Positions 1-64,000 of a stretch of DNA of 64,000 bases are shown in pieces. The notes below the pieces were generated by a model, which made no database searches, was not told where the DNA came from, and saw only the letters and a list, made by a program, of their open reading frames with translations. How positions within the stretch are numbered: the stretch's first letter is position 1; each line of letters begins with the position of its first letter. The translations under genes were made by a program, and so were the position numbers. The stretch comes from Candidatus Magasanikiibacteriota bacterium (GTDB taxonomy: Bacteria; Patescibacteriota; Patescibacteriia; Magasanikbacterales; GWA2-37-8): contig JACPGS010000029.1 of assembly GCA_016189025.1 (NCBI GenBank), forward strand, positions 15,911 to 79,910, written 5' to 3'.

Positions 1-420
1 GAAAAAAATAGATATGGGAATTAACCCAGAAGATTTGCACTGGCACGAGCAGGGCCAAAACACGGGCGCGCCAGCGCCCCGTTAAATATCCGTCCAGGAT
101 GGTGGCATAAAGCGCCAGCGAAAGGTAGCTGAAAATTTCCGGCCGGATTTCGGTGCGCTCGGCGAGGAGCGGCACGGCCACGATGGTAAGCAGCGTCGCC
201 AGCCGGAACCCCCCGCGCTGTACGGCTAGGCGGAAGAAGAGAAAAAAGGTGGCAAGATTTACCAGGAGGTGGAATAATCCCAGCCCAGGGAATCCCCCCA
301 ATTTGAAAACAGCAAAAAAAACAACCCCGGTGAGCCAGTGATGATTGACAAACGGCGCTTCCGGGGTAGCCGAGGAGTAAAAATTAGTATGGAGAAGCGC
401 TGCACGGTTCGCCGGTTCAG
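1..420 (-). CDS. partial integral membrane protein, 3' end off window, no ATG in window
   Basis: Hand translation of minus strand gives an uninterrupted hydrophobic ORF (…EAPFVNHHWLTGVVFFAVFKLGGFPGLGLFHLLVNLATFF…ILDGYLTGRWRARVLALLVPVQIFWVNSHIYFF) preceded by an in-frame stop at 421-423. Absent from the ORF track, probably because it has no ATG start and is partial. Confidence 0.3.
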
Positions 421-575
421 TTAAAAAAATCCGGCCGTTGGTAAGGTGGCGGCCAAGATCGGCCGGAATTAAATCAATCGGATGCCAAAAAAAGAAGCCG
501 AACCAAGCGGCGAGCAAAATCAGGAGTAAGGCAGGCAGGAGACGCGGAATTAACCCCCCGCGCTCGCGGGACGGT

Positions 576-1628
576 TTAGTTGTGGGAGAGATCGGAGCGG
601 TAGTTCTCCTCATACATCTCCCAAAAAGCAAGGAAGAGGGCAGCGACAATCGGGCCGATAATGAACCCCGAGATGCCGAATAGGGCAAGACCCCCGAGGG
701 TGGAGAACAGAATCAAGAGCGGATGCATTTGCAAGTCTTTGCCCACTAGAATCGGGCGCAGCAGGTTGTCTACCGTACTGATAATAAGCGCCCCTACTAA
801 AAGAATAATAATGCCGGCCGACAGTTTGCCGATGAGGAGCAGCGCTAGGCCGACCGGCAGCCAGACCACCGCGGCGCCGACCCCCGGAATCATGGCGAGC
901 AGCGTCATGAGGATGGCGAGCAGAAGCGCCCCGGGCACGCCAGTTAAGGAGAATACCAGGCCGCCGAGCGCCCCCTGAATGGTGCCGATTAAAATAGTGC
1001 CTTTAATGGCGGCGCGCGCCGCGGTCGTAAATTTTTTGTAAAGCAGCCGCTCTTGCTTGTCGCCGAGCGGCATCAGGAACATCAGTTTTTGCAAAATGCG
1101 TTCCCCGTCGCGCAGAAAGAAAAACAGCGTGTAAAGCATGATGACGAACTGGGCGATAAAGACGACTGAATTCTGGGTCAGGGCGCGCAGTTGCTGGAAA
1201 GTAAAATTAGCTACCAGCCCGCCGGCTTCGCTCATCCGTTCCAATACGGCCTGGCGAGTAACGCCGAGGGCAGCGAGCGTCGGGTTAGCCTCCAGGGCAG
1301 CGGCGAGCGACTGGAGAAAGCCGCCGATCTGGCCGCGATTGTCGCGCAGCGCCGCGTAGAGGTCTAAAGTTTCCGCGGTTAAGAATACGGCCAGGATGGC
1401 GAGCGGCACCAGAATTATCACCGCCACCAGCATGAGCGTCAGAATAGAGGACAGACTGCCGTGCTTCAGGCGGTTATTTAAGCCGCGGTAGACCGGGTAA
1501 AACAGGCCGGCCACAATGGCCGCCCAGAGCAGCGGGTAAGCAAAAGGTTTTAAGAGAAACAGAAAAAGCACGGTTACCACGCCGAGTAGCCCGAGGAAGA
1601 GGTAATTGCGGATTTTGGAGAAGTCCAT
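576..1628 (-). CDS. AI-2E family transporter (PerM/YhhT-like permease)
   Basis: 350 aa, about 8 TM segments, characteristic AI-2E/UPF0118 composition. Confidence 0.8.
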   Translation of the reverse strand: MDFSKIRNYLFLGLLGVVTVLFLFLLKPFAYPLLWAAIVAGLFYPVYRGLNNRLKHGSLSSILTLMLVAVIILVPLAILAVFLTAETLDLYAALRDNRGQIGGFLQSLAAALEANPTLAALGVTRQAVLERMSEAGGLVANFTFQQLRALTQNSVVFIAQFVIMLYTLFFFLRDGERILQKLMFLMPLGDKQERLLYKKFTTAARAAIKGTILIGTIQGALGGLVFSLTGVPGALLLAILMTLLAMIPGVGAAVVWLPVGLALLLIGKLSAGIIILLVGALIISTVDNLLRPILVGKDLQMHPLLILFSTLGGLALFGISGFIIGPIVAALFLAFWEMYEENYRSDLSHN

Positions 1629-2020
1629 ACGCAGATTACACAGATTTAATTTGATTACACGGATGCCGTACTTTGGTACTAACGTTCCAGCATAACAGAA
1701 GTTGCGAAGTGAGCGTGGTGATAAAATTTTTGCGGAGCAAACCGCCTAAGCGAACGAGCAATTTGGGTGAGGCTCTGTAAGAGCCGAACCTGTTATGCTG
1801 TGTTAGCTTATGCTGTGTTAGCCGACCCGAGCCCGCAGGGCGAGAGCGCAGCGTGGTCGGAGGGAGCGAAGCGACCGACGAAGTACATTTTTACTATTCC
1901 CGATGCTGCGACTGCTTTTCACTCATTTGATTTAAAGGGCGAATTGGTTCCATTTTGGCGAGGGCAAGAGGGGTCGGGGGTGCATTGCCCAAGCCAAAAC
2001 ACTTATTGTTCGGTCCTTAG

Positions 2021-3163
2021 CTACTCTGCTCGTTCTATGTATGCTTTATAATAGCGATCCAAGGAGTATCTTTTTAGGCTAGAATTTTGTTGATATGCTT
2101 GCAGCAATTCTTTTTCGAATGTAGGAGTAAGTAAATCAATTCTTCCCATGAATACCCGCTTAGTCTCAGTTGGCTTAGGAGAAATCTTAAGGGGTAGTAA
2201 TTCATTTGTTTTTTGTTCTGGCACAATCCAAAAGATGCGTAGACCAGGATGTTTAAAGTAGCTTTGTTCCCAGGTAGCAAGCATAGCTTTAGCTTCTTTT
2301 TTATATAATCCTCCATCCATAAGCGCTCGTTCAAAGATAGCAAAGTCTGCCTTAGCGGGCGATTGAACGCCGAAATTAATTTTTTGCTCAGTGCCATTTT
2401 TCATTTCGCCATTCCACCAGATATACTCAGATCCATCTGTTTTCTTTTCGTAGACGAAGACCTGCGACAATGTATGTGGGCCATTATTTTTGATCACTAG
2501 TTCGTTGTCATTGGTAAATTTAGTTTCCACAGGAATGTCGAAATTAGCAACACCACGATAGAAAATGAATTTTTCCACCTCTCTCTTATGTGATTTAATC
2601 AGGTTGGCATCCGTCACTCGCGGACTGGTCCAAATTTTCGTTTCTTCTTCCTCTGGAGGCGTTAGTTTTTGGGTGGAATTAGGAGGTAATATGCGCACCT
2701 TCCATTTCATCCCTCCCTTATATGGTTTGGTAAAATCCCAATTGTCGTGCATTTTGTTGCCACTGGTATTTTGCGGGTACCATTGACTAATTATCCCTTG
2801 TGGAAAATCCACCTGCACTGTGGCATTTTGGGCTTTCTTGCTATAGAAATAAATGACAGGCGTTTCCATTTTTACTGTAACATTTTTTGGTTCGTTGGTA
2901 GGTGAAATGTCGAATCCTTTCGCGTTGTAAACTGCCTCTGCGCGTTTTGTAAAATCACCATGCTGATAGGTAAAGCGTGGCAATTGCTCCTCGTCGAAAT
3001 AGAGGCCAGAGAGGCGTGTGCCGTCGGTCGCGTGTAGCGTTGTAAACGTGCCCCACTCATGTACCACCATACCTTTAGTGGTGGCAGCAGCACTAGCTTG
3101 AATCATGGCATAACCAACTCCGGCTAACAAAATAAGGCCAAAGATAAGGAATTTAACTTTCAT
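2021..3163 (-). CDS. secreted hypothetical protein with N-terminal signal peptide
   Basis: 380 aa; MKVKFLIFGLILLAGVGYA signal peptide; AT-rich (about 40% GC) compared with neighbours. Confidence 0.55.
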   Translation of the reverse strand: MKVKFLIFGLILLAGVGYAMIQASAAATTKGMVVHEWGTFTTLHATDGTRLSGLYFDEEQLPRFTYQHGDFTKRAEAVYNAKGFDISPTNEPKNVTVKMETPVIYFYSKKAQNATVQVDFPQGIISQWYPQNTSGNKMHDNWDFTKPYKGGMKWKVRILPPNSTQKLTPPEEEETKIWTSPRVTDANLIKSHKREVEKFIFYRGVANFDIPVETKFTNDNELVIKNNGPHTLSQVFVYEKKTDGSEYIWWNGEMKNGTEQKINFGVQSPAKADFAIFERALMDGGLYKKEAKAMLATWEQSYFKHPGLRIFWIVPEQKTNELLPLKISPKPTETKRVFMGRIDLLTPTFEKELLQAYQQNSSLKRYSLDRYYKAYIERAE

Positions 3164-3407
3164 ACATTTATTGTTAAATTTGAATTAACCGCATATTCAC
3201 ATTATCACAATCTAGATTGATTTTCAAGTGACAGAAAGGAGCGAAAAAATACTTGCTGGCTGCCGAAAGCAGACAGCCCCCTCTTACAAAAAAAAGAATC
3301 AATTCGCCCCTCCTTATTAAAAATCCGAAAAGCGGAGCGGCAAAAAGGGAATGGTAAAAATGTATTTCGCCTAACTAGTTTTATGATTCTTTTACAGTCT
3401 TATTATA

Positions 3408-4841
3408 TCAGGCATTATTAGGCGGCGCAATGGCGGCGGGGGCGAAGACTTCCCGGAGGGTGGCAGGAGAAATTGTCCGTAAAAGCAGCGCCAGCAAGCC
3501 GTAAAGTAAGCCGCCGAGCCCCAGGGAAAGAATAAGGGGGAGCGGCTGGAGGGCGTAGATTGCCCCGCCCATGGCCCCGCTCGCCAGGATAATTTTAAGG
3601 AGAGTCGTAAGGCGGGGCCGCCAGCCACTGGCGCGGGCACAGAGTAGAGCAAGGCCGGCCCCGGCATAGAGTTCCGAGCCAATCGTTACCCCGATCGCGC
3701 CAGCGACGCCGTAGCGGGGGATGAAAATAAAATAGCCGATGAGAGACAGCAGCGCGTCGCTCCCGTAGATCAGGAGCGCGGTGGTTTGCCGGCCGATCGC
3801 CAAAGCGTAGTGGCCAAAGATCATGCCACCCGCCACTCCTAACAGCGACAGCGACAGTCCCTGCAGCATCCAGGCACCGGGGGCGAATTCTTTGCCGGCC
3901 ACGAAGGTCAGGACGCCGGGGGCAATGGCGATTAAACCAGCTACGGCCGGCCACAGCAATAAATTGATTAAATCAAACCCCAGTTGGGCGCGGCGCTGGA
4001 ATTCGGCAGTCAGATGCCGGCTCCAGGCGTGGGCGACGAGCGGCATTACCGTTCCCATAATCATCGCGGCGAGCTGAATGACAACCTCCACAATGCGATA
4101 ACTGGCGCCATATAGCCCCACAGTAGTCTGATCGGCAAACAAGGGCAGAATCACCCGGTCGCCCTGCAGGTAGACGGCGGTGGCAACAACGGCAAGAGCA
4201 GTGGGCCACATTTTGTGCCACAAGGCGCGCGAAATACTGCGGTCAAAGCAAAAGCGCAGGGGCCGGGCGCAGTAAGCTAGTATTAAAGCAGAGCCGAGGG
4301 CCGCGACCGTAACGGCGACCATAATGGCGGTAAATTGCTGACGGGCGACGAGGGAAAAGGCAATGCCGAGGAGCAGCAGGAGCCGGCCCAAAATTTCCGC
4401 TCCCATCACAATTTTCAATTTTAGCTGCTCCCGGAAATAGCCGATGAATACCTGGGACAGGGCAATGGCAAAAAATGCCAGGGTCAAAATTGCTACTGCT
4501 TGTTTCACTTCCTTAGGGTAAGGGAAAGCGAGAATCAGTAGCGGCGCTGCCCCCTGGAAAACAGTAGCCGAAATCAGCCGCCAGCTAAAGCAAGTATTAA
4601 GTACGCGGCGGCGGTCAAAGGTCGGTTCCGCGAGCAGCGCCGAGGTGGTGATAGTGAATCCGCCATCAGCCACCAGTCCCACAAATTGGAGGAAACCGGT
4701 GGCGGTTACATACCAGCCAAATTGTTCCACGCCCAAATAGCGCGTCATCAGGGCGATGGCAGCCAGCCCCAGCAGGGTGGAGACTAATTTACCCCCGAGT
4801 TGGATTAAGGTAGAGTGCGCCAGAGCGCGGGTGAGAGACAT
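3408..4841 (-). CDS. polysaccharide biosynthesis / oligosaccharide flippase (Wzx/MurJ-like MOP superfamily)
   Basis: 477 aa polytopic membrane protein with the N-terminal motif of Wzx-type flippases. Confidence 0.7.
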   Translation of the reverse strand: MSLTRALAHSTLIQLGGKLVSTLLGLAAIALMTRYLGVEQFGWYVTATGFLQFVGLVADGGFTITTSALLAEPTFDRRRVLNTCFSWRLISATVFQGAAPLLILAFPYPKEVKQAVAILTLAFFAIALSQVFIGYFREQLKLKIVMGAEILGRLLLLLGIAFSLVARQQFTAIMVAVTVAALGSALILAYCARPLRFCFDRSISRALWHKMWPTALAVVATAVYLQGDRVILPLFADQTTVGLYGASYRIVEVVIQLAAMIMGTVMPLVAHAWSRHLTAEFQRRAQLGFDLINLLLWPAVAGLIAIAPGVLTFVAGKEFAPGAWMLQGLSLSLLGVAGGMIFGHYALAIGRQTTALLIYGSDALLSLIGYFIFIPRYGVAGAIGVTIGSELYAGAGLALLCARASGWRPRLTTLLKIILASGAMGGAIYALQPLPLILSLGLGGLLYGLLALLLRTISPATLREVFAPAAIAPPNNA

Positions 4842-4947
4842 ATTTTAAGCTAACCAGCAATCAGCTAGCCAGCAGATTCAGCTAGTGGATGATAAGATGA
4901 TGAGAGTATAGCACGGAGGGCCGGACTCTGCTATACTTGAAGATTGT

Positions 4948-5952
4948 ATGCTTTGGCTGATTAAAAATATCTGGCGTGGGGGGGCGAGTGCTTTGATTTT
5001 ATTGGCTATTTTTGCGCAAACCGTTTCGGTATTAGCGGCGGAGGAAAGGGAAACAGCCGAGACGCCGACGGCGTCGGCCGTGGTTGAGGAAACGTTTAAA
5101 AAAGGCCCGGCCGTGCGGGTGTTAATAGCAGAACAAGGGAAGCCGGTAACAATGCGCTCCGAAGTGCCGGTTGCCGTGTATACTGGCGTGATATTGCGTT
5201 TAGAACTTCCTCCGGAAACATTGATTACGATTCGCCGCGAGCGCCAGGCTTTAACGATTGAGAGCGAAGGAGTTAGTTTTGGCACCGAGGAGCCAGTGCG
5301 GATAATGGCTGAAGATCCGCTGGCGGTTTTTACCCTGCCTGGTTTTGCCCGCAAATTATCGGGCTGGAAGCAGGATTTTAATCAGTATCGGGGAATTTTG
5401 GAACTGCGTTTGGCGAAAGACAAGAATCTGCTGTTAATAAACGAGCTGCCGCTGGAGGCGTATGTAGCCGCCATAGTGGAAACTAATGAGCGCGATCCGG
5501 AAGAATATACCAAGGCGGTGCTCGTGGCGGCGCGCACTTATGCGGTGGTTTGGCGGGAGGAGGCGCGCCGGCGCGGTCGGGCATTTGATCTGCGCGGGAG
5601 CACTCACGACCAGCTTTATTTAGGATACCAGGCTGAATTAGCCCAGCCCCAGGTGCGGCAGTGGGCAGGGGAGACTGCCGGAGAAGTGGTAACCTATGAA
5701 GGATCGCCCGCCGCCACGCTTTACTTTGGTCACTCCACCGGCAAAACCAAATCCTGGCCCAAGCGCCTGGGCGAGCGGCCATGGCTTACGAGCGTCGCCG
5801 CGCCTTATGATAAAAAGTTTAAACGACTGTATGGCCACGGCTACGGCATGAGCATGAACGACGCCCGCGAGCGCGCGCGGCGAGACAACGCCACCTACCA
5901 GGAACTGCTTGCCTATTATTACACCGGCACCCAGGTGGAGGTACGATATTGA
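4948..5952 (+). CDS. SpoIID/LytB domain protein
   Basis: 334 aa; signal/TM N-terminus; conserved LEAYVAAIVETNE…AVLVAARTYAV block of the SpoIID amidase-enhancer domain. Confidence 0.7.
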   Translation: MLWLIKNIWRGGASALILLAIFAQTVSVLAAEERETAETPTASAVVEETFKKGPAVRVLIAEQGKPVTMRSEVPVAVYTGVILRLELPPETLITIRRERQALTIESEGVSFGTEEPVRIMAEDPLAVFTLPGFARKLSGWKQDFNQYRGILELRLAKDKNLLLINELPLEAYVAAIVETNERDPEEYTKAVLVAARTYAVVWREEARRRGRAFDLRGSTHDQLYLGYQAELAQPQVRQWAGETAGEVVTYEGSPAATLYFGHSTGKTKSWPKRLGERPWLTSVAAPYDKKFKRLYGHGYGMSMNDARERARRDNATYQELLAYYYTGTQVEVRY

Positions 5953-6091
5953 AATTTTTACCTATGAACGAGCGGAGAAAAGATTGGGGGAACGACGGGG
6001 GTATTGAAGTTTTTGCGGCGTCACCGCCCTCTATTGACAATGTACTGACAATGTCATATAATGACAGCAGCTTATCCTTAGTCATTTTTTT

Positions 6092-6379
6092 ATGAACAGC
6101 ACCGTGCAATTGCGAGTAGACGCCAAAACCAAACGCGCCGTTTCTACGGTTTTTCGTAATCTGGGGTTAGATTTAAGCACCGGCGTAAAAATGTATTTTC
6201 AGCAGGTAATTCGTGAGCGCGGTATACCATTTCCCCTCATCACCGAGAACGGCTATACGGCCGAACAAGAAAAGAAGCTCCTGGCGATTGCCAAACAAAC
6301 GGAGAGCGACTATCGGCGCGGTCGCCGCCGCACCCAAACCTCGGTTAAAGCAATGGTTAAAGAGATTATGGCATCATAG
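6092..6379 (+). CDS. dinJ: type II antitoxin, RelB/DinJ family
   Basis: 95 aa, immediately upstream of a YafQ-like toxin, DinJ-like sequence. Confidence 0.75.
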   Translation: MNSTVQLRVDAKTKRAVSTVFRNLGLDLSTGVKMYFQQVIRERGIPFPLITENGYTAEQEKKLLAIAKQTESDYRRGRRRTQTSVKAMVKEIMAS

Positions 6380-6390
6380 GGTGACCCGAT

Positions 6391-6675
6391 ATGCAATACA
6401 CCCTGCGCTATTCTCGACAGTTTAAGCGTCAATATAAAAAACTAGAGCGATCCGGGAGGCCTGGCTTAGCGGGGAAACTGGACGCAATTATGAATATTCT
6501 TGCTAGCGGCCAAACGCTACCCGCCCGTTGTTTGAACCACCGGCTAGCCGGTCAATTGAATGGGCTGTGGGAATGTCATGTGGCGCCCGACTGGCTGTTA
6601 ATCTATCGCCTTCATCAAGATGTTCTAGTATTGGAATTTTTCGCCACCGGCACGCATACCCAGTTGTTTGATTAA
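6391..6675 (+). CDS. yafQ: type II toxin YafQ (RelE superfamily mRNA interferase)
   Basis: 94 aa; HVAPDWLLIYRL…ATGTHTQLF closely parallels E. coli YafQ HVEPDWILIYKL…RTGTHAALF. Confidence 0.8.
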   Translation: MQYTLRYSRQFKRQYKKLERSGRPGLAGKLDAIMNILASGQTLPARCLNHRLAGQLNGLWECHVAPDWLLIYRLHQDVLVLEFFATGTHTQLFD

Positions 6676-6715
6676 CCTGCGGATTAAACACGGGTATTGA
6701 CAAGTAAAAGCTAAC

Positions 6716-6744
6716 ATCTCCCCTGGGGCGGGGAGATTTTTTTA
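6716..6744 (+). terminator. rho-independent terminator after yafQ
   Basis: Hairpin tctcccc/ggggaga with loop tggggc followed by a T-run. Confidence 0.6.
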
Positions 6745-6758
6745 GCGTAAGATTATGG

Positions 6759-7313
6759 TTAGGCGGCCGGAGCGCTGCCGCCTTGATGATAACGCTTGTC
6801 CGCCTCCGAGAGGTCTAAAATCAAACGGCGCAGGCCGTGGGGGTCGGGCACGCGGCGGCCGACCTTTTTTGGCTGGGCGCCGGCGGTTTCAATAATCAGA
6901 TCGCCGTAGTGGAGTAGCGACGGCAGGGCGCCTTTTACTTCAGAAGTGGCGTTTTGAATCTGGTAAAGGTCAACCTCAAACACGCTGCGGGCGAATAGGC
7001 CGTGCTGTTCAATGCGAATCAGCCGATCGTTGGTGATGACCAAGAGATCCAGATAAAAATCGACAAAATAGGCGAAAGTCAGGAGCACCATAATCAGCAG
7101 ATAAATGCTGCCGGAAAGAATTAAGAGAGGCGAAATAACCGGATGATTTAACAGCGCCGGGAAGGCGCTAGCAATAAACAGATAAAGTCCGAGCGGCACG
7201 GCGAGCAATATTATCAGCAATAATAAAGGCAGCGCCAGGGTGGCCGGGCTGTGGCGCACCCGCGCCACAATATGCTCATAGGATTTTTGGCGGATGAAGT
7301 AAGAGAGCAGCAT
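6759..7313 (-). CDS. membrane protein with bacterial PH domain (YdbS/YdbT-like)
   Basis: 184 aa; two TM helices then a PH-like segment (LITNDRLIRIEQ…). Confidence 0.5.
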   Translation of the reverse strand: MLLSYFIRQKSYEHIVARVRHSPATLALPLLLLIILLAVPLGLYLFIASAFPALLNHPVISPLLILSGSIYLLIMVLLTFAYFVDFYLDLLVITNDRLIRIEQHGLFARSVFEVDLYQIQNATSEVKGALPSLLHYGDLIIETAGAQPKKVGRRVPDPHGLRRLILDLSEADKRYHQGGSAPAA

Positions 7314-7326
7314 GTTTCAGGTTAAA

Positions 7327-7620
7327 TTATCGTAAAGAGTCAAACGGCGAAAAAATTTCCTGGCTGGGAAAAACGTTGCCGAGCCAGGCGTTGTTCCAGA
7401 TAGGGAGCGGCTGTTGCCAATCGACTCCCTGCAGCAGCCACCAGGTGGACCAAAGAATAATCGCCGTTGCCGCGAGCAATAGGAAAGTCGCCAAAAAACT
7501 CCCCAGGGTAAAGGTGCCAGTGTGAGAAAAGTGGCCGACGTTGATGGCAAAAAAGACGGCAAAAAACAGCAGGAAGCCAAGGTAGACGAAGAGAAAAATA
7601 TAGAGCGGGAGGGTAATCAT
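7327..7620 (-). CDS. small hypothetical membrane protein
   Basis: ORF track 7327..7710 trimmed to the internal Met (MITLPLYIFL…) to avoid overlap with the upstream gene; hydrophobic. Confidence 0.4.
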   Translation of the reverse strand: MITLPLYIFLFVYLGFLLFFAVFFAINVGHFSHTGTFTLGSFLATFLLLAATAIILWSTWWLLQGVDWQQPLPIWNNAWLGNVFPSQEIFSPFDSLR

Positions 7621-7660
7621 GGTTTTTACTATAGCAGGTATTAGATATGAACTCAAACTC

Positions 7661-8275
7661 TCAATTCCGCACGTAATACCACACCGTCGCCAGGCCCCAG
7701 CCCAGGGCAAATTTGTCGGTATGAAAGCAGGTCAGGAAGGGCGCGTCTAAAGTGGCGGTAACGGAAATAATGCGGCTGCCGGGCTTTAGTTGTTGGCAGC
7801 GCTCGGTGAGTTGGGTTAAAAGATTTTCGCTAAAACAGGTGGCTTGAACAAAAATTACGTCCGCCTCGCTCCAGTCTTCGGTAAAAATATCGCCCGACCG
7901 GAAATTGATGTCTGGTTCGGGATAGCTCTGGGGCAGCGCCGGGCGGAGGCGTTGGTTAAATTTTTCCCGTACCGCCGCGGCGGTCTGGTAAAGTTCCGGG
8001 ATCAGCTCAATGCCGACTAAGCGGCGGAAATTCCCCAGGAGGGCGGCGAGTATCACCGCTTTGCCGGTGCCGCTCCCCAAATCATAAAAAGTGCCGCCGG
8101 GGGGTGCGTCGGCGGCGGCGAGCAGCGCCGGGAAGCTGGCAAAGTTAACTTCGCCGTAAGTGAGCTCTTTGGGCGGCGTTTGGCCCCAGTGTTGTTTTCC
8201 GGCGGCGGAGAGCCGGTAGCCGTCAATATCAGCATAAAGGAGGTTGAAGTAACGTTCGGCCAGACCCAGATTCAT
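7661..8275 (-). CDS. class I SAM-dependent methyltransferase
   Basis: YDLGSGTGKAVILAAL Rossmann SAM motif. ORF-track start 8368 lies inside a repeat element, so the likely true start is MNLGLAERY at 8275. Confidence 0.6.
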   Translation of the reverse strand: MNLGLAERYFNLLYADIDGYRLSAAGKQHWGQTPPKELTYGEVNFASFPALLAAADAPPGGTFYDLGSGTGKAVILAALLGNFRRLVGIELIPELYQTAAAVREKFNQRLRPALPQSYPEPDINFRSGDIFTEDWSEADVIFVQATCFSENLLTQLTERCQQLKPGSRIISVTATLDAPFLTCFHTDKFALGWGLATVWYYVRN

Positions 8276-8285
8276 ATTGTAAGAC

Positions 8286-8464
8286 TGTAGAAGAATGCTA
8301 ACTTTATCAGTATCCGCCTGGTCGCTATCGCTATTGCTAAGTTTAACCTGGTTGGTCGCGGCAGACACTCTTTGGGTGCTCCCCCGACTTTAGATCGGGG
8401 TGCGCGCCCAAAGACACTCGTCTGCCGCACCCTGATGCTAACTAGTTTTTCCCATTCTTCTACA
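8286..8464 (+). mobile_element. MITE-like repeat copy 1 (terminal inverted repeats tgtagaagaat/attcttctaca, internal long hairpin 8358..8428)
   Basis: About 88% identical to 45560..45739; 11-bp terminal inverted repeats; fills the whole intergenic space between the VKOR stop and the methyltransferase start. Confidence 0.65.
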
Positions 8465-8473
8465 ACCTCGTTG

Positions 8474-8944
8474 TTATAGGTTTTTTTCGTCTAGCGGCAG
8501 AGGCGTTTTTTTATTGTTGGCAGCGGATTTTTTGAAGTAGTAGAGAATCTGTATACCTAATACGAACAGTAGGGTAGAAGTAGCGGCGGAAACCAGGCAA
8601 TAGAGGCAATACGCGCCGATGACGAAAGCCTGGAGATAAAAAAACCAGAGGGTGGCGAGGAATCCCAAAACTGTTAGGCGAGCGAGCCAGCGCAGAATTA
8701 CTTCGCGACGGGTGTCCAGATAAGCCACGGCGCCCAAGAAGACGGCGAGATAATAGAGCGCTCCGAGGAGCGCCACCGGAATCTGATAGATCGTAGCGTA
8801 GCGGCTGGTGGTAACTACCTCGCAGCCCGCTAAGATTGAACAAGTCGGCGGCTCTCCTTGGTAGTGTTTAAGGGTAAGGTAACTGGCATCAACAAAACCC
8901 ACCAGACTGATTACCAGAAGGGCAAGGGCAAGCGGGCGAAGCAT
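8474..8944 (-). CDS. vitamin K epoxide reductase (VKOR) family protein
   Basis: 156 aa membrane protein with CSILAGC and CLYC motifs; adjacent DsbA-like gene. Confidence 0.7.
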   Translation of the reverse strand: MLRPLALALLVISLVGFVDASYLTLKHYQGEPPTCSILAGCEVVTTSRYATIYQIPVALLGALYYLAVFLGAVAYLDTRREVILRWLARLTVLGFLATLWFFYLQAFVIGAYCLYCLVSAATSTLLFVLGIQILYYFKKSAANNKKTPLPLDEKNL

Positions 8945-8956
8945 AGCGGAGCGCAG

Positions 8957-9673
8957 TTATTTTACGGCGGCGGCTACGGCATCGCGCAGAGCAGCAAAAT
9001 TGCCGGTGTGCCGCACGCCGTTTAAGAAGAAAGTGGGGGTGGCGTTCACGCCGGCGCCCCAGCCGCTCTCCTGGTCGGCGCGGATTTTATCGTCAGCCTC
9101 GGCCGCTTCCAGTTCAGCCGGGAATTTATTCAGGTCCAGCCCGAGGTCGCGGGCGTACCCCAAAAATAGCTCGCGCGCGCCGCCCTGGTCGCTCCATTCG
9201 CGCTGGCGTTCAAACAGCCGGTCGTGCATTTCCCAGAATTTATTCTGTTTGCCCGCGGCTTCGGCGGCGGCGGCGGCCAGTTTAGCTTGTTTGTGCTGCG
9301 GGAGCGGGAAGTGGCGATAAACAAAGCGGACGCGATCGCCAAGCTCGCGCATAATTTCTTGCACCGCCGGGAAAGCGGCCCCGCAAGCCGGGCACTGGAA
9401 GTCGCTGTATTCAATCAGCGTTACCCTGGCTTCGCGGTTGCCCTTAATCCAATCCCGCTCGGTGACAGTGGCCGGCGTGCCGACCGGACCAGCCGGCGCT
9501 TTATTAGTCAGGCGCGAGAGGCCGAAGACTACCAGCGCCAGAATCAAGATACTCCCGCCCCAAATAAGGAAACGACGCCTGGTTTGCGAGCGTCCGGCAC
9601 TGGCTGCCGCGGCGGCCCGTTCCTGCCGGCGCAATTGCCGCCGTTCGCGCTTGGTAAGCATTGGTTGTTCCAT
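8957..9673 (-). CDS. DsbA-family thiol:disulfide oxidoreductase (thioredoxin fold)
   Basis: FQCPAC active site, N-terminal TM anchor, next to VKOR. Confidence 0.8.
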   Translation of the reverse strand: MEQPMLTKRERRQLRRQERAAAAASAGRSQTRRRFLIWGGSILILALVVFGLSRLTNKAPAGPVGTPATVTERDWIKGNREARVTLIEYSDFQCPACGAAFPAVQEIMRELGDRVRFVYRHFPLPQHKQAKLAAAAAEAAGKQNKFWEMHDRLFERQREWSDQGGARELFLGYARDLGLDLNKFPAELEAAEADDKIRADQESGWGAGVNATPTFFLNGVRHTGNFAALRDAVAAAVK

Positions 9674-9694
9674 AAAAGGAGAGATGAATTATTA

Positions 9695-10342
9695 TTAGAT
9701 TTTGGTTAGCTGTTTTACTTCTTGGATAAAGAATCGTTTTACTGCCGGCCAAGAAATTTTGGTAAACATCTTGGGCATTGCTTGGGCGTCAGCTTCGGTA
9801 AAATAGGTGAGCGATTTATACAGATGATAGGGGTCGTAAGATACACCGGAGAATTGTTTCTGCAAAAAATTTAGCAACTGTTTCAAGGCGATTTGTTCTC
9901 GTTGCAAACAAAGATATAAATCGAGGAAATCCTTTTTGGTATTGCGTCCGGTAATCGCGCCGAGCTTCATCAGGGCAATATCGAGGGGGGTGGCCAAACG
10001 AATCCAGCCCCGGAAGCGAACCGGTTGCTGCCGGAGAGGATAGGGGAAAGTAATGAAGCTTACTTTCACGCCCGCCAGGATGCCTTCTACGGTGTTGGCC
10101 TCTTGATTAGTTAATTCAAAACGAGCCGTCTGTTTTAGTTGTTTTAGGAGCGGCGGGGCGGCAATATTTTTCGCGGTAAAAAAGTCCAAGTCCACCGATT
10201 GCCGGTGACCATAGTGCAGGGCGAGCGCCGTGCCGCCGGCCAAATAAAAATGCTGTAGCCAGCGTTTTCTGCTTAATTTGTTTAACAGACTAGCGGTGGC
10301 GGGGGCGAGCGTGCGGGCAAACATAGTTAGGCGATCTGCCAA
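9695..10342 (-). CDS. nucleotidyltransferase AbiEii/AbiGii toxin family protein
   Basis: AGGTALALHYGHRQSVDLDFF, the DUF1814/AbiEii N-terminal motif. Confidence 0.6.
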   Translation of the reverse strand: MADRLTMFARTLAPATASLLNKLSRKRWLQHFYLAGGTALALHYGHRQSVDLDFFTAKNIAAPPLLKQLKQTARFELTNQEANTVEGILAGVKVSFITFPYPLRQQPVRFRGWIRLATPLDIALMKLGAITGRNTKKDFLDLYLCLQREQIALKQLLNFLQKQFSGVSYDPYHLYKSLTYFTEADAQAMPKMFTKISWPAVKRFFIQEVKQLTKI

Positions 10343-10551
10343 AAATTTTTGGTTCGCCGCGAAGTGTTTTTACTGTGAGCGACAATCTGTTTAATGGCCG
10401 AGACGCCATACTGTTTTTTTAGCCACTGCACTGCCCGCCAGTCGCCTTTTTCGGTGAGGCGGGAAATAATAAAAGCGCGGTGTGCCGTTAAGCTAAGCTC
10501 TTGCTGGTCAACATCCCACATAAATTTTTTTACGGGGGCAGGCAGTGTCAT
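10327..10551 (-). CDS. small protein, putative cognate partner/antitoxin of the AbiEii-like gene
   Basis: 74 aa, overlaps the downstream AbiEii-like gene by 16 nt (operon). Confidence 0.4.
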   Translation of the reverse strand: MTLPAPVKKFMWDVDQQELSLTAHRAFIISRLTEKGDWRAVQWLKKQYGVSAIKQIVAHSKNTSRRTKNFWQIA

Positions 10552-10646
10552 ATTTAAGATATTGATACCATTATAACATATTTGATAACTAAATCAAACT
10601 GGGGATCAGGCGTTTAAAAAACGCTAGGGGGGCGGGGTTTTCGGCA

Positions 10647-10694
10647 AAGGGAGTATCAAAAATCCCGCATTGCCGCGGGATTTTTGATACTCCC
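10647..10694. promoter_or_regulatory. 21-bp perfect inverted repeat (agggagtatcaaaaatcccgc / gcgggatttttgatactccct, 6-bp spacer), followed by a second palindrome tgaaccgcgccgggttca
   Basis: Read directly from sequence; lies between the zinc-ribbon gene stop and the AbiEii-like operon start. Confidence 0.5.
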
Positions 10695-10775
10695 TGAACC
10701 GCGCCGGGTTCAGGGATACTCTTTTGTAGCTACCAAAGAGAGGTGCCCCTTTGACGTGTGGGGCGCACGGGAGTG

Positions 10776-11348
10776 CTAGTGGCCGGCGGAAGGCGGAGGG
10801 AGCCGGCGCTGCCGGCGATCGTCCAGCTGGTTGATGCGGCGCAGGAGGCCAATGAGCCAGCGCCAGAAGCGGTGTCGCCAGGAGCGCTGCCGCTTCTTGG
10901 CGAGCCAGGCATCGCGTTGGGCGCGGAACTCTTCCCAGAGACGTTCTTCCATATTGTCTCCGAGATTGAACTCGGCGATGACCTCTTCTCGCTCGCCGCC
11001 GCATTGGCTGCAGAACTTCTCATTCGGGTAGAACCAGGCAGTGAAGGCCGGCATGAAGTATTTGATTCCATCGAAGTATTCGATTCCATGCTCGTTAAAC
11101 CAGTCTGCCTGGAAGCATGACTTTTCGTGATTGTCGTTATACTTATGCTCAGAGCTACTATTCGTGTACACCCACTGCTCGAAACAGGCCTGGCAGTAGG
11201 GCGGGTAGAATCGCCGGAATTCATGACCGCACTCCGGGCATGCCCGCTCGCTATCCCCTTTCTCGCGCTTGCAGCCCGCACAATAGTCGTGAAAGGTGGT
11301 GTACTTCTGTTCGTCGAGCGTGTAATTCCAGTATTGCAGCCTTCCCAT
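10776..11348 (-). CDS. hypothetical double zinc-ribbon protein (four CxxC motifs)
   Basis: 190 aa with CAGC…CPEC and CQAC…CSQC; balanced composition, unlike the overlapping S/A/R-rich frames. Confidence 0.45.
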   Translation of the reverse strand: MGRLQYWNYTLDEQKYTTFHDYCAGCKREKGDSERACPECGHEFRRFYPPYCQACFEQWVYTNSSSEHKYNDNHEKSCFQADWFNEHGIEYFDGIKYFMPAFTAWFYPNEKFCSQCGGEREEVIAEFNLGDNMEERLWEEFRAQRDAWLAKKRQRSWRHRFWRWLIGLLRRINQLDDRRQRRLPPPSAGH

Positions 11349-11350
11349 GA

Positions 11351-11599
11351 TTACCTCCTTTTTTTCTTGTTTCGCCTTGGCTTCAAGCCGCCACGAAACA
11401 CTGACATTCCGTCGCCCCAGCCACCGCCGCCCACAAAAGGAGAGGCCAAGCCGCAGTCGAGGTCGGGGTGATTCATTTCCGTTTTGACAACGAGGTGCCG
11501 CCCGTTGCGTCCAGCCGGCGCTGTGGTGATCGTGACGATCACTTGCCCATTTTCAAATGGGATGGTGTTTTTTTTCTCCACCGGCAAACTCCTTTTCAA
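11351..11599 (-). CDS. hypothetical protein
   Basis: 82 aa, ends 3 nt before the next gene start (operon). Confidence 0.3.
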   Translation of the reverse strand: MKRSLPVEKKNTIPFENGQVIVTITTAPAGRNGRHLVVKTEMNHPDLDCGLASPFVGGGGWGDGMSVFRGGLKPRRNKKKRR

Positions 11600-11723
11600 A
11601 GAACCATGTTCTCCAACCGGCCCATTCCGATTGTTGAACAGAGTAGTATATCAGCTTTTGGCTAATTTGTCAATATTCTTGTCTATTTTTGACAATTAAA
11701 ATGTCTATAAAATATATTTATGC

Positions 11724-11752
11724 TTGACACAGATAAAAATTGATGCTATAAT
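11724..11752 (+). promoter_or_regulatory. sigma70-like promoter (TTGACA-17-TATAAT) for the TrmB-family regulator
   Basis: Perfect consensus hexamers with 17-nt spacing; the surrounding region carries repeated ATGTCTAT/ATAGACAT motifs. Confidence 0.5.
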
Positions 11753-11775
11753 ATAGACATAAAAATTGTCTATTT

Positions 11776-12534
11776 ATGAAACTTGACCAATTCTTATCGC
11801 ACATTGGCTTCAAAAATAATGAAGCCACAGTGTATCTTGCCACCCTGGAGAGAGGACCAATTTCACCGCCCCAGTTAGCGCGGGAAACCGGCCTGCCGCG
11901 TACCACGGTAAATTTGATTTTACGGCATTTAGTAGAGCGCGGCGTGGTGGGGAAAACGACCGTAAAAAAACGTGTCCGCTATCTTGCCGAACCGCCTGAT
12001 ACGTTGGTGAACAATCTCAAATCATTGATAAAATATGGAGAGGGATTGCTGCCGGAACTGGAGGCGCGTTACAACAAAAATGAGCGCAAGCCCCGCATTG
12101 TTTTTTACGAAGGTGAGACGGCGGTCCAAAAAGTATATGATGATACGCTCTTGGTGAAGCCGCCAGAAATTTTAGAATGGAACACGGATGCATATTTTGA
12201 TTTTGATCAGCACAAGGTAGACCCACATTATATTGATAAGCGAGTTAAGCTCGGCATTAAAGCCAAGCGTATCGCGGGCGCCGGCTCGCGCTGGCAAACT
12301 AAACATCAGCGCTATGACGCGGGTGAACTCGCTGAAACATTGATTGTTCCCAAAAATATCTTTTGGCCGGAGGTAGAAGTAAATGTTTATGGCAGTAAAG
12401 TTGCGTTTCTGAATTATGCCGAAGAGATGTCGCTGATTGTAGAAAGCAAAGCCATTGCCGACGCTATGCGGCAGGCCTATCAGTTAAGCTGGATCGGGGC
12501 GAAGAGTTTGGAGGTGAAGGACGAGGTTAATTAA
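11776..12534 (+). CDS. TrmB-family transcriptional regulator
   Basis: 252 aa, N-terminal winged HTH of TrmB type (…ATVYLATLERGPISPPQLARETGLPRTTVNLILRHLVERGVV…). Confidence 0.55.
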   Translation: MKLDQFLSHIGFKNNEATVYLATLERGPISPPQLARETGLPRTTVNLILRHLVERGVVGKTTVKKRVRYLAEPPDTLVNNLKSLIKYGEGLLPELEARYNKNERKPRIVFYEGETAVQKVYDDTLLVKPPEILEWNTDAYFDFDQHKVDPHYIDKRVKLGIKAKRIAGAGSRWQTKHQRYDAGELAETLIVPKNIFWPEVEVNVYGSKVAFLNYAEEMSLIVESKAIADAMRQAYQLSWIGAKSLEVKDEVN

Positions 12535-12622
12535 TTGAATATCCCAGCCAGCTTGTTAAGCGTAAGTTCATTGGAAAAACAAAAACCCCGACTGAATCGG
12601 AGTTTTTGTTTGGTCAAGCTAA

Positions 12623-12850
12623 TCAAGGCGCGGTAGCCAAGGCACCCAAGTGTTGTACCGAAAACTGGAACAAGTCAGCCGGTTTTAGACGTCGGGAAAC
12701 TTCAAGAATTTCAATGCCGATCACTTGTCGTCGTTTGTTCAAATCTAAAATTACACCAGTTTCTACTTCACGGCTTTTCCATACTTTTTCGCGACGGGTT
12801 TGCAAATGCAGGTACACTGCATCAGCTTCTCGGTCGTATTCTATCTTCAT
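12623..12850 (-). CDS. DUF2283 domain protein (putative antitoxin)
   Basis: MKIEYDREADAVYLHL… signature; paired with DUF4258. Confidence 0.6.
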   Translation of the reverse strand: MKIEYDREADAVYLHLQTRREKVWKSREVETGVILDLNKRRQVIGIEILEVSRRLKPADLFQFSVQHLGALATAP

Positions 12851-12865
12851 ATATTTAATGACCAG

Positions 12866-13087
12866 CTAATTATTCCTATCTGCCACTGATATTACCACAT
12901 ACCGGCCCGCCTCGACAACTAGAGTAACCCGTATATACTGTTTCCCCCAATGACGATAATGGTGGTAGCGATCTGGGCCGATAATCTCTCGTCGTTCTGG
13001 GAGATGTATTGTTTCTATTACATTTGTTTGCGGTATCCCCCGCCAGCGCATTCTATTTTTGGCATGGCGAGTGAAATAGATTTTCAT
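12866..13087 (-). CDS. DUF4258 domain protein (putative toxin)
   Basis: MKIYFTRHAKNRMRWRGI… signature. Confidence 0.6.
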   Translation of the reverse strand: MKIYFTRHAKNRMRWRGIPQTNVIETIHLPERREIIGPDRYHHYRHWGKQYIRVTLVVEAGRYVVISVADRNN

Positions 13088-13089
13088 AA

Positions 13090-14169
13090 TTATTCCGCCA
13101 GGGCGGGAGCCGGCGCTTCGGAAAGCGCCGCGGCCGGGGCTTCTTCCTCGGGCGGCTCGCCCCGCTCAATCACCTCCCACACCCGGTCGCGGATGGCATT
13201 CATCAATTTAGGATTTTCTTTCAGGAAGCGTTTGGCGGTTTCGCGGCCGACCCCCAGTTTTTCTTCGCCAGATAAATAGGAATTGCCTTTTTTCTCCACT
13301 ACCCGGTAGACCACCGCCGTATCCAGCAGGTCGCCGGCGAGGGAGATGCCCTCGTTATACATAATGTCAAATTCGGTGGTGCGGAAAGGCGCCGCCACCT
13401 TGTTTTTAACTACCTTTACTTTTACCCGATTGCCGATGATTTTATCGCCTTGTTTAATTTGGGCGGCGCGGCGGATTTCCAGGCGCACCGACGAGTAGAA
13501 TTTAAGGGCCACGCCGCCGGGAGTGGTTTCCGGATTGCCGAAGACGATGCCGATCTTCATGCGGGTCTGGTTGATGAAGATGACGATAGTTTTGCTTTTG
13601 CTGACGATGGCGGTAAGCTTGCGCAGAGCCTGGCTCATCAGGCGCGCCTGGAGCCCCATATGCTGCTGGCCCATCTCGCCTTCAATTTCCGCTTTGGGCA
13701 CCAGCGCCGCCACGGAATCTATCACAATTATGTCCACCGCATTGGAGCGCACCAGGGTTTCCACAATTTCCAGCGCCTGCTCGCCGGTGTCGGGCTGGGA
13801 GATTAGCAATTCATCTACTTTTACGCCAATGCGGCGCGCGTAATCCGGGTCGAGCGCGTGTTCCGCGTCCACAAAGGCCGCCAGACCGCCCCCGCGCTGC
13901 ACCTCGGCCACAATATGCTGGGCGAGGGTGGTTTTGCCGCTCGCTTCCGGGCCGTAAATTTCAATAATCCGGCCGCGCGGCACGCCGCGCACCCCCAGGG
14001 CAATGTCTACCGACAGACACCCGGTGGAAACCGTTTCCACCTGCATTCGTTTGGCCTCGCCAAACTTCATAATGGCGCCCTCGCCGAACCGGCTGCGGAT
14101 TTGCTCGATGGCGCTTTCCGCGGCCTTGAATTTTTCCCCGACTGCCTCCTTTAATCCTGGTTTTGCCAT
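13090..14169 (-). CDS. recA: recombinase RecA
   Basis: [10 protein letters not shown] Walker A, full-length RecA similarity. Confidence 0.97.
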
Positions 14170-14216
14170 ATTCAGGCAGTTAATTAATACGCGTTCCCCG
14201 TCCGCGGGTTAGTAAA

Positions 14217-14894
14217 TTAGTAAGCAGGTTTGCCAGGCCGGACAATGATATGGCGAACAACCGTAGTAGCCGCCCCGTGTTTGCGGCTCGCGGCTACGGT
14301 GACGGTATTTAGGCCCGGGGTCGCTGTCAGCGCAGACTCAAAAGTGCCTTGTTCGGTAACCACCGTAGCCTGCCCGTTGATGGTGAGTTTGGCTTCCGGT
14401 TCAGTTTTGCCCTGCACCAACAGGGTGCCCGGGGAAACCACTTCTCCCTCGCGCGGGGCAAAGAGGTTTAGCATCGGCGGCGCGATGGTGCTCTGCACCT
14501 GTTTGGTAAGAAAGAACAGAAACAAGGCAATGATACTGAAGATCGCAGCCCAGCGCAATAAGTGCCCCCAGGAAGCGAATCGAGAGAAATGGACGGGCCG
14601 GAACGGATGAACCGCAGTACTTTCCCCGGCGGCTAAACGCGACAGTTCCCACACGCATAGTCCGGCATCTAGCCCTAGGAATTCGGCGTAGCTGCGCAAA
14701 TAGGCGGCGCGGAATCCCCAGGAGCGCGGGAGTTCGGCGTAGCGTCCGGCCTCCAGGGCCGCCAGGTATTTGGCCGGTACCCGCGCCGCCACCGACGCGG
14801 CGGCGAGCGATAAAGACGCCGCTTCCCGGGCGGCGCGCAGACGCTCGGACAAGAGGGTGGGTTGGGGCAGCGCGGTGCGGCAGAGAACGGCCAT
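14217..14894 (-). CDS. helix-turn-helix (RodZ-like) membrane protein
   Basis: N-terminal XRE/RodZ-type HTH, one TM segment, C-terminal domain. Confidence 0.45.
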   Translation of the reverse strand: MAVLCRTALPQPTLLSERLRAAREAASLSLAAASVAARVPAKYLAALEAGRYAELPRSWGFRAAYLRSYAEFLGLDAGLCVWELSRLAAGESTAVHPFRPVHFSRFASWGHLLRWAAIFSIIALFLFFLTKQVQSTIAPPMLNLFAPREGEVVSPGTLLVQGKTEPEAKLTINGQATVVTEQGTFESALTATPGLNTVTVAASRKHGAATTVVRHIIVRPGKPAY

Positions 14895-14918
14895 ATTTTT
14901 TGTTTGGCGTGATTTAAT

Positions 14919-17213
14919 TTACGGCTCTTTTTCTTCCCTCGGTTCTGCCTCTTCCTGCGCTGTTTCGTCAAACACCGAACCGCCGGCGTCTAAGGTATCT
15001 GGCCCCTCGGCCAAAGCATCGGGTACGGCATCCGCTGCCGCTTCAGCGCCCATCAGCACTTCGCGCGGTTTAGCGCCATCAGCCGGCCCTACTATACCAG
15101 CTTCTTCCAGTTCGTCAAGCAGGCGGGCGGCTCGGGCATAGCCCACTTTCAGCCGGCGCTGCAAAAGCGAGGCCGAGGCCTTGCCCGATTCAGTAATCAC
15201 CTGCCGGGCATCATTAAACAGCGGATCCTGGTCATCGCTTAACCCGCCGAACAGGTTAAGCGTGCCACTGCTGCCCCCCGGGAGGCGCTGGGTAATGGCG
15301 TCATCATAAACCGGCGCCGCATCGCCCCGCAGATGTTCTACCACCGCCTTCATTTCGCTCTCGACCACAAAAGCGCCCTGGAGGCGTTTGGGTTTGGATA
15401 GTTCGGCTGTTAATAGCAATAAATCTCCGCGCCCTAGTAATTTTTCCGCTCCCGGCGTATCCAGAATGGTGCGCGAGTCAATTAGGGAAGCGACCGAAAA
15501 GGCGATGCGCGCCGGGATGTTGGCTTTCATTAGGCCGGTAATTACCTCTACGCTGGGTCGCTGGGTGGCTACCACCAGGTGAAGCCCGACGGCCCGCGCC
15601 ATCTGGGCCAGACGAATGATGCCGGCTTCCACTTCGGCCGGTGCCGCGGCCATCAGGTCGGCTAATTCATCCACTACAATTACAATATAGGGGAGCGGCG
15701 CGGCGGCGGTGCGGTTGTACGAAGCAAGATCGCGCGTGTGCGACTCGGCGAGTATGGTAAAGCGCCGCTCCATTTCGTTAATTGCCCAGCGCAGAGCATT
15801 GACGGTTTTGGTAGCGTCGGTTACGACCGGCGTCAACAGATGCGGAATGCCGTTATACAGAGTCAATTCCACCCGTTTGGGGTCAATCATTAAAAAGCGC
15901 AGAGTATCCGGCGTATGCTGGAATAGCAAAGAAAGGATAACCGCATTCAGGCAGACGGTTTTGCCCGATCCGGTGGCGCCAGCCACCAACAGGTGAGGCA
16001 AAGCTGCCAGATCCAGGCACCAGACCCGGCCGGCCACATCTTTACCCAAAGCCACGGTCAGTTCGCCGCGCCGCTCGCGGTATTCTTTGCTTTCCAAAAG
16101 TTCGCGCAGGGTTACCAGCGCTACCCGTTCATTGGGCACTTCCACCCCTACCAGGGGTTGGCCCGGGATCGGCGCTTCCATGCGGATAGGGTGAGCGGCC
16201 AGCGCCAGCGCCAGGTCATTGGTCAGGCCGGTTAGGCGCGAGAGCTTGACGCCTTTGGCAGGCTTTAAGGAATATTGGGTTACCGTGGGTCCCACTCGCA
16301 CCTCGCCCATCTCCACGTCAATGCCGAAGTGGTGAAAAGTTTCGCGGATAATTTCCGCGTTGGCTTTAATGTCGCCGGCGGTGGGTTTGCCGACGCCTTT
16401 GGTTAAGAGGGATAAAGGCGGCAGGCGATAAGACCGCCGCGGGAGCGATACGGTAGTGAGAGTTGGCGCCGCTTCCCCTGGCGCCGCGGTGGCGGGCGCT
16501 GTTGTTGCGGCGGCGGTCTCCGGCACCTCGGCGTCTTCCAGGGGGCGGCGGCGGAAGCGGCGAGCCTCTGACGCAGTTTCTTCTTCCCCGTCAGGTTCGG
16601 GCGGCAGTCGTTCGGAATAGCGACTCCAGTCAGATTCTTGCCGGGGGCGGCCAGCAGTCAGGCGCGACACTAAATTGGCAAGCGCCGACCAGGCCGCCCG
16701 CCCGGCGATACGGAGCGCCGGCCAAAAATTAGGCGAGCCGGAAAAGAAAATTAACAATCCGGCGACGAGCAGCGCCGCCAAAATAATTACAGCGCCCCAC
16801 AGTTCCAGAAATCCGGTGAGCAGCCAGGCCGTAAGGAGCCCCAGGAAGCCGCCCCCGGCGCGCCCTTCGCTAGCCGCCGCTAACATGAGGGTGCGGGCGT
16901 TTTGCAGGTGGAGCAGCCCGGCGGCGCCAGTGGCGAGCAAGATGATGCCAAGCAGCTGATGCCGGTTGCCGGAGGGCCGGCGGCGCACCAGGCGCCAGGC
17001 CGATACCAAAAGCAGTACCGGTACGGCATAGCGCAGCTCGCCCAGGCCAAGCGTCAAAAGCGCCGTTAAAAATTCGCCGGCCAGACCGGCGCGCTGATAA
17101 AAACCCAGCAGGGTAATAATGCCGGCGATAACCAGAAACAAGGCCAGCAGATTATTGCCGGTTTCCGGACGGCGCGCGGGGGCCGGAGTACGGGAGCGGG
17201 CAGGGCGGTACAT
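14919..17213 (-). CDS. ftsK: DNA translocase FtsK/SpoIIIE
   Basis: 764 aa; N-terminal TM segments, linker, GATGSGKTV Walker A motor domain, C-terminal gamma wHTH. Confidence 0.9.
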   Translation of the reverse strand: MYRPARSRTPAPARRPETGNNLLALFLVIAGIITLLGFYQRAGLAGEFLTALLTLGLGELRYAVPVLLLVSAWRLVRRRPSGNRHQLLGIILLATGAAGLLHLQNARTLMLAAASEGRAGGGFLGLLTAWLLTGFLELWGAVIILAALLVAGLLIFFSGSPNFWPALRIAGRAAWSALANLVSRLTAGRPRQESDWSRYSERLPPEPDGEEETASEARRFRRRPLEDAEVPETAAATTAPATAAPGEAAPTLTTVSLPRRSYRLPPLSLLTKGVGKPTAGDIKANAEIIRETFHHFGIDVEMGEVRVGPTVTQYSLKPAKGVKLSRLTGLTNDLALALAAHPIRMEAPIPGQPLVGVEVPNERVALVTLRELLESKEYRERRGELTVALGKDVAGRVWCLDLAALPHLLVAGATGSGKTVCLNAVILSLLFQHTPDTLRFLMIDPKRVELTLYNGIPHLLTPVVTDATKTVNALRWAINEMERRFTILAESHTRDLASYNRTAAAPLPYIVIVVDELADLMAAAPAEVEAGIIRLAQMARAVGLHLVVATQRPSVEVITGLMKANIPARIAFSVASLIDSRTILDTPGAEKLLGRGDLLLLTAELSKPKRLQGAFVVESEMKAVVEHLRGDAAPVYDDAITQRLPGGSSGTLNLFGGLSDDQDPLFNDARQVITESGKASASLLQRRLKVGYARAARLLDELEEAGIVGPADGAKPREVLMGAEAAADAVPDALAEGPDTLDAGGSVFDETAQEEAEPREEKEP

Positions 17214-17283
17214 ACTTACTTACGGTAGTATAGCACAGTCAAACGCTCCGCGCCTCAGAACCACGCGCCCGAGAGTTTGTCTA

Positions 17284-17310
17284 AAAAAATTCCCCGGCCA
17301 AACCGGGGGA
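17284..17310 (-). terminator. terminator-like hairpin followed by a U-run on the minus strand, upstream of ftsK
   Basis: aaaaaaa-tccccgg-ccaaa-ccggggga read on plus; on the minus strand this is a hairpin followed by a T7 run. Confidence 0.35.
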
Positions 17311-17567
17311 ACCAACCAAAGTTATTCTTCTTTCACTGCGAGAAGAGCTGGATGTTGCAAAAGCGCGGAGCGAATTTAGAAAACGGTGCCGGTCGTCGCT
17401 TCAAGCGGCGTGTCCGACAGGAGAGAGTATTGTTTTTAGATTCGCTCCGGTAGAAACATCAACTCTTTCGCAGCGAAAGAGCAGCAACCTTGCTGGCCAG
17501 AGCCATTGTAGAAAGGGGCGAAACATTTGTCAAGTGTATTTGTGCATAACTATCGGTCGGGTTTTCT

Positions 17568-17656
17568 GTGGATAACTTTATCAGATTTAACCTGGGACGA
17601 TTTTTTTTATTTTAACCCAGCCATTTTTCGGCAATTTCCGCAGGCAGTTATCCACC
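17568..17656. promoter_or_regulatory. DnaA-box motifs (TGTGGATAA perfect 9-mer at 17568-17576; TTATCCACC at 17648-17656) flanking an AT-rich tract
   Basis: Exact match to the DnaA box consensus; AT-rich gattttttttattttaac between them. Confidence 0.4.
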
Positions 17657-17665
17657 GCTTTACAT

Positions 17666-17694
17666 TTGACAAATTTTTGGCTTTCCGGTAAAAT
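17666..17694 (+). promoter_or_regulatory. sigma70-like promoter (TTGACA-17-TAAAAT) for rpoB, with a leader of about 230 nt
   Basis: Hexamers and spacing read from sequence. Confidence 0.45.
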
Positions 17695-17926
17695 GGCGCT
17701 ACTTTAATTCAGCTTCTCTCTGGCGTTAGCACTGCCGCAAGCGGAAAACCCTTCCCCGGTCGGCGGTCAATGCAGAGCGCGCTGGCAAAGAGGACGCGGC
17801 GTAACTCACTTTCCATGATGTTAACGTCACCGCCTAACCTCGGCGTGGACCGGCGTACGAAATAGGTTGCGATCAACACTCTTTATCTGACAGAGCGTTT
17901 TTTGTTGTTGTGTTAAATTTATTTTT

Positions 17927-21244
<3,318 letters not shown>

Positions 21245-21286
21245 AAAAAGAGGGTGACCCCACAAAGTAAATAAGCTCGATTTTTT

Positions 21287-21317
21287 TCCTACTGTCCTAC
21301 TTTCCTACTATCCTAAA
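21287..21317. repeat. tandem TCCTACTN octamer (TCCTACTG TCCTACTT TCCTACTA TCCTAAA) in the rpoB-rpoC spacer
   Basis: Seen directly; pyrimidine-rich, no obvious Shine-Dalgarno before rpoC. Confidence 0.8.
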
Positions 21318-21322
21318 TTTGT

Positions 21323-25222
<3,900 letters not shown>

Positions 25223-25234
25223 GTTGTCATTAAG

Positions 25235-25264
25235 AAAAAACGCCTGGCGCCAGGCGTTTTTTTG
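25235..25264 (+). terminator. rho-independent terminator after rpoC
   Basis: aaaaaa-cgcctggcgccaggcg-ttttttt. Confidence 0.75.
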
Positions 25265-25351
25265 TCGCCGTTATTGACTAGGCGCATAGTAAAATAGTAT
25301 AGTGACAATAAGAGTCCCTTGACAACTCACCACCGGCCAGGAGAGGAAATC

Positions 25352-25777
25352 ATGGACACCCGCATTCTTTCCATCGTCGCTGCTTTCGTATGTTTTCCCA
25401 TCAGCGCCAATAGCGTCACGGTGTGCGACAGCGAGATGCTGAACCAGCCGCCGCGTGAAGCAGTCTTCCTTAGTATCGGCGTCTGCACCGCCATTCTGGA
25501 TGAGGCGCTGGCGCCTTGTCCCGACAAGGCGGAGCTTATCCAGCAGTGCTGCCAAGACCAGCGTGGTGAAATGCGTCATGCCTGCGTCATCGGCCATTTG
25601 ACGCCGGCGGCGCTGGCGCGTCTCGGCGAACGGCTGGCCATGAGCCAAGAGAAAGCCCGGCTCGAACGGAGGTTTGGCAGGACATTGATTATCGTTACTG
25701 TCTTTCTGGCGGTGGTAGCCATCGGTATGGGCATCGCGGTCAACCAGTTGGCTAATCGCCGGCCGGGAGGAAGCTGA
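25352..25777 (+). CDS. hypothetical Cys-rich protein with C-terminal TM helix
   Basis: ORF-track start trimmed to the Met preceded by ggagaggaaatc; about 65% GC; shares a 36-nt leader with the next gene. Confidence 0.4.
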   Translation: MDTRILSIVAAFVCFPISANSVTVCDSEMLNQPPREAVFLSIGVCTAILDEALAPCPDKAELIQQCCQDQRGEMRHACVIGHLTPAALARLGERLAMSQEKARLERRFGRTLIIVTVFLAVVAIGMGIAVNQLANRRPGGS

Positions 25778-25889
25778 CCACACCGGACGCGCGCGGACGA
25801 GGGGGCCCGCGCGCGTCCTCTCGTCCAATGCGGAGCGCGGCGTGCTCAACCGCCCCTCGACAACTCATCACCGGCAAGGAGAAGGGATC

Positions 25890-26633
25890 ATGACACAAAA
25901 CGGGTGTGAAGAGAGAATAATCATTGCCCTGGATGTTGCCACGGTGGCAGAGGCAGTTGCCCTTACCCAGGAATTGGCTCCCTGGGTCAGCCGTTTCAAG
26001 GTCGGCCTGGAGCTGTATTCGGTGGCGGGGCCCGAGGCGGTCAGGGCGGTTCAGGCAGCGGGTGCCGAAAAGGTATTTCTGGACCTCAAGCTCCACGATA
26101 TTCCCAATACCGTGCGGAACGCGGCGCGGGCGGCGGCCGCGCTCGGCGTGGAGTTCATCACTGTTCATGCCTCGGGCGGCGTGGAGATGATGCGGGCGGC
26201 GGTCGCGGGTGCCGCTGAAGGAGGGAGCGCCAAGATTCTCGCCGTTACGGTGCTCACTTCGCTTGGCGCTCACAGCGCCTACCATATTTACCGCCGGGAA
26301 ATAAGCGAGGCGGTGTGGCAGTTCGCGGTAGACGCCGGGCAGGCCGGTTGTTGGGGCATTATCTGTTCGCCGCAAGAGCTGGCATTTCTGCCAGAGCGCA
26401 TTCGGGGAGAGGCCGTAGGAGCCAGGGATGTCGCCACTCTCAAGTTCATCACGCCAGGGGTGCGCCCCGCCTGGGCGGCAGCCAATGATCAGCAGCGAGT
26501 GATGACCCCGGGAGAAGCGATCCGGCACGGCGCCTACGCCTTGGTGATCGGCCGGCCGATCACCCGTCCGCCGACGTCTATCGGTTCGCCGGTGGATGCG
26601 GCGCGGCGAATCATCAGCGAGCTCCCGGAATAG
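25890..26633 (+). CDS. pyrF: orotidine 5'-phosphate decarboxylase
   Basis: IIALDV…KVGLELY…DLKLHDIPNTV motifs; start trimmed to the Met after aaggagaaggga. Confidence 0.8.
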   Translation: MTQNGCEERIIIALDVATVAEAVALTQELAPWVSRFKVGLELYSVAGPEAVRAVQAAGAEKVFLDLKLHDIPNTVRNAARAAAALGVEFITVHASGGVEMMRAAVAGAAEGGSAKILAVTVLTSLGAHSAYHIYRREISEAVWQFAVDAGQAGCWGIICSPQELAFLPERIRGEAVGARDVATLKFITPGVRPAWAAANDQQRVMTPGEAIRHGAYALVIGRPITRPPTSIGSPVDAARRIISELPE

Positions 26634-26835
26634 GAGGCCCCGGCAAAACACCGGACAGGCTAGAGCGACCGAGGGGGCGCGCTCGCCTGTCCCCCCGATC
26701 TTTGTCAGTAATTATTTGTTCACAGAGATTGAGGCAGGAGGTGATTCTAGTTTTCTTCACCATTGACGCCGCCGTATTATTTTGATTGAATATAATCAGG
26801 CGTTTGACCAGGGTAAGCCTTAATTACATTAAAGT

Positions 26836-27408
26836 ATGTACCAAGCCAAAAATTTTGACCGCCTGCTCGGCACCCCCGGGTTTAGCGACCAGCTCTTGAA
26901 AAATCATTTTATCCTCTATCAAGGATATGTGACCAACTTTAACAAACTCAACGACATTTTAGTAGCAAGGGAAAAGGAGGGTAAATACGGCACTCCCGAA
27001 TACTCCGAACTCAACCGCCGCTTGGGGTGGGAGTTCAACGGCATGCGCCTCCATGAACTTTATTTTGGTAACATGACCAGAGCTGCCACGGCGCCGGGCG
27101 AGGCATTCAAAAATCGCCTCGCCCCAGAGTGGGGCTCCTACGAGTTGTTTGCCAAAGATTTTAAGGCGATGGGCGCCATGCGCGGCATCGGCTGGGTAAT
27201 TTTGTATCATGACAGAGAGGCCGACCGGCTCTTTAACGTCTGGATCAACGAACACGACGTCGGCCACTTTGCCGGCTGCACCCCGCTTTTGGTTTTGGAC
27301 GTTTTTGAGCACGCCTTTATGCTGGACTACGGCACCAAGCGGGCGGATTATATTGAAGCCTTCATGCAGGCAGTGGATTGGCAGGTGGTTACCAGCAGAT
27401 TAAGTTAG
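26836..27408 (+). CDS. Fe/Mn superoxide dismutase family protein (divergent)
   Basis: PLLVLDVFEHAFMLDY matches the SOD C-terminal DVWEHAYYIDY block; YVTNFNKLN matches YVTNLNNL; N-terminal HH pair degenerate. Confidence 0.65.
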   Translation: MYQAKNFDRLLGTPGFSDQLLKNHFILYQGYVTNFNKLNDILVAREKEGKYGTPEYSELNRRLGWEFNGMRLHELYFGNMTRAATAPGEAFKNRLAPEWGSYELFAKDFKAMGAMRGIGWVILYHDREADRLFNVWINEHDVGHFAGCTPLLVLDVFEHAFMLDYGTKRADYIEAFMQAVDWQVVTSRLS

Positions 27409-27425
27409 ACTATGATTTGCTTTAA

Positions 27426-27450
27426 CCCCCCGACTAAGTCGGGGGGTTTT
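27426..27450 (+). terminator. rho-independent terminator after the SOD-like gene
   Basis: cccccc-gactaagtc-gggggg-tttt. Confidence 0.65.
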
Positions 27451-27510
27451 AAGTAGTCGCTTTGATTGACGGCAGAGTTGTTTTTCGGTAAGCTAAAAGG
27501 AATTTACTTT

Positions 27511-28677
27511 ATGGCTAAACGAATAATGCGGTGGTATCTCGGGATCAGTTTATTTGTCCTCTGTTTTTTTGCGCGCGCCGCGGCAGTAACTCTGGAGACG
27601 GTGGCGGTGTGGGATGCCTTCGCCCCGGGTCAGCAAGTTGCCGGCAGAAAAATTTCTCCTAATGGCGGCTCGGCCAAAACCGATATTAGTCTCCCGAACG
27701 TTCGCCTGGCTGATAATCCCTACGAGCGGTTTTCCCAGGCAGTGGCCGAGGCTAAAATCGCTGACCCCTCGACCATCGCTCTGCAATTCTTTGGCGACGT
27801 GATGCTGGATCGCAACGTGGCCAAAGCCATGGGCGACCAGATGCTGGATTATATTTTCGCCCCCCTCGGCCCCACCCGTCGTTTATTCGGCAGCGCCGAT
27901 TTAACTATTGCTAATTTGGAGGGGCCATTTGCCGAAGCGCGGGTTAAAACCGGCAAAAGCATTGCCTTTCGGTTTGATCCAGTGTTTGCCACCGAATTGC
28001 GTTTCTACGGTTTTAACGCGGTGAATTTGGCCAATAATCATTTGTATGATATGGGCCGCGCCAACGTGGCGTTTACGCGCCAAACCTTGAAGAAAGCTGG
28101 CCTAGGCTATTTCGGCGATGAACTCCAGGAAGGGAAAGATTTTACTTGGATTACCGAGGTGGCCGGGCAGCCGGTCGCTTTTATTGGCTTGCATAATGTT
28201 TACCGCGACTTGAATATGACCAAAGTTAAGGCGGCGCTTAAAGACGCTAAAGAGCGGGCGCGTTACGTTATCATCAATATCCACTGGGGCGATGAGTACC
28301 AAAGAATTTCTAACGCCAAGCAACGCGCCCTGGCGCGCCAGCTGATTGACCTCGGCGCCGACGCTGTCATCGGCCACCATCCCCACGTCATTCAGGAAAT
28401 GGAAATTTATCAGGGCAAACCAATTTTTTACTCGCTTGGCAATTTTATTTTTGACCAGTATTTTTCCGAAGATACTCAGGAAGGGCTAAGTGCGGCATTG
28501 ATTCTGCAGGGAGGCAGCGTGAAAGATGTATATGTGTTACCCTTTTACGGAATTAAGTCGCAGGTATATGTGATGGCCGGCGAGCGGCGGGAGAAGCTGT
28601 TGAGCTGGTTTAGTAAGAATAGCAGATTAGGGAAGAGGAGCATTGAAGATGGCCGTCTGTCATTCCGAGCGCAGTGA
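27511..28677 (+). CDS. CapA family protein (poly-gamma-glutamate synthesis/metallophosphatase-like)
   Basis: Signal/TM N-terminus and CapA/PGA_cap conserved blocks; start trimmed to MAKRIMRW. Confidence 0.75.
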   Translation: MAKRIMRWYLGISLFVLCFFARAAAVTLETVAVWDAFAPGQQVAGRKISPNGGSAKTDISLPNVRLADNPYERFSQAVAEAKIADPSTIALQFFGDVMLDRNVAKAMGDQMLDYIFAPLGPTRRLFGSADLTIANLEGPFAEARVKTGKSIAFRFDPVFATELRFYGFNAVNLANNHLYDMGRANVAFTRQTLKKAGLGYFGDELQEGKDFTWITEVAGQPVAFIGLHNVYRDLNMTKVKAALKDAKERARYVIINIHWGDEYQRISNAKQRALARQLIDLGADAVIGHHPHVIQEMEIYQGKPIFYSLGNFIFDQYFSEDTQEGLSAALILQGGSVKDVYVLPFYGIKSQVYVMAGERREKLLSWFSKNSRLGKRSIEDGRLSFRAQ

Positions 28678-28718
28678 ATTCCGCTTCCAGCGGGATGAAC
28701 GGAGTCAAGGAATCCCTT
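28658..28718 (+). repeat. short dispersed repeat copy A (GTCATTCCGAGCG…GGAATCCCTT), overlapping the capA stop
   Basis: Related copies at 57603..57678 (plus) and 44546..44592 (minus), all immediately at gene 3' ends. Confidence 0.4.
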
Positions 28719-28730
28719 AAGTTTTTCACT

Positions 28731-29450
28731 ATGTCTGGCCACTCAAAATGGCACAATATCCAAATTAGGAAAGGCAAACAAGATGCCAAAAAGGCTAATA
28801 TTTTTACCAAAGGCGCTAAGCTGATTACGGTGGCGGCGCAAAAGGGCGGCGACCCGGCGATGAATTTTTCCCTGCGCCTGGCGATGGATAAAGCCCGCGC
28901 TGCCGGCCTGCCCAAGGAAAACATTGAACGCGCTCTTAAGCGCGGCACGGGTGAGCTCGCGGGAGCGGCGCGAATGGAAGAGATATACTACGAAGCGTAT
29001 GGCCCCGGCGGGGTGGCAATTCTTATTAAAGCGCTGACGGACAACAAAAATCGTACCGTGTCGGACTTAAAACATATTCTCTCGGTAAGTGGCGGTTCTC
29101 TAGGCAATCCGGGGAGCGTAGCGTGGATGTTTGAGCAGGTGGGAGTAATAATAATCAGTAAACAGACAACAGTAAACCGAGACGAATTAGAGCTGGCTCT
29201 GATTGAAGCCGGAGCGGAAGATATTAGTGATACCGAAGAGGAAGTTGAGATTAAGACCAAGATTGAGAATTTGCCGAAGGTTTTGGCCAAGCTCAAAGAG
29301 CTGAATGTTGAGGTTAAAGATTCCCGCTTCCGGTGGATCGCCAAAGACCGCCTGGAGCCGTCCCCGGAACACGAGGATAAGCTGGCGGCGCTTTTTGCCG
29401 AACTAGAAGCGCACGACGACGTGGAGGATTATTATACGAATGCGGAGTAA
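28731..29450 (+). CDS. yebC: YebC/PmpR family DNA-binding transcriptional regulator
   Basis: MSGHSKWHNIQ… N-terminus typical of YebC; start trimmed from ORF-track 28674. Confidence 0.9.
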   Translation: MSGHSKWHNIQIRKGKQDAKKANIFTKGAKLITVAAQKGGDPAMNFSLRLAMDKARAAGLPKENIERALKRGTGELAGAARMEEIYYEAYGPGGVAILIKALTDNKNRTVSDLKHILSVSGGSLGNPGSVAWMFEQVGVIIISKQTTVNRDELELALIEAGAEDISDTEEEVEIKTKIENLPKVLAKLKELNVEVKDSRFRWIAKDRLEPSPEHEDKLAALFAELEAHDDVEDYYTNAE

Positions 29451-29451
29451 T

Positions 29452-30084
29452 ATGTCCCAATCCATTATGTCCTCCCACCAGCCGTCGTTTACCGAATGGT
29501 TTGCGGCGATTGGGGATGAGGAGAAAGCGGCGGCGGTGATGCAAAATATTATCGGCAAATTGAAAGTGGCAGAGACGGCTGTTCGTGAAGCAGTGGCCAG
29601 GCAGTTGCAAACCGAATTTTATAAAGAATACTTAGCCGGTTATTTTGAAGCAACGGTTTTAGATACGAGCGAAGCCTTTTTTATTGATTACAATCGACTG
29701 CTTGGGCAGATGGTGGCATCAGCTAATTTTTCACTACCGTCTGTTAGCGTTGGTCAGGATGTCATCATGCGCGGCGCCACGGCATTTCCTGGCAAAGTAG
29801 TAGGACGGGTGTGCCTAGTGGACGTCGAAAAAAATGCTAAGGTTGACTTTCACGACGGCGACATTCTCGTTTGTGCCAATACCGACGTTCGCTACCTCCC
29901 CTACATGCGCCGGGCGGGAGCAATCGTTACCGACCGTGGCAGTATTTTAAGCCACGCCGCCATTGTCGCTCGCGAGCTGAAAAAGCCCTGTATCGTAAAC
30001 ACGCGCGAAGCAACGAGCGTATTAAAAACAGGGGAGATGGTGGAAGTGGATGCGGTGAGAGGTATTATTAAAAAACCCGAGTAG
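29452..30084 (+). CDS. PEP-utilising enzyme mobile (phosphohistidine swivel) domain protein
   Basis: TDRGSILSHAAIVARELKKPCIV matches the PEP-utilizer phospho-His motif. Confidence 0.7.
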   Translation: MSQSIMSSHQPSFTEWFAAIGDEEKAAAVMQNIIGKLKVAETAVREAVARQLQTEFYKEYLAGYFEATVLDTSEAFFIDYNRLLGQMVASANFSLPSVSVGQDVIMRGATAFPGKVVGRVCLVDVEKNAKVDFHDGDILVCANTDVRYLPYMRRAGAIVTDRGSILSHAAIVARELKKPCIVNTREATSVLKTGEMVEVDAVRGIIKKPE

Positions 30085-30128
30085 TATTTGACATCTTATT
30101 TAGGATATGATACGATTTCATCGTATTT

Positions 30129-30749
30129 ATGAAATATAGAGAAATACTCATCAGTCAGCTCAAATCTTTGCCTTATTTTAGCAAAGAAACGGTCGTATTG
30201 CTTAGCAAACAGTACGATCTGAAGCCCGCTACAGTTGATTCCTACATCAGCCGCTCTTTGGCGCGCAAAGATTTTATTGCCTTTAAAAATGGATTGTATG
30301 TTACGGCTGATTTTTATTACCAGAACGCCGGAGATATCTCGTACACATTTTATTTGGCCAATATAATGTGTCCGCCTTCGTACGTAAGCTCCTGGTCAGC
30401 TCTGCAGTACTATGAACTCGCCACCGAGGCCATTGGCACGGTAACGTCGGTAACGGCCAAAATTACCAGGATCCATAACAATCGGGCCGGGAGTTTTTCC
30501 TATCAGTTTATTAAAAAAAATTTATTTTCCGATTTTACCCTGATCCGGGGGAAGTTCGATTTTTTTATTGCCACGCCCGCTAAAGCGCTGTTTGATCTTA
30601 TCTATTTTAAAACTCACGCGTTCCGCGGCATCCGCGACATCGCCGCCGTAGATGGGATGATTGACAGTTTGCGCATTGATATTGCCGAAATGGAAACAAA
30701 AGAGCGCGATGCCTTTTATACAAAAGTAAAAAAATATTTGAGCATATGA
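30129..30749 (+). CDS. AbiEi-family antitoxin-like protein (type IV TA)
   Basis: 206 aa, N-terminal wHTH-like AbiEi_4 pattern (…IAFKNGLYVT…); overlaps the downstream AbiEii gene by 4 nt; about 38% GC. Confidence 0.55.
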   Translation: MKYREILISQLKSLPYFSKETVVLLSKQYDLKPATVDSYISRSLARKDFIAFKNGLYVTADFYYQNAGDISYTFYLANIMCPPSYVSSWSALQYYELATEAIGTVTSVTAKITRIHNNRAGSFSYQFIKKNLFSDFTLIRGKFDFFIATPAKALFDLIYFKTHAFRGIRDIAAVDGMIDSLRIDIAEMETKERDAFYTKVKKYLSI

Positions 30750-32029
30750 CCGCGACGAATCAGCTTTTTATTGCGCTTAAAACTAAGCTGGACAGTCTGT
30801 CGGCCTATGGTCCGGTGGATGCCGCAGTTAAGCGCAATATTCTGAAAGAAGAATTGCAGTATTATGTTTTGAATTTCCTCTACCACCATTCCGATTATAG
30901 TCAGTGGATTATGTACGGCGGTTCGGCCCTGCGGATTTGCCACGGGCTAAACAGGATGTCGGTAGATTTGGATTTTGAAATTCCGCAGCCGTGCGACGAC
31001 GCGTTTTTGCAGACGCTCGCCAACAGATTGTTGGACTATTTTAAAAATACTTATGCGGTGGAATCAGATTTTTTAACGATTAAAATTACCCGTCGGCGCG
31101 GGTTGACGCTTAAATTTATTGTCGGCGGGGTATTTGATACCGGTCATCCTTCCCCGCAGATACATGTTAAAATTGATCTGAATCATTTTGTGTCTAAAAA
31201 GCTGGTAATTGAGCGAATTCCTATCAATCACGACCAGCTGGCTTTTGTCATTACCACTTACAATATGTCGGCGCTGATGGCCAGTAAAATGGCGGCCATT
31301 TTTTCGCGGTCAAAGCGCGGCGTGGATAAAGAAATTTATGATGAAAAAGGCCGGGATATTTATGACTTGTTATGGTATATGGAAAAAAGAATTATACCCG
31401 ACTTAGATTATTTGAAAGAGAAAGTCCCAGAGATTGCCGATTTCAGGATAATGTTTGACCGGTTGACTGTAAAAATGAATACGGTAAGCGAAAAAAACCT
31501 GCGCGACGATTTAACGCCGCTGTTTGTGGAGCAGTCTTTTATTCAGAATTGGTTAATGAGCTGGCGCAGCAACTTTTTACGGTTAGTAAGGTCTTACGAC
31601 ATTAGAACGATCATAAAATTAGAAAAAATAAGCATCGGTAAAGAATTTCGTGCCGATAATTTTTTCTTTCATTTTATATACGCCACAGATAATGGACGCT
31701 TAACCACTATTAGTTGCTCGATTAGTGATTATTGGTTTTCCTTTCGCGAAGGCGACCTGACCGATTTAATCGCTCCGGTGAATGAAGAAATATTATCGCT
31801 GGTGGAGCACGTGTCCCAGGTGCAGATGAATGACAGAACCAAACAGTACATTGCTTTATTCTATAAAAAAGCAGAGGAATATCTTAAAAAAACGCACAAC
31901 GTTATTTTGGGTGATCGGCTTACCACCAAAACAATTCGGATGACTGCCGATAAGCTGAACCAGGGGGAACAAATAGTATTGAATAAATCGGCCTTACTTT
32001 CGTGCGAGCTGGAGGATTTGTTAAAGTAA
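30746..32029 (+). CDS. nucleotidyltransferase AbiEii/AbiGii toxin family protein with about 150-aa C-terminal extension
   Basis: YGGSALRICHGLNRMSVDLDF N-terminal NTase motif; 427 aa versus the usual 300 or so. Confidence 0.7.
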   Translation: MTATNQLFIALKTKLDSLSAYGPVDAAVKRNILKEELQYYVLNFLYHHSDYSQWIMYGGSALRICHGLNRMSVDLDFEIPQPCDDAFLQTLANRLLDYFKNTYAVESDFLTIKITRRRGLTLKFIVGGVFDTGHPSPQIHVKIDLNHFVSKKLVIERIPINHDQLAFVITTYNMSALMASKMAAIFSRSKRGVDKEIYDEKGRDIYDLLWYMEKRIIPDLDYLKEKVPEIADFRIMFDRLTVKMNTVSEKNLRDDLTPLFVEQSFIQNWLMSWRSNFLRLVRSYDIRTIIKLEKISIGKEFRADNFFFHFIYATDNGRLTTISCSISDYWFSFREGDLTDLIAPVNEEILSLVEHVSQVQMNDRTKQYIALFYKKAEEYLKKTHNVILGDRLTTKTIRMTADKLNQGEQIVLNKSALLSCELEDLLK

Positions 32030-32035
32030 ATTATT

Positions 32036-32551
32036 ATGCAGCGCATCCTCGGCATTGATCCCGGCTTTGGGCGGATGGGCTATGGGGTGATAGAGAAAAA
32101 AGATAATGACTGGCGAGCGGTGGCATACGGTTGTCTGGAAACGTCGGTAAAAAAATCCTTCGTTGAGCGCCTGGCCGAAGTGCATGCCGCCGTCGGCAAA
32201 CTTATTAAAGAATACCAGCCCGGGCGCCTGGCCGTGGAGGAATTGTTTTTTTTCAAAAACGCCAAGACTGCCATGGCGGTGGCGCAGGCGCGAGGGGTGA
32301 TCATTTTGACAGCAGTAGAAAACGGCTTGCCGGTGGACGAGTTTACTCCGTTACAGGTAAAACAAGCCATGACCGGCTATGGCCGGGCCGAGAAGAGGCA
32401 GCTGCAGAAGCTAGTGGCGCTGCTCCTCGGCATTACAGGCAAGATAAAATCCGACGATGCCGCCGATGCCCTGGCCGTGGCGCTCACCGCGGGGCAGAGC
32501 TTATGGGCAAAAAATTATCAGGATATTGGAACAAACGAAAAAAAGTGCTAA
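32036..32551 (+). CDS. ruvC: crossover junction endodeoxyribonuclease RuvC
   Basis: ILGIDPGFGRMGYGVI…, acidic catalytic residues, 171 aa. Confidence 0.9.
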   Translation: MQRILGIDPGFGRMGYGVIEKKDNDWRAVAYGCLETSVKKSFVERLAEVHAAVGKLIKEYQPGRLAVEELFFFKNAKTAMAVAQARGVIILTAVENGLPVDEFTPLQVKQAMTGYGRAEKRQLQKLVALLLGITGKIKSDDAADALAVALTAGQSLWAKNYQDIGTNEKKC

Positions 32552-32562
32552 GATATTCTGGT

Positions 32563-33276
32563 ATGCAATCTACCCTTGCCCTCTTCCGCCGCCTCTACAA
32601 CACGCTGCCACCTTTAATCCCCGAGGCGACTAAACAAAAAATGGCGCACGCAGTGCAGCACCTGGAAGCCGACCCCACGGTGTCGCTTGCCGAAGTAGAA
32701 GACACGATGATTGCGTTTGGCCAGGAAGTATGGCCCTGGAGCCAGGCTTACCGCGAATTTCTGGCGCTGGCCGAGGCGCGGGTAGGCGAACATTTTTTAC
32801 TGCCTAAATTGTCGCCGGCGCTGCAGCATAAATATCATGAATTCCGGTTGTACGGCGGCACGCTCCGCGATTTACATTCGGGTCGTCCCGCCGAGTGGTT
32901 TACGGCCGAGGAACGGGGGGAGCTGTGCGGCGCGCTCGTTGCGGTGCAGCAGGAATTGCGCGAATATGTTAATCGCGCCCTGGTGGGGCTGGAGAAAACC
33001 CGGTATCTGCGCCGCGTTAATGAGTTTACGGAAATTCTTAAATCAATCCGCGGGCAGCTGCAGGCGCTGAACGTACTGGCGGCCTCCGAGCAGCAGCATC
33101 CGACCTTGGCGAGCGAAATCCGCGCCCAGGTGCGGGCGTTTGAGCTGGGGTTATGCTTGTTGGCGCCCGAGCCCGACCATGGCGCGGTCTGCCGCTCGGT
33201 GGATTTCTTTAACAGCCGTCGCGAACATCTGCAGCGCTTAACTACCTTGGGGGTGTTTGCCCCGGCGGGCAATTGA
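32563..33276 (+). CDS. hypothetical protein
   Basis: ORF track 32503..33276 trimmed to MQSTLALF to avoid overlap with ruvC. Confidence 0.4.
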   Translation: MQSTLALFRRLYNTLPPLIPEATKQKMAHAVQHLEADPTVSLAEVEDTMIAFGQEVWPWSQAYREFLALAEARVGEHFLLPKLSPALQHKYHEFRLYGGTLRDLHSGRPAEWFTAEERGELCGALVAVQQELREYVNRALVGLEKTRYLRRVNEFTEILKSIRGQLQALNVLAASEQQHPTLASEIRAQVRAFELGLCLLAPEPDHGAVCRSVDFFNSRREHLQRLTTLGVFAPAGN

Positions 33277-33321
33277 CGATTCACCACCGGCGGTATATCT
33301 TAATCAGCATTATAATGAGAC

Positions 33322-33492
33322 TATAGAAGAATAGAACAACCAGCCAGCATCAGGTCGCGACCGATGAGTTCTCTTTTGGCGCGCAACTTTAGTGAGCACC
33401 AAAAGAGTGTCGGTCGCGACCAACCAGGCAGTTTTCCGCAATAGCGATAGCGACCAGGTTAAAAATGTGGTATAGCCAGCATTCTTTTCCAG
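33322..33492 (-). mobile_element. MITE-like repeat copy 3 (degenerate, inverted relative to copies 1 and 2)
   Basis: Matches the reverse complement of copy 1 in blocks (tagaagaat, agcatcagg, caatagcgatagcgaccagg, agcattctt) with a reorganised central hairpin; overlaps the predicted start of the arginine decarboxylase gene. Confidence 0.55.
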
Positions 33493-34892
33493 TCTTAATT
33501 TATTACTCAACAGCATCAGTTGTGTCCAAAAAGAACTTCAAAAAATTCTGGAAACTGGGCCGCCGGGATTTTAGCACCGAACATTTTGACATTAACCCCG
33601 ACGGCGAGCTCGTCATCCGCGAAGGCAACTATCAGTATAATGTTTTGGATTTGGTGCGCAAATTCGGCTCGCCCACTGAAGTTTTTTTGCCTTTTGTGCT
33701 GGAGGAGCGCCTGGAGCGCCTGTTCGACGTGGCCGAGCAAGAGATGAAGCGCCATCATTATCGCGGCAAGTTTTTTTATCACTACCCGATGAAGGTGAAC
33801 CAGAACCGGGAATTCGTACTGCCCTTAGTTTCCGAAGGGGCGCACTTGGAAGTGGGTTCACCCAACGAGCTGTGGCTGGTGAAAAAGCTTTGGGAGGGAG
33901 AAAATTTCCACGCTAAAATCCGGGTGCTCTGCAACGGCCCCAAAACGCCGCGCTACATTAACCTCATCACCGGCCTGCAATCCCAGGGGCTGGCGATTGT
34001 GCCGATTATTGAAGATGCCGAAGAATTGCGTTTGTTAAAAGATTTTCGCGGCGAACTGGGCGTGCGCATTAATCTGCAGTCAAAAGTGCAGTCGCACTGG
34101 GACAAAAAGATTGATCGCTTCGGCTTGTTGGAGGAGGAAATTTTAAGTTTGGGAAAAATTCGCAACCTCAAAATTCTCCATTATCACATTGGCTCACAGG
34201 TAGAACGCGAGAACGACCTATTGGCGGTGCTGAAAGAAGCGTTGCGCGCTTATGTCAAGGTGCGCGCGCAAAACCCTTCGCTTGATACCCTGGACGTCGG
34301 CGGGGGGTTTGCCGTGCCCTACGAGAAAAAGCCGATGTATACCGTGGAGTCGGTGTTGCGGCGAATGTTTTCGGCGCTGGCAAACGCCTCGGCCGCGGCC
34401 GGCATCCCGCACCCCAATTTGATTGTGGAATGGGGCCGGCACCTGGCCGCGCCAGCGCAAATTTCGGTTTTTAAAGTAGTGGCCACCAAGGTAATCCCTA
34501 AAGGCATTGCTAAGTTCTGGTACGTGATTGATGGGAGTTTCATGACGGATTTGCTGGATACCTGGTCGATCCATCAAAAGTGGCATATTGTTCCGGTTGG
34601 CCACGCGGGCGCGGAAAAACGCCACCGCGTTTGGCTGGGCGGTTTGACCTGCGATTCCGACGACAAATACGCTGATGCCGAAGGATATGTGCTCTTGCCC
34701 CGGATAGAGGATTTGGGGCCAGGCGAGGATTTGTACTTGGCGATTTTTGACACCGGCGCCTACCAGGATTCCTTTGCCATGCATCATTGCCTGATTTCTA
34801 GTCCGGCCAAGATTGTGCTGCAGAATGGCCTGGTTACCATGGCGCGCAAGCGCGAATCGCCGGAAGAGATCGGCAAGATGTTTGGGTGGTAG
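33465..34892 (+). CDS. speA: arginine decarboxylase (Orn/DAP/Arg decarboxylase family 2, SpeA-like); start uncertain
   Basis: YPMKVNQN PLP-lysine motif, LEVGSPNEL block; first 28 nt lie inside repeat copy 3. Confidence 0.7.
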   Translation: MWYSQHSFPVLIYYSTASVVSKKNFKKFWKLGRRDFSTEHFDINPDGELVIREGNYQYNVLDLVRKFGSPTEVFLPFVLEERLERLFDVAEQEMKRHHYRGKFFYHYPMKVNQNREFVLPLVSEGAHLEVGSPNELWLVKKLWEGENFHAKIRVLCNGPKTPRYINLITGLQSQGLAIVPIIEDAEELRLLKDFRGELGVRINLQSKVQSHWDKKIDRFGLLEEEILSLGKIRNLKILHYHIGSQVERENDLLAVLKEALRAYVKVRAQNPSLDTLDVGGGFAVPYEKKPMYTVESVLRRMFSALANASAAAGIPHPNLIVEWGRHLAAPAQISVFKVVATKVIPKGIAKFWYVIDGSFMTDLLDTWSIHQKWHIVPVGHAGAEKRHRVWLGGLTCDSDDKYADAEGYVLLPRIEDLGPGEDLYLAIFDTGAYQDSFAMHHCLISSPAKIVLQNGLVTMARKRESPEEIGKMFGW

Positions 34893-34954
34893 AGGCGCAG
34901 CTGGTAGCTGGTAGGAAGTAGCTGGTAGGCGAACGGCAAAAATTTGTATGCTAT

Positions 34955-35839
34955 ATGATTTTAACTTTAAAGAATAACCCGGGGGCGGCTCTTTTTGGGC
35001 TGGCGTTGAGTTTGATTTTGGCTTCAACTGCCGCAGCGCAAACAAATGTTTCAGGTAGTGGAGTAGGCAGGTCTAAAGTACCGGTGAGCCAGGCCGGTGA
35101 AACGTGCTATACCAATACAAAAGCCAGTGCTGTTAAGAACAGCCGGATATCGGTATTAACCTACATGCAAAGTGCGGCGAAAAATTCTAAAGACGTACAG
35201 CCGTATTTGGAATCTTGGCGAAAAATGTTTTTATTAAAAAACCGCATGAGCAATACATATTTTAAAGAACATGTTATTTACCCAACCTTTGTGAGGAAAG
35301 AACAGAAAAAAGTGAAGGGGGCGGATTATGTGGTGTTTAGAGTATTTTTACAGCTTAAGTTTGGCGACTATTATATAAGCGAAGTGCACCCGAAAGATGA
35401 CAGGATTTCATTATTAACAGGTACCGGCAAAGAGAAACGGAATGAGTTTGTTAACAGCAACGAATTTTTGGTCCGGATGGTTAAAGGCAAACCGCTGCCC
35501 GCCGCGCTTGTCCTGCAGAGGTATAAAGCGCGCTATATTGCCAAGACTCTTAAACCCGGCCATAAAAATTATGATGATGTAATCGCTAATGTTGGTAGTA
35601 TCAGAATTAATGGTAAATTGCCAGCGGTGTTGGCAGGTTGTGGAATGGCCATCGAGAGCGCTCTGGATTGCCCCGGTATACAGTATTTGCCTGCTTTAAC
35701 TTATGACGCACGGAATAATAAAGTAGCGTTGTTAGGGAGCGGAGAAAATGGTGATCAATGCTATTCGTCAGAAGTTAATTTAATCACGGGCAAGGCAGCG
35801 TGCCAGGGGCCGTTTGCTTGTATGAAAATTGGTTTGTAA
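34955..35839 (+). CDS. secreted hypothetical protein (signal peptide, Cys-rich C-terminus)
   Basis: 294 aa, AT-rich, interrupts the polyamine operon. Confidence 0.5.
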   Translation: MILTLKNNPGAALFGLALSLILASTAAAQTNVSGSGVGRSKVPVSQAGETCYTNTKASAVKNSRISVLTYMQSAAKNSKDVQPYLESWRKMFLLKNRMSNTYFKEHVIYPTFVRKEQKKVKGADYVVFRVFLQLKFGDYYISEVHPKDDRISLLTGTGKEKRNEFVNSNEFLVRMVKGKPLPAALVLQRYKARYIAKTLKPGHKNYDDVIANVGSIRINGKLPAVLAGCGMAIESALDCPGIQYLPALTYDARNNKVALLGSGENGDQCYSSEVNLITGKAACQGPFACMKIGL

Positions 35840-35850
35840 GCAAGTAGGTT

Positions 35851-36963
35851 TTGCAATTGTTTATGCAAAATTCTAAATTTGCCAAACTTTCTCCCAGCCT
35901 GCGCCAGCTTATTGTATTGGAAGCAAAGCAGTCTAGAACAGGGGCCATTAGTCCGTATGTATCGGCGAGCAAAACTCCGGTATCGGCCTATGCCCAGGAA
36001 ACGCTCCAGCACTGCAATGCCGTGGCCACGCTCCAGGCTGCCTTATGGCTCAAAAACCATTTAGACCACGGCGGCAAGCTGGTGGTAACGCTCGCCGGCG
36101 CTTTGAGTTCATTTCAAATTGGCGTGATGCTGGCGGAACTTATCCGTAAAAATAAGGTGCATTTAATTTCCGCTACGGCTGCCAATCACGAAGAATCGTA
36201 TTATCGCTACGTGGCGCATTCCCATTACGCTTACATTCCACGCTATACCGAGCTTACCCCGGCGCAAGAGGCGGAACTGCGCGATGCGGGCTTGCGCCGG
36301 ATTACCGACACGTTTTTGCCGGAAGACCAGAGTGTGCGCATTATGGAACCGCACCTGCTCCGGATGTGGAAGCGGGCGCAAAAGAAGGGCGAACGGTATT
36401 TTCCGCACGAATACTTCGGGCGGTTGTTTGAGCAGAAATTAATTAAGCCTGACCTCCAGGCTAACCCCTACGACTGCTGGGCCTATGCTGCCTGGCAGAA
36501 GAAAGTGCCGATTGTCGTGCCCGGGTTTGAAGACTCCACTATGGGCAATATCTTTGCCAGTTATTGCTACGCCGGTAAATATCGGCAGGATAAAGGCCCG
36601 CGGCTTAATCCCCAGATTATGAAAACCGGGCTGGAGTATTTTGGTTTCCTCTACGACTGGTACCTGGATACTGCCAAAAAATCATCCATTGCTTTTTTGC
36701 AACTAGGCGGCGGCATTGCGGCGGATTTTCCTATCTGTGTAGTCCCTTCGTTGAAACATGACCTGCGCCTTAAAAACGTGCGCCCCTGGGCCGGGTTTAT
36801 AGAAATCGGCTCCAGCCCCATGTCCTACGGCTCTTACTCCGGCGCCGGCGGCAAAGAAAAAATCACCTGGGATAAACTAGACCCTGCGAGCTATTACCAA
36901 ATTATTCAGAGCGACGTAACCGTAGTGTTCCCCTGGATCGCGGCGGTGTTATTGGGGTTATAA
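35851..36963 (+). CDS. deoxyhypusine synthase-like protein (probable homospermidine synthase)
   Basis: 370 aa, DHS family blocks (…TLAGALSSFQIGVMLAELIRKNKVHLISATAANHEES…). Confidence 0.65.
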   Translation: MQLFMQNSKFAKLSPSLRQLIVLEAKQSRTGAISPYVSASKTPVSAYAQETLQHCNAVATLQAALWLKNHLDHGGKLVVTLAGALSSFQIGVMLAELIRKNKVHLISATAANHEESYYRYVAHSHYAYIPRYTELTPAQEAELRDAGLRRITDTFLPEDQSVRIMEPHLLRMWKRAQKKGERYFPHEYFGRLFEQKLIKPDLQANPYDCWAYAAWQKKVPIVVPGFEDSTMGNIFASYCYAGKYRQDKGPRLNPQIMKTGLEYFGFLYDWYLDTAKKSSIAFLQLGGGIAADFPICVVPSLKHDLRLKNVRPWAGFIEIGSSPMSYGSYSGAGGKEKITWDKLDPASYYQIIQSDVTVVFPWIAAVLLGL

Positions 36964-36968
36964 TTATT

Positions 36969-37376
36969 ATGCTTTTAGTAAAAACTAAAATTGGGCCGAG
37001 TAAAATTCATGGTATCGGATTGTTTGCGGATGAATTTATTCCTAAAGGCAAACTGATGTGGCGGGTGGAGCATGATTTTGATCTTGAGTTTGAGGCCAGT
37101 CAGCTGGTCAATTTATCCGCTCCGTCCCGAGCGCAGTTTTTGAAATATTCTTACCGACATCCGAAGACGGGGAAGTACGTTCTGCCTTTTGACGATGCTC
37201 GTTTTTTTAATCACGCTGATCATCCGAACATTAACAGCGTCTATCCCAACGGTAATAACGGCGAATGTGATGTAGGTATTGCGGCGCAAGATATTATGGC
37301 TGGCGAAGAATTGACGTGCAATTATCGGGAGTTTGATGCCGATAGCGTTGTAAAATTAGAGTTTGAAGCCGGTTAA
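36969..37376 (+). CDS. SET domain protein (putative lysine methyltransferase)
   Basis: GIGLFA…, FFNHADHPN, GEELTCNY SET motifs; 135 aa. Confidence 0.75.
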   Translation: MLLVKTKIGPSKIHGIGLFADEFIPKGKLMWRVEHDFDLEFEASQLVNLSAPSRAQFLKYSYRHPKTGKYVLPFDDARFFNHADHPNINSVYPNGNNGECDVGIAAQDIMAGEELTCNYREFDADSVVKLEFEAG

Positions 37377-37378
37377 TT

Positions 37379-38455
37379 ATGAGCGGTGTTGTTAAAAATT
37401 CTAAATTGCAAAAAATCTCCTCTTACGATCCCGGCGGTATTTACACCAATGGTCAATTATTCGGCTTACCGTTTACCAACCAGGAATCCGAAGTAGTGAT
37501 TGTGCCGATGCCGTGGGAAGTTACCACGTCGTACCGCGACGGCACGGCGCAGGGGCCGCGGACAGTGCTCAAAGCATCGTATCAGGTAGACTTGTACGAC
37601 CTGGATGCTCCCGAAGCTTGGGAATTAGGTATCGGGATTCAGCCGATTTCCTCTGCTTGGAGCCGGCAGAATACTGTATTGCGGCGCCAAGCAAAAAAAT
37701 ATCTGGATTATCTGTATAATGGCGGCGACACCAGAGTAAAGTGGGTGCGCCAGACGCTGGCGGAAATTAACCAAGCCGGGGCCGAGCTAAATGGCTGGAT
37801 GAAAAAGGAAACTGCCAAATTGCTAAAACAAAATAAATTAGTGGGGGTATTAGGCGGGGAGCATAGCGTATCGCTTGGATTTATGCAGGCGCTGGCGGAG
37901 CAATATCCCCGGTATTCCATATTGCACCTTGATGCCCACGCTGACTATCGCGCGGCTTATGAAGGGTTTGAATTTTCTCACGCCTCTATCCAGTATAACG
38001 CGGGGAAGATTAAGCAGGTGGACCGGCAGGTGCTGGTCGGCATCCGCGATTATTCGCACGCCGAGGCGCAGCGCATCGCCGAATCGCACGGCCGAATTGC
38101 GGCGTTTCCGGATAGAGAAATAAAGCGCGGCGCCTACGCGGGAAAAACGTGGCAAGCGCAATGCGGCGAAATTATTAAGCCGCTCTCTAAAGAAGTTTAT
38201 ATCAGTTTTGATATTGATATCCTAGACCCCTCGCTGTGTCCGCATACCGGCACGCCGGTGCCGGGCGGCCTGGAGTTTGAACAGGTATTTTATCTGATTG
38301 AAGCCGTCATCAAGAGCGGGCGTAAAATTATCGGTTTCGATCTGTGCGAGGTGGCGCCAGGCGTTGGCAATAACGGCGAATGGGATGCCATCGTCGGGGC
38401 GCGGGTGCTGTATCGCCTGGCTATTTTAATGGCTAAATCACAGCGGCGAATATAG
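37379..38455 (+). CDS. speB: agmatinase / arginase-family ureohydrolase
   Basis: HLDAHADY, SFDIDILDP manganese-binding motifs; adjacent to speA-like gene. Confidence 0.75.
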   Translation: MSGVVKNSKLQKISSYDPGGIYTNGQLFGLPFTNQESEVVIVPMPWEVTTSYRDGTAQGPRTVLKASYQVDLYDLDAPEAWELGIGIQPISSAWSRQNTVLRRQAKKYLDYLYNGGDTRVKWVRQTLAEINQAGAELNGWMKKETAKLLKQNKLVGVLGGEHSVSLGFMQALAEQYPRYSILHLDAHADYRAAYEGFEFSHASIQYNAGKIKQVDRQVLVGIRDYSHAEAQRIAESHGRIAAFPDREIKRGAYAGKTWQAQCGEIIKPLSKEVYISFDIDILDPSLCPHTGTPVPGGLEFEQVFYLIEAVIKSGRKIIGFDLCEVAPGVGNNGEWDAIVGARVLYRLAILMAKSQRRI

Positions 38456-38492
38456 TTTGAATACGCAAGTAGTCTAATTTAGTCGCTCGGTC

Positions 38493-38559
38493 GTGGTAGA
38501 CACCCTCCGTGCTCCCCCCGCCTACGCGGGGGTGCGCGCGCAGGGAACCCGTCTACCAC
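38493..38559. repeat. palindromic structured element related to the MITE core (gtggtagac…gtgctcccccc-hairpin-gggggtgcgcgc…gtctaccac)
   Basis: Same architecture and partial sequence as 8358..8428 and 45633..45703, but without MITE arms. Confidence 0.55.
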
Positions 38560-38593
38560 TCCCTCACTCGTTGCAATATTTACAGTAATTTTT

Positions 38594-39112
38594 ATGGTCA
38601 AAGTTTTACTGATCATCGCCCACGACGGCTTCCAGCCCGTGGAGTATGGCGAACCAAAACGTATTCTCACGGAGGCAGGGATTACGGTGGTAACGGCCAG
38701 CAATATGTCGGGAATGGCGACTGCTGCCCATACCGGCGAGCAGGTAGCGATTGATTGTACGCTTGATCATGTCCAGGCGGGCGATTACGACGGCATATTT
38801 TTTGTCGGCGGCCCGGGCGCTCTAGAACATTTGGATAATGAACAATCCTACGAAATCGCGCGCGCGGCCGCGGCCCTGGGCAAGCCCTGGGGAGCAATTT
38901 GCATCTCCACGCGGATTTTGGCGCACGCGGGCGTGCTCAAAAACAAAACCGCCACCGGGTGGGATGGCGACAATGAACTGGGCGGAATTTTAGCGGCCGC
39001 TGGCGCCACGTATTTACGCGAGCCAGTCGCGGTAGACGGCCTGCTGATTACCGCCGCCGGCCCGACCGCGGCCCTGGCCTGGAGCCAAAAAATTCTGGCG
39101 GCGTTGCGCTAG
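38594..39112 (+). CDS. DJ-1/PfpI family protein
   Basis: 172 aa class-I glutamine amidotransferase-like fold, GAICIS nucleophile-elbow region. Confidence 0.7.
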   Translation: MVKVLLIIAHDGFQPVEYGEPKRILTEAGITVVTASNMSGMATAAHTGEQVAIDCTLDHVQAGDYDGIFFVGGPGALEHLDNEQSYEIARAAAALGKPWGAICISTRILAHAGVLKNKTATGWDGDNELGGILAAAGATYLREPVAVDGLLITAAGPTAALAWSQKILAALR

Positions 39113-40098
39113 GGAATTAGTACCGGTTTAATGGTCGGGAATTGCCCGATCATTTTTTTAATTCCGGCTTCATCCAGCAGTCCCTGGTGCGGGCCGTGGG
39201 CTTGGATGACGGCGCAGGAGTTGGCCACTCCCCACTGTAGGGCATGACCGATGTCGTGGCGATTCCAGCGCGCGGTAAGGTAAGCGCTGGTGAAAGCATC
39301 GCCGGCGCCGGTTTTGGCGACCACCGCCACCGGAAAGCTCTCCAGGCGCCAAATTTCATCTATGCTCCCGGCCCAGGCGCCGCGGGGGCCGTCAGTGAGC
39401 GCCACTTCTTTGGCTCCGGCCGCGGCGAGGGCGCGCACCAGTCCGGGCGTGTCTTTTTTCGCGGCGGCAGAATCTCCTGTCAGCGCCTCGGCTTCTTCTT
39501 TATTAACTATCAGGAGGTCAGCGCGAAACGCCACTTCTTGCAGTGGGGGTCGGGCGTATTTCATCAGATACGATCCCGGATTAACAGCCAGGCGCACCGT
39601 GGGGTGTTTTGTTAGATACTGCAGTAGCGCTTGGTGCACGGTCTCAAACCCAGCCGAAAGACCGGTATAATAGATCCAGTCGGTTTCCGGAAAGGGTTTA
39701 GGCCATTGATACTGCTTGCGGTCGGAAAAAGACAGGATCGTGCGCTCGGCTTTATAATTAAGCACAATAGAATAACGAGTTTTGGCTGCGGCGTCGTAGG
39801 TTACATAATCAGTGCTGACGCCAAATTTTTGTAATGCTTCGGCAGCCATCTTGCCGTTGATATCCTCGCCCAGCGTGGCTACCACCGCAGTGCGCAGCCC
39901 TAGTTTAACCGCCCCCACCGCGACATTCGGCGCATTGCCGCCCAGCGCCTGAAAGCCGTCCAAAATGGGTATTTTGCCGCCGTACTCAAAGCAGAGGTGC
40001 GTGGTGTGCGCGGTAAGCGGCCGGCATTCAGCGCAGTCGTCGGCCAGTTGCACGTGAGTATCAATTACCGGGTCGCCGATGCAGATAAGGTGATACAT
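39109..40098 (-). CDS. PfkB-family carbohydrate kinase
   Basis: KTGAGDAF motif, ribokinase-like. Confidence 0.8.
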   Translation of the reverse strand: MYHLICIGDPVIDTHVQLADDCAECRPLTAHTTHLCFEYGGKIPILDGFQALGGNAPNVAVGAVKLGLRTAVVATLGEDINGKMAAEALQKFGVSTDYVTYDAAAKTRYSIVLNYKAERTILSFSDRKQYQWPKPFPETDWIYYTGLSAGFETVHQALLQYLTKHPTVRLAVNPGSYLMKYARPPLQEVAFRADLLIVNKEEAEALTGDSAAAKKDTPGLVRALAAAGAKEVALTDGPRGAWAGSIDEIWRLESFPVAVVAKTGAGDAFTSAYLTARWNRHDIGHALQWGVANSCAVIQAHGPHQGLLDEAGIKKMIGQFPTIKPVLIP

Positions 40099-40099
40099 A

Positions 40100-40393
40100 T
40101 TAGCGCTGATTGTTTTCGGTAGTATGTTGATGTTTCCCCCGCATAATTTGAATTAATTCTCGCCCTGCCACCGCTAACAACAGCCCAAAAGCAAAAATAA
40201 AAATGACGTTATTGATCCAAAGGGCGTAGACTAATAAACAGGCCGACCCAATGACAAACACCGCGTCCTGGCGCCGCTCCGCCTCCAGATAAACACCATA
40301 GGCAAGCAGTATACCACCGAGCAGCCCCACTATTTGTACCAACGTTTCCACTAGTGGCTGGGGAAGACCGGGCAGAAAGTTAGCTAAAGGCAT
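40100..40393 (-). CDS. small membrane protein, paralog of 43888..44133
   Basis: 97 aa; ILLAYGVYLEAERRQDAVFVIGSACLLVYAL aligns with LLITYGIYIKNEIKQDWIFVLGGLCLLAYSI. Confidence 0.5.
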   Translation of the reverse strand: MPLANFLPGLPQPLVETLVQIVGLLGGILLAYGVYLEAERRQDAVFVIGSACLLVYALWINNVIFIFAFGLLLAVAGRELIQIMRGKHQHTTENNQR

Positions 40394-40394
40394 A

Positions 40395-43300
40395 TTAAAT
40401 TTCTACTACCGGATGTTCTCCTTCTGGATTCCAATTGGCGTAGCCATTAAAATTGGTTACTGGTTCTTTTATCAAAGTGACCTTAGGCTGTTCCTTAAAA
40501 TGCTGCTCATAATATCGTGCCACCTCGGGACGATTAGTGCTTGATCGTGATGTCTGATCAAGCGGTACTACGGTATGGGGAATGTTGCGTTGTGCTGCTA
40601 TCTGGCGTAGCGCGGCAAGAGTTTGCGCTATTAGTGTATCAGGCACTACCTGACTAAGCAATCCCTCTTGCGGGTTATTAGCTCGCACCAAGAGCACCAG
40701 CTCACCTTGAGGCGTTTTAGTTTCAATGGCGAGGACCGAGCCCCGCAGGCGTTCCTGGGGAGTATGGCGACCCGTAACAAAGATCAAGGGAGTAATGGTG
40801 CGATATTCACCGCGGGCGAACGCTCGGTGGTGGCTAGTAAAACAAGCATCGCCAATGTCACCAGCATAGATTCGTAAGATACCGCGCACCGGCACCAAGG
40901 TAACCTCTACAGTTTTCCCGCCCGCCTTTACTAGCGGAGTTTCTGTCTGCTGCAAAGCAGACAATTGTTCGGCGGCGATCACCAAAGGGTGCTTTTGCAG
41001 TTTGGGTTTTATCCCCCACACTAACTGTAGTTCTTTCAATAAGGTACTGGAAAACGGTTGGTGTCCGGTACGATGCTCTTCCTGTTTATTATTTAGATAA
41101 TGCTCGTTAAGGTATTCCCCTAAATGGTTATACCAGAGCTCCACTTGGGTGGCAGAAGATACCTCGGTGTTCTCTTCCAGAGCACGTTCTATTACTGATT
41201 GTCGGCCGTCCGGCATTACCAGTAGTGAGTGGTAAGCGCTGATGATCTGCAATAGTCGATCACGATCAATTACCTTTTTCGGCAGCAGCATCAGGATAGC
41301 TTCCAACCAGCTGATTAGTTCCCGGTCGCGTGCCCCCCGGTCAGGGGAAAGAGTTGGAGCTTCCAGGCGTTCCAGTGTTGCCCGGGTTTCCACCAGCGTT
41401 TGACGTTGTCTGGTCAGTGCTTTGCGATTAACGGGTTTCTCGGTTTCCCAAGCAGTAGCTAGTTCATCCAACCTGGCAATTTGTTGATCAATCTCCAATA
41501 CCAGGCGCTGGTGTTCTTCCGCCCACCAGTGAGGGAGTTGGTCAATGTTCCGGGCAGTCCGGTAGGCAACGTCAAGTTTTTTTACCCACCCCCGTAGGTC
41601 GGGGTTAGTGAGAATTTCTTGTTCGCGTGCTGCCTGCGCCTGGGGAATTTGTTCTCGGCTGCTTGCCACTGATGGCAACTTAAAGGTTACTTCTTGGTAT
41701 CCCGCGGGGAGGGCAGCTTGGTCGGGATTAGCAGCGACGGTGGTTTGCCAAAGCTGAATATTTTTTCGGGGGTCATCATTTTTTTGTTCCCAACTAGTAG
41801 CTCCTTTAATTGCATGAAAAAACTCTAAACCGAGGTCGGTATTTAGTTCCGGTGGGACTTGATCAGCCAGTAAGGCAGTTTGCAGGCGGCGCCCGAATTT
41901 TTTAATCTCGTTGATAATAAATCCTTTATTGGGTAATTCTTCCAGCCGGATGCCGAGAGTACTGGTTAATTCTTGTCGTACTTCGGCGGGCAGGTCAGTG
42001 ATTTTTTCGGACCGAGAAATGGCCACATGCCAGCGGAGGAGGGTAGGCAAATTATACATGCCGTAGGTATGCACAAAATCTTTCAACAGTTCTGCATCTT
42101 CGGCACTGTCACGTCGCAGTACTCCCCGCGTCAGTGCCTGCTCTACCAGCGGGTCTAGGTCAGTTTTCCAAGGATCATATTTTTCCCGTGCCGCGCGGGG
42201 GTGGCTTTTTAACAATTTTCCATATATGGGCTGCCAGGAAAAATTTTCGGCCAAAGAGTTTAGAGTTTCGGGGGGCAGCAGCGCCTGGAGGATCGCCGGA
42301 TATTTCAGAAATTCCGTGGGACAAAAAAAGGAAGGGGGTAGCTCGACAAAGGCTTGGCGGAGATTGGCTTGGGTTTCGGCAGGGTAGGCCATCGTCAGTT
42401 CGGTTATTTTTTTTTGGTAAAAGCCGTCGTGCAACAATTCAAGGTTAAGGGTAGGGAGACGTTGAATAATAGTATGGATAATTTCTCGTCTTTCTTCCAG
42501 CGAGAGGGGGAAGGCGGAGTACTTTAGGCGTTCCCAAGGGTTTTCGCGGCATAAGCGCAGTTTTACGGCGGAGATTTCCTCTGGGGATAGTTGAAGTTTT
42601 GCCAGAACCCCTTCATCAAGAAGATGAAAAACATGCCGACCAACCAATATATCAATAATACTATCGCGCTCGGGACGGGTAAACTCAACAGGAATTATGG
42701 GTAGGGAACTGGTTTCATGGTCAGCCACTTCGGTCAACCACTTTAAGCGTTGTTCCGGGGTGAGGGGAATTATGGGGTAAAAACGAGTCAGGTAATTATA
42801 ATAAATAGGAATAGCAGCATCTATTATTTTTGCTTGTTCGGCCTCGGGTAAAGCAAGGAAGAGGGGTTCAAATTCATCAAAATCCCGGATAATCGTAGCG
42901 GGGTTGTATTTTTGGCGCGCCGCAAAAATAGCGGGTGCGGCTGCGGTGCGATGTTCGGGGGGAAAGTCACGGAGAGAGAAACGTTGCAGCATTGACGGTT
43001 TAGTTCCTTGCGTCTGCAGTTGGGAAAAAATTTCATAACGCACTGCCGGAGTCCATTCTTGGCTGTCCCGATAGTAACCAGTTGCCACCGAAGCTAAGAC
43101 GTCCGGAAGATTGCCAAGCCTTTCCTTTATACAAGGGAGGATTTCGGTGCTGGTCTGGCAGGATTTCCTGGCCAGTTCATATAATTCATTAGCAGCGCTG
43201 TCGACCCCAGGAGTTTCGTCCGGCAGTTGGCGATAGAAAGCAATTGTCGGTTCTAACCCTTCGGCCAATTTTTCCTGTAGTCGCTTATCTACCATCTTGG

Positions 43301-43871
43301 CAATTTTGTCCTCTACTCCATACCAGTTAACTCGTGGCAATTCCCGGGCGGAAAGATATAGTTGAATGGCGGCCAAGAGGTCAGAATCCAGCAGTTTTTG
43401 AATTTTTGCCAACGCTTCATCGCCCCGCTTCCAGGCCAGACTATTATGCATTCTTTCCACCTCTTCTTTAATTTTGTCTTCCCTTATCCCAGCCTCTCCC
43501 GCATAGCGGGTATAGAGGGGGAAAGCGATAGCATCGCCGGCATGTAGTGCTAGTCGCCGGGTCGCCATTTCCAGAAACTCCAGTCGTGCCTTGGGATGAT
43601 GCAACTGGCGGCTCGCTTCTAGGGCAAGGCGCGGGTCTGGGTTAATCCACTGGGTTTCAAATTCTTCCGCGACCGTTTTTACCCTATCTAGTTCTTCTCC
43701 CGGGGCATCAACTTCTTTGGGATCACGGTCCTGGTTTTCTCCTGATAAGTAAGTGTCAGTGAAGGTGTTGATGGTGGCGATAATTTCTTTGAGTCGAGGC
43801 GGCAACTCCATGGTTTCTGGCGGTGATAAAGTTTCTGGTGGCGGGCCGGTGGTTTCCGGATTTCTGATCAT
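40395..43871 (-). CDS. large hypothetical protein (1158 aa, no recognisable domain)
   Basis: Long uninterrupted ORF, alpha-helical/Pro-rich composition, no TM, no Walker motif; tightly packed between two paralogous small membrane genes. Confidence 0.6.
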   Translation of the reverse strand: MIRNPETTGPPPETLSPPETMELPPRLKEIIATINTFTDTYLSGENQDRDPKEVDAPGEELDRVKTVAEEFETQWINPDPRLALEASRQLHHPKARLEFLEMATRRLALHAGDAIAFPLYTRYAGEAGIREDKIKEEVERMHNSLAWKRGDEALAKIQKLLDSDLLAAIQLYLSARELPRVNWYGVEDKIAKMVDKRLQEKLAEGLEPTIAFYRQLPDETPGVDSAANELYELARKSCQTSTEILPCIKERLGNLPDVLASVATGYYRDSQEWTPAVRYEIFSQLQTQGTKPSMLQRFSLRDFPPEHRTAAAPAIFAARQKYNPATIIRDFDEFEPLFLALPEAEQAKIIDAAIPIYYNYLTRFYPIIPLTPEQRLKWLTEVADHETSSLPIIPVEFTRPERDSIIDILVGRHVFHLLDEGVLAKLQLSPEEISAVKLRLCRENPWERLKYSAFPLSLEERREIIHTIIQRLPTLNLELLHDGFYQKKITELTMAYPAETQANLRQAFVELPPSFFCPTEFLKYPAILQALLPPETLNSLAENFSWQPIYGKLLKSHPRAAREKYDPWKTDLDPLVEQALTRGVLRRDSAEDAELLKDFVHTYGMYNLPTLLRWHVAISRSEKITDLPAEVRQELTSTLGIRLEELPNKGFIINEIKKFGRRLQTALLADQVPPELNTDLGLEFFHAIKGATSWEQKNDDPRKNIQLWQTTVAANPDQAALPAGYQEVTFKLPSVASSREQIPQAQAAREQEILTNPDLRGWVKKLDVAYRTARNIDQLPHWWAEEHQRLVLEIDQQIARLDELATAWETEKPVNRKALTRQRQTLVETRATLERLEAPTLSPDRGARDRELISWLEAILMLLPKKVIDRDRLLQIISAYHSLLVMPDGRQSVIERALEENTEVSSATQVELWYNHLGEYLNEHYLNNKQEEHRTGHQPFSSTLLKELQLVWGIKPKLQKHPLVIAAEQLSALQQTETPLVKAGGKTVEVTLVPVRGILRIYAGDIGDACFTSHHRAFARGEYRTITPLIFVTGRHTPQERLRGSVLAIETKTPQGELVLLVRANNPQEGLLSQVVPDTLIAQTLAALRQIAAQRNIPHTVVPLDQTSRSSTNRPEVARYYEQHFKEQPKVTLIKEPVTNFNGYANWNPEGEHPVVEI

Positions 43872-43887
43872 AATATTATAACGGAAT

Positions 43888-44133
43888 TCAATGGTTCCTA
43901 TTTACCGATCGTTGTTTAGATTTGATCCGGTAAATTTCATATCCACTGGCAGTGGTAAAAATTATCTGCAGGGGAATAAAAATCGGGTCGCGCAGATAAA
44001 TGCTGTAGGCAAGCAGGCACAATCCGCCGAGCACAAAAATCCAGTCCTGTTTAATCTCGTTTTTGATGTAAATGCCGTAGGTAATCAGCAGCACGCCGAT
44101 TACTCCTAGGATTTTGAACAAGAGGTTAACCAC
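43888..44133 (-). CDS. small membrane protein, paralog of 40100..40393
   Basis: 81 aa, AT-rich copy. Confidence 0.5.
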   Translation of the reverse strand: MVNLLFKILGVIGVLLITYGIYIKNEIKQDWIFVLGGLCLLAYSIYLRDPIFIPLQIIFTTASGYEIYRIKSKQRSVNRNH

Positions 44134-44138
44134 AAATA

Positions 44139-44498
44139 TTAAACTTTAATCTCATCCTCGGCCCGCCAGGCCGGGTCAACCAGGCAAAGGAATTCTAAAT
44201 CTTCGTTGCCGGTGTTAGCAATCCATTGTACGGCGCGGGGCGGAATATAGACGGTGTCGTAAAGTTCTACGGCGGCGGTTTCCTCGCCAATGTGCATGGT
44301 GCCGCGTCCTTTGATGATAAAGTAAACTTCAGAAGCAGCCAGAGCATGCGGAGAAGTTTTATTGCCTGGGGCTACCTTGGCATGGGCTAGACTGTAGCGG
44401 CTGTTGACCGCGTCGTGATGAGGACTAAGGGTTTCCCGCAGTCGCGCGCCGTCGGCGGCAGTAATTTCCGCGCAGTCAGCGAATTTTTTGATGAGCAT
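44139..44498 (-). CDS. cupin domain protein
   Basis: 119 aa, cupin beta-barrel motifs (…HAKVAPGNKTSPHALAASEVYFIIKGRGTMHIG…). Confidence 0.65.
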   Translation of the reverse strand: MLIKKFADCAEITAADGARLRETLSPHHDAVNSRYSLAHAKVAPGNKTSPHALAASEVYFIIKGRGTMHIGEETAAVELYDTVYIPPRAVQWIANTGNEDLEFLCLVDPAWRAEDEIKV

Positions 44499-44545
44499 AA
44501 ACCTATTTAATCTTGTACAATTGGAGGAATTCTTGAGATTAACGA

Positions 44546-44592
44546 AAGGGATTCCTCGGTCGCCTAAGGCGACCTCGGAATGACAACGAGAG
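44546..44592 (-). repeat. short dispersed repeat copy C (GTCATTCCGAG…GGAATCCC) downstream of trxB
   Basis: Reverse complement carries gtcattccgaggtcgccttaggcgaccgaggaatccc. Confidence 0.35.
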
Positions 44593-44600
44593 CGACCGCC

Positions 44601-45545
44601 TCATTTTAATTTGTTTAGATAATCAATCGCCGTGAGCGCGGCGGTTACTCCCTGGCCGGCGGCAATGGCGATTTGTTTGTAGGGAATATTGGTAACGTCG
44701 CCGGCGGCGAAAATTCCCGGGCAGCTGGTGCGGCCGAGCAGGTCCACTTCAATTTCGCCCTGGGCATTTTTTTTGACGCAGTCAATAAACTGCGAATTGG
44801 GAATCATGCCGACGTGCACCATCACCCCCTGCACGGCAATTTGCTGGACTTGGCCGGCCGCATCTTGATACTTCAGCCCCGTTACCACCTTGTCACCCAC
44901 AATTTCCGTGGTGTTGGCCTCGTAAATAATTTCCACATTTTTTGCCGCTTTTACTTTTTCAATCAAAATCGCCTCGCCCTTGGGGAAGCCGCCCTGGGTA
45001 GCCGGGGTATTGGGGTATTTAGTGAGTAAATATACTTTACTGGCGATTTCCATCATCATCAGCGCCGATTCCAGGGCGCTGTTGCCGGCGCCGATGGTGG
45101 CGGTAACCTTGCCGGTAAATAACGGCCCGTCGCAGACAGTGCAGGAGGTAACGCCGTGGTGCAGTAGCGGTTTTTCTCCCGGTACGCCTAACTCCCGAGG
45201 GTGAATGCCGGTGCCAACAATCACGGTTTTAGTCTGGTAAGTTTTGATTTCGCCGGCGGAATTTTTGGCGGTAACGACGTGATAGTTTTTTTCCGGTTTA
45301 ACTGAAATTACCTCGGCGCCTTCGTCAGCCGCGACGCCATAGGATTTCAAGTGTTCCGCGAATTTTTCCGCCAGGTCAAACCCTTGAATATCAATAATGC
45401 CCGGCCAGTTGTTGACCGCGCCGGAGAGCGCCACTTCGCCGCCCAGGTCTTTGGCAATTATCAGGAAGTTCAGTTTGCGCCGGGCGGCGTAAATACCCGC
45501 AGCCGAGCCGACCGCCGCGCCGCCGATGACAATTAAATCGTACAT
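44601..45545 (-). CDS. trxB: thioredoxin-disulfide reductase
   Basis: GGAAVGSAAGIYAARR FAD motif, SCTVCDG redox-active disulfide. Confidence 0.9.
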   Translation of the reverse strand: MYDLIVIGGAAVGSAAGIYAARRKLNFLIIAKDLGGEVALSGAVNNWPGIIDIQGFDLAEKFAEHLKSYGVAADEGAEVISVKPEKNYHVVTAKNSAGEIKTYQTKTVIVGTGIHPRELGVPGEKPLLHHGVTSCTVCDGPLFTGKVTATIGAGNSALESALMMMEIASKVYLLTKYPNTPATQGGFPKGEAILIEKVKAAKNVEIIYEANTTEIVGDKVVTGLKYQDAAGQVQQIAVQGVMVHVGMIPNSQFIDCVKKNAQGEIEVDLLGRTSCPGIFAAGDVTNIPYKQIAIAAGQGVTAALTAIDYLNKLK

Positions 45546-45559
45546 AATTAAGCTGAGAT

Positions 45560-45739
45560 TGTAGAAGAATGTTGACGATAATCGTTATCTGCCTAGTCGC
45601 TATCGCTATTGCTAAAATTAGCCTGGTTAGTCGCGGCAGACACTCTTTGGGTGCTCCCCCGACTTTAGATCGGGGTGCGCGCCCAAAGATACTCGTCTGC
45701 CGCTCCCTAATGCTGACTGGTATTTTTAATTCTTCTACA
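45560..45739 (+). mobile_element. MITE-like repeat copy 2 (terminal inverted repeats, hairpin 45633..45703)
   Basis: Near-identical to 8286..8464; occupies the rpe-trxB intergenic region and ends 14 nt before the trxB start codon. Confidence 0.65.
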
Positions 45740-45742
45740 GTC

Positions 45743-46381
45743 TCAAGCTACTAACGTCTGCAGTACTGCGTATTCTTGGCGGGGATTATGCGCTTGTAGT
45801 AAGCCGTGCCCCACATTGGCAATCTCCACTCCCAAATCCCGCAGTTCCCTTATATTACTCCTATCCACCGCCCCGTCAACCGCGCACCGGGGTCGGCCCG
45901 GGCGGGCAGTAAAAGCAGCGATTTTGGCTTTAACTTCCGGGTGGAAGGCCTGGCCCTGGGCGCCGGGGGCAACGGTCATGAACTGTAAAACTTTGATTGA
46001 TATTGATGATAAAAAAGGGTCGGCGGCGGAAAGCGGCGTTTTTGGATTTAATACCAGTCCCGCTTCCCAGCCGGCGGTTTGAGCGGCAGCGACGCCCGCC
46101 GCCGGATTATTGGCTTCAACCTGCACCAGGGCGCGGAACACGCCGCGCACCCCTTGCCAGCGTTTAATTTCCGCCGCGGGGTCGGCCACCATCAGGTGCA
46201 GTTCGGAGCGATCAGGGAGCGGCAGTTCGTTCAAGCGTTCGCGCTCGGGAAAAGTTCGGTGCGGCACAAACACGCCATCCATCACATCCAGGTGGAGATA
46301 AGGGGCGAGACCCCCCACTCGTTCTAGGGCGGCAGTAAACTCATCAAAAGTCAGCGCTAAAATAGCTGGGATAATCAGCAT
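45743..46381 (-). CDS. rpe: ribulose-phosphate 3-epimerase
   Basis: HLDVMDGVFVP and VAPGAQGQAF blocks. Confidence 0.8.
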   Translation of the reverse strand: MLIIPAILALTFDEFTAALERVGGLAPYLHLDVMDGVFVPHRTFPERERLNELPLPDRSELHLMVADPAAEIKRWQGVRGVFRALVQVEANNPAAGVAAAQTAGWEAGLVLNPKTPLSAADPFLSSISIKVLQFMTVAPGAQGQAFHPEVKAKIAAFTARPGRPRCAVDGAVDRSNIRELRDLGVEIANVGHGLLQAHNPRQEYAVLQTLVA

Positions 46382-46384
46382 AGG

Positions 46385-46828
46385 CTAGGCGTCAATTGCT
46401 TCCACTTCTTTTAGCCGGCGCAGATACCGTGCGGTGCGTTCAAATTCGGTGGCCAGGAATTTTTTGACAATCGCGGCCGCGTGCTCGGGCGTTAAAAAGC
46501 GGCCGGCCAGGCAGAGCACGTTTAAGTTATCTTCTTTACGTCCCCGCTCGGCCGCTTCAATGTTATAGCCAACCCCGGCGCGAACCCCCCGCACCTTATT
46601 CGCCACTAGGCACACGCCGTGGCCCGTGCCGCAAATTAAAATGCCGCGATGTTCGCGCTTGCCGGCTACCCGTTTAGCCAGCTTTTGGGCGATTAGGGGG
46701 TAATCGTCCTCGGGATCATAACGGCTCGGCCCCAAATCCACTACCTTTATCTTAAGTTGGGTAGTCAAGTAGCGTTTGAGGTATTTTTTCAGCTGATACC
46801 CGGCGTGGTCAGAGGCGAGATAGAGCAT
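46385..46828 (-). CDS. rpiB: ribose-5-phosphate isomerase B
   Basis: MLYLASDHAG…ICGTGHGVCLVANK; start trimmed to Met17. Confidence 0.85.
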   Translation of the reverse strand: MLYLASDHAGYQLKKYLKRYLTTQLKIKVVDLGPSRYDPEDDYPLIAQKLAKRVAGKREHRGILICGTGHGVCLVANKVRGVRAGVGYNIEAAERGRKEDNLNVLCLAGRFLTPEHAAAIVKKFLATEFERTARYLRRLKEVEAIDA

Positions 46829-46921
46829 ATTGGTAGAGGCGGATTTACGCTGAAAGCTGCGCGGCTGTACACGCAAGAATAAAGCATAACAATAAGATAA
46901 TTATAGGGTACCGGGCGCCTA

Positions 46922-46950
46922 TTGACAAGAGCGCTATTTTGTGCTATTCT
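46922..46950 (+). promoter_or_regulatory. sigma70-like promoter (TTGACA-17-TATTCT) upstream of the DGR target gene
   Basis: Read from sequence; followed by a 16-codon uORF and a leader of about 160 nt. Confidence 0.45.
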
Positions 46951-47117
46951 ATACCGTTATGATGGTAATGAAAAGTCGCTCTTTAATTAGTGTCTTCAGC
47001 TTTCTTTAGCCTTATTTTATCAAAAGTAAGCCCAAAAGAAGGCTGGTAAACCAGCACTTCCTCTTTGCCACGTGGCAAGGAGTAAGCCCTTTACGAAAAG
47101 GGCAGAAAGGGATCGCT

Positions 47118-47588
47118 ATGAGCGATCTCCGCGCGTTGGCACACCTGGAAGAGCAGCTTGGCGAGGCCCGTTGGCAAGCTCTGATCAGCTCGGGTAACAC
47201 CGGGAAGATCAAGGAGTTCCTGGACACCCTCCCCGAGTGCGCCATCCCCACCGAGATGATCCTCGGCGGGGTCGCCTACGACATCCTCTCGTTCCTCCGG
47301 GGTGAGCAGTCGGTGAAGGGCGACCTCATGGTCGAGCGGGCCAAGGAGATGGGCGCTCACCAGGGTAAGAAGGAGCGCGAGCATCTCCTTGCTTACCAGG
47401 ATGAGATCCCCGTCGCGCTCCGCGGCAAGGTCGTCTTCGTCTTCACCGACGACCGGCGCCCGGGCGGCCCCGAGTACGTCTGCTGCGTCTGCTGGGACGA
47501 CGACCGCTGGGTCTCGCGCTGGGACTGGCTCGACGGCGGCTTCTTCGGCCGCTGCCGGGTTCTCCGCCGCAAGTCCGCGCAGCCCTAG
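47118..47588 (+). CDS. DGR target (variable) protein, C-terminal variable repeat
   Basis: 156 aa, about 65% GC; last 39 codons form a VR matching the downstream TR except at TR adenines. Confidence 0.7.
   Translation: MSDLRALAHLEEQLGEARWQALISSGNTGKIKEFLDTLPECAIPTEMILGGVAYDILSFLRGEQSVKGDLMVERAKEMGAHQGKKEREHLLAYQDEIPVALRGKVVFVFTDDRRPGGPEYVCCVCWDDDRWVSRWDWLDGGFFGRCRVLRRKSAQP
47454..47570 (+). repeat. DGR variable repeat (VR)
   Basis: 117 bp aligned to 47956..48072; 20 mismatches, all at TR adenine positions; identical GC-rich 3' block ccgggttctccgccgc. Confidence 0.8.
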
Positions 47589-47660
47589 GATCCTTGGAAT
47601 CTCAGCACTGTCACAAACGGTGTCGGGGTCACTCGGTCCCTTCGGCTCGCGCCGCAACAA

Positions 47661-47695
47661 GCCCGCCCTAAACACTAGGGCGGGCGTATCATTTT
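47661..47695 (+). terminator. hairpin plus T-run downstream of VR (terminator / DGR-associated stem-loop)
   Basis: gcccgccc-taaacacta-gggcgggc followed by gtatcattttt. Confidence 0.55.
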
Positions 47696-47955
47696 TGTGG
47701 TATACTGTACCCTGGATAGTAAACGAAACAGTCCACGGTGGCGGTCGCTCAAGGCGACCAAAGCTTTGGGCGGTTGAACTCTGGATACACCAACCGGCCA
47801 GAATAGTTTGGCGCATGTCGCCAGCTAGCGTGCCATTGGTATACCCTAAAAATGATGATACTTGGTGCAAAATGCTGGTGAGATCAAGTCTCCAAATAAA
47901 ATACAGCCCTGAGAGTATTCAAAGGGTAGTGATACAGATGGCAATTTGCATAAAG

Positions 47956-48072
47956 CGGCACCCGGACGACCCCGAGAACGTCTACTACGTCTACTGGAAC
48001 GACGACCGCTGGGTCACGAACTGGAACTGGCTCGACAACGACTTCAACGGCAACTACCGGGTTCTCCGCCGC
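47956..48072 (+). repeat. DGR template repeat (TR)
   Basis: Non-coding copy of VR, enriched in AAC codons in the VR frame (N-N-N-N corresponding to D/G/C in VR). Confidence 0.8.
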
Positions 48073-48113
48073 CAGTCTTCTCATTCTCCCGTCCATGTGG
48101 CGGGAGTTTCATT

Positions 48114-48536
48114 TTATGACGATTCGAGTTTCCGTATCCACCCCCCAAGCATAATACCGGCCTCAGTCAACTTTCCTGCTAGTTGTGAGTATTGGTTTGT
48201 CTCAAGCCCCTTGGCCTCCCACAAAATTGTTATGAAAAATTTAAGGTGATCAAGTTTTTGCGCAAGTTGGGTAAGTACCGCTAATTTCTGTTCACGTTTA
48301 GCATACTGCGCTGTCAATGTCACAGCAACCAAATCCGTAAATAAAATATCTATTTTTACGCCCAGCGTATAGCGCGTGAGGCGAGGAAGGTGTTGTAAAA
48401 AATTATGCCACAACAAATAACTCTCTTTGAGCAAAGACAAAATGGGAATTTCAGTACTGCCCTGCCCGTGAGCAAATTTGCCGTGGGGGGGGGGGGGCTT
48501 GATAGCCGCGTCGGTGGAAAAATTCAATTGGCTCAT
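48114..48536 (-). CDS. accessory variability determinant (Avd)-like four-helix-bundle protein; N-terminus uncertain
   Basis: LPRLTRYTLGVKIDI…LKFFITILWEAKGL…TEAGIMLGGWIRK parallels Bordetella phage Avd (IPRKHG…LRFWLRFLAGIQ…AEVGRILGSWI). Confidence 0.65.
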   Translation of the reverse strand: MSQLNFSTDAAIKPPPPHGKFAHGQGSTEIPILSLLKESYLLWHNFLQHLPRLTRYTLGVKIDILFTDLVAVTLTAQYAKREQKLAVLTQLAQKLDHLKFFITILWEAKGLETNQYSQLAGKLTEAGIMLGGWIRKLESS

Positions 48537-49517
48537 AGTTACGAAAATATTATTTGCTTAGAAAATTTATGCTTAGCGTGGGAAGAATTTATCATCGGCA
48601 AGAAAAAGAAACAAGATGTTATAGATTTTGGTCGTAGCTTGATGGACAATATTGTAGAGCTTCACGAGGCGTTAGTCAATCGCACTTATCGCCACGGCAG
48701 TTACGAAAGTTTTTACATCACCGACCCCAAACGGCGGCATATCCACAAGGCCAGCATGCGCGACCGCTTGCTTCATCACGCAGTGTATAGGATTTTGTAT
48801 CCATTTTTTGACCGTACGTTTATTGGTGACTCTTTTTCTTGCCGAGATAACAAAGGCGTACATAAAGCGCTTAATCGTTTTCGGCGTCTAGCCTGGCGTG
48901 CCAGCCGCAACCATACGCGCAATGTCTGGGTGTTTAAGTGCGACATCCGCAAGTTTTTTGCGCGCGTTGACCACCAGATTTTGTTAGCGATTTTGCATAC
49001 CTATATTCCGGATACGGATATTTTACGGCTGCTGCAAAATATTATTGAGAGCTACCATACCGAAAGCAATCCTGGCATTGGCCTACCGCTTGGTAACCTC
49101 ACCTCACAGCTTTTCGCCAATGTGTATCTAAACCGGCTTGATCACTGGGCCAAGCACGCACTTAAGTCGCATTATTATGTGCGTTATGCCGATGATTTTG
49201 TTTTGCTTTCTCGCGACCGGTTCCAGTTAGCAGAAGCCCTACCAAAAATTCAGGAATTTTTGCAGACTCAACTAAAACTATCCCTGCACCCGGACAAAAT
49301 ATTATTAAAGACAGTAGCCTCGGGCATGGATTTTTTAGGCTGGGTACATTTTTCCAGCCATTGTTTGCTTCGTACCAAAACTAAACAGAGAATGTTACAG
49401 AATATCAGAAACTCAATCAGCGAGGCGGGTCTGACATCATATCTCGGCCTAATCAGCCATGGCAACACCGCCGGATTGCGCGAACGGGTGATGGAGGAGT
49501 ATTGGCTGTGGAATTAA
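48405..49517 (+). CDS. DGR-type reverse transcriptase; true start probably near 48528
   Basis: YENIICLENLCLAWEEFIIGKKKK N-terminal RT0 block, TSQLFANVYLNRLDH, YVRYADDFVLL (YADD) catalytic motif. Confidence 0.85.
   Translation: MPQQITLFEQRQNGNFSTALPVSKFAVGGGGLDSRVGGKIQLAHSYENIICLENLCLAWEEFIIGKKKKQDVIDFGRSLMDNIVELHEALVNRTYRHGSYESFYITDPKRRHIHKASMRDRLLHHAVYRILYPFFDRTFIGDSFSCRDNKGVHKALNRFRRLAWRASRNHTRNVWVFKCDIRKFFARVDHQILLAILHTYIPDTDILRLLQNIIESYHTESNPGIGLPLGNLTSQLFANVYLNRLDHWAKHALKSHYYVRYADDFVLLSRDRFQLAEALPKIQEFLQTQLKLSLHPDKILLKTVASGMDFLGWVHFSSHCLLRTKTKQRMLQNIRNSISEAGLTSYLGLISHGNTAGLRERVMEEYWLWN
48485..48497. repeat. 13-nt poly-G homopolymer at the avd/RT 5' junction
   Basis: Seen directly (ccgt G13 ctt). 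Confidence 0.9.
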
Positions 49518-50692
49518 AGTAACGATTTTGGATCTACTCGGAGAATCTTATCATCCCCGCTCCGGGGTTTGCCGCGACCGTCGGTGTTGGAGGTGGAAAG
49601 GTAGAGGTAACCATCGGGGCCAAGCGCAATTGCGCGCAGCCTGCCGTAATGACCGCGCCAATGGGCGCGCAGTTTTTTTACTTTCCCCGCGGGAGTAATT
49701 TCGGCTTCGTACAACGACTCGCCGCGCAGACCGGTAAAGAAAATCCGATCTTGGTAAAAAACTGCTCCGGCCGGCGCCCAGGTTTCTTTCGGGCCGGAGT
49801 TAATCACAGGCGTTTTCATCTGGGCGCGTTTTTCTTTTCCCTGAATCGTCGGCCAGCCATAATTCGCGCCTGATTCAATCAGATTTAATTCATCTAAACC
49901 CGATAGTATTCCTGACCGGCCATGTTCGGTTTCCCACAGCCGCCCTTGGTTATCCCAGGCCAATCCCTGGGCATTGCGGTGGCCATAGGAATAGACTGCC
50001 GTGCCCAAGGGATTGTTGGCGGGGATGCCTCCGTTATCGGCCAGGCGCAAAGTTTTGCCGGCGAGAGATTTCAGATTTTGCGCTAATTCTGGTTTGCCCG
50101 CATCGCCGGTAGTAATATATAGGAAACCATCCGGCCCAAAGGCGAGGCGTCCGCCGTCGTGGTAGGGCGCGCCGGGGATGTTATCAATAATGATTAAGGG
50201 GTCAGTAAGGAAATTTATCCATTGATCATTAACTAAATCAGCCTCCAAACGATAGCGGGTAATGCGGTTTTTTAAGGTAAAATCCGTGCCGGAAGTTTGG
50301 TAAAGATAAAGCCAGTGGTTGTTGTTATAATTTGGGTGAACTGCTAGGCCGAGCAGCCCTCCTTCGCCGGCCGCCGCGCCTCCATTCGGTACAGTAATAG
50401 TAGTAATTTTGCCGTCCGTAGTAATTTTGCGCAGCGTCCCGGGTCGCTCCGTTACCAGCATATCCCCGCCCGGCAGCCAGGCAATTTCCCAGGGAATGCG
50501 GAGGTTTTGGGCAACTACGGATACGGTGGAGGTAGGCAAGGCGGCCGGGGCGGTAACTTGTTCCAGCGCGCTCCCCGTGGGGCGATAGAGCAGATAGCCC
50601 AAAGGGTGCAGGGAACCTAGCAAGATGCCGAAGGCAGCAGCACCGGCAAACCAAAACATGACTATTGCTTGGTGGCGTCCTGGTATATTCAT
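49514..50692 (-). CDS. PQQ-dependent sugar dehydrogenase (soluble aldose dehydrogenase-like beta-propeller)
   Basis: GLLGLAVHPNY and HGRNAQGLAWD blocks, N-terminal signal/TM. Confidence 0.7.
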   Translation of the reverse strand: MNIPGRHQAIVMFWFAGAAAFGILLGSLHPLGYLLYRPTGSALEQVTAPAALPTSTVSVVAQNLRIPWEIAWLPGGDMLVTERPGTLRKITTDGKITTITVPNGGAAAGEGGLLGLAVHPNYNNNHWLYLYQTSGTDFTLKNRITRYRLEADLVNDQWINFLTDPLIIIDNIPGAPYHDGGRLAFGPDGFLYITTGDAGKPELAQNLKSLAGKTLRLADNGGIPANNPLGTAVYSYGHRNAQGLAWDNQGRLWETEHGRSGILSGLDELNLIESGANYGWPTIQGKEKRAQMKTPVINSGPKETWAPAGAVFYQDRIFFTGLRGESLYEAEITPAGKVKKLRAHWRGHYGRLRAIALGPDGYLYLSTSNTDGRGKPRSGDDKILRVDPKSLL

Positions 50693-50805
50693 ATGGCGCT
50701 ATTGTAGCAAGATTGGGGGTGCCAGGCAACCCGGGGAGTTGACGTTTGGCAGCTAAACCAATACAATTGTCTTGGTTAGTTTGACTAGTCTTTATTCTAT
50801 ATTGT

Positions 50806-51144
50806 ATGCCCAAAAAGAGCTGGGGAGGAGAACCGACAGGAGGATTATGGCGAGAGCCGGCGACGCCGCCTCCAGTGAAGCGCGGACACTGGCGCCGGGC
50901 GCTGGGTAGATATGAGGGATGGATGGGGTTGAACCTGGCCTTAGTAGCCCTTGAGCAGAAATTGAGCGAGCTTGGCCAGACCAGAAATTTTGAACTGATA
51001 GTTCAAATTGAACGCTTAATGACAGAATGCGGCGTTCATTTAAGCGGTGTTAAACAGGTCAGCCCCCCGGTCGCTCAAGAAATTACCGAATATTTGAGCC
51101 AAGTAAAGAGTTATCTGGATGCTCTGGCGGCTAAAATGGAATAA
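50806..51144 (+). CDS. hypothetical small protein (start uncertain)
   Basis: Immediately upstream of the Fic gene. Confidence 0.3.
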   Translation: MPKKSWGGEPTGGLWREPATPPPVKRGHWRRALGRYEGWMGLNLALVALEQKLSELGQTRNFELIVQIERLMTECGVHLSGVKQVSPPVAQEITEYLSQVKSYLDALAAKME

Positions 51145-51238
51145 ATTAATTTTTGGTTTGGTCAATCTCAACTTGCCCGCTTTTCTTAATATGGTATACT
51201 GTAAATACTTAACTAAACCATATTAAGCATGTTTACCT

Positions 51239-52192
51239 ATGTCCTACCTTTCGCCAATAATTAAAACCCGTCTGGAAGAAAAACTCGCCAAACTCAATAA
51301 ACTTCGCCCCCTACCAAAATCAGCCGTCCAAAAACTTCGAGAAAAATTTCAGATCGAGATGACCTACAACTCAAACGCCATTGAAGGCAACTCTTTAACT
51401 TTAAAAGAGACATTTTTGGTTATTAACGAAGGCATCACGGTAAAAGGCAAGCCTCTAAAAGATCATTTAGAGGCGAAAGACCACCATGCGGCGCTGGAAT
51501 ATTTATATGACTTGATAGACAAGGGCAAAAAATACACTGTTTCTGAAATGTTTATTAAAAACTTGCATCAAATTATTGTACAGGAAACCGACAAGGAATG
51601 GGCGGGCCGCTACCGAAACGCTAAGGTGATTATTGGCGGTGCAGATCATACTCCACCAGATGCGTTGCAAGTACCTAATCTGATGAGGGATTTAATTGTT
51701 TGGCTAAATTCACAAAAAAACAAACTGAATATTATTGAACTTTCCGCTTTGCTACATCATAAATTAGTCCACATTCATCCTTTTTTTGACGGCAATGGAC
51801 GAACCGCTCGCCTGACCATGAACCTGCTGCTGATGCAAGCCGGCTACCCGCTAGTTATCATCCTAAAAAATGATCGTAAAAAATACTACGACGTATTGGA
51901 CAAAGCGGATAAAGGCAACCATGAACCATTGGTTAAATTTATCGCTCAATCTATCGAGCGCTCGCTTGATATTTATTTAAAAACTTTAACTCCGGCCACT
52001 ACCAAACGGGAAAAATTTTTGACGCTCGCTGAAATATCCAAAACTACTCCTTTTTCTGCAAAATATTTAAACTTGCTGGCGAGGCAAGGTAAACTAGAGG
52101 CGCACAAAGAAGGCCGGGACTGGTTGACGACCAAAGAAGCGGTTGAGCGATACATAAGTAATAGAACAAGACAGCGAAAAATTTCAAAATAA
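51239..52192 (+). CDS. Fic/DOC family protein with C-terminal wHTH
   Basis: HIHPFFDGNGRTARL Fic motif; AT-rich. Confidence 0.85.
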   Translation: MSYLSPIIKTRLEEKLAKLNKLRPLPKSAVQKLREKFQIEMTYNSNAIEGNSLTLKETFLVINEGITVKGKPLKDHLEAKDHHAALEYLYDLIDKGKKYTVSEMFIKNLHQIIVQETDKEWAGRYRNAKVIIGGADHTPPDALQVPNLMRDLIVWLNSQKNKLNIIELSALLHHKLVHIHPFFDGNGRTARLTMNLLLMQAGYPLVIILKNDRKKYYDVLDKADKGNHEPLVKFIAQSIERSLDIYLKTLTPATTKREKFLTLAEISKTTPFSAKYLNLLARQGKLEAHKEGRDWLTTKEAVERYISNRTRQRKISK

Positions 52193-52287
52193 CGGAGTTT
52201 ATATTTTTGATGGAGCCGCTATTTTATTCACCCAGCTTGCTCCCTTTAGTCACCACTTAGTCACCACATCGCATTCACGCTAACATT

Positions 52288-55200
52288 ATGTATAACGCTA
52301 ATCAAGAAGAGCAAAAGATTTTAGAATTTTGGGAACAGGATAAAACCTTTGAGAAATCCGTTGCCCAGCGTCCGGCCGATAAGCCGTACGTGTTTTACGA
52401 CGGCCCGCCGTTTGCCACGGGGTTGCCGCATTACGGACATTTTCCGGCATCGCTCATGAAAGATGTGGTGCCTCGTTATTGGACCATGAAAGGATATCGG
52501 GTAGAACGGCGCTGGGGGTGGGATTGCCACGGACTCCCGATTGAAAATATCGTTGAAAAAGAACTGGGTACAAAAAGTAAAAAAGAAATTGAAGCCATGG
52601 GCGTAGCTAAATTTAATGAACTCTGCCGCTCCAAAGTTTTGGGCTATGTTGAGGACTGGGAAAAGATAATTAATCGTCTGGGGCGCTGGGTGAATATGGA
52701 AAACGCCTATCGCACCATGGATCGCGATTACATGGAATCAGTCTGGTGGGTATTTAAGCAACTGTGGGACAAGGAATTGATCTACAAGGATTATCGTTCC
52801 ATGCATATCTGTCCGCGATGTGAGACAACGTTGTCACAGCAGGAGGTGAGTGAGGGGTATAAGGAAGTGAAAGATCTTTCGGTTTATATAAAATTTAAAA
52901 TTATTAACGCCAAAGAAAAATTGGGGGTCGATGGTGATGTGTATATGCTGGTGTGGACGACTACCCCATGGACATTGCCGGGGAATGTTTTATTAGCTGT
53001 TAACCCAGGGCAACTCCAATATTTAATTCTAGAGGTTGTCTCGCATGATGTTGAGGGCCTGCCTTTAAAGAAGGGAGACAAGATTATTTTTGGTCAGAAG
53101 TCGGATAAGAGGATTTTTGGGAGTGGAATAGATTTATCAAAGGTATCTTCAGAAGAGATTGCAACAGTTAAGTATTTTGAAAAAGGCAGAATAGTCTTTA
53201 GGATGTATAAAAAAGTATCTAAAAACTTGGTTGATGATGGAGATTTTAACGGTTTGGTTTATGAACCATTATTCCCTTATTATAAAGAAACCTCTAATGC
53301 TTTTAGGGTTGTAGAAGGTGATTTTATTTCTGAAGATGAAGGTACTGGAGTGGTACATATCGCACCGGCTTTTGGCGAAGACGACTTTAAAGTAGGAGAG
53401 CGCGAAAATATTACGCTCGTTCAGCATATTGGTATGGATGGTCGATTCAAGCCCGAAGTAGCGGATTTTGCTGGCCTTGAAGTAAAACCAAAAGATGATC
53501 CAACGAAAACCGACGTGGAGATTATTAAGTGGCTCGCGCACAACGGCAAACTCTTCAGCAAGCAGAAAATTGAGCATAGCTACCCTCACTGCTGGCGTTG
53601 CGATACGCCGCTTTTGAATTACGCCACTTCTTCTTGGTTTGTAAAGGTCACGGCAGTAAAAGATCGGGCGATTGAGTTGGCAAAAAAAATTAATTGGTCG
53701 CCGGAACACATTAAAGAAGGCCGATTTGGCAAGTGGCTAGAGGGTGCTCGTGATTGGTCAATTTCCCGCCAGCGATTTTGGGCTAGCGTAATGCCAGTGT
53801 GGCACTGCGAAAAGTGTAAGGATCATGAGAATTATAAAGTATTTGGATCAGTAGCAGATTTAGAAAAAGCCAGCGGCCAGACTATTACCGATCTGCACAA
53901 GCATATCATGGACGATGTTGCTTTCCCCTGCGAAAAATGTGGCGGCACGATGAAGCGCGTCCCGGACGTGCTCGACACCTGGTTTGACTCCGGCTCCATG
54001 CCCTACGCCCAAGTGCATTATCCCTTTGAGAATAAACAAAAATTTGAAGCCAGTTTTCCGGCCGAGTTTATTGCTGAAGGGCAGGATCAAACGCGCGCCT
54101 GGTTTTATTATCTCCACGTCCTGGCCACCGCGCTGTTAGATAACACCGCTTTTGAAAATGTCATTGTTAACGGCATTGTGCTTGCCGAAGACGGCAAGAA
54201 AATGAGCAAAAAACTCCAGAACTATCCGGATCCGAATCTTATGCTGGAAAAATACGGCGCGGACGCTCTGCGCTATTACCTGTTGACCTCGCCGGTGATG
54301 CAGGCGGAGTCATTAAATTTTTCCGAAGCCGGCGTGCGGGAAATGTATAACAAAGTAGTGAATACGCTGTGGAATGTATTGGAGTTTTATAAAATGTTTG
54401 GGGATAATCAAAAATCTAAAATCATAAATCATCAATCGGGCTATATTCTTGATCGGTGGATTATGGCGAAATTGCACGAGCTGATTAAAGAAGTGACCGA
54501 AGGATTAGAAAATTATAAACTCAATGAAGCCGGCCGGCCGATTGTGGATTTTATTGCGGAATTATCTCAGTGGTACGTGCGGCGCTCCCGCGAGCGCATC
54601 AAAAGCGGCAGCGCCGAGGAGCGCGTGGCGGCGCTGCATACTCTGCGCGAGGTATTGCTGACGCTCGCCAAAGTAATGGCGCCGTTTACCCCGTTTTTGT
54701 CCGAACGGATTTGGCAGGAAGTGAACGGGGCAGAGAGCAACGAGAGTGTGCATTTACAAAGCTGGCCTCATCCGCATGGCTTGCATCACGAATCAGCGCT
54801 GTTGGACGAAATGGCACTGGCGCGTAAAATTGTGGAACTGGGGTTAGCGCTGCGGGCCGAGGCCGGGATTAAAGTGCGCCAGCCGCTCGCGGCGCTGCTC
54901 GTCAATAAAGAAAATTTCAGCCACGAACTGCTCCGGATTATTGCCGACGAGTTGAACGTGACTGAAGTGGCCTATTCGGAATATCCCGAAGGGGCGGGCT
55001 TCGCGGAAAAGCAAGAGGGCGGACTGGCGGTCTGGCTTAATACTACGCTGACGCCGGAATTGAAGCAAGCCGGGCTGGTGCGCGAAATTATTCGCGCCAT
55101 CAACCAAGAGCGCAAGAATCAGGGGTTGACGGTAGCCGACCGGGTGGTGGTGGAATACCAAACTGACGATGCGGAAATGGGGGCGGCGTTGCGGGGGGAG

Positions 55201-55314
55201 GCGGCGGCGATTGCCCGGGCAGTGCTCGCAACCGCCCTTGAGGAGGCAGGGGATAACTCGGCGGCCGCCGTGGACATCGCGGGCAAGCCAGTACGAATTT
55301 CTTTTCGTCGTTGA
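52288..55314 (+). CDS. ileS: isoleucine--tRNA ligase
   Basis: PHYGH (HIGH) and KMSKK motifs, 1008 aa. Confidence 0.9.
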   Translation: MYNANQEEQKILEFWEQDKTFEKSVAQRPADKPYVFYDGPPFATGLPHYGHFPASLMKDVVPRYWTMKGYRVERRWGWDCHGLPIENIVEKELGTKSKKEIEAMGVAKFNELCRSKVLGYVEDWEKIINRLGRWVNMENAYRTMDRDYMESVWWVFKQLWDKELIYKDYRSMHICPRCETTLSQQEVSEGYKEVKDLSVYIKFKIINAKEKLGVDGDVYMLVWTTTPWTLPGNVLLAVNPGQLQYLILEVVSHDVEGLPLKKGDKIIFGQKSDKRIFGSGIDLSKVSSEEIATVKYFEKGRIVFRMYKKVSKNLVDDGDFNGLVYEPLFPYYKETSNAFRVVEGDFISEDEGTGVVHIAPAFGEDDFKVGERENITLVQHIGMDGRFKPEVADFAGLEVKPKDDPTKTDVEIIKWLAHNGKLFSKQKIEHSYPHCWRCDTPLLNYATSSWFVKVTAVKDRAIELAKKINWSPEHIKEGRFGKWLEGARDWSISRQRFWASVMPVWHCEKCKDHENYKVFGSVADLEKASGQTITDLHKHIMDDVAFPCEKCGGTMKRVPDVLDTWFDSGSMPYAQVHYPFENKQKFEASFPAEFIAEGQDQTRAWFYYLHVLATALLDNTAFENVIVNGIVLAEDGKKMSKKLQNYPDPNLMLEKYGADALRYYLLTSPVMQAESLNFSEAGVREMYNKVVNTLWNVLEFYKMFGDNQKSKIINHQSGYILDRWIMAKLHELIKEVTEGLENYKLNEAGRPIVDFIAELSQWYVRRSRERIKSGSAEERVAALHTLREVLLTLAKVMAPFTPFLSERIWQEVNGAESNESVHLQSWPHPHGLHHESALLDEMALARKIVELGLALRAEAGIKVRQPLAALLVNKENFSHELLRIIADELNVTEVAYSEYPEGAGFAEKQEGGLAVWLNTTLTPELKQAGLVREIIRAINQERKNQGLTVADRVVVEYQTDDAEMGAALRGEAAAIARAVLATALEEAGDNSAAAVDIAGKPVRISFRR

Positions 55315-55337
55315 GCTGAAATTAATTAATCTAGACG

Positions 55338-56543
55338 GTGCAAGCTATGACCGGCCGTCAGAAGACGCCAGGGGGAGAGTCAGCCTTGCGGCGTGTTAAG
55401 CGTCAGCTGGGGCCGGTGCAAGTCCTTAAATTATCGGCTCGCTCTCTACCCCAACTTCACGGCGCGCTCGGCCGGGCCGTGCGTCGCCCGGTTCAGGCGC
55501 TGGCGCGGCGGGAGTTACGGAAAATGACGGCCGACGAACGCGGTGAAGCATTGCGTTTTGTTCGGGGGTGTCGGGCGATTACCGAAGCGCGGCAGCAGAT
55601 CATTCAATCAGCGGATGTGCGTTGGGCGCTCGCTAGTTACCTTAAATGTTTAGAATATTGGGCGCGGGGGGCCAAACTCCAGGCGCTTTTAATTTCCCCG
55701 CTCCTGCCGCGGACGCTCGACGGTAAGCCGGTAACGGCGCTCGATTTGGCCTGGTGGCTCCAGAACGATAACCTCGGTTGCCAGAGCGGCCTGGTCAGAA
55801 CGGCGGGCGATCGGATACTGTTTTGGCATACCGAAGAAGACCGGCGGGGCGCCGTGGATCGTCCGCGTTTGCTATCGGCGACGGTGGGCGGCAAACGCTA
55901 TTGGTCTTTTTTGTATCCGCAATTGCTGCCCGGGGGAGCGTTTAGTTGGACCGGCCATCGCTTCCAGGCCGTTGATTCTCTTTACGTGCGCTTAGGAAAA
56001 AACGCTCCCGGCGTGCTGGCCAATGCCGCGGCCTGGATTGCCCTGTGGTTTGGTGAGCGCCTGCCGCTCTCCGCCGTGGCGCGCGCTCTGCGGCCGATGG
56101 CTGACGGGTATGCCATTAATTGGGTAATCCGCGGCGAGAGAGCGGTGCGCGGCGAGCGCGTTGAATTCGGGGGGCGGTCATTGCTCCGCTCCCCGCTACC
56201 CGGGCGGACCGGTAGCGCCTTAATTCAGGCCAACTGCGTTTCGGACCGACACAGTACCTTATGGCGGAAGTTTAATTATGCCACCGCGCGTAAAGATCGG
56301 CTGTTGCGCAATCGGCTGAAGCGTTCCTGGCAATATCTAGGTCGTTGCTTTAGACAGAGCGGTACCCTGACCATCCCCGCGCTCCAGACTCTTTTGGCCT
56401 CGCGGCAGGGCGGCGCCTACGGTTATGCCAATGCCGATGTGAAGGCTTACTGTTTTGGCGAGGCGACGCCGGTCGGGATCTCGGTCTATGTGGGGAGCGG
56501 ACCGGCCTTGGTTTCCGATCAGCCGCCGCGGTTTGGTTGGTAA
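55338..56543 (+). CDS. hypothetical protein (GC-rich, about 63%)
   Basis: 401 aa ORF; no recognisable domain. Confidence 0.35.
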   Translation: MQAMTGRQKTPGGESALRRVKRQLGPVQVLKLSARSLPQLHGALGRAVRRPVQALARRELRKMTADERGEALRFVRGCRAITEARQQIIQSADVRWALASYLKCLEYWARGAKLQALLISPLLPRTLDGKPVTALDLAWWLQNDNLGCQSGLVRTAGDRILFWHTEEDRRGAVDRPRLLSATVGGKRYWSFLYPQLLPGGAFSWTGHRFQAVDSLYVRLGKNAPGVLANAAAWIALWFGERLPLSAVARALRPMADGYAINWVIRGERAVRGERVEFGGRSLLRSPLPGRTGSALIQANCVSDRHSTLWRKFNYATARKDRLLRNRLKRSWQYLGRCFRQSGTLTIPALQTLLASRQGGAYGYANADVKAYCFGEATPVGISVYVGSGPALVSDQPPRFGW

Positions 56544-56549
56544 GCGGCA

Positions 56550-56579
56550 TTGACAGTCGGAGTTAGTTTGCGCTATACT
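56550..56579 (+). promoter_or_regulatory. sigma70-like promoter (TTGACA-18-TATACT)
   Basis: Read from sequence upstream of 56608. Confidence 0.4.
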
Positions 56580-56607
56580 AGGGGCATTATTCTCTTGATG
56601 GCGATTT

Positions 56608-57597
56608 ATGTTGACTATTCGTCAGGTTTTTGAGCTCGGGTTAAAGTTGGCCATTGCCGCTGACCCGCGGGGGCGCGCTGGAGTGTTGCGTCACTTAGCG
56701 CGAGTAAAAAAAGCGTACCAGGATTTGAAGCCAAGCGAGAAGAAATGGTTTGACCAGGAGAAGTTGACTAACCCTTACGCCGACAGCGCCGTGCACGTGG
56801 ACGACGGCAAAACCACGGTGCGCCGGGCGCTCGCCGGCATTGACATTAACGGTCCGGAAATTTTGCTCGCCAGCCAACTGAACGAACGGGGCAAAAAAAT
56901 TGATCTGGTAATTTCCCACCACCCCGAAGGCAAGGGGCTGGCTAATCTGCACGAAGTGATGGAGCTGTTCGTGGATGTTTACGATCGCTACCACGTGCCG
57001 GTGCATATTGCCGAAAAAATTATTGAAGAGCGGATTAAAGAAGTGGGGCGCGGGGTGCACCCCATCAACCACTTCCAGGCGATTGACATTGCCAAGGCGC
57101 TCGGCATCAATTTTATCAGCACCCACACCATTACCGACAATCTGGTGGATAATTTTATGCGCGGATTTTTGGCGCGGAAAAAATCGGCGACGGTGGGCGA
57201 TTTAATGGAAGCGCTGTTGGAGCTTCCCGAATATCAAGCGGCCAAGCGCGCCGGCGCCGGTCCTAAAATTATTTCCGGCGGCCCCGGCCACCGCACCGGC
57301 AAAATCCTCATTGAAATGACCGGCGGCACCAACCCCAGCCCCAAAGTTTACGAGCGGCTGTCGCAATACGGCATCAGCACCATCGTCGGAATGCATATGC
57401 GCGACGAGGCGATGAAGCAGGCCAGCGAATCGCACCTGAACGTAATTATCGCCGGGCACATATCCAGCGATTCTCTCGGCATGAATTTATTCCTTGATGA
57501 ACTGGAGAAGCGCGGGGTGGAGATTGTGCCCTGCGGCGGGCTGATTCGGGTGAGCCGGCTGCCCCAGCCGAAAGCAAAATCTAAAAGGAGCCATTGA
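56608..57597 (+). CDS. NIF3-like dinuclear metal centre protein (GTP cyclohydrolase 1 type 2 family)
   Basis: DLVISHHP and AGHISSD metal-ligand motifs. Confidence 0.55.
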   Translation: MLTIRQVFELGLKLAIAADPRGRAGVLRHLARVKKAYQDLKPSEKKWFDQEKLTNPYADSAVHVDDGKTTVRRALAGIDINGPEILLASQLNERGKKIDLVISHHPEGKGLANLHEVMELFVDVYDRYHVPVHIAEKIIEERIKEVGRGVHPINHFQAIDIAKALGINFISTHTITDNLVDNFMRGFLARKKSATVGDLMEALLELPEYQAAKRAGAGPKIISGGPGHRTGKILIEMTGGTNPSPKVYERLSQYGISTIVGMHMRDEAMKQASESHLNVIIAGHISSDSLGMNLFLDELEKRGVEIVPCGGLIRVSRLPQPKAKSKRSH

Positions 57598-57602
57598 GTA
57601 AT

Positions 57603-57678
57603 TGTCATTTCGAGCGCAACGAGCCGCAGGCGAGTGAAGTCGAGAAATCTCTTTATAGCCAAGATGAGGGATTCCTCC
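57603..57678 (+). repeat. short dispersed repeat copy B (TGTCATTTCGAGCGCAACGAG…GAGGGATTCCTCC)
   Basis: Directly after the stop at 57597; followed by the terminator hairpin acagcctgccccgcgggctgtttt (57686..57715). Confidence 0.35.
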
Positions 57679-57734
57679 GCATTATTTTATTTTACAGCCT
57701 GCCCCGCGGGCTGTTTTAGTTAGGGAGGCATTAT

Positions 57735-58898
57735 ATGAACCTTTACGAATGGGAAGGGAAAAAATTATTTACTAAACACGGCATTGCTACGCCGCGCGGG
57801 GTGGTAGTGCGGCGCGGCGCGGATTTTGCGAAAGCATACAATGATTTAGGCATTAAGGAGGTGGTGGCGAAGGCGCAGGTGTTATCGGGGAAGCGCGGGA
57901 AAAATCAGGGAATTAAGTTTTGCTCTAGCGTTGAGGAAGTAACGCGAGCGTGCGAGGAGTTATTTAATACGAATTTCCGCGGGCAGTATGTGGCCGCGCT
58001 GTTAATTGAAGAGAAATTGGATATCGCCGAGGAACATTATTTGTCTATTACTTACGACACCAACAAAAAACAGCCGGTATTGATTTACAGCCGCCAGGGC
58101 GGGATGGAGATTGAGGAAGTGCCGGAAGCGCAGATTGAAAAAATAGGGTTGGATATTCGTAATGCGAATCTCGGCGTAATGGCAAGCCCAGACCCGTCCT
58201 CCCCCCAGGCATTGTGGCAATGTTTTCTCGCTGAAGATACCCGCCTGGTAGAAATCAATCCCCTAGTAAAAACCCGCGACGGCCGCTGGGTGGCGGCGGA
58301 CGCCAAAGTAGCGCTGGATGACGACGCGTTTTACCGGCATGAAGAATGGAAGCAACTGGAGCCGCGCACGATGCTGGGGCGGTTGCCCACCGAGCGCGAG
58401 GTGGCGGTGCGTAAAATTGACGAAGGCGAAAATTATTATCGCGGCACCGCTGGTAAATATATTGAAATGGACGGCGACATCGCCATTTTATTCTCCGGCG
58501 GGGGCGCCAGCATCGCCAATATGGATGCGTTAATTAAAGCGGGGCTGAAACCGGCAAATTATACCGAATACTCCGGCAACCCGCCGCGCGAAAAAGTTTA
58601 TCAACTGGCCAAAATAGTCTTATCCAAGCCCAACCTCAAAGGGCTCTGGATTGCCGGCGGCGTTGCCAACTTTACCAATATCGCCGAAACCTTCCACGGC
58701 ATTGTAGACGCGCTTGATGAAATTAAACCGACCTATCCGATTGTCGTCCGCCGCGCTGGGCCGTACGAAGAAGAAGGCATGCGTTTAATGCGCGAGTGCG
58801 CCGAGCGTAATCATTTGGATATGAAGCTATACGGCAAGGAAACCAGCATGAGTGAAACCGCAAAAATATTAGCTAAAGCAGTCCCAGTTAAAGTATGA
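57735..58898 (+). CDS. sucC: succinate--CoA ligase (ADP-forming) subunit beta
   Basis: ATP-grasp N-terminus MNLYEWEGKKLF…, EINPLV block. Confidence 0.85.
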   Translation: MNLYEWEGKKLFTKHGIATPRGVVVRRGADFAKAYNDLGIKEVVAKAQVLSGKRGKNQGIKFCSSVEEVTRACEELFNTNFRGQYVAALLIEEKLDIAEEHYLSITYDTNKKQPVLIYSRQGGMEIEEVPEAQIEKIGLDIRNANLGVMASPDPSSPQALWQCFLAEDTRLVEINPLVKTRDGRWVAADAKVALDDDAFYRHEEWKQLEPRTMLGRLPTEREVAVRKIDEGENYYRGTAGKYIEMDGDIAILFSGGGASIANMDALIKAGLKPANYTEYSGNPPREKVYQLAKIVLSKPNLKGLWIAGGVANFTNIAETFHGIVDALDEIKPTYPIVVRRAGPYEEEGMRLMRECAERNHLDMKLYGKETSMSETAKILAKAVPVKV

Positions 58899-59143
58899 GC
58901 AGTAAAATTTTCTCATTTTTTTTGTTTTGCCTGGCCGTTATTTTGTTAGTAAAGGCTGTTGTACCATATCAAAATATAATGAAAGAATGTTATCCGGAGG
59001 TACCGACTCAATATAGAGTAACCGATTGCCCGACCCGGAAAAGTCAGCAACAGCGCCTGAAACAGGATCTTGTTTTTGACGGAGCAGTATGGCTGGCATG
59101 GATGGTAAGCGTATTTTTTGTGGTAAGGAAAAAACAGCAATGA
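58895..59143 (+). CDS. small hypothetical membrane protein between sucC and sucD
   Basis: 82 aa, AT-rich, two hydrophobic segments. Confidence 0.35.
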   Translation: MSSKIFSFFLFCLAVILLVKAVVPYQNIMKECYPEVPTQYRVTDCPTRKSQQQRLKQDLVFDGAVWLAWMVSVFFVVRKKQQ

Positions 59144-59150
59144 ATCTAAT

Positions 59151-60047
59151 ATGTCCATTTTAATTTCCCCAAATACCGAAGTTCTTATCCAGGGAATTAC
59201 CGGCAAAGAAGGCGCCAAGGCGGCTAAGGCGATGTTGGATTACGGCACCAACGTGGTCGGCGGCGTAACGCCCAACAAGGGCGGGCAGGAGGTGGAAGGC
59301 AAGCCGGTGTTTAATTCTATTAAAGAAGCCCTGGCACAATTGCCCGGAGCGAATACTTCTGCCATTTACGTCCCTCCCTTTGCCGCTAAGGCTGCGATCC
59401 TTGAAGCGATAGATAATAACATTCCGCTCATCAATGTTATTGTGGAACGTATCCCTATTAAAGATACGGCCTATTGTTTGGCGGCGGCGAAGGAAAGGGG
59501 GATCCAGATTATCGGCCCCAGTTCGCTCGGCGTAATGTGCCCGGGTATCGGGCGCATCGGGGTAATCGGCGGGCCTCTAGAGCTTACTAAGCAGATTTTC
59601 CAGCCCGGCAGCATTGGCATTATTTCCCGCTCCGGCGGTATGACGAATGAGGTGTCCTGGCAAGTGAGGAAAGCCGGTTTAGGGCAGAGCACGGCGGTGC
59701 ACGTGGGCGGCGATTTGCTGATGGGGACAACGTACGCTGACTTATTGCGTCTATTTCAAAAAGATGACCAGACCAAGGCGGTGATTATTTTTGGCGAGCA
59801 CGGCGGCAGCTATGAGTTTGAGATTGTTGATATAATTAAGAACAAGGAATTCACCAAGCCTTTGGCAATTTATATCGGCGGCAAATTTGCCAGCGCCCTG
59901 CCCGAGGGCATGAATATTGGCCACGCGGGCGCCATTGTGGAGCGCGGCCGGGGCGCTGCGGAAAAAGAGGAGGCCTTGCAAGCAGCGGGAGTGCTGATTG
60001 CCGGTCATTACGAACAATTGGCAGAGTTAATTAAACCCTTGGCGTAA
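59151..60047 (+). CDS. sucD: succinate--CoA ligase subunit alpha
   Basis: MSILISPNTEVLIQGITGKEG…, phospho-His loop SRSGGMTNE. Confidence 0.9.
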   Translation: MSILISPNTEVLIQGITGKEGAKAAKAMLDYGTNVVGGVTPNKGGQEVEGKPVFNSIKEALAQLPGANTSAIYVPPFAAKAAILEAIDNNIPLINVIVERIPIKDTAYCLAAAKERGIQIIGPSSLGVMCPGIGRIGVIGGPLELTKQIFQPGSIGIISRSGGMTNEVSWQVRKAGLGQSTAVHVGGDLLMGTTYADLLRLFQKDDQTKAVIIFGEHGGSYEFEIVDIIKNKEFTKPLAIYIGGKFASALPEGMNIGHAGAIVERGRGAAEKEEALQAAGVLIAGHYEQLAELIKPLA

Positions 60048-60051
60048 AAAT

Positions 60052-60507
60052 ATGCCGCAAAAATTAATTTTTCTCTATCAACGCAAGTGGGTTCTATGGT
60101 TGGTTAGTTTAACGTTGGTAAGCGCCGGAGTAGCAATGTTTATTTTATCCTCCCGGCCAGCCGCCCTCCGCCAAGCAACGGCAACTGGCTCGGCTGAATT
60201 TTGCGCCGGCACCCTGGCGCAGTGCGTAGATAAAATGGTGCGATTCACCGGCACGGTTACTGATTTTGAATGGCAGCGCGTGCCGACGCCGGCCCCAGAT
60301 TATCCGGCGGAAACTTTATTGGATACCGAAAACTACGGCTATTTGGCGATTTACAGCAAAGAGCCGATATCGGCGCCGGTTGGCAGAAACATAATCATTA
60401 CCGGCCAGGCATCGGCGGTGACCATCCCCGGTACGCCCGGGGCAAAAATAGAGGAGCCATTTACCTATTATCGGGTTTTGGTGAGCGAATGGCGGGAAGT
60501 TAAATAA
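60052..60507 (+). CDS. hypothetical membrane-anchored protein
   Basis: 151 aa, one N-terminal TM helix. Confidence 0.4.
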   Translation: MPQKLIFLYQRKWVLWLVSLTLVSAGVAMFILSSRPAALRQATATGSAEFCAGTLAQCVDKMVRFTGTVTDFEWQRVPTPAPDYPAETLLDTENYGYLAIYSKEPISAPVGRNIIITGQASAVTIPGTPGAKIEEPFTYYRVLVSEWREVK

Positions 60508-60539
60508 GACTGGAGAAGCATAGAAAAAACCAGATAAAT

Positions 60540-61457
60540 ATGAAGCGCTTTGTTTACACTTTACTGCTGGCTGTTTACTGCTTACTACCTATTGCAGGGG
60601 CCGCCAGCGTCGGTTTTGCGCCAGCGACTGGCTTGTGGTTTGCCAAGACCGAATTAAAGCCCCAGGAAACGATTGCCATCTACGCGGTGGTGGTTAATAA
60701 TACTTATCCGGCTTTTTCCGGCACCGTGGGTTTTTATGATAATGAAGAGGCAATTGATACTATAGAAATAGATCGGTTGGCTAAAGACGCGGCCCGGTTA
60801 ATTAAAGCCGCCTGGACGCCCGAAACCGGGGAACACCGGCTGGCGGCGCGTTTCCAAAAGGCTTATGCCTGGAGCGAGAGCGGCAATCGCGAGCCGCTGC
60901 CGCTCTCCGAAATTATCGGCGTTACCGGCGCTCCGCTTTCTGTTGCCGGCGGCGCGGTGGCGCCAGCCGGCGCTGCCGCGCTGGCGCTGCCGTCTCCGGT
61001 GACGGTAGCAGTGCGGCAACAGGGGGAGATTTTAGTGATTGCCGCCCCGGGGAGCGATTCAGCAGGCCCGTCCCCGGCTTCCTGGTTTGCCCGGGTTACC
61101 AAGCCGATTGAGGGGTTATTCAGCCGCAATCGCGAGGCGCTTAACCGCGCCGAGGAGATTGCCACGACGGTTACCACCACCGCCGCCAAAGTGTCAGGCG
61201 CGGTGGCTAAAACTCAAGCTACCGTAGAGCAGGGGCGTGCTTTTTACGAACAGGGCAAAAGCCAATTAGCGCGGGTGCGGCCCTACTGGGAGCGCGTCGC
61301 GGCCGTGGGCCGCCGGTTGCAGCCGGCCTGGGAGCGCCTATCGGGCAATAACGACCCCCGGCGCATTGGCTTGCTTATTGGCACGATTATAGTAGGATAT
61401 CTGGTAGCGCGCTGGCGGTGGCGCCGGCGCGATTACGATGAGTTACAAAATTATTAA
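60540..61457 (+). CDS. hypothetical secreted protein with C-terminal TM anchor
   Basis: Signal peptide, Ala/Pro-rich middle, C-terminal hydrophobic helix plus RWRWRRR. Confidence 0.4.
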   Translation: MKRFVYTLLLAVYCLLPIAGAASVGFAPATGLWFAKTELKPQETIAIYAVVVNNTYPAFSGTVGFYDNEEAIDTIEIDRLAKDAARLIKAAWTPETGEHRLAARFQKAYAWSESGNREPLPLSEIIGVTGAPLSVAGGAVAPAGAAALALPSPVTVAVRQQGEILVIAAPGSDSAGPSPASWFARVTKPIEGLFSRNREALNRAEEIATTVTTTAAKVSGAVAKTQATVEQGRAFYEQGKSQLARVRPYWERVAAVGRRLQPAWERLSGNNDPRRIGLLIGTIIVGYLVARWRWRRRDYDELQNY

Positions 61458-61466
61458 GTTTTACCT

Positions 61467-62192
61467 ATGCGCTGGAAAACCTCCCTTACCAAAATAGAGA
61501 ACGAGCAGGAAATCATCCGTGGGCATAATCTGCAGCAACTGGTCCAGACCAAGACTTTTGTTGAGGTGATTTGGCTGCTGCTTAAAGGTCAGTTGCCGAA
61601 CGCCGCCGAGACCCGCCTGGCCAACGCCTTATTTGCCGCGGCGATTGATCATGGCGTTGGGGCGCCGTCGGCCACCGTGGCGCGGATGGTGGCTTCCACC
61701 GGTAATAGTTTACATACGGCAGTCGCTGCCGGCGTGCAGACGCTGGGCGAGCGCCATGGCGGCGCGATTGAGGGGGCGGCTGAATTTTTTCAGGAGAACG
61801 TCAATGTGACCGATGTTACCGGCCTGGTAAAATCTCTTAAAGACAAAAAAAATCGTATTCCCGGATACGGTCATAAAGTGTTGACGCATGATCATCGTGC
61901 CGATACCTTATTTACGATCGCTAAAGAAACCGGTGGTTATGGCAAGCATTGTACGTTTGCCGCGGCGGTCGGTGAGGCGTTAAACAAAATTTCCTCTAAA
62001 CCTCTACCCTTAAACATTGACGGGGCGATGGGCGCCATTATTTCGGACCTGGGTTTTGATTGGTGCCTCGCCCAGGGCTTTTTTATCATCGGTCGCGTGC
62101 CGGGCCTGGTAGCCCAGGTGTACGAAGAACTGACGAGCGGCGCGGGGGTGCGGCGCTTGAGCGAGGAGGAGATTGAGTATATTGGACAGTAA
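61467..62192 (+). CDS. citrate synthase-like short protein (citryl-CoA lyase-like)
   Basis: 241 aa; IPGYGHKVLTHDHRADTL resembles the citrate synthase G-[FY]-G-H-x-V…D-P-R signature; corresponds only to the C-terminal catalytic domain. Confidence 0.55.
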   Translation: MRWKTSLTKIENEQEIIRGHNLQQLVQTKTFVEVIWLLLKGQLPNAAETRLANALFAAAIDHGVGAPSATVARMVASTGNSLHTAVAAGVQTLGERHGGAIEGAAEFFQENVNVTDVTGLVKSLKDKKNRIPGYGHKVLTHDHRADTLFTIAKETGGYGKHCTFAAAVGEALNKISSKPLPLNIDGAMGAIISDLGFDWCLAQGFFIIGRVPGLVAQVYEELTSGAGVRRLSEEEIEYIGQ

Positions 62193-62288
62193 GCGGTAAT
62201 GGCAATAAATGGCCGAACAATCTATTATTAGAAGCCCGCGAATACCCGGCGGCTTGCCGCCGCCGGGTTGGGTTTATTAGGATAGATT

Positions 62289-63569
62289 ATGCTCGAACAA
62301 ATTCTTGATCTGCACATTCACTCCAAATATTCCCGCGCTTGCTCGCCGGCTTTGGAGTTGCCGAATATTGCCCGGGCCTGCCGGCAGAAAGGGATCGATA
62401 TTGTATCCGCCGGCGATTTTACGCACCCGCTGTGGTTTAAGCATCTGGCGGAAAATTTGGCGGAGGAAAATGAGGGAGTATATGTATTAAGATCGGAGAT
62501 CGGAGATCAAAAATCCAAAGTTCGGTTTATTTTGAGTACGGAAATTTCCTGTATTTATAGCCACGGGGGGAAAACGCGGCGCATCCATTTGCTGATTTTT
62601 GCCCCGGCGCTGGCCGCTGCTCAAAAGTTTAATCAAGCATTAGAGAAACGCGGGGTTAATCTTAAAGCGGACGGGCGGCCGATTATGGGGCTCTCGGCCA
62701 AGGAGATTGTCCAGATCTGTCTAGCGATTGACGAACGGATGATGGTGGTGCCGGCGCATGCCTGGACGCCTTGGTTTTCGGTGTTCGGCTCCAAATCCGG
62801 CTATGACTCGCTGGCGGAATGTTTTGAGGAGTTTGTGCCACAGATTCACGCCATTGAAACCGGGCTCTCCAGCGATCCGCCGATGAACCGCCGGTTAAGC
62901 GCTTTGGACAATATCACGCTGATTTCCAATTCCGATGCGCACAGTCTGGATAATCTGGGGCGGGAGGCGAATGTTTTTGCTTTCACGGATTACCCGGATA
63001 TTACGTATGATAGAATTACCCGGATTATTAAAACCGGAAATCGCCAAAAATTTTTATACACCATTGAATTTTTTCCCGAGGAAGGCAAATATCATTACGA
63101 CGGGCATAAAGATTGCCAGGTAGTGTTGTCCCCGGCCGAGAGCAAACGCGAAGGAGGGCGTTGCCCGAAATGTAAAAGGCCGCTGACGATCGGCGTGCTT
63201 AACCGAGTAGAAGAATTAGCCGATCGGGCGGCCGAAGAAATCCCCGCGGGGAGATTCATTCCCCACCGTTCCCTGGTGCCGCTGCGCGAAATTATCGCCG
63301 CGGCGTTTTCCGTGGGAGTCGCCAGTAAACAGGTGGCGGTCGAATATCAGCGTTTGGTTAAAGCGCTCGGCAGCGAATTTGCCATTCTGCTGCATCGTTC
63401 GGCGGCGGAAATTAATCAAATGGCCAGCACCCCGGCAATTGCCGCCGGCATTGAACGGGTGCGGGCCGGCCGGGTAACGGCGCGGCCCGGTTACGACGGC
63501 GTTTTCGGCGTAGTGGATGTTTTAGGCGCAACACGCCCGCCGGCGCCGCGCCAAGCCGCCTTGCTTTAA
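62289..63569 (+). CDS. PHP-domain protein with CxxC zinc finger (endonuclease Q-like)
   Basis: DLHIHSKYSRAC PHP motif, CPKCKR finger, about 420 aa as in EndoQ. Confidence 0.55.
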   Translation: MLEQILDLHIHSKYSRACSPALELPNIARACRQKGIDIVSAGDFTHPLWFKHLAENLAEENEGVYVLRSEIGDQKSKVRFILSTEISCIYSHGGKTRRIHLLIFAPALAAAQKFNQALEKRGVNLKADGRPIMGLSAKEIVQICLAIDERMMVVPAHAWTPWFSVFGSKSGYDSLAECFEEFVPQIHAIETGLSSDPPMNRRLSALDNITLISNSDAHSLDNLGREANVFAFTDYPDITYDRITRIIKTGNRQKFLYTIEFFPEEGKYHYDGHKDCQVVLSPAESKREGGRCPKCKRPLTIGVLNRVEELADRAAEEIPAGRFIPHRSLVPLREIIAAAFSVGVASKQVAVEYQRLVKALGSEFAILLHRSAAEINQMASTPAIAAGIERVRAGRVTARPGYDGVFGVVDVLGATRPPAPRQAALL

Positions 63570-63587
63570 GAGCAAACAGAAACAAAA

Positions 63588-63613
63588 CCCCCCTGACAAA
63601 TCAGGGGGGTTTT
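63588..63613. terminator. bidirectional rho-independent terminator
   Basis: aaaa-cccccctgacaaatcagggggg-tttt. Confidence 0.6.
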
Positions 63614-63622
63614 AACTGTTAA

Positions 63623-63673
63623 CTAACGGCGGCGTTTCTTGCCGCCCTTCTTGGCCTTTTTCTTCTTTGCCAT
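63623..63673 (-). CDS. 16-codon highly basic peptide ORF (MAKKKKAKKGGKKRRR) with consensus RBS
   Basis: GGAGG 8 nt upstream of ATG on the minus strand; too short for the ORF track. Confidence 0.3.
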   Translation of the reverse strand: MAKKKKAKKGGKKRRR

Positions 63674-64000
63674 ATCGTACACCTCCTTTCTTAAATCGCG
63701 CGGCGCCGGAAGCGCCAGGCGCGCGGTGATGCAGTATCGCGTGAGTCGCTATATGTTTAGTGAGAATTCCCTAGGGAGTATTCCCACTCTCCCCGACCCC
63801 GTTTGATTCCGAGGAAAATTTTTTACCCGACAAGCATGGGGGTAAAATTTTCTTTCGACCTGATGAATATATTATAGAGTGTTTTGCAATAAAAATAAAT
63901 AGCGTCAAGCAAAGTTATGCACAGGGGGGGGGAAAATCGGAAAAAATTTATCAGTACGTTTTGTAAAATCAATTTAGAAATTAAAAAACCACCTCTCTTT

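Follow-up and report, generated by a model that had tools for sequence, protein, structure and literature searches.

The genomes of CPR/Patescibacteria are small and gene-dense, and in the 64-kb window studied here (that is, the whole stretch of DNA analyzed, which belongs to a Candidatus Magasanikbacteria genome) the median spacer between co-directional genes is 38 nt. What, then, are the two near-identical sequences that each fill an entire intergenic region at positions 8286..8464 and 45560..45739, how did they get there, and what might be keeping them in place? The reading we favor, with a probability of about 0.6, is that they belong to a family of ~190-bp MITE-like non-autonomous DNA transposons in this Candidatus Magasanikbacteria (CPR/Patescibacteria) genome, the mobility of which is presumed. 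The kind of element (a MITE-like intergenic repeat) is known, and the family itself is new, with an unusually well-preserved structured core. The feature is real, and it was understated in the preliminary description of this DNA, which mentioned only the two sequences above.

Copies of the family and their ends

The window contains three full copies of the repeat (A, B, and C), a core-only relative (E), and a relic consisting of a solo end (D). Copy A (8280..8470, plus strand, 191 bp; covariance model score 220 bits) is flanked by a VKOR-family gene (8474-8944, minus strand) and a DOT1-like methyltransferase gene (7661-8275, minus strand; Pfam), and copy B (45554..45745, plus strand, 192 bp; 228 bits) by rpe (45743-46381, minus strand) and trxB (44601-45545, minus strand). 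The identity of ~88% previously announced for these two regions was recovered in an ungapped repeat of 164 nt (88%), and amounts to 90% in a gapped alignment of the regions and to 85% when the full-length elements (191/192 bp) are compared; there are exactly two occurrences of a 31-nt core word in the window, as against 0.00 expected. It also holds true for both A and B that the copy makes up the whole intergenic spacer, that both flanking genes are on the minus strand, and that the relative orientation is the same.

The self-comparison of the window proposed in the preliminary description added copies C, E, and D to these two. Copy C (33316..33497, minus strand, 182 bp; 183 bits) was found by running a low-stringency blastn search of the window against A and B. 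It lies between an ORF (32503-33276, plus strand) and an arginine/ornithine decarboxylase gene starting with GTG at 33522 (plus strand; Pfam), is ~70% identical to A and B, and does not have their apical CCCCGA/TCGGGG stem. The same kind of search yielded relic D (3370..3402, plus strand), which is a right end on its own (CCTAACTAGTTTTATGATTCTTTTACAGTCTTA); 28 of its 33 positions agree with the family, and 5 nt separate it from the stop codon belonging to a gene at 3408-4841 (minus strand). The covariance model was built from A, B, and C, and an unfiltered run over the entire window added copy E (38458..38582, plus strand; 50 bits, E = 7e-12; model match 38434-38592), which lies between an agmatinase-family gene (37379-38455, plus strand) and a DJ-1/PfpI gene (38594-39112, plus strand; Pfam). 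This diverged relative has only the core hairpin (38493-38559) and ~20 nt on one side of it in common with A, B, and C; it has a closing stem of its own, and the inverted repeat of the family is absent.

All five copies in the window are located between co-directional genes, and A, B, C, and D face the same way with respect to transcription, E having the opposite orientation. The genes downstream of the copies, which code for the methyltransferase, TrxB, arginine/ornithine decarboxylase, and DJ-1/PfpI, have no common function. The presence of A and B alone had been named as an observation that would speak against a mobile element; there are at least three full copies and two partial ones, and they adjoin unrelated genes. 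As regards both the size of the full copies (191, 192, and 182 bp, as compared with 50-800 bp in prokaryotic MITEs) and their number (three full and two partial copies dispersed over 64 kb), the family resembles MITEs, which are present in several dispersed copies per genome.

The 11-bp inverted repeats TGTAGAAGAAT / ATTCTTCTACA, which had been said to bound the element, do so in both A and B. Since the similarity between A, B, and C in their alignment runs 6 nt past these 11-nt ends, the length of the terminal inverted repeat comes to 17 nt, not 11 (TGAGATTGTAGAAGAAT / ATTCTTCTACAGTCTCA, 94% complementary in B). In copy A, it consists of TAAGACTGTAGAAGAAT on the left (8280..8296, plus strand) and ATTCTTCTACAACCTCG on the right (8454..8470, plus strand), the outer 6 nt of the latter being degenerate. 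The 11-nt core is perfect in A and B, and the repeat is degenerate in C and absent in E; no further occurrence of it was found in the window. With 17 nt, the ends exceed the 10-15 bp that are the minimum in MITEs. The distance of 10-14 nt previously given between the end of the copies and the downstream start is that of the 11-nt repeat, which ends 10 nt (A) and 14 nt (B) from the ATG; between the full element and this ATG, 4 nt (A) and 8 nt (B) remain.

Between the two ends, conserved blocks alternate with variable linkers, and the arms on the two sides of the core hairpin are asymmetric (~60 nt on one side and ~25 nt on the other). The sub-terminal direct repeats of the preliminary description are present: the ATGCTAAC-like motif, a direct repeat close to both ends of the element, occurs in A at 8295-8302 and 8435-8442. 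Another block, GGTCGCTATCGCTATTGC (8320..8337 in A, plus strand), is the same in A and C and differs at its first base in B (AGTCGCTATCGCTATTGC); most of this (G/A)GTCGCTATCGCTATTGC block is placed outside the two main helices in the MFE predictions. A further conserved block between the ends reads GCCTGGTTrGTCGCG. As a separate observation, the sub-terminal motif covaries within each copy (GCTAAC/GCTAAC in A, GTTGAC/GCTGAC in B, and GCTGGC/GCTGGC in C). The two sites are direct, not inverted, and they are unpaired with each other in every predicted fold. Their joint variation might be due either to conversion within the element or to a protein that binds both sites. An integron attC site, which requires inverted R''/R' sites (RYYYAAC ... 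GTTRRRY) in a cassette array adjoining an integrase, was rejected: the GCTAAC motifs run in the same direction, the copies are flanked by housekeeping genes, and the proteins scanned include no integrase.

Probable insertion footprint and distribution of the family

At the boundaries set by the homology between the copies, 3-bp direct repeats can be read from the sequence on the two sides of A as well as of B. Copy A is preceded by TTG at 8277..8279 and followed by TTG at 8471..8473, and copy B is preceded by AGC at 45551..45553 and followed by AGC at 45746..45748, the latter being also the last codon (Ala) of rpe. These repeats had been missed previously. When the element and one repeat are removed at A, the junction reads VKOR-TAA CAA T ATG-methyltransferase, and the same operation at B gives rpe ...GTA GCT TAA TT ATG-trxB; the reconstructed empty junctions are thus ...TAACAATATG... 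and ...GTAGCTTAATTATG..., respectively. The present stop codon of rpe (TGA, 45743-45745) is the terminal TCA of copy B, and the C-terminus of Rpe (...LVA) is identical in the present and the restored states. The chance of finding two exact 3-bp repeats at pre-defined boundaries is ~2e-4, i.e., (1/64)^2, a value that is uncorrected for choices. In copy C, the sequences at the same boundaries are AAT and TTA, which do not form a 3-bp repeat, and an AAT repeat is obtained only if both boundaries are shifted 1 nt inward. Direct repeats consistent with a target-site duplication, the length of which is 2-10 bp in MITEs, are present at identical boundaries in two of the three full copies.

The restored junctions fit this genome, with its short median spacer given above and its starts preceded by AT-rich sequence, where a Shine-Dalgarno motif is virtually absent: it precedes only 4 of 48 genes (2 of these being 4-nt matches only). 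The footprint at A and B is good, if not conclusive, evidence of what would appear to be a transposase-mediated insertion. Elements with 17-nt ends (5'-TGAGACTGTAGAAGAAT) would have been placed by a transposase supplied in trans and making 3-bp target duplications; the TG...CA ends and the 3-bp duplication might point to an IS3-like enzyme. The copies which survived would be those that had landed in gaps of a few nucleotides between co-directional genes, where the proteins remained unchanged. The previous reading of these sequences as a non-autonomous transposon is supported, along with the 17-nt inverted ends, by the flanking 3-bp repeats and restored junctions at A and B, by the existence of at least three full copies, and by the lack of coding capacity.

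As regards the source of mobility, neither a transposase (including those of the Y1 type) among the ~48 window proteins scanned with Pfam, those of the flanking genes included, nor an IS with the same ends in the window was found. The arms of A and B are ~22% diverged, and these copies are therefore old and show no sign of recent movement. Exact look-ups of the TrxB, Rpe, and VKOR proteins led only to short contigs in Logan (runs SRR12113385 to SRR12113433). No empty-site allele was found among them: all the contigs encoding these exact flanking proteins carry the element, and 15 of 15 stop inside it without spanning an empty site, the element-gene junctions looked up being three in number (the one downstream of VKOR at A and those on both sides of B). 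These contigs end earlier than the similarity between A and B alone would cause them to do in a k=31 graph, which suggests that further, mosaic copies may be present in those samples. No record was obtained in an exact look-up of the protein encoded by the ORF at 32503-33276.

TrxB shows 100% identity to a protein whose annotation assigns it to a Candidatus Magasanikbacteria MAG. The next relative of TrxB is 79% identical (the remainder being at most 72% identical) and is encoded on a 995-bp contig that ends in a ATCTTCTA tandem repeat and is uninformative. In two distant relatives (~70% amino-acid identity) having the same gene order, the rpe-trxB spacer of 42 nt and the agmatinase-DJ-1 spacer of 16 nt do not contain the element. 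The covariance model matched only generic hairpins in ~40 kb of two related Magasanikbacteria genomes, and the pattern of the centre motif matched once in the relatives' loci, inside a coding region. Among 185,579 species genomes, the only exact match with a 20-mer from the apical hairpin was a chance one, a Bdellovibrio terminator-like hairpin, and in JGI metagenomes a 22-mer from the stem matched two coding sequences that are identical to each other and unrelated to the element. The three patterns searched for in viral contigs yielded nothing or chance matches within coding sequence, and blastn in its 'distant' mode gave no match with plasmids and phages. Beyond this organism, the family was not found in the collections scanned by exact words, only chance matches being obtained; these scans were based on A/B-type or single words and are insensitive to diverged copies.

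The core hairpin and what might read it

The imperfect palindrome of ~71 nt noticed at the outset is present in both copies, at 8358..8428 in A (plus strand, 71 nt) and 45633..45703 in B (plus strand), and differs between them by a single base. Its counterpart in C (33357..33417, minus strand) is 61 nt long and carries compensatory changes relative to A and B. The whole element is predicted to fold back on itself in A, B, and C, forming a terminal stem and the 60-71-nt core hairpin (about -70 to -88 kcal/mol). The folds of A and B on either strand range from -75 to -88 kcal/mol, with z scores of about -8 in comparison with dinucleotide shuffles.

The three stems of the core have changed on both sides between copies. 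The outer stem is GCGGCAGAC / GTCTGCCGC in A and B, GCGACCGAC / ATCGGTCGC in C, and GTGGTAGAC / GTCTACCAC in E; the middle stem is CTTTGGG / CCCAAAG in A and B, CTTTTGG / CCAAAAG in C, and CCCT / AGGG in E; and the apical stem, which is absent from C, is CCCCGA / TCGGGG in A and B and CCCCCGC / GCGGGGG in E. In an RNAalifold analysis on an alignment that was not fitted to the model, three pairs of the long stem show a two-sided change in C with respect to A and B with the pairing kept. When E is included, 96% of the cells are paired and the alignment has 20 pairs with two-sided changes, as against 6.4 +/- 2.1 after column shuffles and 0-4 when the partners are slid by 1-3 columns, figures which come from an alignment fitted to the covariance model and hence leaning toward structure. 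The centre of the hairpin (GTGCTC...TGCGCGC) is the same in all four copies having a core (A, B, C, and E), and occurs four times in the window, where 0.13 occurrences would be expected. Among the 28 alignment columns that differ between A and B, only one is in the 71-nt core (hypergeometric P = 1.4e-5). The compensatory changes in the stems around an unchanging centre show that the hairpin is under selection. Judging from these patterns of substitution, the core appears to be maintained by purifying selection or, in the case of A and B, by conversion. The simplest explanation would be that the hairpin has a specific reader, about the nature of which one can only surmise.

The two strands have similar MFE values (-83.7 vs -81.3 kcal/mol in A, -80.0 vs -88.0 in B, and -69.6 vs -71.0 in C). 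The invariant centre contains a C-A mismatch on the gene-sense strand and a U-G pair on the other one. We do not retain the gene-sense strand as the functional one: the counts of G-U vs A-C are mixed, the MFE differences are small and inconsistent, and the centre pairs better on the other strand.

It is when one looks at this core that the strongest alternative comes into its own, namely that the repeat is a host-functional intergenic element of the REP/BIME type, in other words a domesticated or native hairpin module acting on the mRNA of operons (as a stability barrier or a processing site) or on DNA (as a site for a nucleoid protein or a topoisomerase), which is kept by purifying selection and the transposition of which is at most ancient. 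The core has remained frozen while the arms diverged by 22%, and the covariation and the invariant centre extend even to E, which has lost the inverted repeats or never had them; in addition, the fact that four of the five copies share the same orientation relative to transcription, and that 190-bp passengers have persisted in a genome as compact as this one, invites the idea of a function. However, the target duplications and the perfectly restorable junctions at A and B argue for an arrival by insertion, the copies have no terminator or promoter signal in common, their downstream genes are functionally unrelated, and no homologue was found in the 40 kb of related genomes that were scanned. 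We regard this explanation as unlikely; it is largely compatible with the MITE-like one and does not exclude it.

If the copies are MITE-like transposons that came to rest inside what are presumed to be operons, they would be transcribed as part of a polycistronic mRNA. The hairpin would then constitute a specific binding site, and its reader might be either the mobilizing enzyme or a host factor that binds or processes RNA or DNA; RNase III, which acts on Correia elements, provides an analogy for a possible host reader. In both A and B, only 0-3 nt separate the stop codon of the upstream gene from the 5' arm of the terminal stem (17 bp), the 3' arm of which ends 4-8 nt before the downstream ATG. 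It is tempting to speculate that a terminating ribosome might open the terminal stem and free the downstream start, and that the coupling of the original 2-4-nt junction would be preserved in this way. Such unzipping by the ribosome could explain why insertions were tolerated at these junctions in a genome without Shine-Dalgarno motifs. Going one step further, the 60-71-nt hairpin, with its covarying stems and its invariant GUGCUC / UGCGCGC centre, in which a conserved G-U or C-A position is included, might be an undescribed functional nucleic-acid motif of Magasanikbacteria, that is, a protein-binding or processing site riding on MITEs and outliving them, which has been co-opted for the control of expression or translational coupling in the operons of a streamlined CPR genome lacking Shine-Dalgarno motifs; this proposal is a tentative one, and we consider it rather improbable as it stands.

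The long imperfect hairpin with its compensatory changes and its conserved unpaired or wobble positions also calls to mind REPINs, which show the same traits (PMC3116915), and a GTAG tetranucleotide is present within the terminal repeat. An element of the REPIN/REP type would have been moved as single-stranded DNA by a RAYT transposase (HUH, IS200/IS605-like) recognizing the imperfect hairpin. Insertion mediated by HUH enzymes is not known to make a target duplication, whereas 3-bp direct repeats flank both A and B. The 17-nt inverted repeats enclose asymmetric arms of ~60 and ~25 nt and not two inverted REPs, and there is no Y1 transposase among the window proteins scanned. Systems of this type are recognized by the lack of a duplication, the presence of two inverted REP units, and a RAYT gene, and neither the sequences of A and B nor the window proteins conform to this pattern, which makes such an origin very improbable.

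One might also take the repeat for a cis-regulatory leader RNA (of the riboswitch or attenuator kind) or an independent small RNA gene with several paralogous copies, given the very stable, covarying structure and the location of A, B, and C directly 5' of a start codon. This explanation has hardly any credibility left in view of the disparate functions of the downstream genes (DOT1-like methyltransferase, TrxB, arginine decarboxylase, and DJ-1), the opposite orientation of E, and the orthologous spacers of the relatives, which do not contain the element; nor are inverted ends and target duplications properties of leaders. No Rfam family was matched at the gathering thresholds in the whole window, and at E <= 10 the matches with A and E were at chance level only. 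No T-run following a hairpin was found inside A or B, although in copy C a small sub-stem followed by CTCTTTT does score, antisense to the flanking genes, and no sigma-70-like promoter is common to the copies. The suggestion in the preliminary description that the element may provide the gene upstream of it with a terminator and the one downstream with expression signals is therefore unsupported, the copies having no terminator or promoter in common; besides, Shine-Dalgarno motifs are essentially unused in the genome. A hammerhead core was also rejected, since CUGAUGA is broken in B, as were K-turns, retrons, DGR repeats, and 6S-like RNAs, for which there was no required partner gene or motif and no Rfam signal.

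Lastly, the idea that the element encodes a small protein, which could be prompted by the frames that are open from end to end of A and B on either strand (61-65 codons, including an ATG-initiated 61-codon ORF at 45569-45754 in B), is effectively refuted by the frame-breaking indels (a 1-nt indel puts the ATG of A out of frame, and in C there are both a deletion of 11 nt and an early stop), and the concatenated six-frame peptides of both copies gave no match in 5.8 billion proteins, while the substitutions are compensatory in the stems and do not follow a synonymous pattern. As in MITEs, there is no coding capacity for a transposase, no frame being conserved between copies.

Significance and comparison with known systems

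A MITE-like family with a compensatory hairpin would provide a clean natural example of a streamlined genome tolerating or exploiting mobile DNA: the repeats are inserted exactly at the stop/start junctions of presumed operons, and neither of the proteins is altered. The element also accounts for the breaks that occur at these points in short-read assemblies of this organism, and the covariance model can be used for a census of the family. If a host factor turned out to read the hairpin, a new structured regulatory motif would be added to a phylum with almost no known RNA biology. No description of MITEs in CPR/Patescibacteria was found in a full-text literature search.

MITEs are defined as non-autonomous derivatives of insertion sequences (PMC11602168, PMC3184786). 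The present elements are like bacterial MITEs in that these are 50-800 bp long, with inverted repeats of more than 10-15 bp, a short target duplication (putative here, at A and B), no transposase, and multiple intergenic copies. They are unlike them in that the copies here are old and contain, instead of decaying filler, a hairpin that covaries around an invariant centre; moreover, no parent IS or transposase was found within the window, and mobility is presumed from the footprint here.

The ERIC/IRU sequences of enterobacteria are imperfect palindromes (127 bp in the case of ERIC) occurring in transcribed operon spacers, with orientation-dependent effects on mRNA and no defined target duplication. 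They are similar in size to the present elements and likewise intergenic in operons, but they belong to a different lineage and have no sequence relationship with the present family.

The Correia elements of Neisseria (CREE/NEMIS) are co-transcribed hairpins that are bound or cut by RNase III (PMC2649163). They resemble the present elements in size (~100-190 bp), in their inverted ends, in their insertion beside genes, and in the long hairpin, co-transcription being presumed here. The Correia repeat is 26 bp long and its duplication is TA, whereas the present family has 17-nt TGAGACTGTAGAAGAAT ends, with TTG and AGC as duplications. The sequences show no similarity, no outward promoter or IHF site is recognizable here, and the phylum is a different one; an assignment to the Correia elements was rejected because the ends and the duplications differ.

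REPINs, which are hairpins maintained by compensatory change within one genome (PMC3116915, PMC8266576), share with the present family the status of hairpin-forming intergenic repeats, the stems of which are kept by compensatory change. They part company with it as regards the target duplications, the true terminal inverted repeats, and the asymmetric arms, and no RAYT gene was seen among the window proteins scanned. Although the present element lacks the defining features of both systems, the Correia elements and the REPINs would seem, by analogy, to be the nearest functional counterparts of this family.

Sub-terminal motifs of the repeat family

In the full-length copies of the MITE-like repeat family (A, 8280-8470; B, 45554-45745; C, 33316-33497 on the minus strand), the sub-terminal direct-repeat motif, located at 8295-8302 and 8435-8442 in copy A and at equivalent sites in copies B and C, changes in step at both ends of a given copy: the end/end pairs are TAAC/TAAC, TGAC/TGAC, and TGGC/TGGC in copies A, B, and C, respectively. 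Despite this co-variation, the two sites within one copy are unable to pair with each other. The nearest relative of trxB, the minus-strand gene adjoining copy B, is 79% identical and is preceded by a tandem ATCTTCTA repeat (Logan contig L022, 1-38), inside which the contig ends. This tandem repeat bears a faint likeness to the right end of the family, TCTTCTACAATCT; it may be a related element, or the likeness may be a coincidence.

Gene neighborhoods

Copy C and the core-only copy E (38458-38582) bracket a polyamine/hypusine-type cluster (33522-39112) consisting of genes for arginine decarboxylase, an unknown gene, and genes for a deoxyhypusine synthase homologue, a SET-domain protein, agmatinase, and DJ-1. 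In the relative GCA_030650025.1, these genes also form a cluster, one that lacks the repeats.

Two genes encode AbiEii-family nucleotidyltransferase toxins (type IV toxin-antitoxin), one at 9695-10551, paired with a DUF6922 gene, and the other at 30746-32029. Downstream of the AbiEii/DUF6922 pair is a spacer of 224 nt, in which an inverted repeat with perfectly matching 21-bp arms encloses a 6-nt loop (10648-10695; AGGGAGTATCAAAAATCCCGC / GCGGGATTTTTGATACTCCCT). A second hairpin, TGAACCGCGCCGGGTTCA, comes after it in this spacer; neither is related in sequence to the MITE-like family.

Translation starts and ORFs without Pfam matches

Shine-Dalgarno motifs were found upstream of only 4 of the 48 start codons in the window, two of them being 4-nt matches only, and AT-rich runs precede the start codons (TAATT-ATG, AAAT-ATG, and ATTT-ATG, for example), which suggests that translation initiation in this Candidatus Magasanikiibacteriota organism is Shine-Dalgarno-independent. 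No Pfam match was obtained with the 1158-codon ORF at 40395-43871 or with the ORFs at 55338-56543, 56608-57597, 60540-61457, and 62289-63569.

A putative diversity-generating retroelement

The region 47118-49517 contains a pair of 122-nt repeats showing 83% identity (47454-47575 and 47956-48077), the first of which is located in a 156-codon ORF, at its 3' end. Within the repeat, the copies differ where the second one has an adenine, with 16 A-to-G, 5 A-to-T, and 4 A-to-C changes. The gene downstream, at 48405-49517, encodes a reverse transcriptase (Pfam RVT_1, E = 5.6e-23). The region fits the layout of a diversity-generating retroelement, with a variable repeat, a template repeat, and a reverse transcriptase gene.

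Follow-up and report, generated by a model that had tools for sequence, protein, structure and literature searches.

DnaA is nearly universal in bacteria and recognizes the consensus TTATNCACA. Its binding sites also lie at promoters, such as those of dnaA, mioC and nrdAB in E. coli and of sda in B. subtilis, and at the DnaA-box clusters of the latter species; at mioC and dnaA of E. coli, DnaA represses transcription. E. coli datA and DARS and the B. subtilis DnaA-box clusters are known as non-origin sites that handle DnaA itself. Further DnaA-regulated promoters outside oriC have been described for gidAB-parAB of P. aeruginosa (PMC13438810) and in the DnaA-binding landscape of E. coli (PMC11317965). 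The intergenic region reported here resembles these promoters in that one to three 9-mer boxes stand beside or between sigma-70 promoters, outside a skew-defined origin, and in that closely spaced pairs of sites occur. Unlike them, it has as its target a structured non-coding RNA with divergent rpoBC, and regulation by DnaA is here a prediction. No DnaA target of that kind was found in the literature searched, and literature searches for small RNAs under DnaA control gave nothing relevant.

Two described non-coding RNAs are useful for comparison. CcnA of Caulobacter crescentus, whose gene lies at the origin and is under CtrA control, base-pairs with the ctrA and gcrA mRNAs (PMC8959179). The likeness lies in the logic: the promoter of a non-coding RNA is placed under a master regulator of the cell cycle or of replication, so that replication state is passed on to expression. 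In contrast, the RNA described below shows no similarity to CcnA in sequence or structure and comes from a different phylum. The second is 6S RNA (SsrS; Rfam RF00013), whose features are compared here after PMC8414754. Both RNAs are rods of about 175-200 nt, closed by an outer stem with small bulges, opened on the 5' side by a large single-stranded bulge and capped by an apical stem-loop. They also have in common a strong housekeeping promoter, a single copy per locus, conservation throughout a clade and a link to RNA polymerase genes.

The window, i.e., the whole 64-kb stretch of DNA analyzed, belongs to a Candidatus Magasanikbacteria (CPR/Patescibacteria) MAG and contains a 713-bp gap bracketed by ftsK (14919-17213, minus strand) and rpoB (17927-21244, plus strand), the product of the latter being 77% and 72% identical to RpoB of two CPR MAGs. 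In a first-pass annotation, this gap had been read as resembling an origin of replication, with regulation of the rpoB promoter or of ftsK by DnaA boxes as the fallback. We consider it likely, judging from the sequence, that the gap is instead a DnaA-controlled divergent promoter pair serving rpoBC and a new structured small RNA, and not an origin. The gap has a GC content of 47.7%, versus 52.5% for the window, and holds two near-consensus sigma-70 promoters arranged back-to-back about 130 bp apart. The switch in gene orientation that had been claimed here is real: genes at 576-17213 lie on the minus strand, with two exceptions (4948-5952 and 11776-12534), and those at 17927-39112 lie on the plus strand. 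Further changes of orientation follow at about 39.1 kb and 48.4 kb.

The structured small RNA gene occupies positions 17284-17498 of the minus strand (about 215 nt with its terminator) and was recognized from its fold, its homologues and its covariation; the core described by the covariance model spans 17319-17492, about 175 nt. Its sigma-70-type promoter, TTGACA-17-TACAAT at 17505-17533 on the minus strand, scored 11 of 12 matches in the promoter scan and places the predicted start site at about 17498. At the other end, an intrinsic terminator at 17283-17308 on the same strand, consisting of CCCCGGUUUGGCCGGGG followed by the U-run AAUUUUUUU, was found both by folding and by a terminator scan (17308 to 17292 plus the U-run). 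The RNA is conserved, covarying and defined in strand, and its promoter and terminator are present in the sequence, from which we infer the transcript ends and abundance. An independent gene for a small RNA is thus recognizable by its own promoter, its terminator (found for the window and 20 of 39 relatives), its covarying structure and its defined strand.

The minimum-energy fold of the RNA reaches -92.1 kcal/mol (z = -7.4), and none of 200 shuffled sequences folds as well. Its shape is that of a long irregular hairpin or rod. From the outside inwards, it comprises a 19-bp stem P1 (UUUUCU...GCUGCG paired with CGCAGC...AGAAAA), a stem P2 of 9 + 4 bp, a sequence-conserved internal loop of 6 x 9 nt in which CUCAAC faces UUAGUUAAA, a stem P3 of 12 + 4 bp, an asymmetric, one-sided 5' bulge of about 11 nt that holds an invariant CUCUCUC, and an apical hairpin with a stem of about 12 bp whose sequence varies freely. 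The same architecture was obtained for all 40 distinct core sequences, each folded individually. In a 30-sequence alignment, 88.9% of the cells were paired versus 37-47% in slid controls, 22 of 48 pairs showed changes on both sides, and none of 500 shuffles reached any of the observed measures. RNAalifold, applied to a 44-row model-based alignment, independently recovered P1 and P2 as well as the base of P3 and found 16 compensatory pairs. The strand is fixed by conserved tandem G-U pairs in P3; accordingly, the covariance model gives 108.7 bits on the minus strand of the window versus 45.8 on the plus strand.

No Rfam family was assigned to the RNA at the gathering threshold over the whole window. 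Searches at E <= 10 with the gap, the RNA alone, locus L091 and 11 homologous loci returned just tRNAs and chance hairpins, for example plant miRNA precursors, with no match of the RNA to 6S RNA, SRP RNA, RNase P RNA or tmRNA. No description of the RNA was found in the literature searched, and searches for 6S or other non-coding RNAs of CPR/Patescibacteria likewise gave nothing relevant. The RNA is a previously undescribed family of Magasanikbacteria-like CPR bacteria.

The surrounding gene order is also retained. Synteny of recA, a rodZ-like gene and ftsK on one side with rpoB and rpoC on the other is kept in relatives, whose FtsK proteins are about 55-58% identical over their full length; those of L001 and P0008 reach about 73% identity over the conserved C-terminal two-thirds. 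Searches with nhmmer found the element in every related rpoB-ftsK gap, always on the ftsK strand (L001, L082, L086, L091, L093 and L094). A degenerate 29-nt pattern taken from the most conserved stretch matched 37 metagenome contigs, and in nearly all of these rpoB and/or ftsK adjoins the RNA. The resulting set comprises 42 distinct loci with 40 distinct core sequences; the loci are phylogenetically related, and counts over them are not independent. The covariance model detects a single full-length copy in each locus; it scores 108-185 bits, and the reverse strand scores lower. Further afield, a more distant Parcubacteria MAG (L003) has a marginal match (E = 0.003) that contains AAUCUCUCUCC and lies upstream of rpoB in divergent orientation; no credible covariance-model match was found in the other CPR loci L002 and L004-L007.

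Two arrangements are seen among these loci. In the common one, rpoB-rpoC and the RNA are divergent, and ftsK-rodZ-recA come after the RNA. In the second, tandem one, the RNA lies upstream of rpoB in the same orientation (L108, L113/L119, L126, L129 and L131), with a tRNA-Leu gene between them in L108, L126, L129 and L131; ftsK was not detected in the tandem loci, and the DnaA box is retained in them except in L126. Since the RNA stays beside rpoB where ftsK is missing, it follows rpoB and not ftsK. Downstream of the RNA, a terminator hairpin and U-run are found in 20 of 39 relatives, and in the others P1 is followed by a U-run, by a tRNA-Leu gene or directly by ftsK. Four loci (L109, L120, L124 and L125) have no terminator between the RNA and ftsK, and read-through into ftsK is possible there. 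In L098, L126 and L131, a tRNA-Leu gene begins about 10-20 nt past the 3' end of the RNA. The window itself contains no tRNA or tmRNA gene detectable by ARAGORN.

Three DnaA boxes lie inside the gap, within a stretch of 116 bp, and two of them match TTATNCACA exactly. Box A, TTATGCACA, is an exact match to this wider consensus at 17541-17549 on the minus strand, 7 nt upstream of the -35 element of the small RNA; it had been missed in the first-pass annotation. The two boxes that had been listed there both exist. Box B is a perfect TTATCCACA on the minus strand (its complement on the plus strand reads TGTGGATAA), although its coordinates had been given one base off, as 17568-17576, and the site is actually at 17567-17575. 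Box C, TTATCCACC, with one mismatch, lies at 17648-17656 on the plus strand as described, 9 nt upstream of the -35 element of rpoB. Boxes B and C are 72 nt apart (about 70 bp had been stated) in opposite orientations, and together with their flanks they form a perfect 10-nt inverted repeat, AGTTATCCAC. Counted over the 64-kb window, sites with at most one mismatch to TTATCCACA number 16 (three of them the boxes of the gap) versus 9.5 expected, 16 being reached by 5 of 100 shuffles, and exact matches to TTATNCACA number three versus 1.24 expected, two of these being in the gap, 26 bp apart. Taken alone, these counts are of modest significance over chance; the boxes are regarded as more than chance because they are conserved in relatives.

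This conservation is seen most clearly at the promoter of the RNA. Each of the 42 distinct loci has a TTGACA-16/17/18-TAnAAT-like promoter where one is expected. Within the 35 nt upstream of its -35 element, an exact TTATNCACA occurs in 22 of the 42 loci versus 0.09 in shuffles, and a box with at most one mismatch in 32 of the 42 versus 2.0 in shuffles, whereas other 35-nt windows of the same loci contain an exact box in 0.23% of cases and one with at most one mismatch in 2.7%. The distance from box to -35 element is 0-12 nt, so that a consensus box is held at a near-fixed promoter position in these 32 loci; in the remaining 10, no recognizable box is found at the RNA promoter. Over the 500 nt upstream of the RNA, box density is 2.96 per kb versus 0.52 per kb in the background. 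The promoter box is found in both orientations, and the sequences flanking it in different lineages are unrelated, which argues for selection on the box itself and not for mere inheritance of the sequence. The window, L093 and L103 share a box that stands 9 nt ahead of the -35 element of rpoB, in the same orientation; in other loci, boxes lie 70-95 nt upstream of that element. The number and arrangement of the remaining boxes are not conserved, and many relatives have one or two. From these comparisons, the DnaA box is shown to be a conserved part of a promoter in the gap, and DnaA is predicted to bind it. The fallback reading, that the boxes regulate a promoter, therefore gains support. At rpoB, the box next to the -35 element recurs in just some relatives; the conserved box belongs mainly to the small-RNA promoter, which had gone unnoticed.

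The promoter that had been proposed for rpoB, TTGACA-17-TAAAAT, was recovered at 17666-17694 on the plus strand by the promoter scan with 11 of 12 matches, as a sigma-70-type promoter of rpoBC. With this promoter, the 5' UTR would be about 226 nt long (17701-17926). A structured leader in this UTR was considered and rejected, given its fold z-score of -0.63 and its lack of sequence conservation in relatives. In the relatives compared, conservation outside the boxes and promoters is absent from the remaining inter-promoter DNA and from the rpoB 5' UTR alike. Short ORFs in the gap were also rejected as coding, since they overlap the RNA and lack conservation, and since compensatory changes and indels occur in the RNA. 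On the other side, past the terminator of the RNA, a separate extended -10 promoter seems to serve ftsK: the putative motif TGcTATACT at 17227-17235 on the minus strand, read from the sequence and not scored by the promoter scan, lies 13 nt ahead of the ATG and would imply a near-leaderless mRNA. Similar TGnTAnAAT motifs precede ftsK in L091, L093 and L094. A near-leaderless ftsK mRNA is consistent with the scarcity of Shine-Dalgarno sites in this organism, a Shine-Dalgarno-like motif being present in just 6 of 50 window genes.

In the mechanism proposed for the gap, one promoter would drive rpoBC rightwards and the other would drive a stand-alone RNA of about 175-215 nt leftwards, which would stop at its own terminator, upstream of the ftsK promoter. 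The three boxes, set between and against the two -35 elements, would most probably act as operators for DnaA. By this means, DnaA would tune transcription of the RNA according to the state of replication initiation, and probably that of rpoBC likewise. By analogy with E. coli mioC and dnaA, we lean towards repression rather than activation, since both core promoters already approach the consensus and a box abuts the -35 element.

Two other readings of the boxes have to be weighed against this promoter-based one. At oriC, the top-strand GC skew is expected to turn from negative to positive. Like a bacterial oriC, the gap has DnaA boxes in both orientations with an A/T run in between and divergent flanking transcription, and the boxes, three within a short distance and two of them exact, are kept in the homologous gaps of relatives. 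It could accordingly be an oriC or a second origin, where DnaA, oligomerizing on the boxes, would melt the A/T tract, with transcription of the RNA and of rpoB helping activation. This is scarcely probable. Unlike an oriC, the gap coincides with no skew switch: top-strand GC skew is +0.055 over 1-17213 and +0.074 over 17927-39112, it is zero or higher in all 2-kb windows of the 64 kb, and the cumulative curve is monotonic, with its minimum at position 100, away from the gap, and its maximum at 63,500. At third codon positions, the top-strand skew is positive (+0.03 to +0.31) for all minus-strand genes left of the gap, as expected for lagging-strand genes, and the mean top-strand skews of plus-strand (+0.088) and minus-strand (+0.051) genes are both positive. 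The positive skew on both sides places the whole window on one replichore, with the ftsK-side genes on the lagging strand. The AT-rich stretch noted between the boxes does exist, as the tract gattttttttattttaac at about 17599-17616 between boxes B and C, but it is short (18 nt) and unremarkable in composition, 17 other places in the window being more AT-rich over 40 nt. A search for DnaA-trios gave a single WAR x4 match in the gap, which is the A-run itself, 25 nt from box B; such runs number 9 in the window versus 4 expected. Neither AT composition nor this search, then, yielded a distinctive unwinding element in the gap. The statement that dnaA and dnaN are missing from the window was borne out: with a query validated as DnaA by Pfam, tblastn detected dnaA neither in the window nor in the 131 related loci searched (1.43 Mb of sequence), and Pfam/NCBIfam scans found neither DnaA nor DnaN among window ORFs of about 330-480 aa and several other large ORFs. 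Nor does dnaA lie near the locus in any of the 42 relatives. Three boxes are, moreover, few for an origin, many relatives having fewer still, and their placement is tied to -35 hexamers, the best-conserved box keeping a fixed position relative to one of them. On the skew evidence from the 64-kb window, a replication origin is not supported here, and the gap is better read as a transcription-control region; DnaA boxes and a strand switch are insufficient for calling one. Close-set boxes that are conserved across relatives in a context unlike that of an origin might also form a cluster that titrates or recycles DnaA in the manner of datA, DARS or the B. subtilis clusters, the nearby promoters being incidental. 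We hold this to be highly improbable, since the element that is conserved is a single box next to one -35 hexamer, at the 0-12 nt distance typical of an operator, while the count and layout of the other boxes are not conserved. DnaA control of the two promoters thus remains the preferred reading of the boxes.

As for the function of the RNA, a tentative proposal, which we would not put higher than a possibility, is a 6S-type protein-binding riboregulator that docks on RNA polymerase. It is suggested by the rod shape with its long closing stem, large single-stranded 5' bulge and apical hairpin, and by the single copy per locus, the very strong promoter and the persistent linkage to rpoB. In shape, the RNA comes closest to 6S RNA, whose description it fits loosely. 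A 6S-like size and a rod with a 5' bulge are found in all 40 members, but the geometry differs: the RNA has a one-sided bulge of about 11 x 0-2 nt, a two-sided internal loop of just 6 x 9 nt and a short apical stem. The RF00013 covariance model finds no match at E <= 10 in the gap, the RNA alone, L091 or the 11 homologous loci, and a DnaA box at the promoter is no known feature of 6S genes. A 6S-style rearrangement hairpin in the 3' strand was also considered and is unsupported, the candidates being weak, at -1 to -5 kcal/mol, and differing between family members.

Other functions can be envisaged for the same transcript. The invariant CUCUCUC, always in a predicted single-stranded bulge, could let a base-pairing small RNA act on purine-rich sites in mRNAs. 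Such a role is unlikely, given that Shine-Dalgarno-like motifs are rare in the window genes, that duplexes with the start regions of 50 window genes average -6.8 kcal/mol versus -8.2 for gene interiors, i.e., without enrichment, and that the large conserved helical scaffold exceeds the needs of a seed-presenting small RNA. We consider it very unlikely that the RNA instead acts in cis, as a 5' leader or processing module for the ftsK-rodZ-recA or tRNA-Leu-rpoBC genes that follow it, for example a stabilizing or attenuating structure. The four loci in which no terminator separates the RNA from ftsK would suit such a module, as would the three in which tRNA-Leu starts just past its 3' end. In the window, as in 20 of 39 relatives, a strong terminator nevertheless follows the RNA, ftsK has a -10 element of its own, unrelated genes follow the same RNA in the two arrangements, and sequence conservation is highest in the internal loops and not in any expression platform. 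Of the functions discussed, the 6S-type one is preferred.

CPR bacteria have tiny genomes and few recognizable regulators, and their non-coding RNAs and their coordination of replication with gene expression are almost unstudied. The noteworthy result of this work is the RNA family together with its DnaA-box promoter, which provides a concrete case from the CPR: an RNA unmatched in Rfam, tied to RNA polymerase genes and transcribed from a promoter with a conserved site for the replication initiator. If control by DnaA is true, the role of this protein as a transcription factor would come to include a riboregulator and rpoBC, and this in a major uncultured lineage. It is a further and more doubtful step to suppose that the RNA is the missing polymerase-docking 6S-type regulator of these ultra-small bacteria, with its gene under direct control of DnaA. 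Should both the 6S-type function and the DnaA control prove true, the initiator would set global transcription capacity from one compact region, through a 6S-like RNA and rpoBC. This would be a circuit coupling replication to transcription that is undescribed in any bacterium.

Among related CPR bacteria, the small RNA that the window encodes between ftsK and rpoB sometimes has a different neighbor. A tRNA-Leu gene with the anticodon UAA lies 3' of the small RNA at five of the loci compared with the window (L098, L108, L126, L129, and L131; e.g., L129 932-1013 and L108 1173-1254), and in some of them no more than about 10-20 nt separate the two genes. At four of these loci (L108, L126, L129, and L131), the small RNA, tRNA-Leu, and rpoB follow one another in this order on one strand. 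The position of tRNA-Leu downstream of the small RNA, together with rpoB on the same strand, suggests that these relatives co-transcribe the genes and process the transcript with RNase P.

In L003, a locus of a Parcubacteria MAG, the region upstream of rpoB contains a roughly 105-nt repeat (GATGAGATGCGAAGGGCTGGAGGC...) in two minus-strand copies (5225-5330 and 5530-5640). Each copy is followed by a long hairpin, the second of which is a marginal match to the RNA covariance model. In the Magasanikbacteria-like locus L089, located on a 550-kb contig and encoding the FtsK protein P0097, the rpoB-ftsK adjacency is absent. The 89 bp between ftsK and the pilin-like (N_methyl) genes upstream of it are too few to accommodate the small RNA, and the covariance model found no copy within the 12-kb locus.

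DnaA-like sites also occur elsewhere in the window. The sole other exact TTATNCACA box, TTATGCACA at 63915-63923, sits at the right edge in a very AT-rich intergenic stretch (63860-63989; at most 20% GC over 40 nt), which is truncated by the window end. A DnaA-like 9-mer with one mismatch, TTAACCACA, is found at 44126-44134, in the gap upstream of a 1158-aa ORF (40395-43871, minus strand) for which Pfam and NCBIfam scans gave no match.

The wider window contains several further features. An AbiEii-type nucleotidyltransferase toxin was identified by domain match (30129-32029, plus strand); an ORF upstream of its gene likely encodes the antitoxin. The toxin gene lies inside an island at about 29-33 kb, whose low GC (0.42-0.47 vs 0.52) suggests horizontal acquisition. 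A second, separate low-GC patch carries a Fic/DOC-HTH gene (51239-52192). A 370-aa reverse transcriptase (Pfam RVT_1; 48405-49517, plus strand) is directly preceded by a 535-nt non-coding gap (47871-48404). Rfam returned no match for this locus (47871-49517); candidate identities are a retron, a diversity-generating retroelement, and the remnant of a group II intron. Metabolic genes include a polyamine-type cluster (33465-38455, plus strand) encoding a PLP-dependent Orn/Arg decarboxylase, a protein similar to deoxyhypusine synthase, and a member of the arginase/agmatinase family. An ATP-grasp/citrate-binding protein encoded at 57735-58898 is similar to ATP-citrate lyase or the beta subunit of succinyl-CoA synthetase.

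A Shine-Dalgarno-like motif (GGAG, GAGG, or AGGA) no farther than 20 nt from the start codon is present in only 6 of the 50 window genes. In many genes, a TATAAT- or TACAAT-like hexamer is located 8-15 nt 5' of the ATG, a pattern which suggests that leaderless or very short-leader mRNAs are widespread here. At the small-RNA gene itself, the short ORFs that gene-calling and ORF-finding programs predict, either over it or antisense to it, are spurious (90 aa at L093 4699-4971; 41 aa at 17401-17526 in the window). The locus is probably mislabelled as "hypothetical protein" in public annotations of these MAGs.

Follow-up and report, generated by a model that had tools for sequence, protein, structure and literature searches.

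In a 64-kb stretch of DNA (the window, by which we mean the whole stretch analysed), the predicted open reading frame of an arginine decarboxylase (ADC) begins inside a palindromic sequence that resembles two other regions of the window. The locus raises the question of what this sequence is, where the gene behind it really starts, and why a long hairpin within it has stayed paired while its letters have changed. A sequence-only reading had called the region a third, inverted and degenerate copy of a MITE, with compensatory stem changes that point to a functional fold. The observation is confirmed by our analysis and the interpretation supported, with the exception of the step from conserved pairing to function, which is unproven.

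Host genome and gene context

The ADC protein has a 100% identical counterpart at NCBI, from a Candidatus Magasanikbacteria bacterium MAG (Patescibacteria/CPR), and the sequence, including the repeat copy discussed here, is unchanged in two independent Logan assemblies from groundwater runs. The region 33322-33492 in which the repeat had been recognised lies in a spacer of 245 nt, with an unannotated gene (32503-33276) upstream and ADC downstream. Many genes of the window are spaced by 2 to 11 nt or overlap, the regions preceding their starts are AT-rich, and a Shine-Dalgarno-like motif is found upstream of only ~6 of the 53 predicted genes. ADC belongs to a polyamine cluster (33522-38455) that also comprises, on the same strand, a 294-aa gene without a Pfam match and deoxyhypusine-synthase-like, SET-domain and arginase-family (agmatinase-like) genes; genes similar to those of the cluster are present in a different order on a JGI contig (L125).

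Several other features of the window were recorded. There are two AbiEii-type toxin genes, at 9695-10342 (-) and 30746-32029 (+), the second of which lies in the stretch of lowest GC content in the window (0.42, 30-32 kb) and adjoins a 206-aa gene without a Pfam match. A diversity-generating retroelement occupies 47118-49517, with its reverse transcriptase gene at 48405-49517 (Pfam RVT_1), a template repeat at 47956-48077 and a variable repeat at 47454-47575, at the C-terminal end of the open reading frame 47118-47588; 20 of the 21 mismatches between the two repeats fall at template-repeat adenines.

Corrected start of the arginine decarboxylase gene

The gene-list start of ADC, an ATG at 33465, falls within the element as had been noted, and the proposal that translation truly begins downstream at a codon other than ATG is borne out by the NCBI gene model and by N-terminal alignment of homologues, both of which place the start at GTG 33522. 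The corrected coding sequence (33522-34892 (+)) specifies 456 aa with 100% identity to the NCBI protein (P0001), and the 12 homologues compared (56-78% identity) start no more than a few residues away from this GTG. The 19 codons of the N-terminal extension (33465-33521 (+)) encode residues that are absent from P0001 and have nothing in common with the 12 homologues, and judged by these alignments ATG 33465 is an artefact, an accident of the element sequence. A minus-strand open reading frame of 68 aa (33310-33516) that lies almost wholly in the repeat copy is likewise an artefact of the element sequence. The annotation should be amended accordingly, with ADC starting at GTG 33522 and both the 68-aa and the 475-aa reading frames that run into the element removed as spurious.

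A third, inverted copy of the repeat

Alignments and repeat pairs place the element upstream of ADC (copy 3) at 33316-33497 (-), a length of 182 nt, and the two Logan assemblies have it in identical sequence. The bounds first proposed, 33322-33492, were thus nearly right, the true span being slightly longer once the terminal repeats are included. All of the sequence blocks by which the region had been recognised as an inverted and degenerate copy are present in 33322-33492, and repeat pairs and end-to-end alignment agree with that recognition. Copy 3 is inverted in the window relative to copy 1 (8280-8470 (+), 191 nt) and copy 2 (45554-45745 (+), 192 nt), although the orientation to the flanking genes is the same in all three. 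Copies 1 and 2 are linked by a direct repeat of 164 nt at 88% (8306-8469 / 45581-45744), and the repeat search pairs 33394-33458 of copy 3 with 45592-45656 (65 nt, 85% complementary) and 33394-33428 with 8347-8381 (35 nt, 91%). The three full copies can be aligned from end to end and have one architecture in common. Compared with copy 1, copy 3 has 42 differences in 176 aligned positions (~24% divergence) and is without 11 nt at the hairpin tip. A 21-nt block of copy 3, GCAATAGCGATAGCGACCAGG (33438-33458 (+)), is identical to copy 1 and has one mismatch to copy 2, and three sites in the window carry the 20-mer CAATAGCGATAGCGACCAGG, at 8317-8336 (-), 33439-33458 (+) and, with one mismatch, 45592-45611 (-). 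In shuffled versions of the window the mean number of matches to this 20-mer was 0.01. The idea that copy 3 resembles copies 1 and 2 by chance or through low complexity has next to no probability given 76% identity from end to end, the 21-nt exact block against copy 1 and the fact that none of 100 shuffles reached the observed count of three; the similarity is clearly better than random.

The elements are bounded by terminal inverted repeats of 17 nt with the consensus TGAGACTGTAGAAGAAT ... ATTCTTCTACAGTCTCA and termini TG...CA, and in the consensus structure the terminal stem is paired in 93% of cells. The end motif has nine matches in the window against 0.76 expected, located where the copies, and a remnant described below, terminate. 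In copy 3 the gene-upstream repeat, TGAGACTATAGAAGAAT (33316-33332 (+)), has two mismatches to GACTGTAGAAGAATG and pairs with the degenerate gene-proximal repeat, ATTCTTTTCCAGTCTTA (33481-33497 (+)). With element boundaries that were chosen after seeing the data, target duplications of 3 bp are perfect in copy 1 (TTG, 8277-8279 and 8471-8473) and copy 2 (AGC, 45551-45553 and 45746-45748); the same ends can equally be read as repeats of 16 nt flanked by a 5-bp duplication, A-NNN-T. For copy 3 the duplication is ambiguous (TAA versus ATT, or TAAT if shifted by 1 nt), in keeping with the degenerate ends of this copy.

The census of the family in the 64-kb window comprises three full copies and one remnant, the right end of a fourth copy (3371-3402 (+), CTAACTAGTTTTATGATTCTTTTACAGTCTTA, 32 nt), which was located with an nhmmer profile and a terminal-motif search. 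We saw no left half of a MITE matching this remnant. The remnant is abutted by the right arm of a 23-nt inverted repeat (91%, 1879-1901 / 3347-3369) that brackets a gene (2021-3163 (-)) for a 380-aa protein with a signal-peptide-like start and no Pfam match, and this bracketed unit may be another insertion that split the MITE copy.

No reading frame is conserved between the copies, whose lengths range from 182 to 192 nt, and six-frame translation of the element gave no protein match among 5.8 billion. Small size without coding capacity, terminal repeats, several copies, target duplications that are free of mismatches in copies 1 and 2, presence in this genome with empty sites in relatives, and like ends elsewhere (the last two treated below) all identify the family as a MITE, as had been proposed. 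Copy 3 is best described as an old and probably immobile copy of this ~190-bp non-autonomous transposon.

Logan assemblies of five sequencing runs (L128-L132) all end inside copy 2 (45586-45612), three of them at exactly 45612, showing that the repeat breaks short-read assemblies of the host organism. Since the exact match shared by the copies of the window at 45612 is too short, other parts of the genome probably contain more copies that are nearly identical, or polymorphism.

The element also contains a 9-nt direct repeat, at columns 27-35 and 167-175 of the alignment of 8282-8469, 45556-45744 and 33317-33495, which covaries between copies: it reads AGTTAGCAT twice in copy 1, AGTCAGCAT and CGTCAACAT in copy 2 and AGCCAGCAT twice in copy 3. 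Because direct repeats cannot pair together, this covariation is not explained by mutual pairing; it might reflect binding sites near the termini or conversion of one end by the other.

Insertion sites and orientation

Copy 1 is inserted between the stop codon of a VKOR gene (8474-8476) and the start of a DOT1-like methyltransferase gene (8275), and removal of the element leaves TAA CAAT ATG, a gap of 4 nt. Copy 2 has a ribulose-phosphate epimerase gene upstream and a thioredoxin-reductase-like gene, starting at 45545, downstream; here removal of the element together with one duplication yields ...GCT TAA TT ATG, a gap of 2 nt between the epimerase stop and the next start. The terminal TCA of copy 2 (TGA on the gene strand, 45743-45745) serves as the epimerase stop codon, exactly in place of the old TAA, so that the epimerase protein is unchanged. 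An element with the same ends on a JGI metagenome contig (L007, see below) likewise provides the TGA stop of its upstream open reading frame (L007 650-652). Insertions of this family can therefore sit in gene junctions of 2 to 4 nt, in one case in the window supplying a stop codon.

Copy 3 occupies a spacer that measures ~60 nt with the element removed, and ends 24 nt upstream of the ADC GTG. A promoter-like site, TTGACG-17-TATCTT (33273-33301 (+)), overlaps the stop of the upstream gene and stands 15 nt upstream of copy 3; at the orthologous position a related genome (L014) has the stronger TTGACT-17-TATAAT (11 of 12 matches). Given this promoter-like site upstream of it, copy 3 most likely lies within an ADC 5' leader of ~210 nt and would probably be transcribed. 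The position of copies 1 and 2 within operon junctions of 2 to 4 nt points to co-transcription, and we infer from these placements that all copies would be transcribed as parts of host mRNAs in one orientation. Scans for promoters and terminators inside the element gave nothing conserved.

The sequence-only reading had noted that the same end of the element faces the adjacent gene start, and this holds for all three full copies and also for the remnant, although four of four elements in one orientation is expected by chance with P = 0.125. A place always just upstream of a start codon, in one orientation, and a very stable fold with covariation could also describe a structured cis-regulatory RNA or small RNA gene (riboswitch- or attenuator-like) that is not mobile and whose terminal repeats are simply a closing helix. 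We consider this highly unlikely, because the genes downstream of the three full copies are functionally unrelated (a DOT1-like methyltransferase, a thioredoxin-reductase-like enzyme and ADC), orthologous leaders are empty, target duplications are present and, in other contigs, these terminal repeats surround cores of unrelated sequence. Moreover, searches of Rfam gave no match at gathering thresholds or at E values up to 10, apart from miRNA- and CRISPR-model noise far below threshold, and the element has neither a U-run after the hairpin nor a conserved promoter or terminator. An intrinsic terminator was separately rejected, there being no U-run after the main hairpin on either strand.

Empty sites, related elements and the search for a transposase

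The site of copy 3 is empty in L014, which keeps both flanking genes (56% and 78% identity) with a spacer of 45 nt and no element. For copy 2, rpe and the trxB-like gene are separated by 42 nt in L134 and fused with each other in L133. These three genomes are other species rather than strains of the host. A further relative, L126, was discarded as an empty site for copy 2 on account of an extra gene at the rpe/trxB junction.

A scan for the terminal repeats only, which required an 11-nt core at both ends, was made in a collection of genome contigs and a collection of metagenome contigs and identified one real relative in each, both with perfect extended repeats around interiors unrelated to the window element. 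The first, in another CPR genome, a Candidatus Paceibacterota (L005), has a perfect 17-nt terminal repeat, TTAGGGTGTAGAAGAAT, sharing the core TGTAGAAGAAT with the window element, and the second, on the JGI contig L007, has exactly TGAGACTGTAGAAGAAT on both sides of its core. Their flanking triplets match at two of three positions (L007 GGG/GGA, L005 TAT/GAT), and both elements fold as rods. Shared ends around different cores are expected if one type of transposase mobilises several non-autonomous elements. Five other candidates (L004, L008-L011) have the terminal repeat without the extension and look like chance matches. The conserved 17-mer together with CCTGGTT had no match in the genome-contig and metagenome-contig collections, neither of which includes the source genome.

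No autonomous transposase with matching ends was found among the 53 predicted genes of the window scanned against Pfam. In IMG/VR viral contigs the 16-nt terminal repeat gave 110 single matches, attributable to chance only, and no transposase partner; two apparent terminal-repeat pairs there (L104 and L113) enclose phage genes rather than a transposase. An integron attC site, whose R''/R' core sites (RYYYAAC ... GTTRRRY) enclose an imperfect palindrome that separates promoterless cassettes, was also discounted, as the ends misfit these core sites and the copies are flanked by housekeeping genes with conserved synteny.

The internal palindrome is large and apparently constrained, and the terminal repeat contains a GTAG motif; these might be taken as marks of an element that moves as a single strand, either a REPIN/RAYT system or an IS200/IS605-derived palindrome whose DNA hairpin is recognised by the transposase. 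It is scarcely probable that the family is of this kind: terminal repeats and target duplications are present here, which those elements lack, the GTAG is placed 8 nt inside the end and not at a REP head, and no Y1 (HUH) transposase was detected by Pfam among the 53 predicted genes of the window.

A hairpin preserved by compensatory changes

The main internal hairpin of copy 3 (33353-33421 (+)) emerges from folds, consensus structure, pair counts and simulation. It has an outer stem of 12 bp (GGTCGCGACCGA, 33353-33364 / TCGGTCGCGACC, 33410-33421), which extends the stem gtcgcgaccga / tcggtcgcgac originally quoted, and an inner stem of 9 bp (ctcttttgg, 33371-33379 / ccaaaagag, 33399-33407); the apical stem of copies 1 and 2 is deleted. 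The consensus structure of the family is a rod, with the terminal repeats paired and the long internal hairpin inside. Every copy has a much more stable fold than its shuffled controls (z-scores of -5.5 to -8 on either strand), and as the two strands fold about equally well, folding energy does not separate RNA-level from DNA-level constraint.

The comparison of copy 3 with copy 1 shows differences at 8 of 46 alignable paired positions of the main hairpin, yet all 23 pairs are kept. Three pairs have undergone double compensatory changes (GC to AU, AU to CG and GC to UA), and the further changes include one C-G pair that became a U-G wobble and one wobble that became C-G. When eight substitutions were placed at random in a simulation, the probability of no broken pair was 2.5e-5 and that of at least three compensated pairs 5e-4. 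The claimed compensatory stem changes are thus real and far beyond chance, with the reservation that the three full copies represent two lineages and the covariation rests on one comparison. The palindrome does have the same architecture as in the other copies, as had been stated, but to call its sequence different was an overstatement, since it departs from theirs at only these 8 of 46 paired positions and in the 11-nt tip deletion. Divergence is 17% at paired positions versus 26% elsewhere, and shifting the register of pairing lowers the paired fraction from 97% to 38-51%. All one-sided changes in the main hairpin give G.U pairs when read on the gene-sense strand, where the opposite strand would have A.C. 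This hints at constraint at the level of RNA, but the bias is not significant, at 4 to 0 in this hairpin and 7 to 2 over all pairs.

The earlier reading took the compensatory conservation as pointing to a functional fold in RNA or DNA, which is plausible but short of proof, as hairpin-templated mutation can produce the same pattern. In such template switching one arm of a hairpin is copied from the other, so that a single event, or a small number of them, can yield several compensated pairs, lengthened stems and inverted loops (PMC8794818), and the corresponding alternative holds that the element is a MITE whose compensatory pattern arose by hairpin-templated repair or template switching in DNA replication and not by functional selection. 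Copy 3 shows all three of the footprints described in that work. Compensated pairs are close together (45/110 and 47/108), one-sided changes extend the outer end (GGTC/GACC) and the inner stem (CTC/GAG), and, with the elements read in the same orientation, the apical 7-mer ACTTTAG of copy 3 matches exactly the reverse complement of the loop CTAAAGT found in copies 1 and 2; the equal folding of both strands also counts in favour of this alternative. However, the arms have not simply been copied from each other, because an asymmetric internal loop (6 nt versus 2 nt) keeps its polarity, and the lower divergence of paired than of unpaired positions also speaks against this alternative. The loop 'inversion' is only two substitutions away from a pair of A-to-T changes and is weak evidence, and the mechanism is compatible with selection as well. 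We view template switching without selection as a serious but less probable account of the hairpin, and our preferred explanation of the kept pairing is selection on a self-contained fold. With three copies in two lineages, selection for the host and selection for the element cannot be separated.

A model for tolerance of the insertions

The explanation that we favour as a whole, and hold to be probable, is that a MITE copy lies in the ADC leader, that copies are tolerated when folded, and that selection for this tolerance keeps the hairpin. The RNA of the element would fold into a closed rod in which the terminal repeats pair and the long hairpin lies inside. Start regions in this genome are AT-rich, largely without Shine-Dalgarno motifs and presumably unstructured, and genes are packed 2-11 nt apart; an insertion of ~190 nt at such a junction might be tolerable only when folded on itself. 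The closed rod would both stop the element sequence from pairing with the start region of the downstream gene and bring the upstream stop and the downstream start spatially together. Copies with a decayed hairpin would be selected against and folding copies tolerated, and the hairpin would be preserved in this way. By analogy with Correia and ERIC elements, a secondary role as a hairpin for RNase processing or mRNA stabilisation is possible.

A bolder version of selection on the fold extends it to the terminal-repeat family across the CPR, which would have been shaped at the RNA level into a 'self-insulating' operon-junction module: a closed rod in the gene-sense RNA that supplies a TGA stop for the upstream gene, leaves the downstream start without a Shine-Dalgarno motif accessible and maybe provides an RNase processing site. 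We regard this extension as improbable; if true, the elements would be tolerated, even co-opted, punctuation in extremely compact genomes.

In the literature searched we found no described case of a MITE in CPR (Patescibacteria), and likewise nothing on the terminal-repeat sequence. The present family documents such elements in bacteria with tiny, densely packed genomes, in which mobile elements have been little described. The preserved hairpin can serve as a modest test of how selection on an RNA fold is to be told from hairpin-templated mutation. The element is otherwise of an ordinary kind, notable only for its still-perfect hairpin and the mis-called gene start, and will not surprise specialists in bacterial repeats.

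Comparison with known systems

Insertion sequences of the IS3 family have TG...CA termini and generate 3-bp target duplications. The ends of the window element are alike, although no OrfAB or DDE transposase with such ends was found, and we treat the IS3 family as a lead to the source of the element and not as an assignment.

REP and REPIN sequences are also intergenic hairpin-forming repeats, often located between convergent or co-directional genes, but REPINs lack terminal inverted repeats accompanied by target duplications and rely on a Y1 transposase, at variance with the present element on both counts. The ERIC (IRU) elements of enterobacteria are imperfect palindromes of ~127 bp in transcribed intergenic regions of operons, which fold in the mRNA and have an orientation-dependent effect on its stability. 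They differ from the present family in sequence, host range and ends, and are found in both orientations as opposed to one here (four of four, a small sample). The Correia (NEMIS) elements of Neisseria are bounded by terminal repeats, ~100-160 bp long, located next to genes and co-transcribed with them, as is predicted here; their paired terminal repeats form an RNA helix that is cleaved by RNase III in Neisseria. Their terminal repeats measure 26 bp, they duplicate TA, and they carry IHF sites and promoters directed outward, whereas the window element has 17-nt repeats and a 3-bp duplication, with no conserved promoter found and no sequence similarity to them.

Prokaryotic MITEs have been reviewed (PMC10969869; see also Delihas, PMC2229807, PMC3184786). 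The present family differs from typical MITEs in its host, a CPR bacterium, and in that no cognate insertion sequence was found among the window genes or in IMG/VR. In all other respects compared it resembles them, being ~180-190 bp in length, non-coding, bounded by terminal repeats and present in several copies at AT-rich intergenic targets, with short target duplications that become indistinct in older copies and an RNA for which a highly stable stem-loop is predicted.

Follow-up and report, generated by a model that had tools for sequence, protein, structure and literature searches.

Why a gene for a SET-domain methyltransferase should lie tightly packed among polyamine genes is the question raised by a locus in a Candidatus Magasanikbacteria genome. 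In the window, i.e. the whole stretch of 64,000 nt that was analysed, ORF reading gives an array of five genes: a SpeA-like arginine decarboxylase (ADC), a secreted ORFan, a homologue of deoxyhypusine synthase (DHS), the SET protein and an arginase-family hydrolase (Table 1). The five ORFs are present in the order, at the coordinates and on the single strand given by the preliminary description, whose identification of the polyamine genes and of the SET gene is backed by family-profile matches. The tight spacing that it reported around the SET gene is read directly from the sequence, and these gaps of 5 and 2 nt would tie the expression of SET to the operon; furthermore, a scan of the five-gene array revealed no convincing terminator. 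We consider it likely that the locus is a homospermidine operon of the speA-speY-speB type in which two unrelated, horizontally acquired low-GC genes were inserted in this lineage.

In the proposed pathway, the SpeA-like ADC would convert arginine into agmatine, the DHS homologue (SpeY) would make N1,N9-bis(guanidino)homospermidine (G44G) from two agmatines and the arginase-family enzyme would strip both guanidino groups as urea, yielding homospermidine. The specificities of the three enzymes are proposed by analogy with characterised SpeY systems. An agmatine-dependent homospermidine pathway was described by Li, Baniasadi, Liang, Phillips & Michael (J Biol Chem 2026, PMC13625781). It involves ADC, SpeY and either DUH (SpeB-like) or DIH (AIH-like) plus an amidohydrolase, was first shown in Thermus thermophilus and includes a SpeY that is essential in Anabaena. 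According to the same work, diverse bacterial SpeY make G44G and cluster with ADC and SpeB or with AIH and NCPAH, the transferred module being speY with either duh or dih, and all bacterial SpeY homologues tested are small-molecule G44G synthases. Patescibacteria are not mentioned in that paper, and its tested set is without CPR members.

Table 1. Features of the five-gene array and of the two spacers that flank the SET gene
Feature	Position	Strand	Evidence
Five-gene array	33465-38455	+	
SpeA-like ADC, alanine-racemase (AR) fold, short, 475 aa	33465..34892	+	Pfam Orn_Arg_deC_N 1e-23
ORFan, 294 aa, predicted Sec-type signal peptide	34955..35839	+	Hydropathy; no family match
Proposed SpeY (diagmatine / G44G synthase), homologous to DHS	35863..36963	+	PF01916 DS 3e-27
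Spacer from speY stop to SET start, TAA-TTATT-ATG, 5 nt	36964..36968		Direct reading
Minimal SET-domain protein, 135 aa, presumed SAM-dependent protein-lysine methyltransferase	36969..37376	+	PF00856
Spacer from SET stop to hydrolase start, TAA-TT-ATG, 2 nt	37377..37378		Direct reading
Arginase-family ureohydrolase, 358 aa	37379..38455	+	PF00491 Arginase 7e-53

The window resembles the published systems in that the same three enzyme families occur in one cluster, the DHS homologue being accompanied by an ADC and a SpeB-like ureohydrolase, one of the two sets of partners (the other being the AIH+NCPAH pair) by which SpeY is recognised. Moreover, both the speY+ureohydrolase and the speY+AIH+NCPAH modules are found among CPR orthologues. 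It differs from them in that the SpeY-like clade of CPR is far from the curated models (about 60 bits versus 300-500) and that the Magasanikbacteria operon is broken by two unrelated genes.

The PLP-decarboxylase domains of the ADC are found by Pfam. Its best NCBIfam models are NF003763 (biosynthetic ADC, 215 bits) and TIGR01273 (speA, 194 bits), both below their cut-offs (369 and 624, respectively), and these two profiles exceed the protein in length by about 160 aa. Genomic context points to arginine rather than ornithine as its substrate; 12 of 80 CPR loci have an orthologue (52-68% identity) next to the DHS-like gene. By its size, this short AR-fold enzyme may correspond to the 'ancestral AR-fold ADC' devoid of the four-helix bundle that is mentioned in PMC13625781 and that it resembles.

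The DHS homologue could start at an in-frame TTG (35851) or at ATG 35863. The latter, which is the likely start, is confirmed by a 366-aa NCBI protein that is 100% identical. PF01916 covers the protein over its full length (residues 62-365). It shares this fold family with human (6XXM/1DHS) and archaeal (7CMC) DHS, and its stretch EKITWDKL, which aligns with EGVSWGKI of archaeal DHS 7cmc, keeps the catalytic-lysine motif; we take the Lys of ITWDK to be the catalytic residue, equivalent to human DHS Lys329. However, the similarity to these enzymes is very weak (E = 5e-9 to the archaeal and 7e-4 to the human one), and the gene lies in an agmatine-metabolism context with no linkage to eIF5A/EF-P. 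The curated SpeY/DHS models are missed (59.7 bits versus a cut-off of 450 for NF001980 and 59.4 versus 500 for NF002699), as are the DHS equivalogs (54.9 bits versus 304 for TIGR00321, 47-56 versus 350-434 for the other DHS models). The nearest non-CPR relatives are also below the equivalog cut-offs, with NF001980 as top model for eight of ten. Hence, these proteins belong to a separate subfamily, and our proposal is that the enzyme works like SpeY rather than that it is a member of the curated family. Since every SpeY/DHS equivalog cut-off is failed, its identity as SpeY relies on context and not on membership of a sequence clade.

This context was surveyed within 7 kb of the gene at 80 orthologous loci from other CPR species (74-81% identity). 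At least one agmatine-pathway gene (ADC-, agmatinase-type or AIH/NCPAH) is found at 49 of them, and a decarboxylase together with a hydrolase of guanidino groups at 30. AIH is found at 32 loci, NCPAH at 35 and an arginase-type enzyme at 11. More distant relatives (about 42% identity; three independent representatives) are fused to an AdoMet_dc (SpeD-like) domain, a fold that has been neofunctionalised to ADC (PMC13625781). EF-P genes are absent from the window and from the 7-kb neighbourhood of all 80 loci. Both the agmatine-pathway neighbours and the SpeD-type fusions favour small-molecule chemistry over protein hypusination, and they suggest that the DHS homologue behaves like SpeY, i.e. as a G44G synthase, rather than like a homospermidine synthase (HSS). 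The preliminary description, which viewed this protein as a probable HSS, was thus right about the homospermidine route, as indicated by the SpeY-type neighbours and the fusions, but probably not about the class of enzyme, which would be SpeY-like.

The arginase-family hydrolase displays the Mn-ligand motifs GGEHS, LDAHADYR and SFDIDILDP, and its match to the agmatinase model TIGR01230 (152.6 bits) is under the cut-off of 174.3. Orthologues (65-68% identity) adjoin speY in loci L018, L064 and L035. As SpeB homologues associated with SpeY are G44G-specific (PMC13625781), we propose that it may be a G44G (diagmatine) ureohydrolase or an agmatinase.

The fold and the catalytic motifs of the SET protein are intact. 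PF00856 matches it at 2.9e-12 (47.4 bits versus a cut-off of 22.4), and the profile of its family matches the SET domains of KMT2D/KMT2C/MLL1 at 6e-12. The structure prediction called for in the preliminary description gives a SET beta-fold (AF2 model, pLDDT 89.3) with a Foldseek probability of 1.00 to vSET, Set7, MLL1, NSD and EZH2, the top matches being vSET (3kma), Schizosaccharomyces pombe Set7 (5h6z) and a Plasmodium falciparum protein (4rz0). The motifs ARFFNHADHPN (SAM-binding RFxNH) and GEELTCNY (GEELTxxY, including the catalytic Tyr) align with NHS and ELTYDY of KMT2D. Residues D75, N81, H82 and E114 are invariant in 120 homologues, and R78 and Y119 are found in 119 of them. The family consists of stand-alone proteins of about 130 aa (more than 1000 clusters, mostly from Patescibacteria). 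The protein of the window, vSET from the chlorovirus PBCV-1, Set7 and Go1-SET are all reduced to the SET core (about 120-135 aa), devoid of pre-SET and post-SET Zn modules. The NH and ELxxxY-type motifs are kept in the family, and vSET and Set7 are among the best structural matches even though identity to solved structures is just 18-26%. Unlike these minimal proteins, the one of the window is encoded inside a metabolic operon, by a CPR host without an identified histone-like target.

The secreted protein is AT-rich, as previously described, and begins with a segment that looks like a signal peptide: a single hydrophobic segment (residues 9-27) preceded by K6 and followed by a predicted cleavage site between AAA and QT. 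The protein is basic, with six Cys in its mature part. It has no family match in Pfam, NCBIfam, PADLOC or PHROG and only matches itself among 5.8 billion clusters; its AF2 model is unusable (pLDDT 37). In other loci, ADC and DHS genes are directly adjacent (23-43 nt apart in L006 and L002) or a TrmB-family regulator is found upstream of DHS in place of the ORFan (L018, L064 and L070). We interpret the ORFan as a low-GC gene whose insertion between speA and speY is specific to the lineage. The SET gene is as AT-rich as the ORFan, a point missed in the preliminary description.

The GC3 of the three polyamine genes (0.58-0.65) is close to the window mean (0.60), whereas it is 0.42 (0.419; z = -2.2) for SET and 0.44 (0.437; z = -2.0) for the ORFan, each with a GC of 0.43. 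Such low GC3 values (z about -2) are shared with AbiEii (AbiE) and Fic cargo genes of the window. The polyamine genes are directly adjacent in other CPR genomes, and the slot located 3' of speY harbors unrelated genes in several loci: a 127-aa ORF in L018, a 248-aa ORF in L064 and, in L002, an MNT/HepT toxin-antitoxin pair that separates speY from aguB/aguA. SET resembles this latter cargo by its position downstream of speY, its orientation and its tight packing but, unlike MNT/HepT, is not known to be selfish. Neither a flanking repeat nor an integrase that would mark the boundary of a mobile element was found. By horizontal acquisition, SET would have landed between speY and speB, and the ORFan between speA and speY. 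Because of this landing place, SET would be co-transcribed with the operon and is probably translationally coupled.

A neighbourhood survey, which the preliminary description recommended, confines the SET-DHS linkage to this genome and one other. By tblastn and profile HMM, the 7-kb neighbourhood of the DHS-like gene includes a SET gene at only one of the 80 loci (L070, also from a member of Magasanikbacteria); conversely, no ADC, DHS or agmatinase gene is found near SET at any of 80 metagenomic SET loci. The commonest real neighbour of SET there encodes a HAD hydrolase (five loci of 80), and none of the neighbours at the SET loci surveyed is conserved in a way that hints at a substrate. The closest relatives (58-61% identity) adjoin RibD_C, FolD/SHMT or PNP_UDP_1 genes, and those from WWE3 and Falkowbacteria adjoin EF-P and RNase III genes, respectively. 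In L070, the speY-SET adjacency is kept (identity of 55% for SET, 76% for SpeY and 54% for ADC), the downstream ureohydrolase being replaced by AIH+NCPAH. Among 120 aligned homologues, a [YW]PNG loop is found only in the SET proteins of the window and of L070, and both lack the near-invariant Cys73. This suggests that SET was retained for long at this place, possibly with a shifted specificity.

A recruited role related to polyamines nevertheless appears quite unlikely for SET. It might methylate a lysine of SpeY, of the ureohydrolase, of ADC or of a regulator and so tune homospermidine synthesis, in a link limited to this lineage; tight coupling would fix stoichiometric co-expression, and the adjacency is kept in L070. 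We regard this as improbable, as SpeY proteins are 74-81% identical across CPR classes with or without SET, no SET-specific change being evident from overall identity. Moreover, sister lineages (L018, L064, L006 and L002) have the same enzymes without linkage to SET, and the SET family is widespread without polyamine partners.

It is also hardly probable that SET is a small-molecule N-methyltransferase whose lysine channel takes the aminobutyl end of homospermidine or of a precursor, giving N-methylated homospermidine. Operonic coupling would be consistent with such an activity, as would the adjacency kept in two diverged Magasanikbacteria despite the swap of the downstream hydrolase, and the Cys73 loss and [YW]PNG loop shared by the speY-linked proteins. 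By our own reasoning, the -(CH2)4-NH3+ of lysine is chemically analogous to an aminobutyl amine. An independent precedent exists in the DHS-like clade, since P0246 is a tri-fusion of AdoMet_dc, an NNMT/PNMT-type N-methyltransferase and DS, but this methyltransferase has a different fold and is encoded on a context-free 2.5-kb contig. We know of no SET-domain enzyme that methylates a small molecule. SET is absent from 79 of the 80 other speY loci, and polyamine genes from all 80 other SET loci; in addition, the foreign composition of SET and the unrelated cargo of the slot in sister genomes argue against this activity.

The EF-P encoded next to the WWE3 SET homologue has an Arg in its loop KMGRGSA, presumably at the position of EF-P modification. 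That the DHS-like enzyme modifies a protein in a hypusine-like manner (e.g. EF-P) and that SET methylates this protein or residue, as the preliminary description envisaged, is most improbable: it would fit membership of the DS family, the kept catalytic-lysine motif and the WWE3 SET homologue directly upstream of efp, but this adjacency is unique (none at the 80 metagenomic SET loci, at the 80 DHS-like loci or in the window), the WWE3 loop has Arg instead of Lys, the clade lies in agmatine-pathway clusters and includes decarboxylase-domain fusions, and the bacterial SpeY homologues tested all make G44G (PMC13625781).

What was found is essentially what the preliminary description had set against its own proposal, i.e. 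a linkage almost unique to this genome and a DHS-like gene with SpeY-type neighbours and fusions, beside a probably unrelated insertion. A functional SET-DHS pairing finds no support in either survey, and the other possibility that had been raised, namely a SET protein with no part in polyamine chemistry, is better supported by its cargo-like composition and by the unrelated genes that occupy the slot in sister genomes. The SET-polyamine linkage can be viewed as a lineage-specific accident of gene order and not as a conserved system. The Methanosarcina mazei Go1-SET has the chromatin protein MC1-alpha as its methylation substrate (see the review PMC3980110). By analogy with this and other stand-alone SET proteins from prokaryotes and viruses, the substrate would most likely be a lysine of an endogenous cellular protein, for instance a nucleoid- or translation-associated one; it is probably neither a polyamine nor a DHS-modified protein.

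The preliminary description placed five genes in one polyamine array, and all five ORFs were found there on the + strand (Table). The junctions of the SET gene read TAA-TTATT-ATG on its 5' side and TAA-TT-ATG on its 3' side. We found no convincing terminator inside the five-gene array, and an Rfam search of the whole window returned no RNA family. The window belongs to a Candidatus Magasanikbacteria (Patescibacteria/CPR) genome, and NCBI proteins from a single MAG contig match its SET and DHS-like proteins at 100% identity.

Table. Coordinates of the features discussed, in the window and in compared loci
Sequence	Feature	Coordinates	Strand	Match or content
Window	Low-GC (0.42) two-gene cassette	30129-32029		Just upstream of ruvC; 427-aa AbiEii nucleotidyltransferase toxin (PF08843, 2.8e-21); overlapping upstream 206-aa ORF, no Pfam match
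Window	SpeA-like PLP decarboxylase (ADC), 475 aa	33465-34892	+	SpeA is top NCBIfam model, 215 bits, under cut-off
Window	Tandem repeat, speA/ORFan spacer	34898-34929		GTAGCTGGTAGG twice in tandem, partial third copy GCAGCTGGTAG
Window	ORFan, 294 aa	34955-35839	+	No family match
Window	DHS-like (SpeY-like), 366 aa	35863-36963 (ATG; TTG alternative at 35851)	+	PF01916 DS, 3e-27
Window	Exact 13-nt repeat	35867-35879 and 37395-37407		AAAATTCTAAATT
Window	SET, 135 aa	36969-37376	+	PF00856 SET, 2.9e-12
Window	Hydrolase (ureohydrolase), 358 aa	37379-38455	+	PF00491 Arginase, 7e-53
Window	DJ-1/PfpI-family gene (GC 0.60)	38594-39112		Between ureohydrolase and PfkB kinase
Window	1158-aa ORF	40395-43871	-	No Pfam domain; strong AT skew
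Window	Low-GC (0.40) Fic/DOC-family protein	51239-52192		C-terminal HTH_17
L002	MNT + HepT toxin-antitoxin pair	8137-8996		Polbeta nucleotidyltransferase (PF18765) and PF01934; after speY, before aguB/aguA
L022	LysA-like decarboxylase	2575-4035
L070	NCPAH + agmatine-deiminase-like genes	8731-10598		In place of ureohydrolase
L168 (WWE3)	SET homologue and efp	5001-6025		SET 54 nt upstream of efp, same strand
L177	SET relative (61% identity) and neighbours	1268-5883		PNP_UDP_1 nucleosidase; amine oxidase (PF01593), MFS, short-chain dehydrogenase
L179	P0246, 756 aa	97-2367		AdoMet_dc + NNMT/PNMT/TEMT small-molecule N-methyltransferase + DS tri-fusion

Bacterial DHS homologues named SpeY convert two agmatine molecules into N1,N9-bis(guanidino)homospermidine (G44G), subsequently processed to homospermidine either by SpeY-associated SpeB-like ureohydrolases (duh) or by AIH-like iminohydrolases together with an amidohydrolase (dih), speY+duh or speY+dih forming the transferable module (PMC13625781, JBC 2026). 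Judged from gene context and domain fusions, the window operon appears to be a CPR member of this pathway. Scanning genomes with the window DHS-like protein gave 251 relatives. The 80 best loci at species level (74-81% identical) were then searched, within a 7 kb radius, for all types of pathway enzyme that occur in them. At least one agmatine-pathway gene lies within this distance in 49 of the 80 loci, and in 30 a decarboxylase is accompanied by a guanidino-group hydrolase. The decarboxylases are LysA-like PLP enzymes in 24 loci and SpeA-like in 12; NCPAH, AIH and arginase-type hydrolases are found in 35, 32 and 11 loci, respectively. None of the 80 carries an EF-P gene near the DHS-like gene.

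Protein models do not discriminate DHS from SpeY here: the clade scores about 60 bits on both equivalog models alike (59.7, 59.4 and 56 bits for the window protein), with cut-offs of 300-500, and its nearest relatives in a 1.84-billion-protein representative library also fall under every NCBIfam cut-off. A call from sequence alone was therefore dropped in favor of context and fusions, and our claim is limited to a protein that works like SpeY rather than a curated member. The family is small, with 1031 matches at E<=1e-3 in the same library. Among its nearest members outside the CPR, at about 42% identity, are three independent fusions to AdoMet_dc (SpeD-like), a fold that has been neofunctionalised to ADC (PMC13625781). 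Such fusions of a decarboxylase to the DHS-like domain argue strongly for small-molecule chemistry. In an alignment with archaeal DHS, 'ITWDK' of the window protein falls opposite 'VSWGK'; going by human DHS, this stretch would contain the catalytic lysine.

Several observations concern the diversity of this pathway. Across the CPR classes (Peribacteria, Peregrinibacteria, Gracilibacteria, Magasanikbacteria and Doudnabacteria) the SpeY-like protein keeps 74-81% identity, and is far better conserved than its neighbors (52-68% for ADC, 55% for SET). Some MAGs with the labels Gammaproteobacteria, Deltaproteobacteria and Bdellovibrionota carry copies as well, at 75-78% identity. This pattern reflects strong constraint, recent transfer or mislabelled bins. 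At one syntenic locus (RuvC-unk257-ADC...PfkB), the G44G-processing modules differ: a ureohydrolase is found in the window and in two other Magasanikbacteria loci, L018 and L064, and the alternative hydrolase pair in a third, L070. This is a module swap at a single locus, of the kind predicted by PMC13625781 for speY+duh and speY+dih. The LysA-like decarboxylases, located in AIH-NCPAH-SpeY clusters (L022, L015, L021, L023, L037, L046 and L048 among others), score 270.7 bits on TIGR01048 (cut-off 297.9) and are 21-25% identical to the window ADC. They are candidates for a diaminopimelate-decarboxylase homologue neofunctionalised to arginine decarboxylase; ADCs clustered with speY may come from any of several folds, and a LysA-like source is not listed among ADC origins in PMC13625781. 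The fusion proteins P0249 and P0287 combine AdoMet_dc and DS, and P0246, carried by a context-free, single-gene JGI contig of 2.5 kb, also includes an N-methyltransferase.

The SET domain recognised in the preliminary description was borne out by structure prediction. The AF2 model is a confident SET fold (pLDDT 89.3), matched best in structure by three minimal SET proteins: vSET, S. pombe Set7 and one from Plasmodium. Built from 36 homologues, a profile matches the SET domains of KMT2D, KMT2C and MLL1 (up to 6e-12), and the NH and ELTxxY motifs fall together in the alignment. Furthermore, D75, N81, H82 and E114 are invariant among 120 homologues, 119 of which retain R78 and Y119. The protein is thus predicted to be a real, intact SET enzyme. 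It belongs to a family of stand-alone proteins of about 130 aa (1038 clusters at E<=1e-3), whose named members are mostly Patescibacteria (WWE3, Falkowbacteria, Giovannonibacteria, Paceibacterota and Parcubacteria). Members of the family are 50-65% identical regardless of lineage.

The possible functional linkage between SET and DHS raised earlier did not hold up as a conserved association. Searches by tblastn and with a SET profile HMM on six-frame ORFs found a SET gene within 7 kb in only one of the 80 DHS-like loci, L070, which comes from a second MAG of Magasanikbacteria. Conversely, none of 80 metagenomic SET loci has an ADC, DHS-like or agmatinase gene. No neighbor family recurs among them, the commonest being a HAD hydrolase (5/80); an apparent 11-locus cluster was dismissed, its ORFs being antisense to SET itself. 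The identical SET protein is also encoded on seven further contigs, short assemblies that derive from the same population. At 58-61% identity, the closest relatives of SET adjoin RibD_C, FolD/SHMT or a PNP_UDP_1 nucleosidase, and a Falkowbacteria copy adjoins RNase III. The nucleosidase neighbor is a single case (L177), transcribed divergently from the amine-oxidase block; the PNP_UDP_1 family of Pfam includes MTA/SAH nucleosidases. In the literature searched, nothing links SET domains with SpeY, homospermidine or CPR bacteria; the sole co-mention concerns chloroviruses, where both are encoded but at loci that are not linked. The SET protein thus falls in the minimal SET family, and gene context assigns it no substrate.

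The combination of SET and polyamine genes is best explained by insertion of cargo into a permissive intergenic slot. Among Magasanikbacteria and related genomes, the slot after speY holds SET in the window and L070, an unrelated 127-aa ORF in L018, an unrelated 248-aa ORF in L064 and a toxin-antitoxin pair in L002. Elsewhere the polyamine genes lie side by side, with gaps of 23-43 nt between ADC and DHS (L006, L002) and of 14-20 nt between DHS and arginase (L012, L068). Upstream of speY, the place of the ORFan is taken in L018, L064 and L070 by a gene for a TrmB-family regulator. The low GC3 of SET (0.419, z = -2.2) and of the ORFan (0.437, z = -2.0) agrees with insertion, the values being 0.65 for ADC, 0.61 for SpeY, 0.58 for the hydrolase and 0.60 for the window mean; the other low-GC genes of the window are the AbiEii toxin and the Fic/DOC protein. 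Neither insert has convincing flanking direct or inverted repeats that would mark mobile-element boundaries, short matches being at about chance level, and searches of defence and phage libraries with SET and the ORFan gave no match.

The simplest history would be one old insertion that two lineages kept and others replaced. L070 carries speY-SET although its downstream module is NCPAH+AIH and not a ureohydrolase, and its identity to the window is 55% for SET, 54% for ADC and 76% for SpeY. A [YW]PNG loop is found in these two SETs alone among 120 homologues, and neither has Cys73, a residue that 111 of the 120 keep. The shared rare motifs favor one insertion over two; the NJ tree and reciprocal BLAST of the 120 do not separate these histories, the tree being star-like and the two SETs not mutual best hits.

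Retention and tight coupling leave some room for recruitment of SET by the pathway. Methylated products of DHS-like chemistry may exist somewhere, since the P0246 tri-fusion, context-free as it is, gives a hint that some organism makes an N-methylated product of the agmatine or homospermidine type. Taken together, a polyamine- or pathway-directed role for SET is unlikely. More specifically, the loss of Cys73 and the new [YW]PNG loop could be read as capture of a minimal SET enzyme by the homospermidine operon in a Magasanikbacteria sublineage and its retooling to methylate an aminobutyl amine, either the product polyamine or a lysine of a pathway enzyme, which we regard as highly improbable. 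The link between SET and EF-P suggested by the WWE3 locus, unique among those surveyed, was rejected as chance since a tblastn search of 160 loci and the window with the WWE3 EF-P gave no second case; the loop of this EF-P (KMGRGSA) has an Arg at what we assume to be the modified position.

The sequence of the ORFan shows a clear signal peptide of n-h-c type and contains six cysteines; among 5.8 billion clusters its only homologue is itself, and its single-sequence AF2 model reaches a pLDDT of 37. The 13-nt repeat corresponds to codons 2-6 of speY and 6-10 of the ureohydrolase gene, so that each copy lies a short way downstream of one of the low-GC inserts. By chance, 4 kb would contain about 0.1 matches of this kind; the repeat is possibly a coincidence. 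Elsewhere, the 206-aa ORF of the AbiEii cassette is presumably the antitoxin, and the Fic/DOC gene was likely acquired. The DJ-1/PfpI gene was not found at the corresponding position in L018, L064 and L070, where the hydrolase is followed by PfkB with at most one short unidentified ORF between them.

These data document a large CPR family of small SET proteins (more than 1000 clusters) whose gene context gives no clue to their substrate. They also call for caution, as genes of streamlined genomes that are closely packed and translationally coupled can owe this order to cargo insertion into a permissive slot and need not share a function. The locus would be important only if SET acts on a polyamine or a pathway enzyme; if the polyamine itself were methylated, this would be the first known case of a SET-domain enzyme with a small-molecule substrate, and would point to a way for CPR bacteria to form N-methylated homospermidine. 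The main outcome is the extension of the agmatine/SpeY homospermidine pathway to Patescibacteria. Since the SpeY homologue is so well conserved across classes and usually clustered with its partners in organisms of minimal metabolism, this suggests that homospermidine matters to these tiny episymbionts.

Follow-up and report, generated by a model that had tools for sequence, protein, structure and literature searches.

A probable solo copy of a small palindromic repeat family in the agmatinase–DJ-1/PfpI spacer of a CPR/Patescibacteria genome

The GC-rich, 67-nt imperfect palindrome at 38493–38559 of the window (the whole stretch of DNA analyzed, 64 kb in length), between an agmatinase-family gene and a DJ-1/PfpI gene, is probably a solo copy, itself probably old and immobile, of a family of small, non-autonomous palindromic repeats that is specific to CPR/Patescibacteria. 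The element is most likely not a gene but selfish, mobile, non-coding DNA. Judged by its sequence, the family is a new one of the REP/ERIC/MITE-like kind and a member of none of ERIC, REP/REPIN, Correia, RPE and BOX. The evidence comes from the anatomy of the hairpin, from its homology to the interior of three longer, MITE-type elements in the window and from armless homologues in other CPR genomes.

The element, its fold and its locus

The window has a GC content of 52.5%, and recA, ftsK, rpoB, rpoC and ileS are among its genes. Re-reading of the sequence showed that the preliminary description had transcribed 38493–38559 exactly: GTGGTAGAC A CCCTCC GTGCTCCCCC CGC CTAC GCG GGGGTGCGCGC GCAGGG AACCC GTCTACCAC. 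The element starts 37 nt past the stop codon of the agmatinase-family gene and ends 34 nt short of the ATG of the DJ-1/PfpI gene; it had been placed directly upstream of the latter at 35 nt, and the adjacency holds with the measured spacing of 34 nt. The upstream product is 100% identical to the database entry [quoted passage not shown], which assigns the window to CPR/Patescibacteria. The features of the locus, with the complete short form ("core-only" copy) delimited by the covariance model R1 described below, are as follows.

37379–38455, + strand: upstream gene, agmatinase/arginase family (Pfam PF00491, E 6.9e-53)
38481–38568, + strand: complete short-form ("core-only") element, about 88 nt (full-length alignment, 1–88, to model R1; 26.3 bits, E 1.6e-3)
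38493–38501, + strand: outer stem P1, 5′ arm GTGGTAGAC, nine perfect pairs with 38551–38559
38503–38508, + strand: stem P2, 5′ side CCCTCC, pairing with GCAGGG with one C×C mismatch in the fold
38509–38518, + strand: conserved centre, 5′ half GTGCTCCCCC, identical in the core-only copy, MITE A, MITE B and the external loci L035, L081 and L027
38519–38528, + strand: variable P3 extension and loop, CGC CTAC GCG, differing in sequence between copies with pairing kept
38529–38539, + strand: conserved centre, 3′ half GGGGTGCGCGC, invariant
38540–38545, + strand: stem P2, 3′ side GCAGGG, from the fold
38546–38550, + strand: asymmetric 3′ internal loop AACCC, unpaired in every fold
38551–38559, + strand: outer stem P1, 3′ arm GTCTACCAC, pairing with 38493–38501
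38594–39112, + strand: downstream gene, DJ-1/PfpI family (Pfam PF01965, E 1.4e-33)

A repeat search returned inverted arms of 20 nt at 38493–38512 and 38540–38559. Folded as RNA, 38493–38559 reaches −48.1 kcal/mol on the + strand (z −4.3) and −56.1 kcal/mol on the − strand (z −5.3), values that none of 200 shuffles equaled on either strand; the corresponding single-stranded DNA folds give −21.2 and −27.0 kcal/mol. The core-only element aligns at 71% identity to the hairpins at 8358–8428 and 45633–45703, which form the centers of MITE copies A and B, with the same order of P1, loop, P2 and centre and with compensatory changes. The homology to the MITE central hairpin that the preliminary description had proposed is thereby borne out. 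The motif GYGGYAGAC, which sits on both arms of the core-only element and of these two hairpins, occurs 11 times in the 64-kb window, against 1.4 expected. The homology of the core-only copy runs past the 67 nt, to about 38481–38568, and the flanks GGTCG before and TCCCT after are common to it and the MITE hairpins.

All copies have one architecture, a module of about 88 nt that consists of P0, P1, an asymmetric internal loop, P2 and the centre. The closing helix P0 is weak (GGT/ACC in the window copies), P1 is a variable stem of 7–11 bp across copies, and the internal loop has 1–6 nt on its 5′ side and 5–9 nt on its 3′ side. The 21-nt centre, GUGC[U]CCCCC...GGGG[U]G[C]GCGC, is the same in all copies except the degenerate copy C, from which the 5′ half GTGCTCCCCC is missing. 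Its halves pair as GUGC/GCGC (with a U·G wobble), followed by a U×C mismatch and a bulged U, and in the CCCCC/GGGG+G segment the outermost C pairs with the G that lies beyond the bulged U. The stems around the centre vary. The sequence of P2 changes while its pairing is kept in every family member, and P1 of the core-only copy is separated from P1 of MITE A and B (GCGGCAGAC / GTCTGCCGC) by two compensatory changes, with two more in copy C. The 3′ internal loop reads AACCC(TTCC) in the Curtissbacteria copies, CACTC, TACTC or AACTC in the MITEs, and CCCCC in L027.

Covariation is seen in both P1 and P2. In structural alignments made by hand to fit the structure, which favors pairing scores, 94% of the cells are paired for six sequences, with double-sided changes at 16 of the 38 pairs, and 90% for the four window copies, with 10 double-changed pairs and no single-sided ones. 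No shuffle out of 500 reached these pairing values, and slid registers were about 40–55% paired, or about 35–56% for the four window copies. Double changes in DNA palindromes can also come, in the absence of selection, from template switching between the arms (quasipalindrome correction).

Relatives differ at this locus. In the syntenic relative L120 (GCA_030650025.1, 65% amino-acid identity) the gene order is the same and the agmatinase–DJ-1 spacer is only 16 bp, and L118 (85% identity) has an ordinary terminator with a T-run after its agmatinase gene. At this site both DJ-1 and the element are missing from L150 and L151, and L151 has an IS5-family insertion sequence there instead. Since these relatives lack the element, we regard it as an addition specific to this lineage, made where the locus is variable. 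Logan contigs of the same species were available from six runs, one from each: five of them end 17–18 nt into the element and the sixth ends 13 nt before it. Our putative reading is that coverage drops, or the assembly breaks, where it meets a strong GC hairpin.

Long forms in the window and armless copies elsewhere

A family profile run over the 64-kb window returned four elements and nothing else, the core-only copy and three long forms.

8281–8469, + strand: MITE copy A, long form (TIR AAGACTGTAGAAGAATG / CATTCTTCTACAACCTC; module at 8348–8434, 40.9 bits, E 7.4e-7 with R1)
33317–33496, − strand: MITE copy C, long form, degenerate (found via the arms; module at 33351–33427, 35.9 bits, E 1.1e-5 with R1)
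45555–45744, + strand: MITE copy B, long form (TIR GAGATTGTAGAAGAATG / AATTCTTCTACAGTCTC; module at 45624–45709, 41.1 bits, E 7e-7 with R1)

Copies A and B are each about 190 bp long and 88% identical to each other. Copy C, the outcome of a search with the arm sequences, is a third and more diverged one beyond the two noted earlier. All three carry TIRs, (A/G)AGAYTGTAGAAGAATG, of about 17 bp. The 5-bp sequence AAGCT stands on both sides of copy B (45550–45554 and 45745–45749) as a perfect duplication; copy A is flanked by ATTGT (8276–8280) and GTTGT (8470–8474), which match at four of five positions, and copy C by only ATT as a possible target duplication. Copy A occupies the gap between the stop of a VKOR gene (8474) and the ATG of a DOT1-like gene (8275), and its excision in silico leaves a spacer of 4 nt between the two. 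Excision of copy B together with one duplicate gives the ribulose-phosphate epimerase gene back a TAA stop, 2 nt ahead of the ATG of a thioredoxin-reductase-like gene. Compact reconstructed junctions of this kind are as expected of genuine insertions into a streamlined genome, and thus the arms are transposon-like, as had been suggested, in their 17-bp TIRs, in their 5-bp duplications (5/5 in B, 4/5 in A) and in the intact stops that their removal leaves. The IS5-family element of L151 has the TIR GAGCCTGTCTAAAAAGC, compared with GAGACTGTAGAAGAAT for the MITE; GAG.CTGT is common to the two (7 of the 8 outermost bases), whereas the duplication is 3 bp for the insertion sequence and 5 bp for the MITE. 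That this insertion sequence is the parent of the MITE is only a lead.

The core-only element is as armless as the preliminary description had stated, the arm TIR TGTAGAAGAATG being absent there. Inspection of its sequence found no inverted repeats besides its own hairpin stems, and its flanks, CGCTC and CACTC, match at four of five positions at ill-defined boundaries. Neither the 88-nt short form nor the long forms of about 190 bp hold an ORF of their own. The interior of a MITE (8348–8434) aligns to R1 as a complete unit, and so the long form can be described as a short-form element nested between arms. In copy C the P3 stem is deleted (GTGCTC-ACTAAAG-TTGCGCGC) and the CCCCC/GGGG stem is lost, while compensatory substitutions and a paired one-base lengthening have preserved P1 (11 bp) and P2 (9 bp).

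Homologues in other genomes were sought with the centre. A scan of a genome collection with the pattern GTGCTCCCCN{4,22}GGGGTGCGCG, which is too loose and among the matches listed hit mostly chance sequences in high-GC actinobacteria, gave at least 109 loci; among those listed, only L035, L081 and L027 have the full hairpin architecture. L035 belongs to Candidatus Curtissbacteria, and a metagenome scan with a stricter pattern found the same site again (L117) and nothing beyond it. L027 is from a Patescibacteria group bacterium. L081 is labeled Gammaproteobacteria; Curtissbacteria proteins match its XerD-like protein at 90% identity, and with genes so close to those of Curtissbacteria this copy does not take the family outside CPR. 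The three copies are armless and about 88 nt long; their ends, CGGGTCCTGTC...GCCACCCG, and their 21-nt centre are the same, and their P1 and P2 sequences differ, each being mutually complementary. With three further copies in the window and three in other CPR genomes from motif and profile searches, the earlier idea of a family with and without arms has held up.

The covariance model R1 was trained only on L035, L081 and L027 and was used to score every position of the window. Its top four matches are the four elements, aligned end to end at 41.1, 40.9, 35.9 and 26.3 bits, with the next-best score, 17.1 bits, in the background. A model built on external copies alone thus recovers all window copies, the kind of check that the preliminary description had named. 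On 142 control loci, most of which had been picked for the centre pattern, the best score was 23 bits, and over 1.1 Mb of other loci none outside the training set exceeded 23 bits except one locus selected by its termini. The external link is partly circular, since L035, L081 and L027 were found with a pattern taken from the centre. It is not just the search pattern, since copy C lacks that pattern and scores 35.9 bits. The score of the core-only copy is only slightly above background, and its membership in the family depends mainly on the 71% identity to the MITE hairpins.

The three external copies sit in different settings. The one in L035/L117 lies in frame within a 775-codon ORF for valyl-tRNA synthetase, where, by comparison with the Thermus thermophilus enzyme (1gax), 35 residues stand in place of 3 between STLGW and FYP; the element accounts for about 32 extra residues. 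When the four open frames of the element were searched against 5.8 billion proteins, no further in-frame insertion turned up. The L027 copy lies between two tandem pilin-like genes. The L081 copy fills the atpE–atpF spacer (5 nt, the element, then 13 nt), which in L165–L174 measures only 19 nt, in L175 holds a different palindromic sequence of about 95 nt, in L152 and L154 an AT-rich repeat and in L160 and L161 another repeat. No family member was present in 24 Curtissbacteria atp-spacer loci. The flanking codons are near-identical among the Curtissbacteria strains compared, and the differences resemble replacement of the whole spacer more than a clean insertion. The L081 spacer is thus polymorphic over short times, both by presence or absence of the element and by replacement. 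About 190 kb of related CPR contigs yielded no copy, and hence the family is sparse, unlike classical REPs.

The six intergenic copies all lie between co-directional genes. Relative to transcription, the core-only and L035 copies are in sense orientation and A, B, C, L027 and L081 in antisense, and this mixture (two sense, five antisense) argues against a strand-specific RNA gene.

Searches further afield returned mostly coincidences. In viral contigs the centre pattern matched L116 only; the termini pattern gave 23 loci, which were dismissed as chance matches in coding sequence except for the doubtful L139 (fold z −1.2), and the match to the arm motif is phage coding sequence (L145). The alphaproteobacterial hairpins L038 and L116 have the same 21-nt centre within flanking stems of their own, and the loop of L095 resembles the MITE loop; all score at most 21 bits with R1, and we could not decide between relationship and coincidence for them. 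The string GTGCTCCCCC appears in the literature as the archaeal 16S probe ARC915.

Known repeat systems and alternative explanations

ERIC/IRU elements of Enterobacteriaceae and Vibrionaceae are imperfect palindromes of about 127 bp that lie in intergenic positions within operons, are co-transcribed, vary in copy number, have shorter and longer forms through internal deletions and insertions, are occasionally intragenic and can alter mRNA stability (PMC10969869). The family described here is like them as an imperfect palindrome of operon spacers with short and long forms and one intragenic copy, and unlike them in its CPR host, in having no sequence similarity to them and in that the short form is itself the conserved unit common across classes. 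The MITE query had no blastn match in 5,426 complete E. coli genomes or in PLSDB plasmids, and the element is therefore not ERIC.

REPs are 20–40 nt long, are usually present in more than 100 copies per genome and border a gene for RAYT, a Y1 transposase. They are GC-rich extragenic imperfect palindromes with covarying stems and fixed unpaired bases, lack TIR and TSD and are believed to be recognized as folded single strands (PMC2817692, PMC3116915); their heads carry GT[AG]G (consensus table in PMC2817692). The present family has the GC-rich extragenic palindrome, the covarying stems, the fixed unpaired bases and a short form with no clear TIR and no convincing TSD. It departs from REP/REPIN in its length of about 88 nt, in its low density (four copies in 64 kb), in that no RAYT was seen and in its head, which reads GTGG in P1 of the core-only copy, GCGG in A, B and C and CAGT, CGCA or CGCG in the external copies. 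The label "REP-like" given to the element earlier holds as a functional analogy only: the head is not conserved, and no RAYT lies in the window.

Correia elements (CREE/NEMIS) of Neisseria have a TA duplication and IHF sites. The long form described here is of the same class as these and other TIR-type bacterial MITEs: 190 bp with a 17-bp TIR and a short TSD, inserted beside start and stop codons, giving a long RNA hairpin. It differs in its 5-bp duplication and in an interior that is a separately conserved hairpin also found solo. Rickettsia palindromic elements (RPEs) are about 150 bp long and frequently intragenic. They are small repeats of a reduced genome that can insert in frame in essential protein genes (PMC10969869). 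The Curtissbacteria copy in frame within valyl-tRNA synthetase (L035/L117) is of this kind, and it is the one clear case. BOX elements of Streptococcus pneumoniae are built as boxA-boxB-boxC, with modules that occur in varied combinations (PMC10969869). Our family is likewise a modular repeat, unrelated to BOX in sequence. To our knowledge, no single BOX module is conserved over distances as large as those between phyla.

Other assignments were tried and set aside. Rfam gave no match at gathering thresholds over the whole window, only noise at the element even at permissive thresholds (E above 3) and none at the external copies; identity with SRP RNA, tmRNA or RNase P was dropped on this ground, and the window has no tRNA or tmRNA. 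A CRISPR I-E repeat is half similar (GUGYUCCCCGC...GCGGGG), but CRISPR-DR28 scored 15.7 bits against a threshold of 35 bits, and no CRISPR arrays or cas genes accompany the element. The hallmark of an integron attC is a pair of R″/R′ core sites (RYYYAAC ... GTTRRRY), placed terminally on a bottom strand that folds, and a nearby integron integrase. The elements end in CGGGT...ACCCG or GGT...ACC, with none of the AAC/GTT triplets, and no integrase lies in the window; attC was rejected. A XerD-like gene lies 2 kb from the L081 copy; strains with the element and strains without it all have this gene.

An account in which the element serves its own locus as RNA is unlikely. As a functional cis-acting RNA it would shield the agmatinase mRNA from 3′ exonucleases, offer a site to RNase III or RNase E, or tune DJ-1 translation, and the MITEs would be merely carriers of, or derived from, a useful module. 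The fold is indeed very stable on either strand, the six intergenic copies between co-directional genes are almost certainly transcribed, the stems covary around an invariant asymmetric centre, and for REP, ERIC and Correia elements such action on mRNA is documented, with Correia transcripts being cut by RNase III (PMC10969869). However, the orientation is mixed, the spacers of relatives do with 16 bp or a normal terminator, copy C is retained despite the loss of its centre, one copy lies within coding sequence, and the functional class of the neighboring genes is never common to two copies. Much less probable still is a small RNA gene in its own right, or a riboswitch-like leader of the DJ-1 gene. 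The conserved secondary structure and the position 34 nt upstream of the gene would suit a leader, but the Rfam search was empty, the element has no promoter-like or terminator-like site of its own, other copies precede unrelated genes in either orientation, and orthologous DJ-1 loci do without it. The last of the readings at the level of RNA, an ordinary intrinsic terminator of the agmatinase gene, and with it a chance palindrome, is refuted by the family evidence. The site just past a stop codon is usual for a terminator and L118 has one at the same place, yet a scan found no terminator or promoter-like site at the element, whose stem is followed by TCCCTCACTCG with no T-run; a chance palindrome is countered by the shuffles, none of 200 of which folds as well, and both readings by the three homologous copies in the window and the three in other CPR genomes.

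We also consider it distinctly improbable that the element is a substrate of the REP/REPIN or IS200/IS605 type, a folded single-stranded DNA cut by an HUH (Y1) transposase such as RAYT that is encoded elsewhere. This account would make good sense of the fixed extrahelical or mismatched bases (the U bulge, the U×C and the U·G), a signature of hairpins recognized as single-stranded DNA, of a short form that has no clear TIR and no convincing TSD, and of the GTGG with which P1 of the core-only copy begins, which resembles the GTGG/GTAG of REP heads (PMC2817692). It is at odds with the absence of the GT[AG]G head from A, B, C and the external copies, with a length of 88 nt against 20–40 nt for REPs, with a low density that falls to zero in the 190 kb of relatives, and with the lack of a Y1_Tnp domain in the window. 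A Pfam scan of 49 window ORFs found no transposase, integrase or Y1/RAYT domain, the sole reverse transcriptase in the window belongs to a diversity-generating retroelement (DGR), and the gene tables of related loci list no RAYT or linked partner gene. Several points stand against our preferred reading, a solo copy of a CPR-specific palindromic repeat: there is no partner enzyme in the window, the short form has no convincing target duplication, the density is low, the external link is partly circular, the atp-spacer differences look like replacement, and a 21-nt centre kept identical across CPR classes exceeds the conservation that is normal for selfish DNA.

Proposed mode of spread and implications for CPR genomes

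Under the reading as a solo repeat copy, the short form of about 88 nt would be the ancestral unit. It may be maintained and spread as a unit, or be exchanged through recombination following transfer, owing to a trans-acting protein that binds it as a folded single strand, and recognition of a folded strand would explain why the stems covary around a fixed asymmetric centre. In the host genome, the TIR/TSD MITE of about 190 bp would carry the unit as cargo, in three copies, and a DDE-type transposase presumably moves that MITE in trans. In its present place, the core-only copy is likely co-transcribed with the flanking genes and would form a stable stem-loop that has no terminator function. 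By analogy with REP, ERIC and Correia elements, it may at most modulate the stability or processing of the agmatinase/DJ-1 message, through protection of 3′ ends or through RNase. The consequence of the element for agmatinase/DJ-1 biology is probably little.

As far as sequence comparison goes, the family is unusual in a 21-nt asymmetric centre that is identical across CPR classes and in a module that occurs both solo and inside a TIR MITE. It is possible, and we offer it tentatively as the lesser likelihood, that the invariant centre is a recognition module for a factor common to CPR classes (Magasanikbacteria, Curtissbacteria and other Patescibacteria); candidates for it would be a structure-specific enzyme and a protein that binds nucleic acid. 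If this were true, the hairpin of about 88 nt would represent a new class of structured element, with, for example, a new hairpin-dependent mobility system of its own or a conserved RNA/DNA–protein interaction, which a conventional TIR MITE would have captured as cargo in the host genome.

Genomes of CPR/Patescibacteria are about 1 Mb in size, tightly packed and usually called poor in mobile DNA, and a literature search found no report of REP- or MITE-like repeats in them. Small palindromic repeats do occur in these genomes, wedged into operon spacers of 2–4 nt with stop codons rebuilt, and one copy lengthens an essential aminoacyl-tRNA synthetase. The repeats mark spacers that vary among near-identical strains, and they coincide with assembly breaks (in five of six short-read contigs). 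The family is a handle for strain typing of CPR MAGs and for judging assembly quality and, if the centre is a protein recognition site, could lead to an unknown enzyme.

MITE copies and the genes beside them

A third MITE copy with arms, copy C, lies at window positions 33317-33496 on the minus strand, and it had been absent from the preliminary description. The CCCCC/GGGG stem of its hairpin is gone, while compensatory changes maintain the outer (P1) and inner (P2) stems. Downstream of this copy is an Orn/Arg decarboxylase gene, the first ATG of which in the ORF list (33465) falls within the MITE. By comparison with the orthologue in the syntenic relative L120, the real start of the decarboxylase is probably located about 16 codons further down. 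At MITE copy B the overlap is with a stop codon. The ribulose-phosphate epimerase gene now ends in a TGA (45743-45745) that is made up of the last two bases of the MITE and the first base of its target duplication. The site before the insertion, as reconstructed by reading the sequence, had a TAA stop at that codon.

Each of the long forms (A, B and C) has a 9-nt direct repeat, and between its two units lie the hairpin and the inner portion of the left arm. The repeat sequence varies among the three copies, with both sides changing in step.

9-nt direct repeats of the long forms
Copy A, 8295-8303 and 8435-8443: ATGCTAACT (equivalent positions in B and C)
Copy B: ATGTTGAC/ATGCTGAC
Copy C: ATGCTGGCT

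The left arm of the long form also contains a partial duplicate of the 5' flank of the hairpin (CCTGGTCGC). The repeats and the duplicated flank may be a scar left by a nested insertion, or else they may be paired sites for protein binding.

Other genes and systems in the window

The window holds a diversity-generating retroelement (47454-49517), in which all mismatches between the repeats are at adenines of the template copy. This CPR genome also encodes two eukaryote-type histone-methyltransferase-like domains, one SET-domain and one DOT1-like. Two genes for AbiEii-family nucleotidyltransferase toxins (type IV toxin-antitoxin/abortive infection) are present within the 64 kb. A Pfam scan of the 1158-residue ORF on the minus strand found zero domains, and the adjoining 97-residue ORF was without matches.

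Features of the window
7661-8275: DOT1-like methyltransferase, directly downstream of MITE copy A
9695-10342: AbiEii-family toxin gene
30746-32029: AbiEii-family toxin gene
36969-37376: SET-domain protein, between the deoxyhypusine-synthase-like and agmatinase genes
40100-40393: 97-residue ORF
40395-43871, minus strand: 1158-residue ORF
47454-47575: variable repeat of the retroelement, at the 3' end of a plus-strand ORF
47956-48077: template repeat
48405-49517: RVT_1 reverse transcriptase, after the repeats

Assembly breaks, possible relatives and the atpE-atpF spacer

Independently assembled short-read Logan contigs of the same species (L110-L115) terminate at the core-only element. Five of the six end 17-18 nt inside it (window 38509-38510), and the remaining one ends 13 nt ahead of it. 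This suggests that coverage drops out, or that the assembly graph breaks, at the GC hairpin.

In a related Magasanikbacteria contig (L151, 4465-5355), the variable stretch that follows the agmatinase gene contains an IS5-family insertion sequence with DDE_Tnp_1 and DUF4096 ORFs. This insertion sequence has 18-bp TIRs (AGAGCCTGTCTAAAAAGC) and is flanked by a duplicated TAA, and its outermost GAGCCTGT is similar to the MITE end GAGACTGT. The 21-nt centre of the hairpin is found in identical form in alphaproteobacterial hairpins (L038, a Rhizomicrobium MAG; L116, 929-968, a viral contig), which have flanking stems of their own (CGAC/GTCG) and are located between two other hairpins. The loop of L095, GACTTAGATC, is similar to the MITE loop GACTTTAGATC. 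All three hairpins score 21 bits or less with R1, the covariance model built from external CPR copies. Their likeness to the MITE hairpin family may be homology or coincidence.

Among close Curtissbacteria relatives the atpE-atpF spacer is hypervariable in content, with near-identical coding flanks. It carries one of four unrelated fillings or is a bare 19-nt spacer.

Sites in the atpE-atpF spacer
L175, about 3858-3952: for example TTGGGTTACTAGG...CCCAGTAACCTAAC
L160, 9891-9981
L152, 8255-8391
L165, 8600-8618: the bare 19-nt spacer

Two of the four fillings, that of L175 being one example, resemble palindromic or repeat elements of other types.
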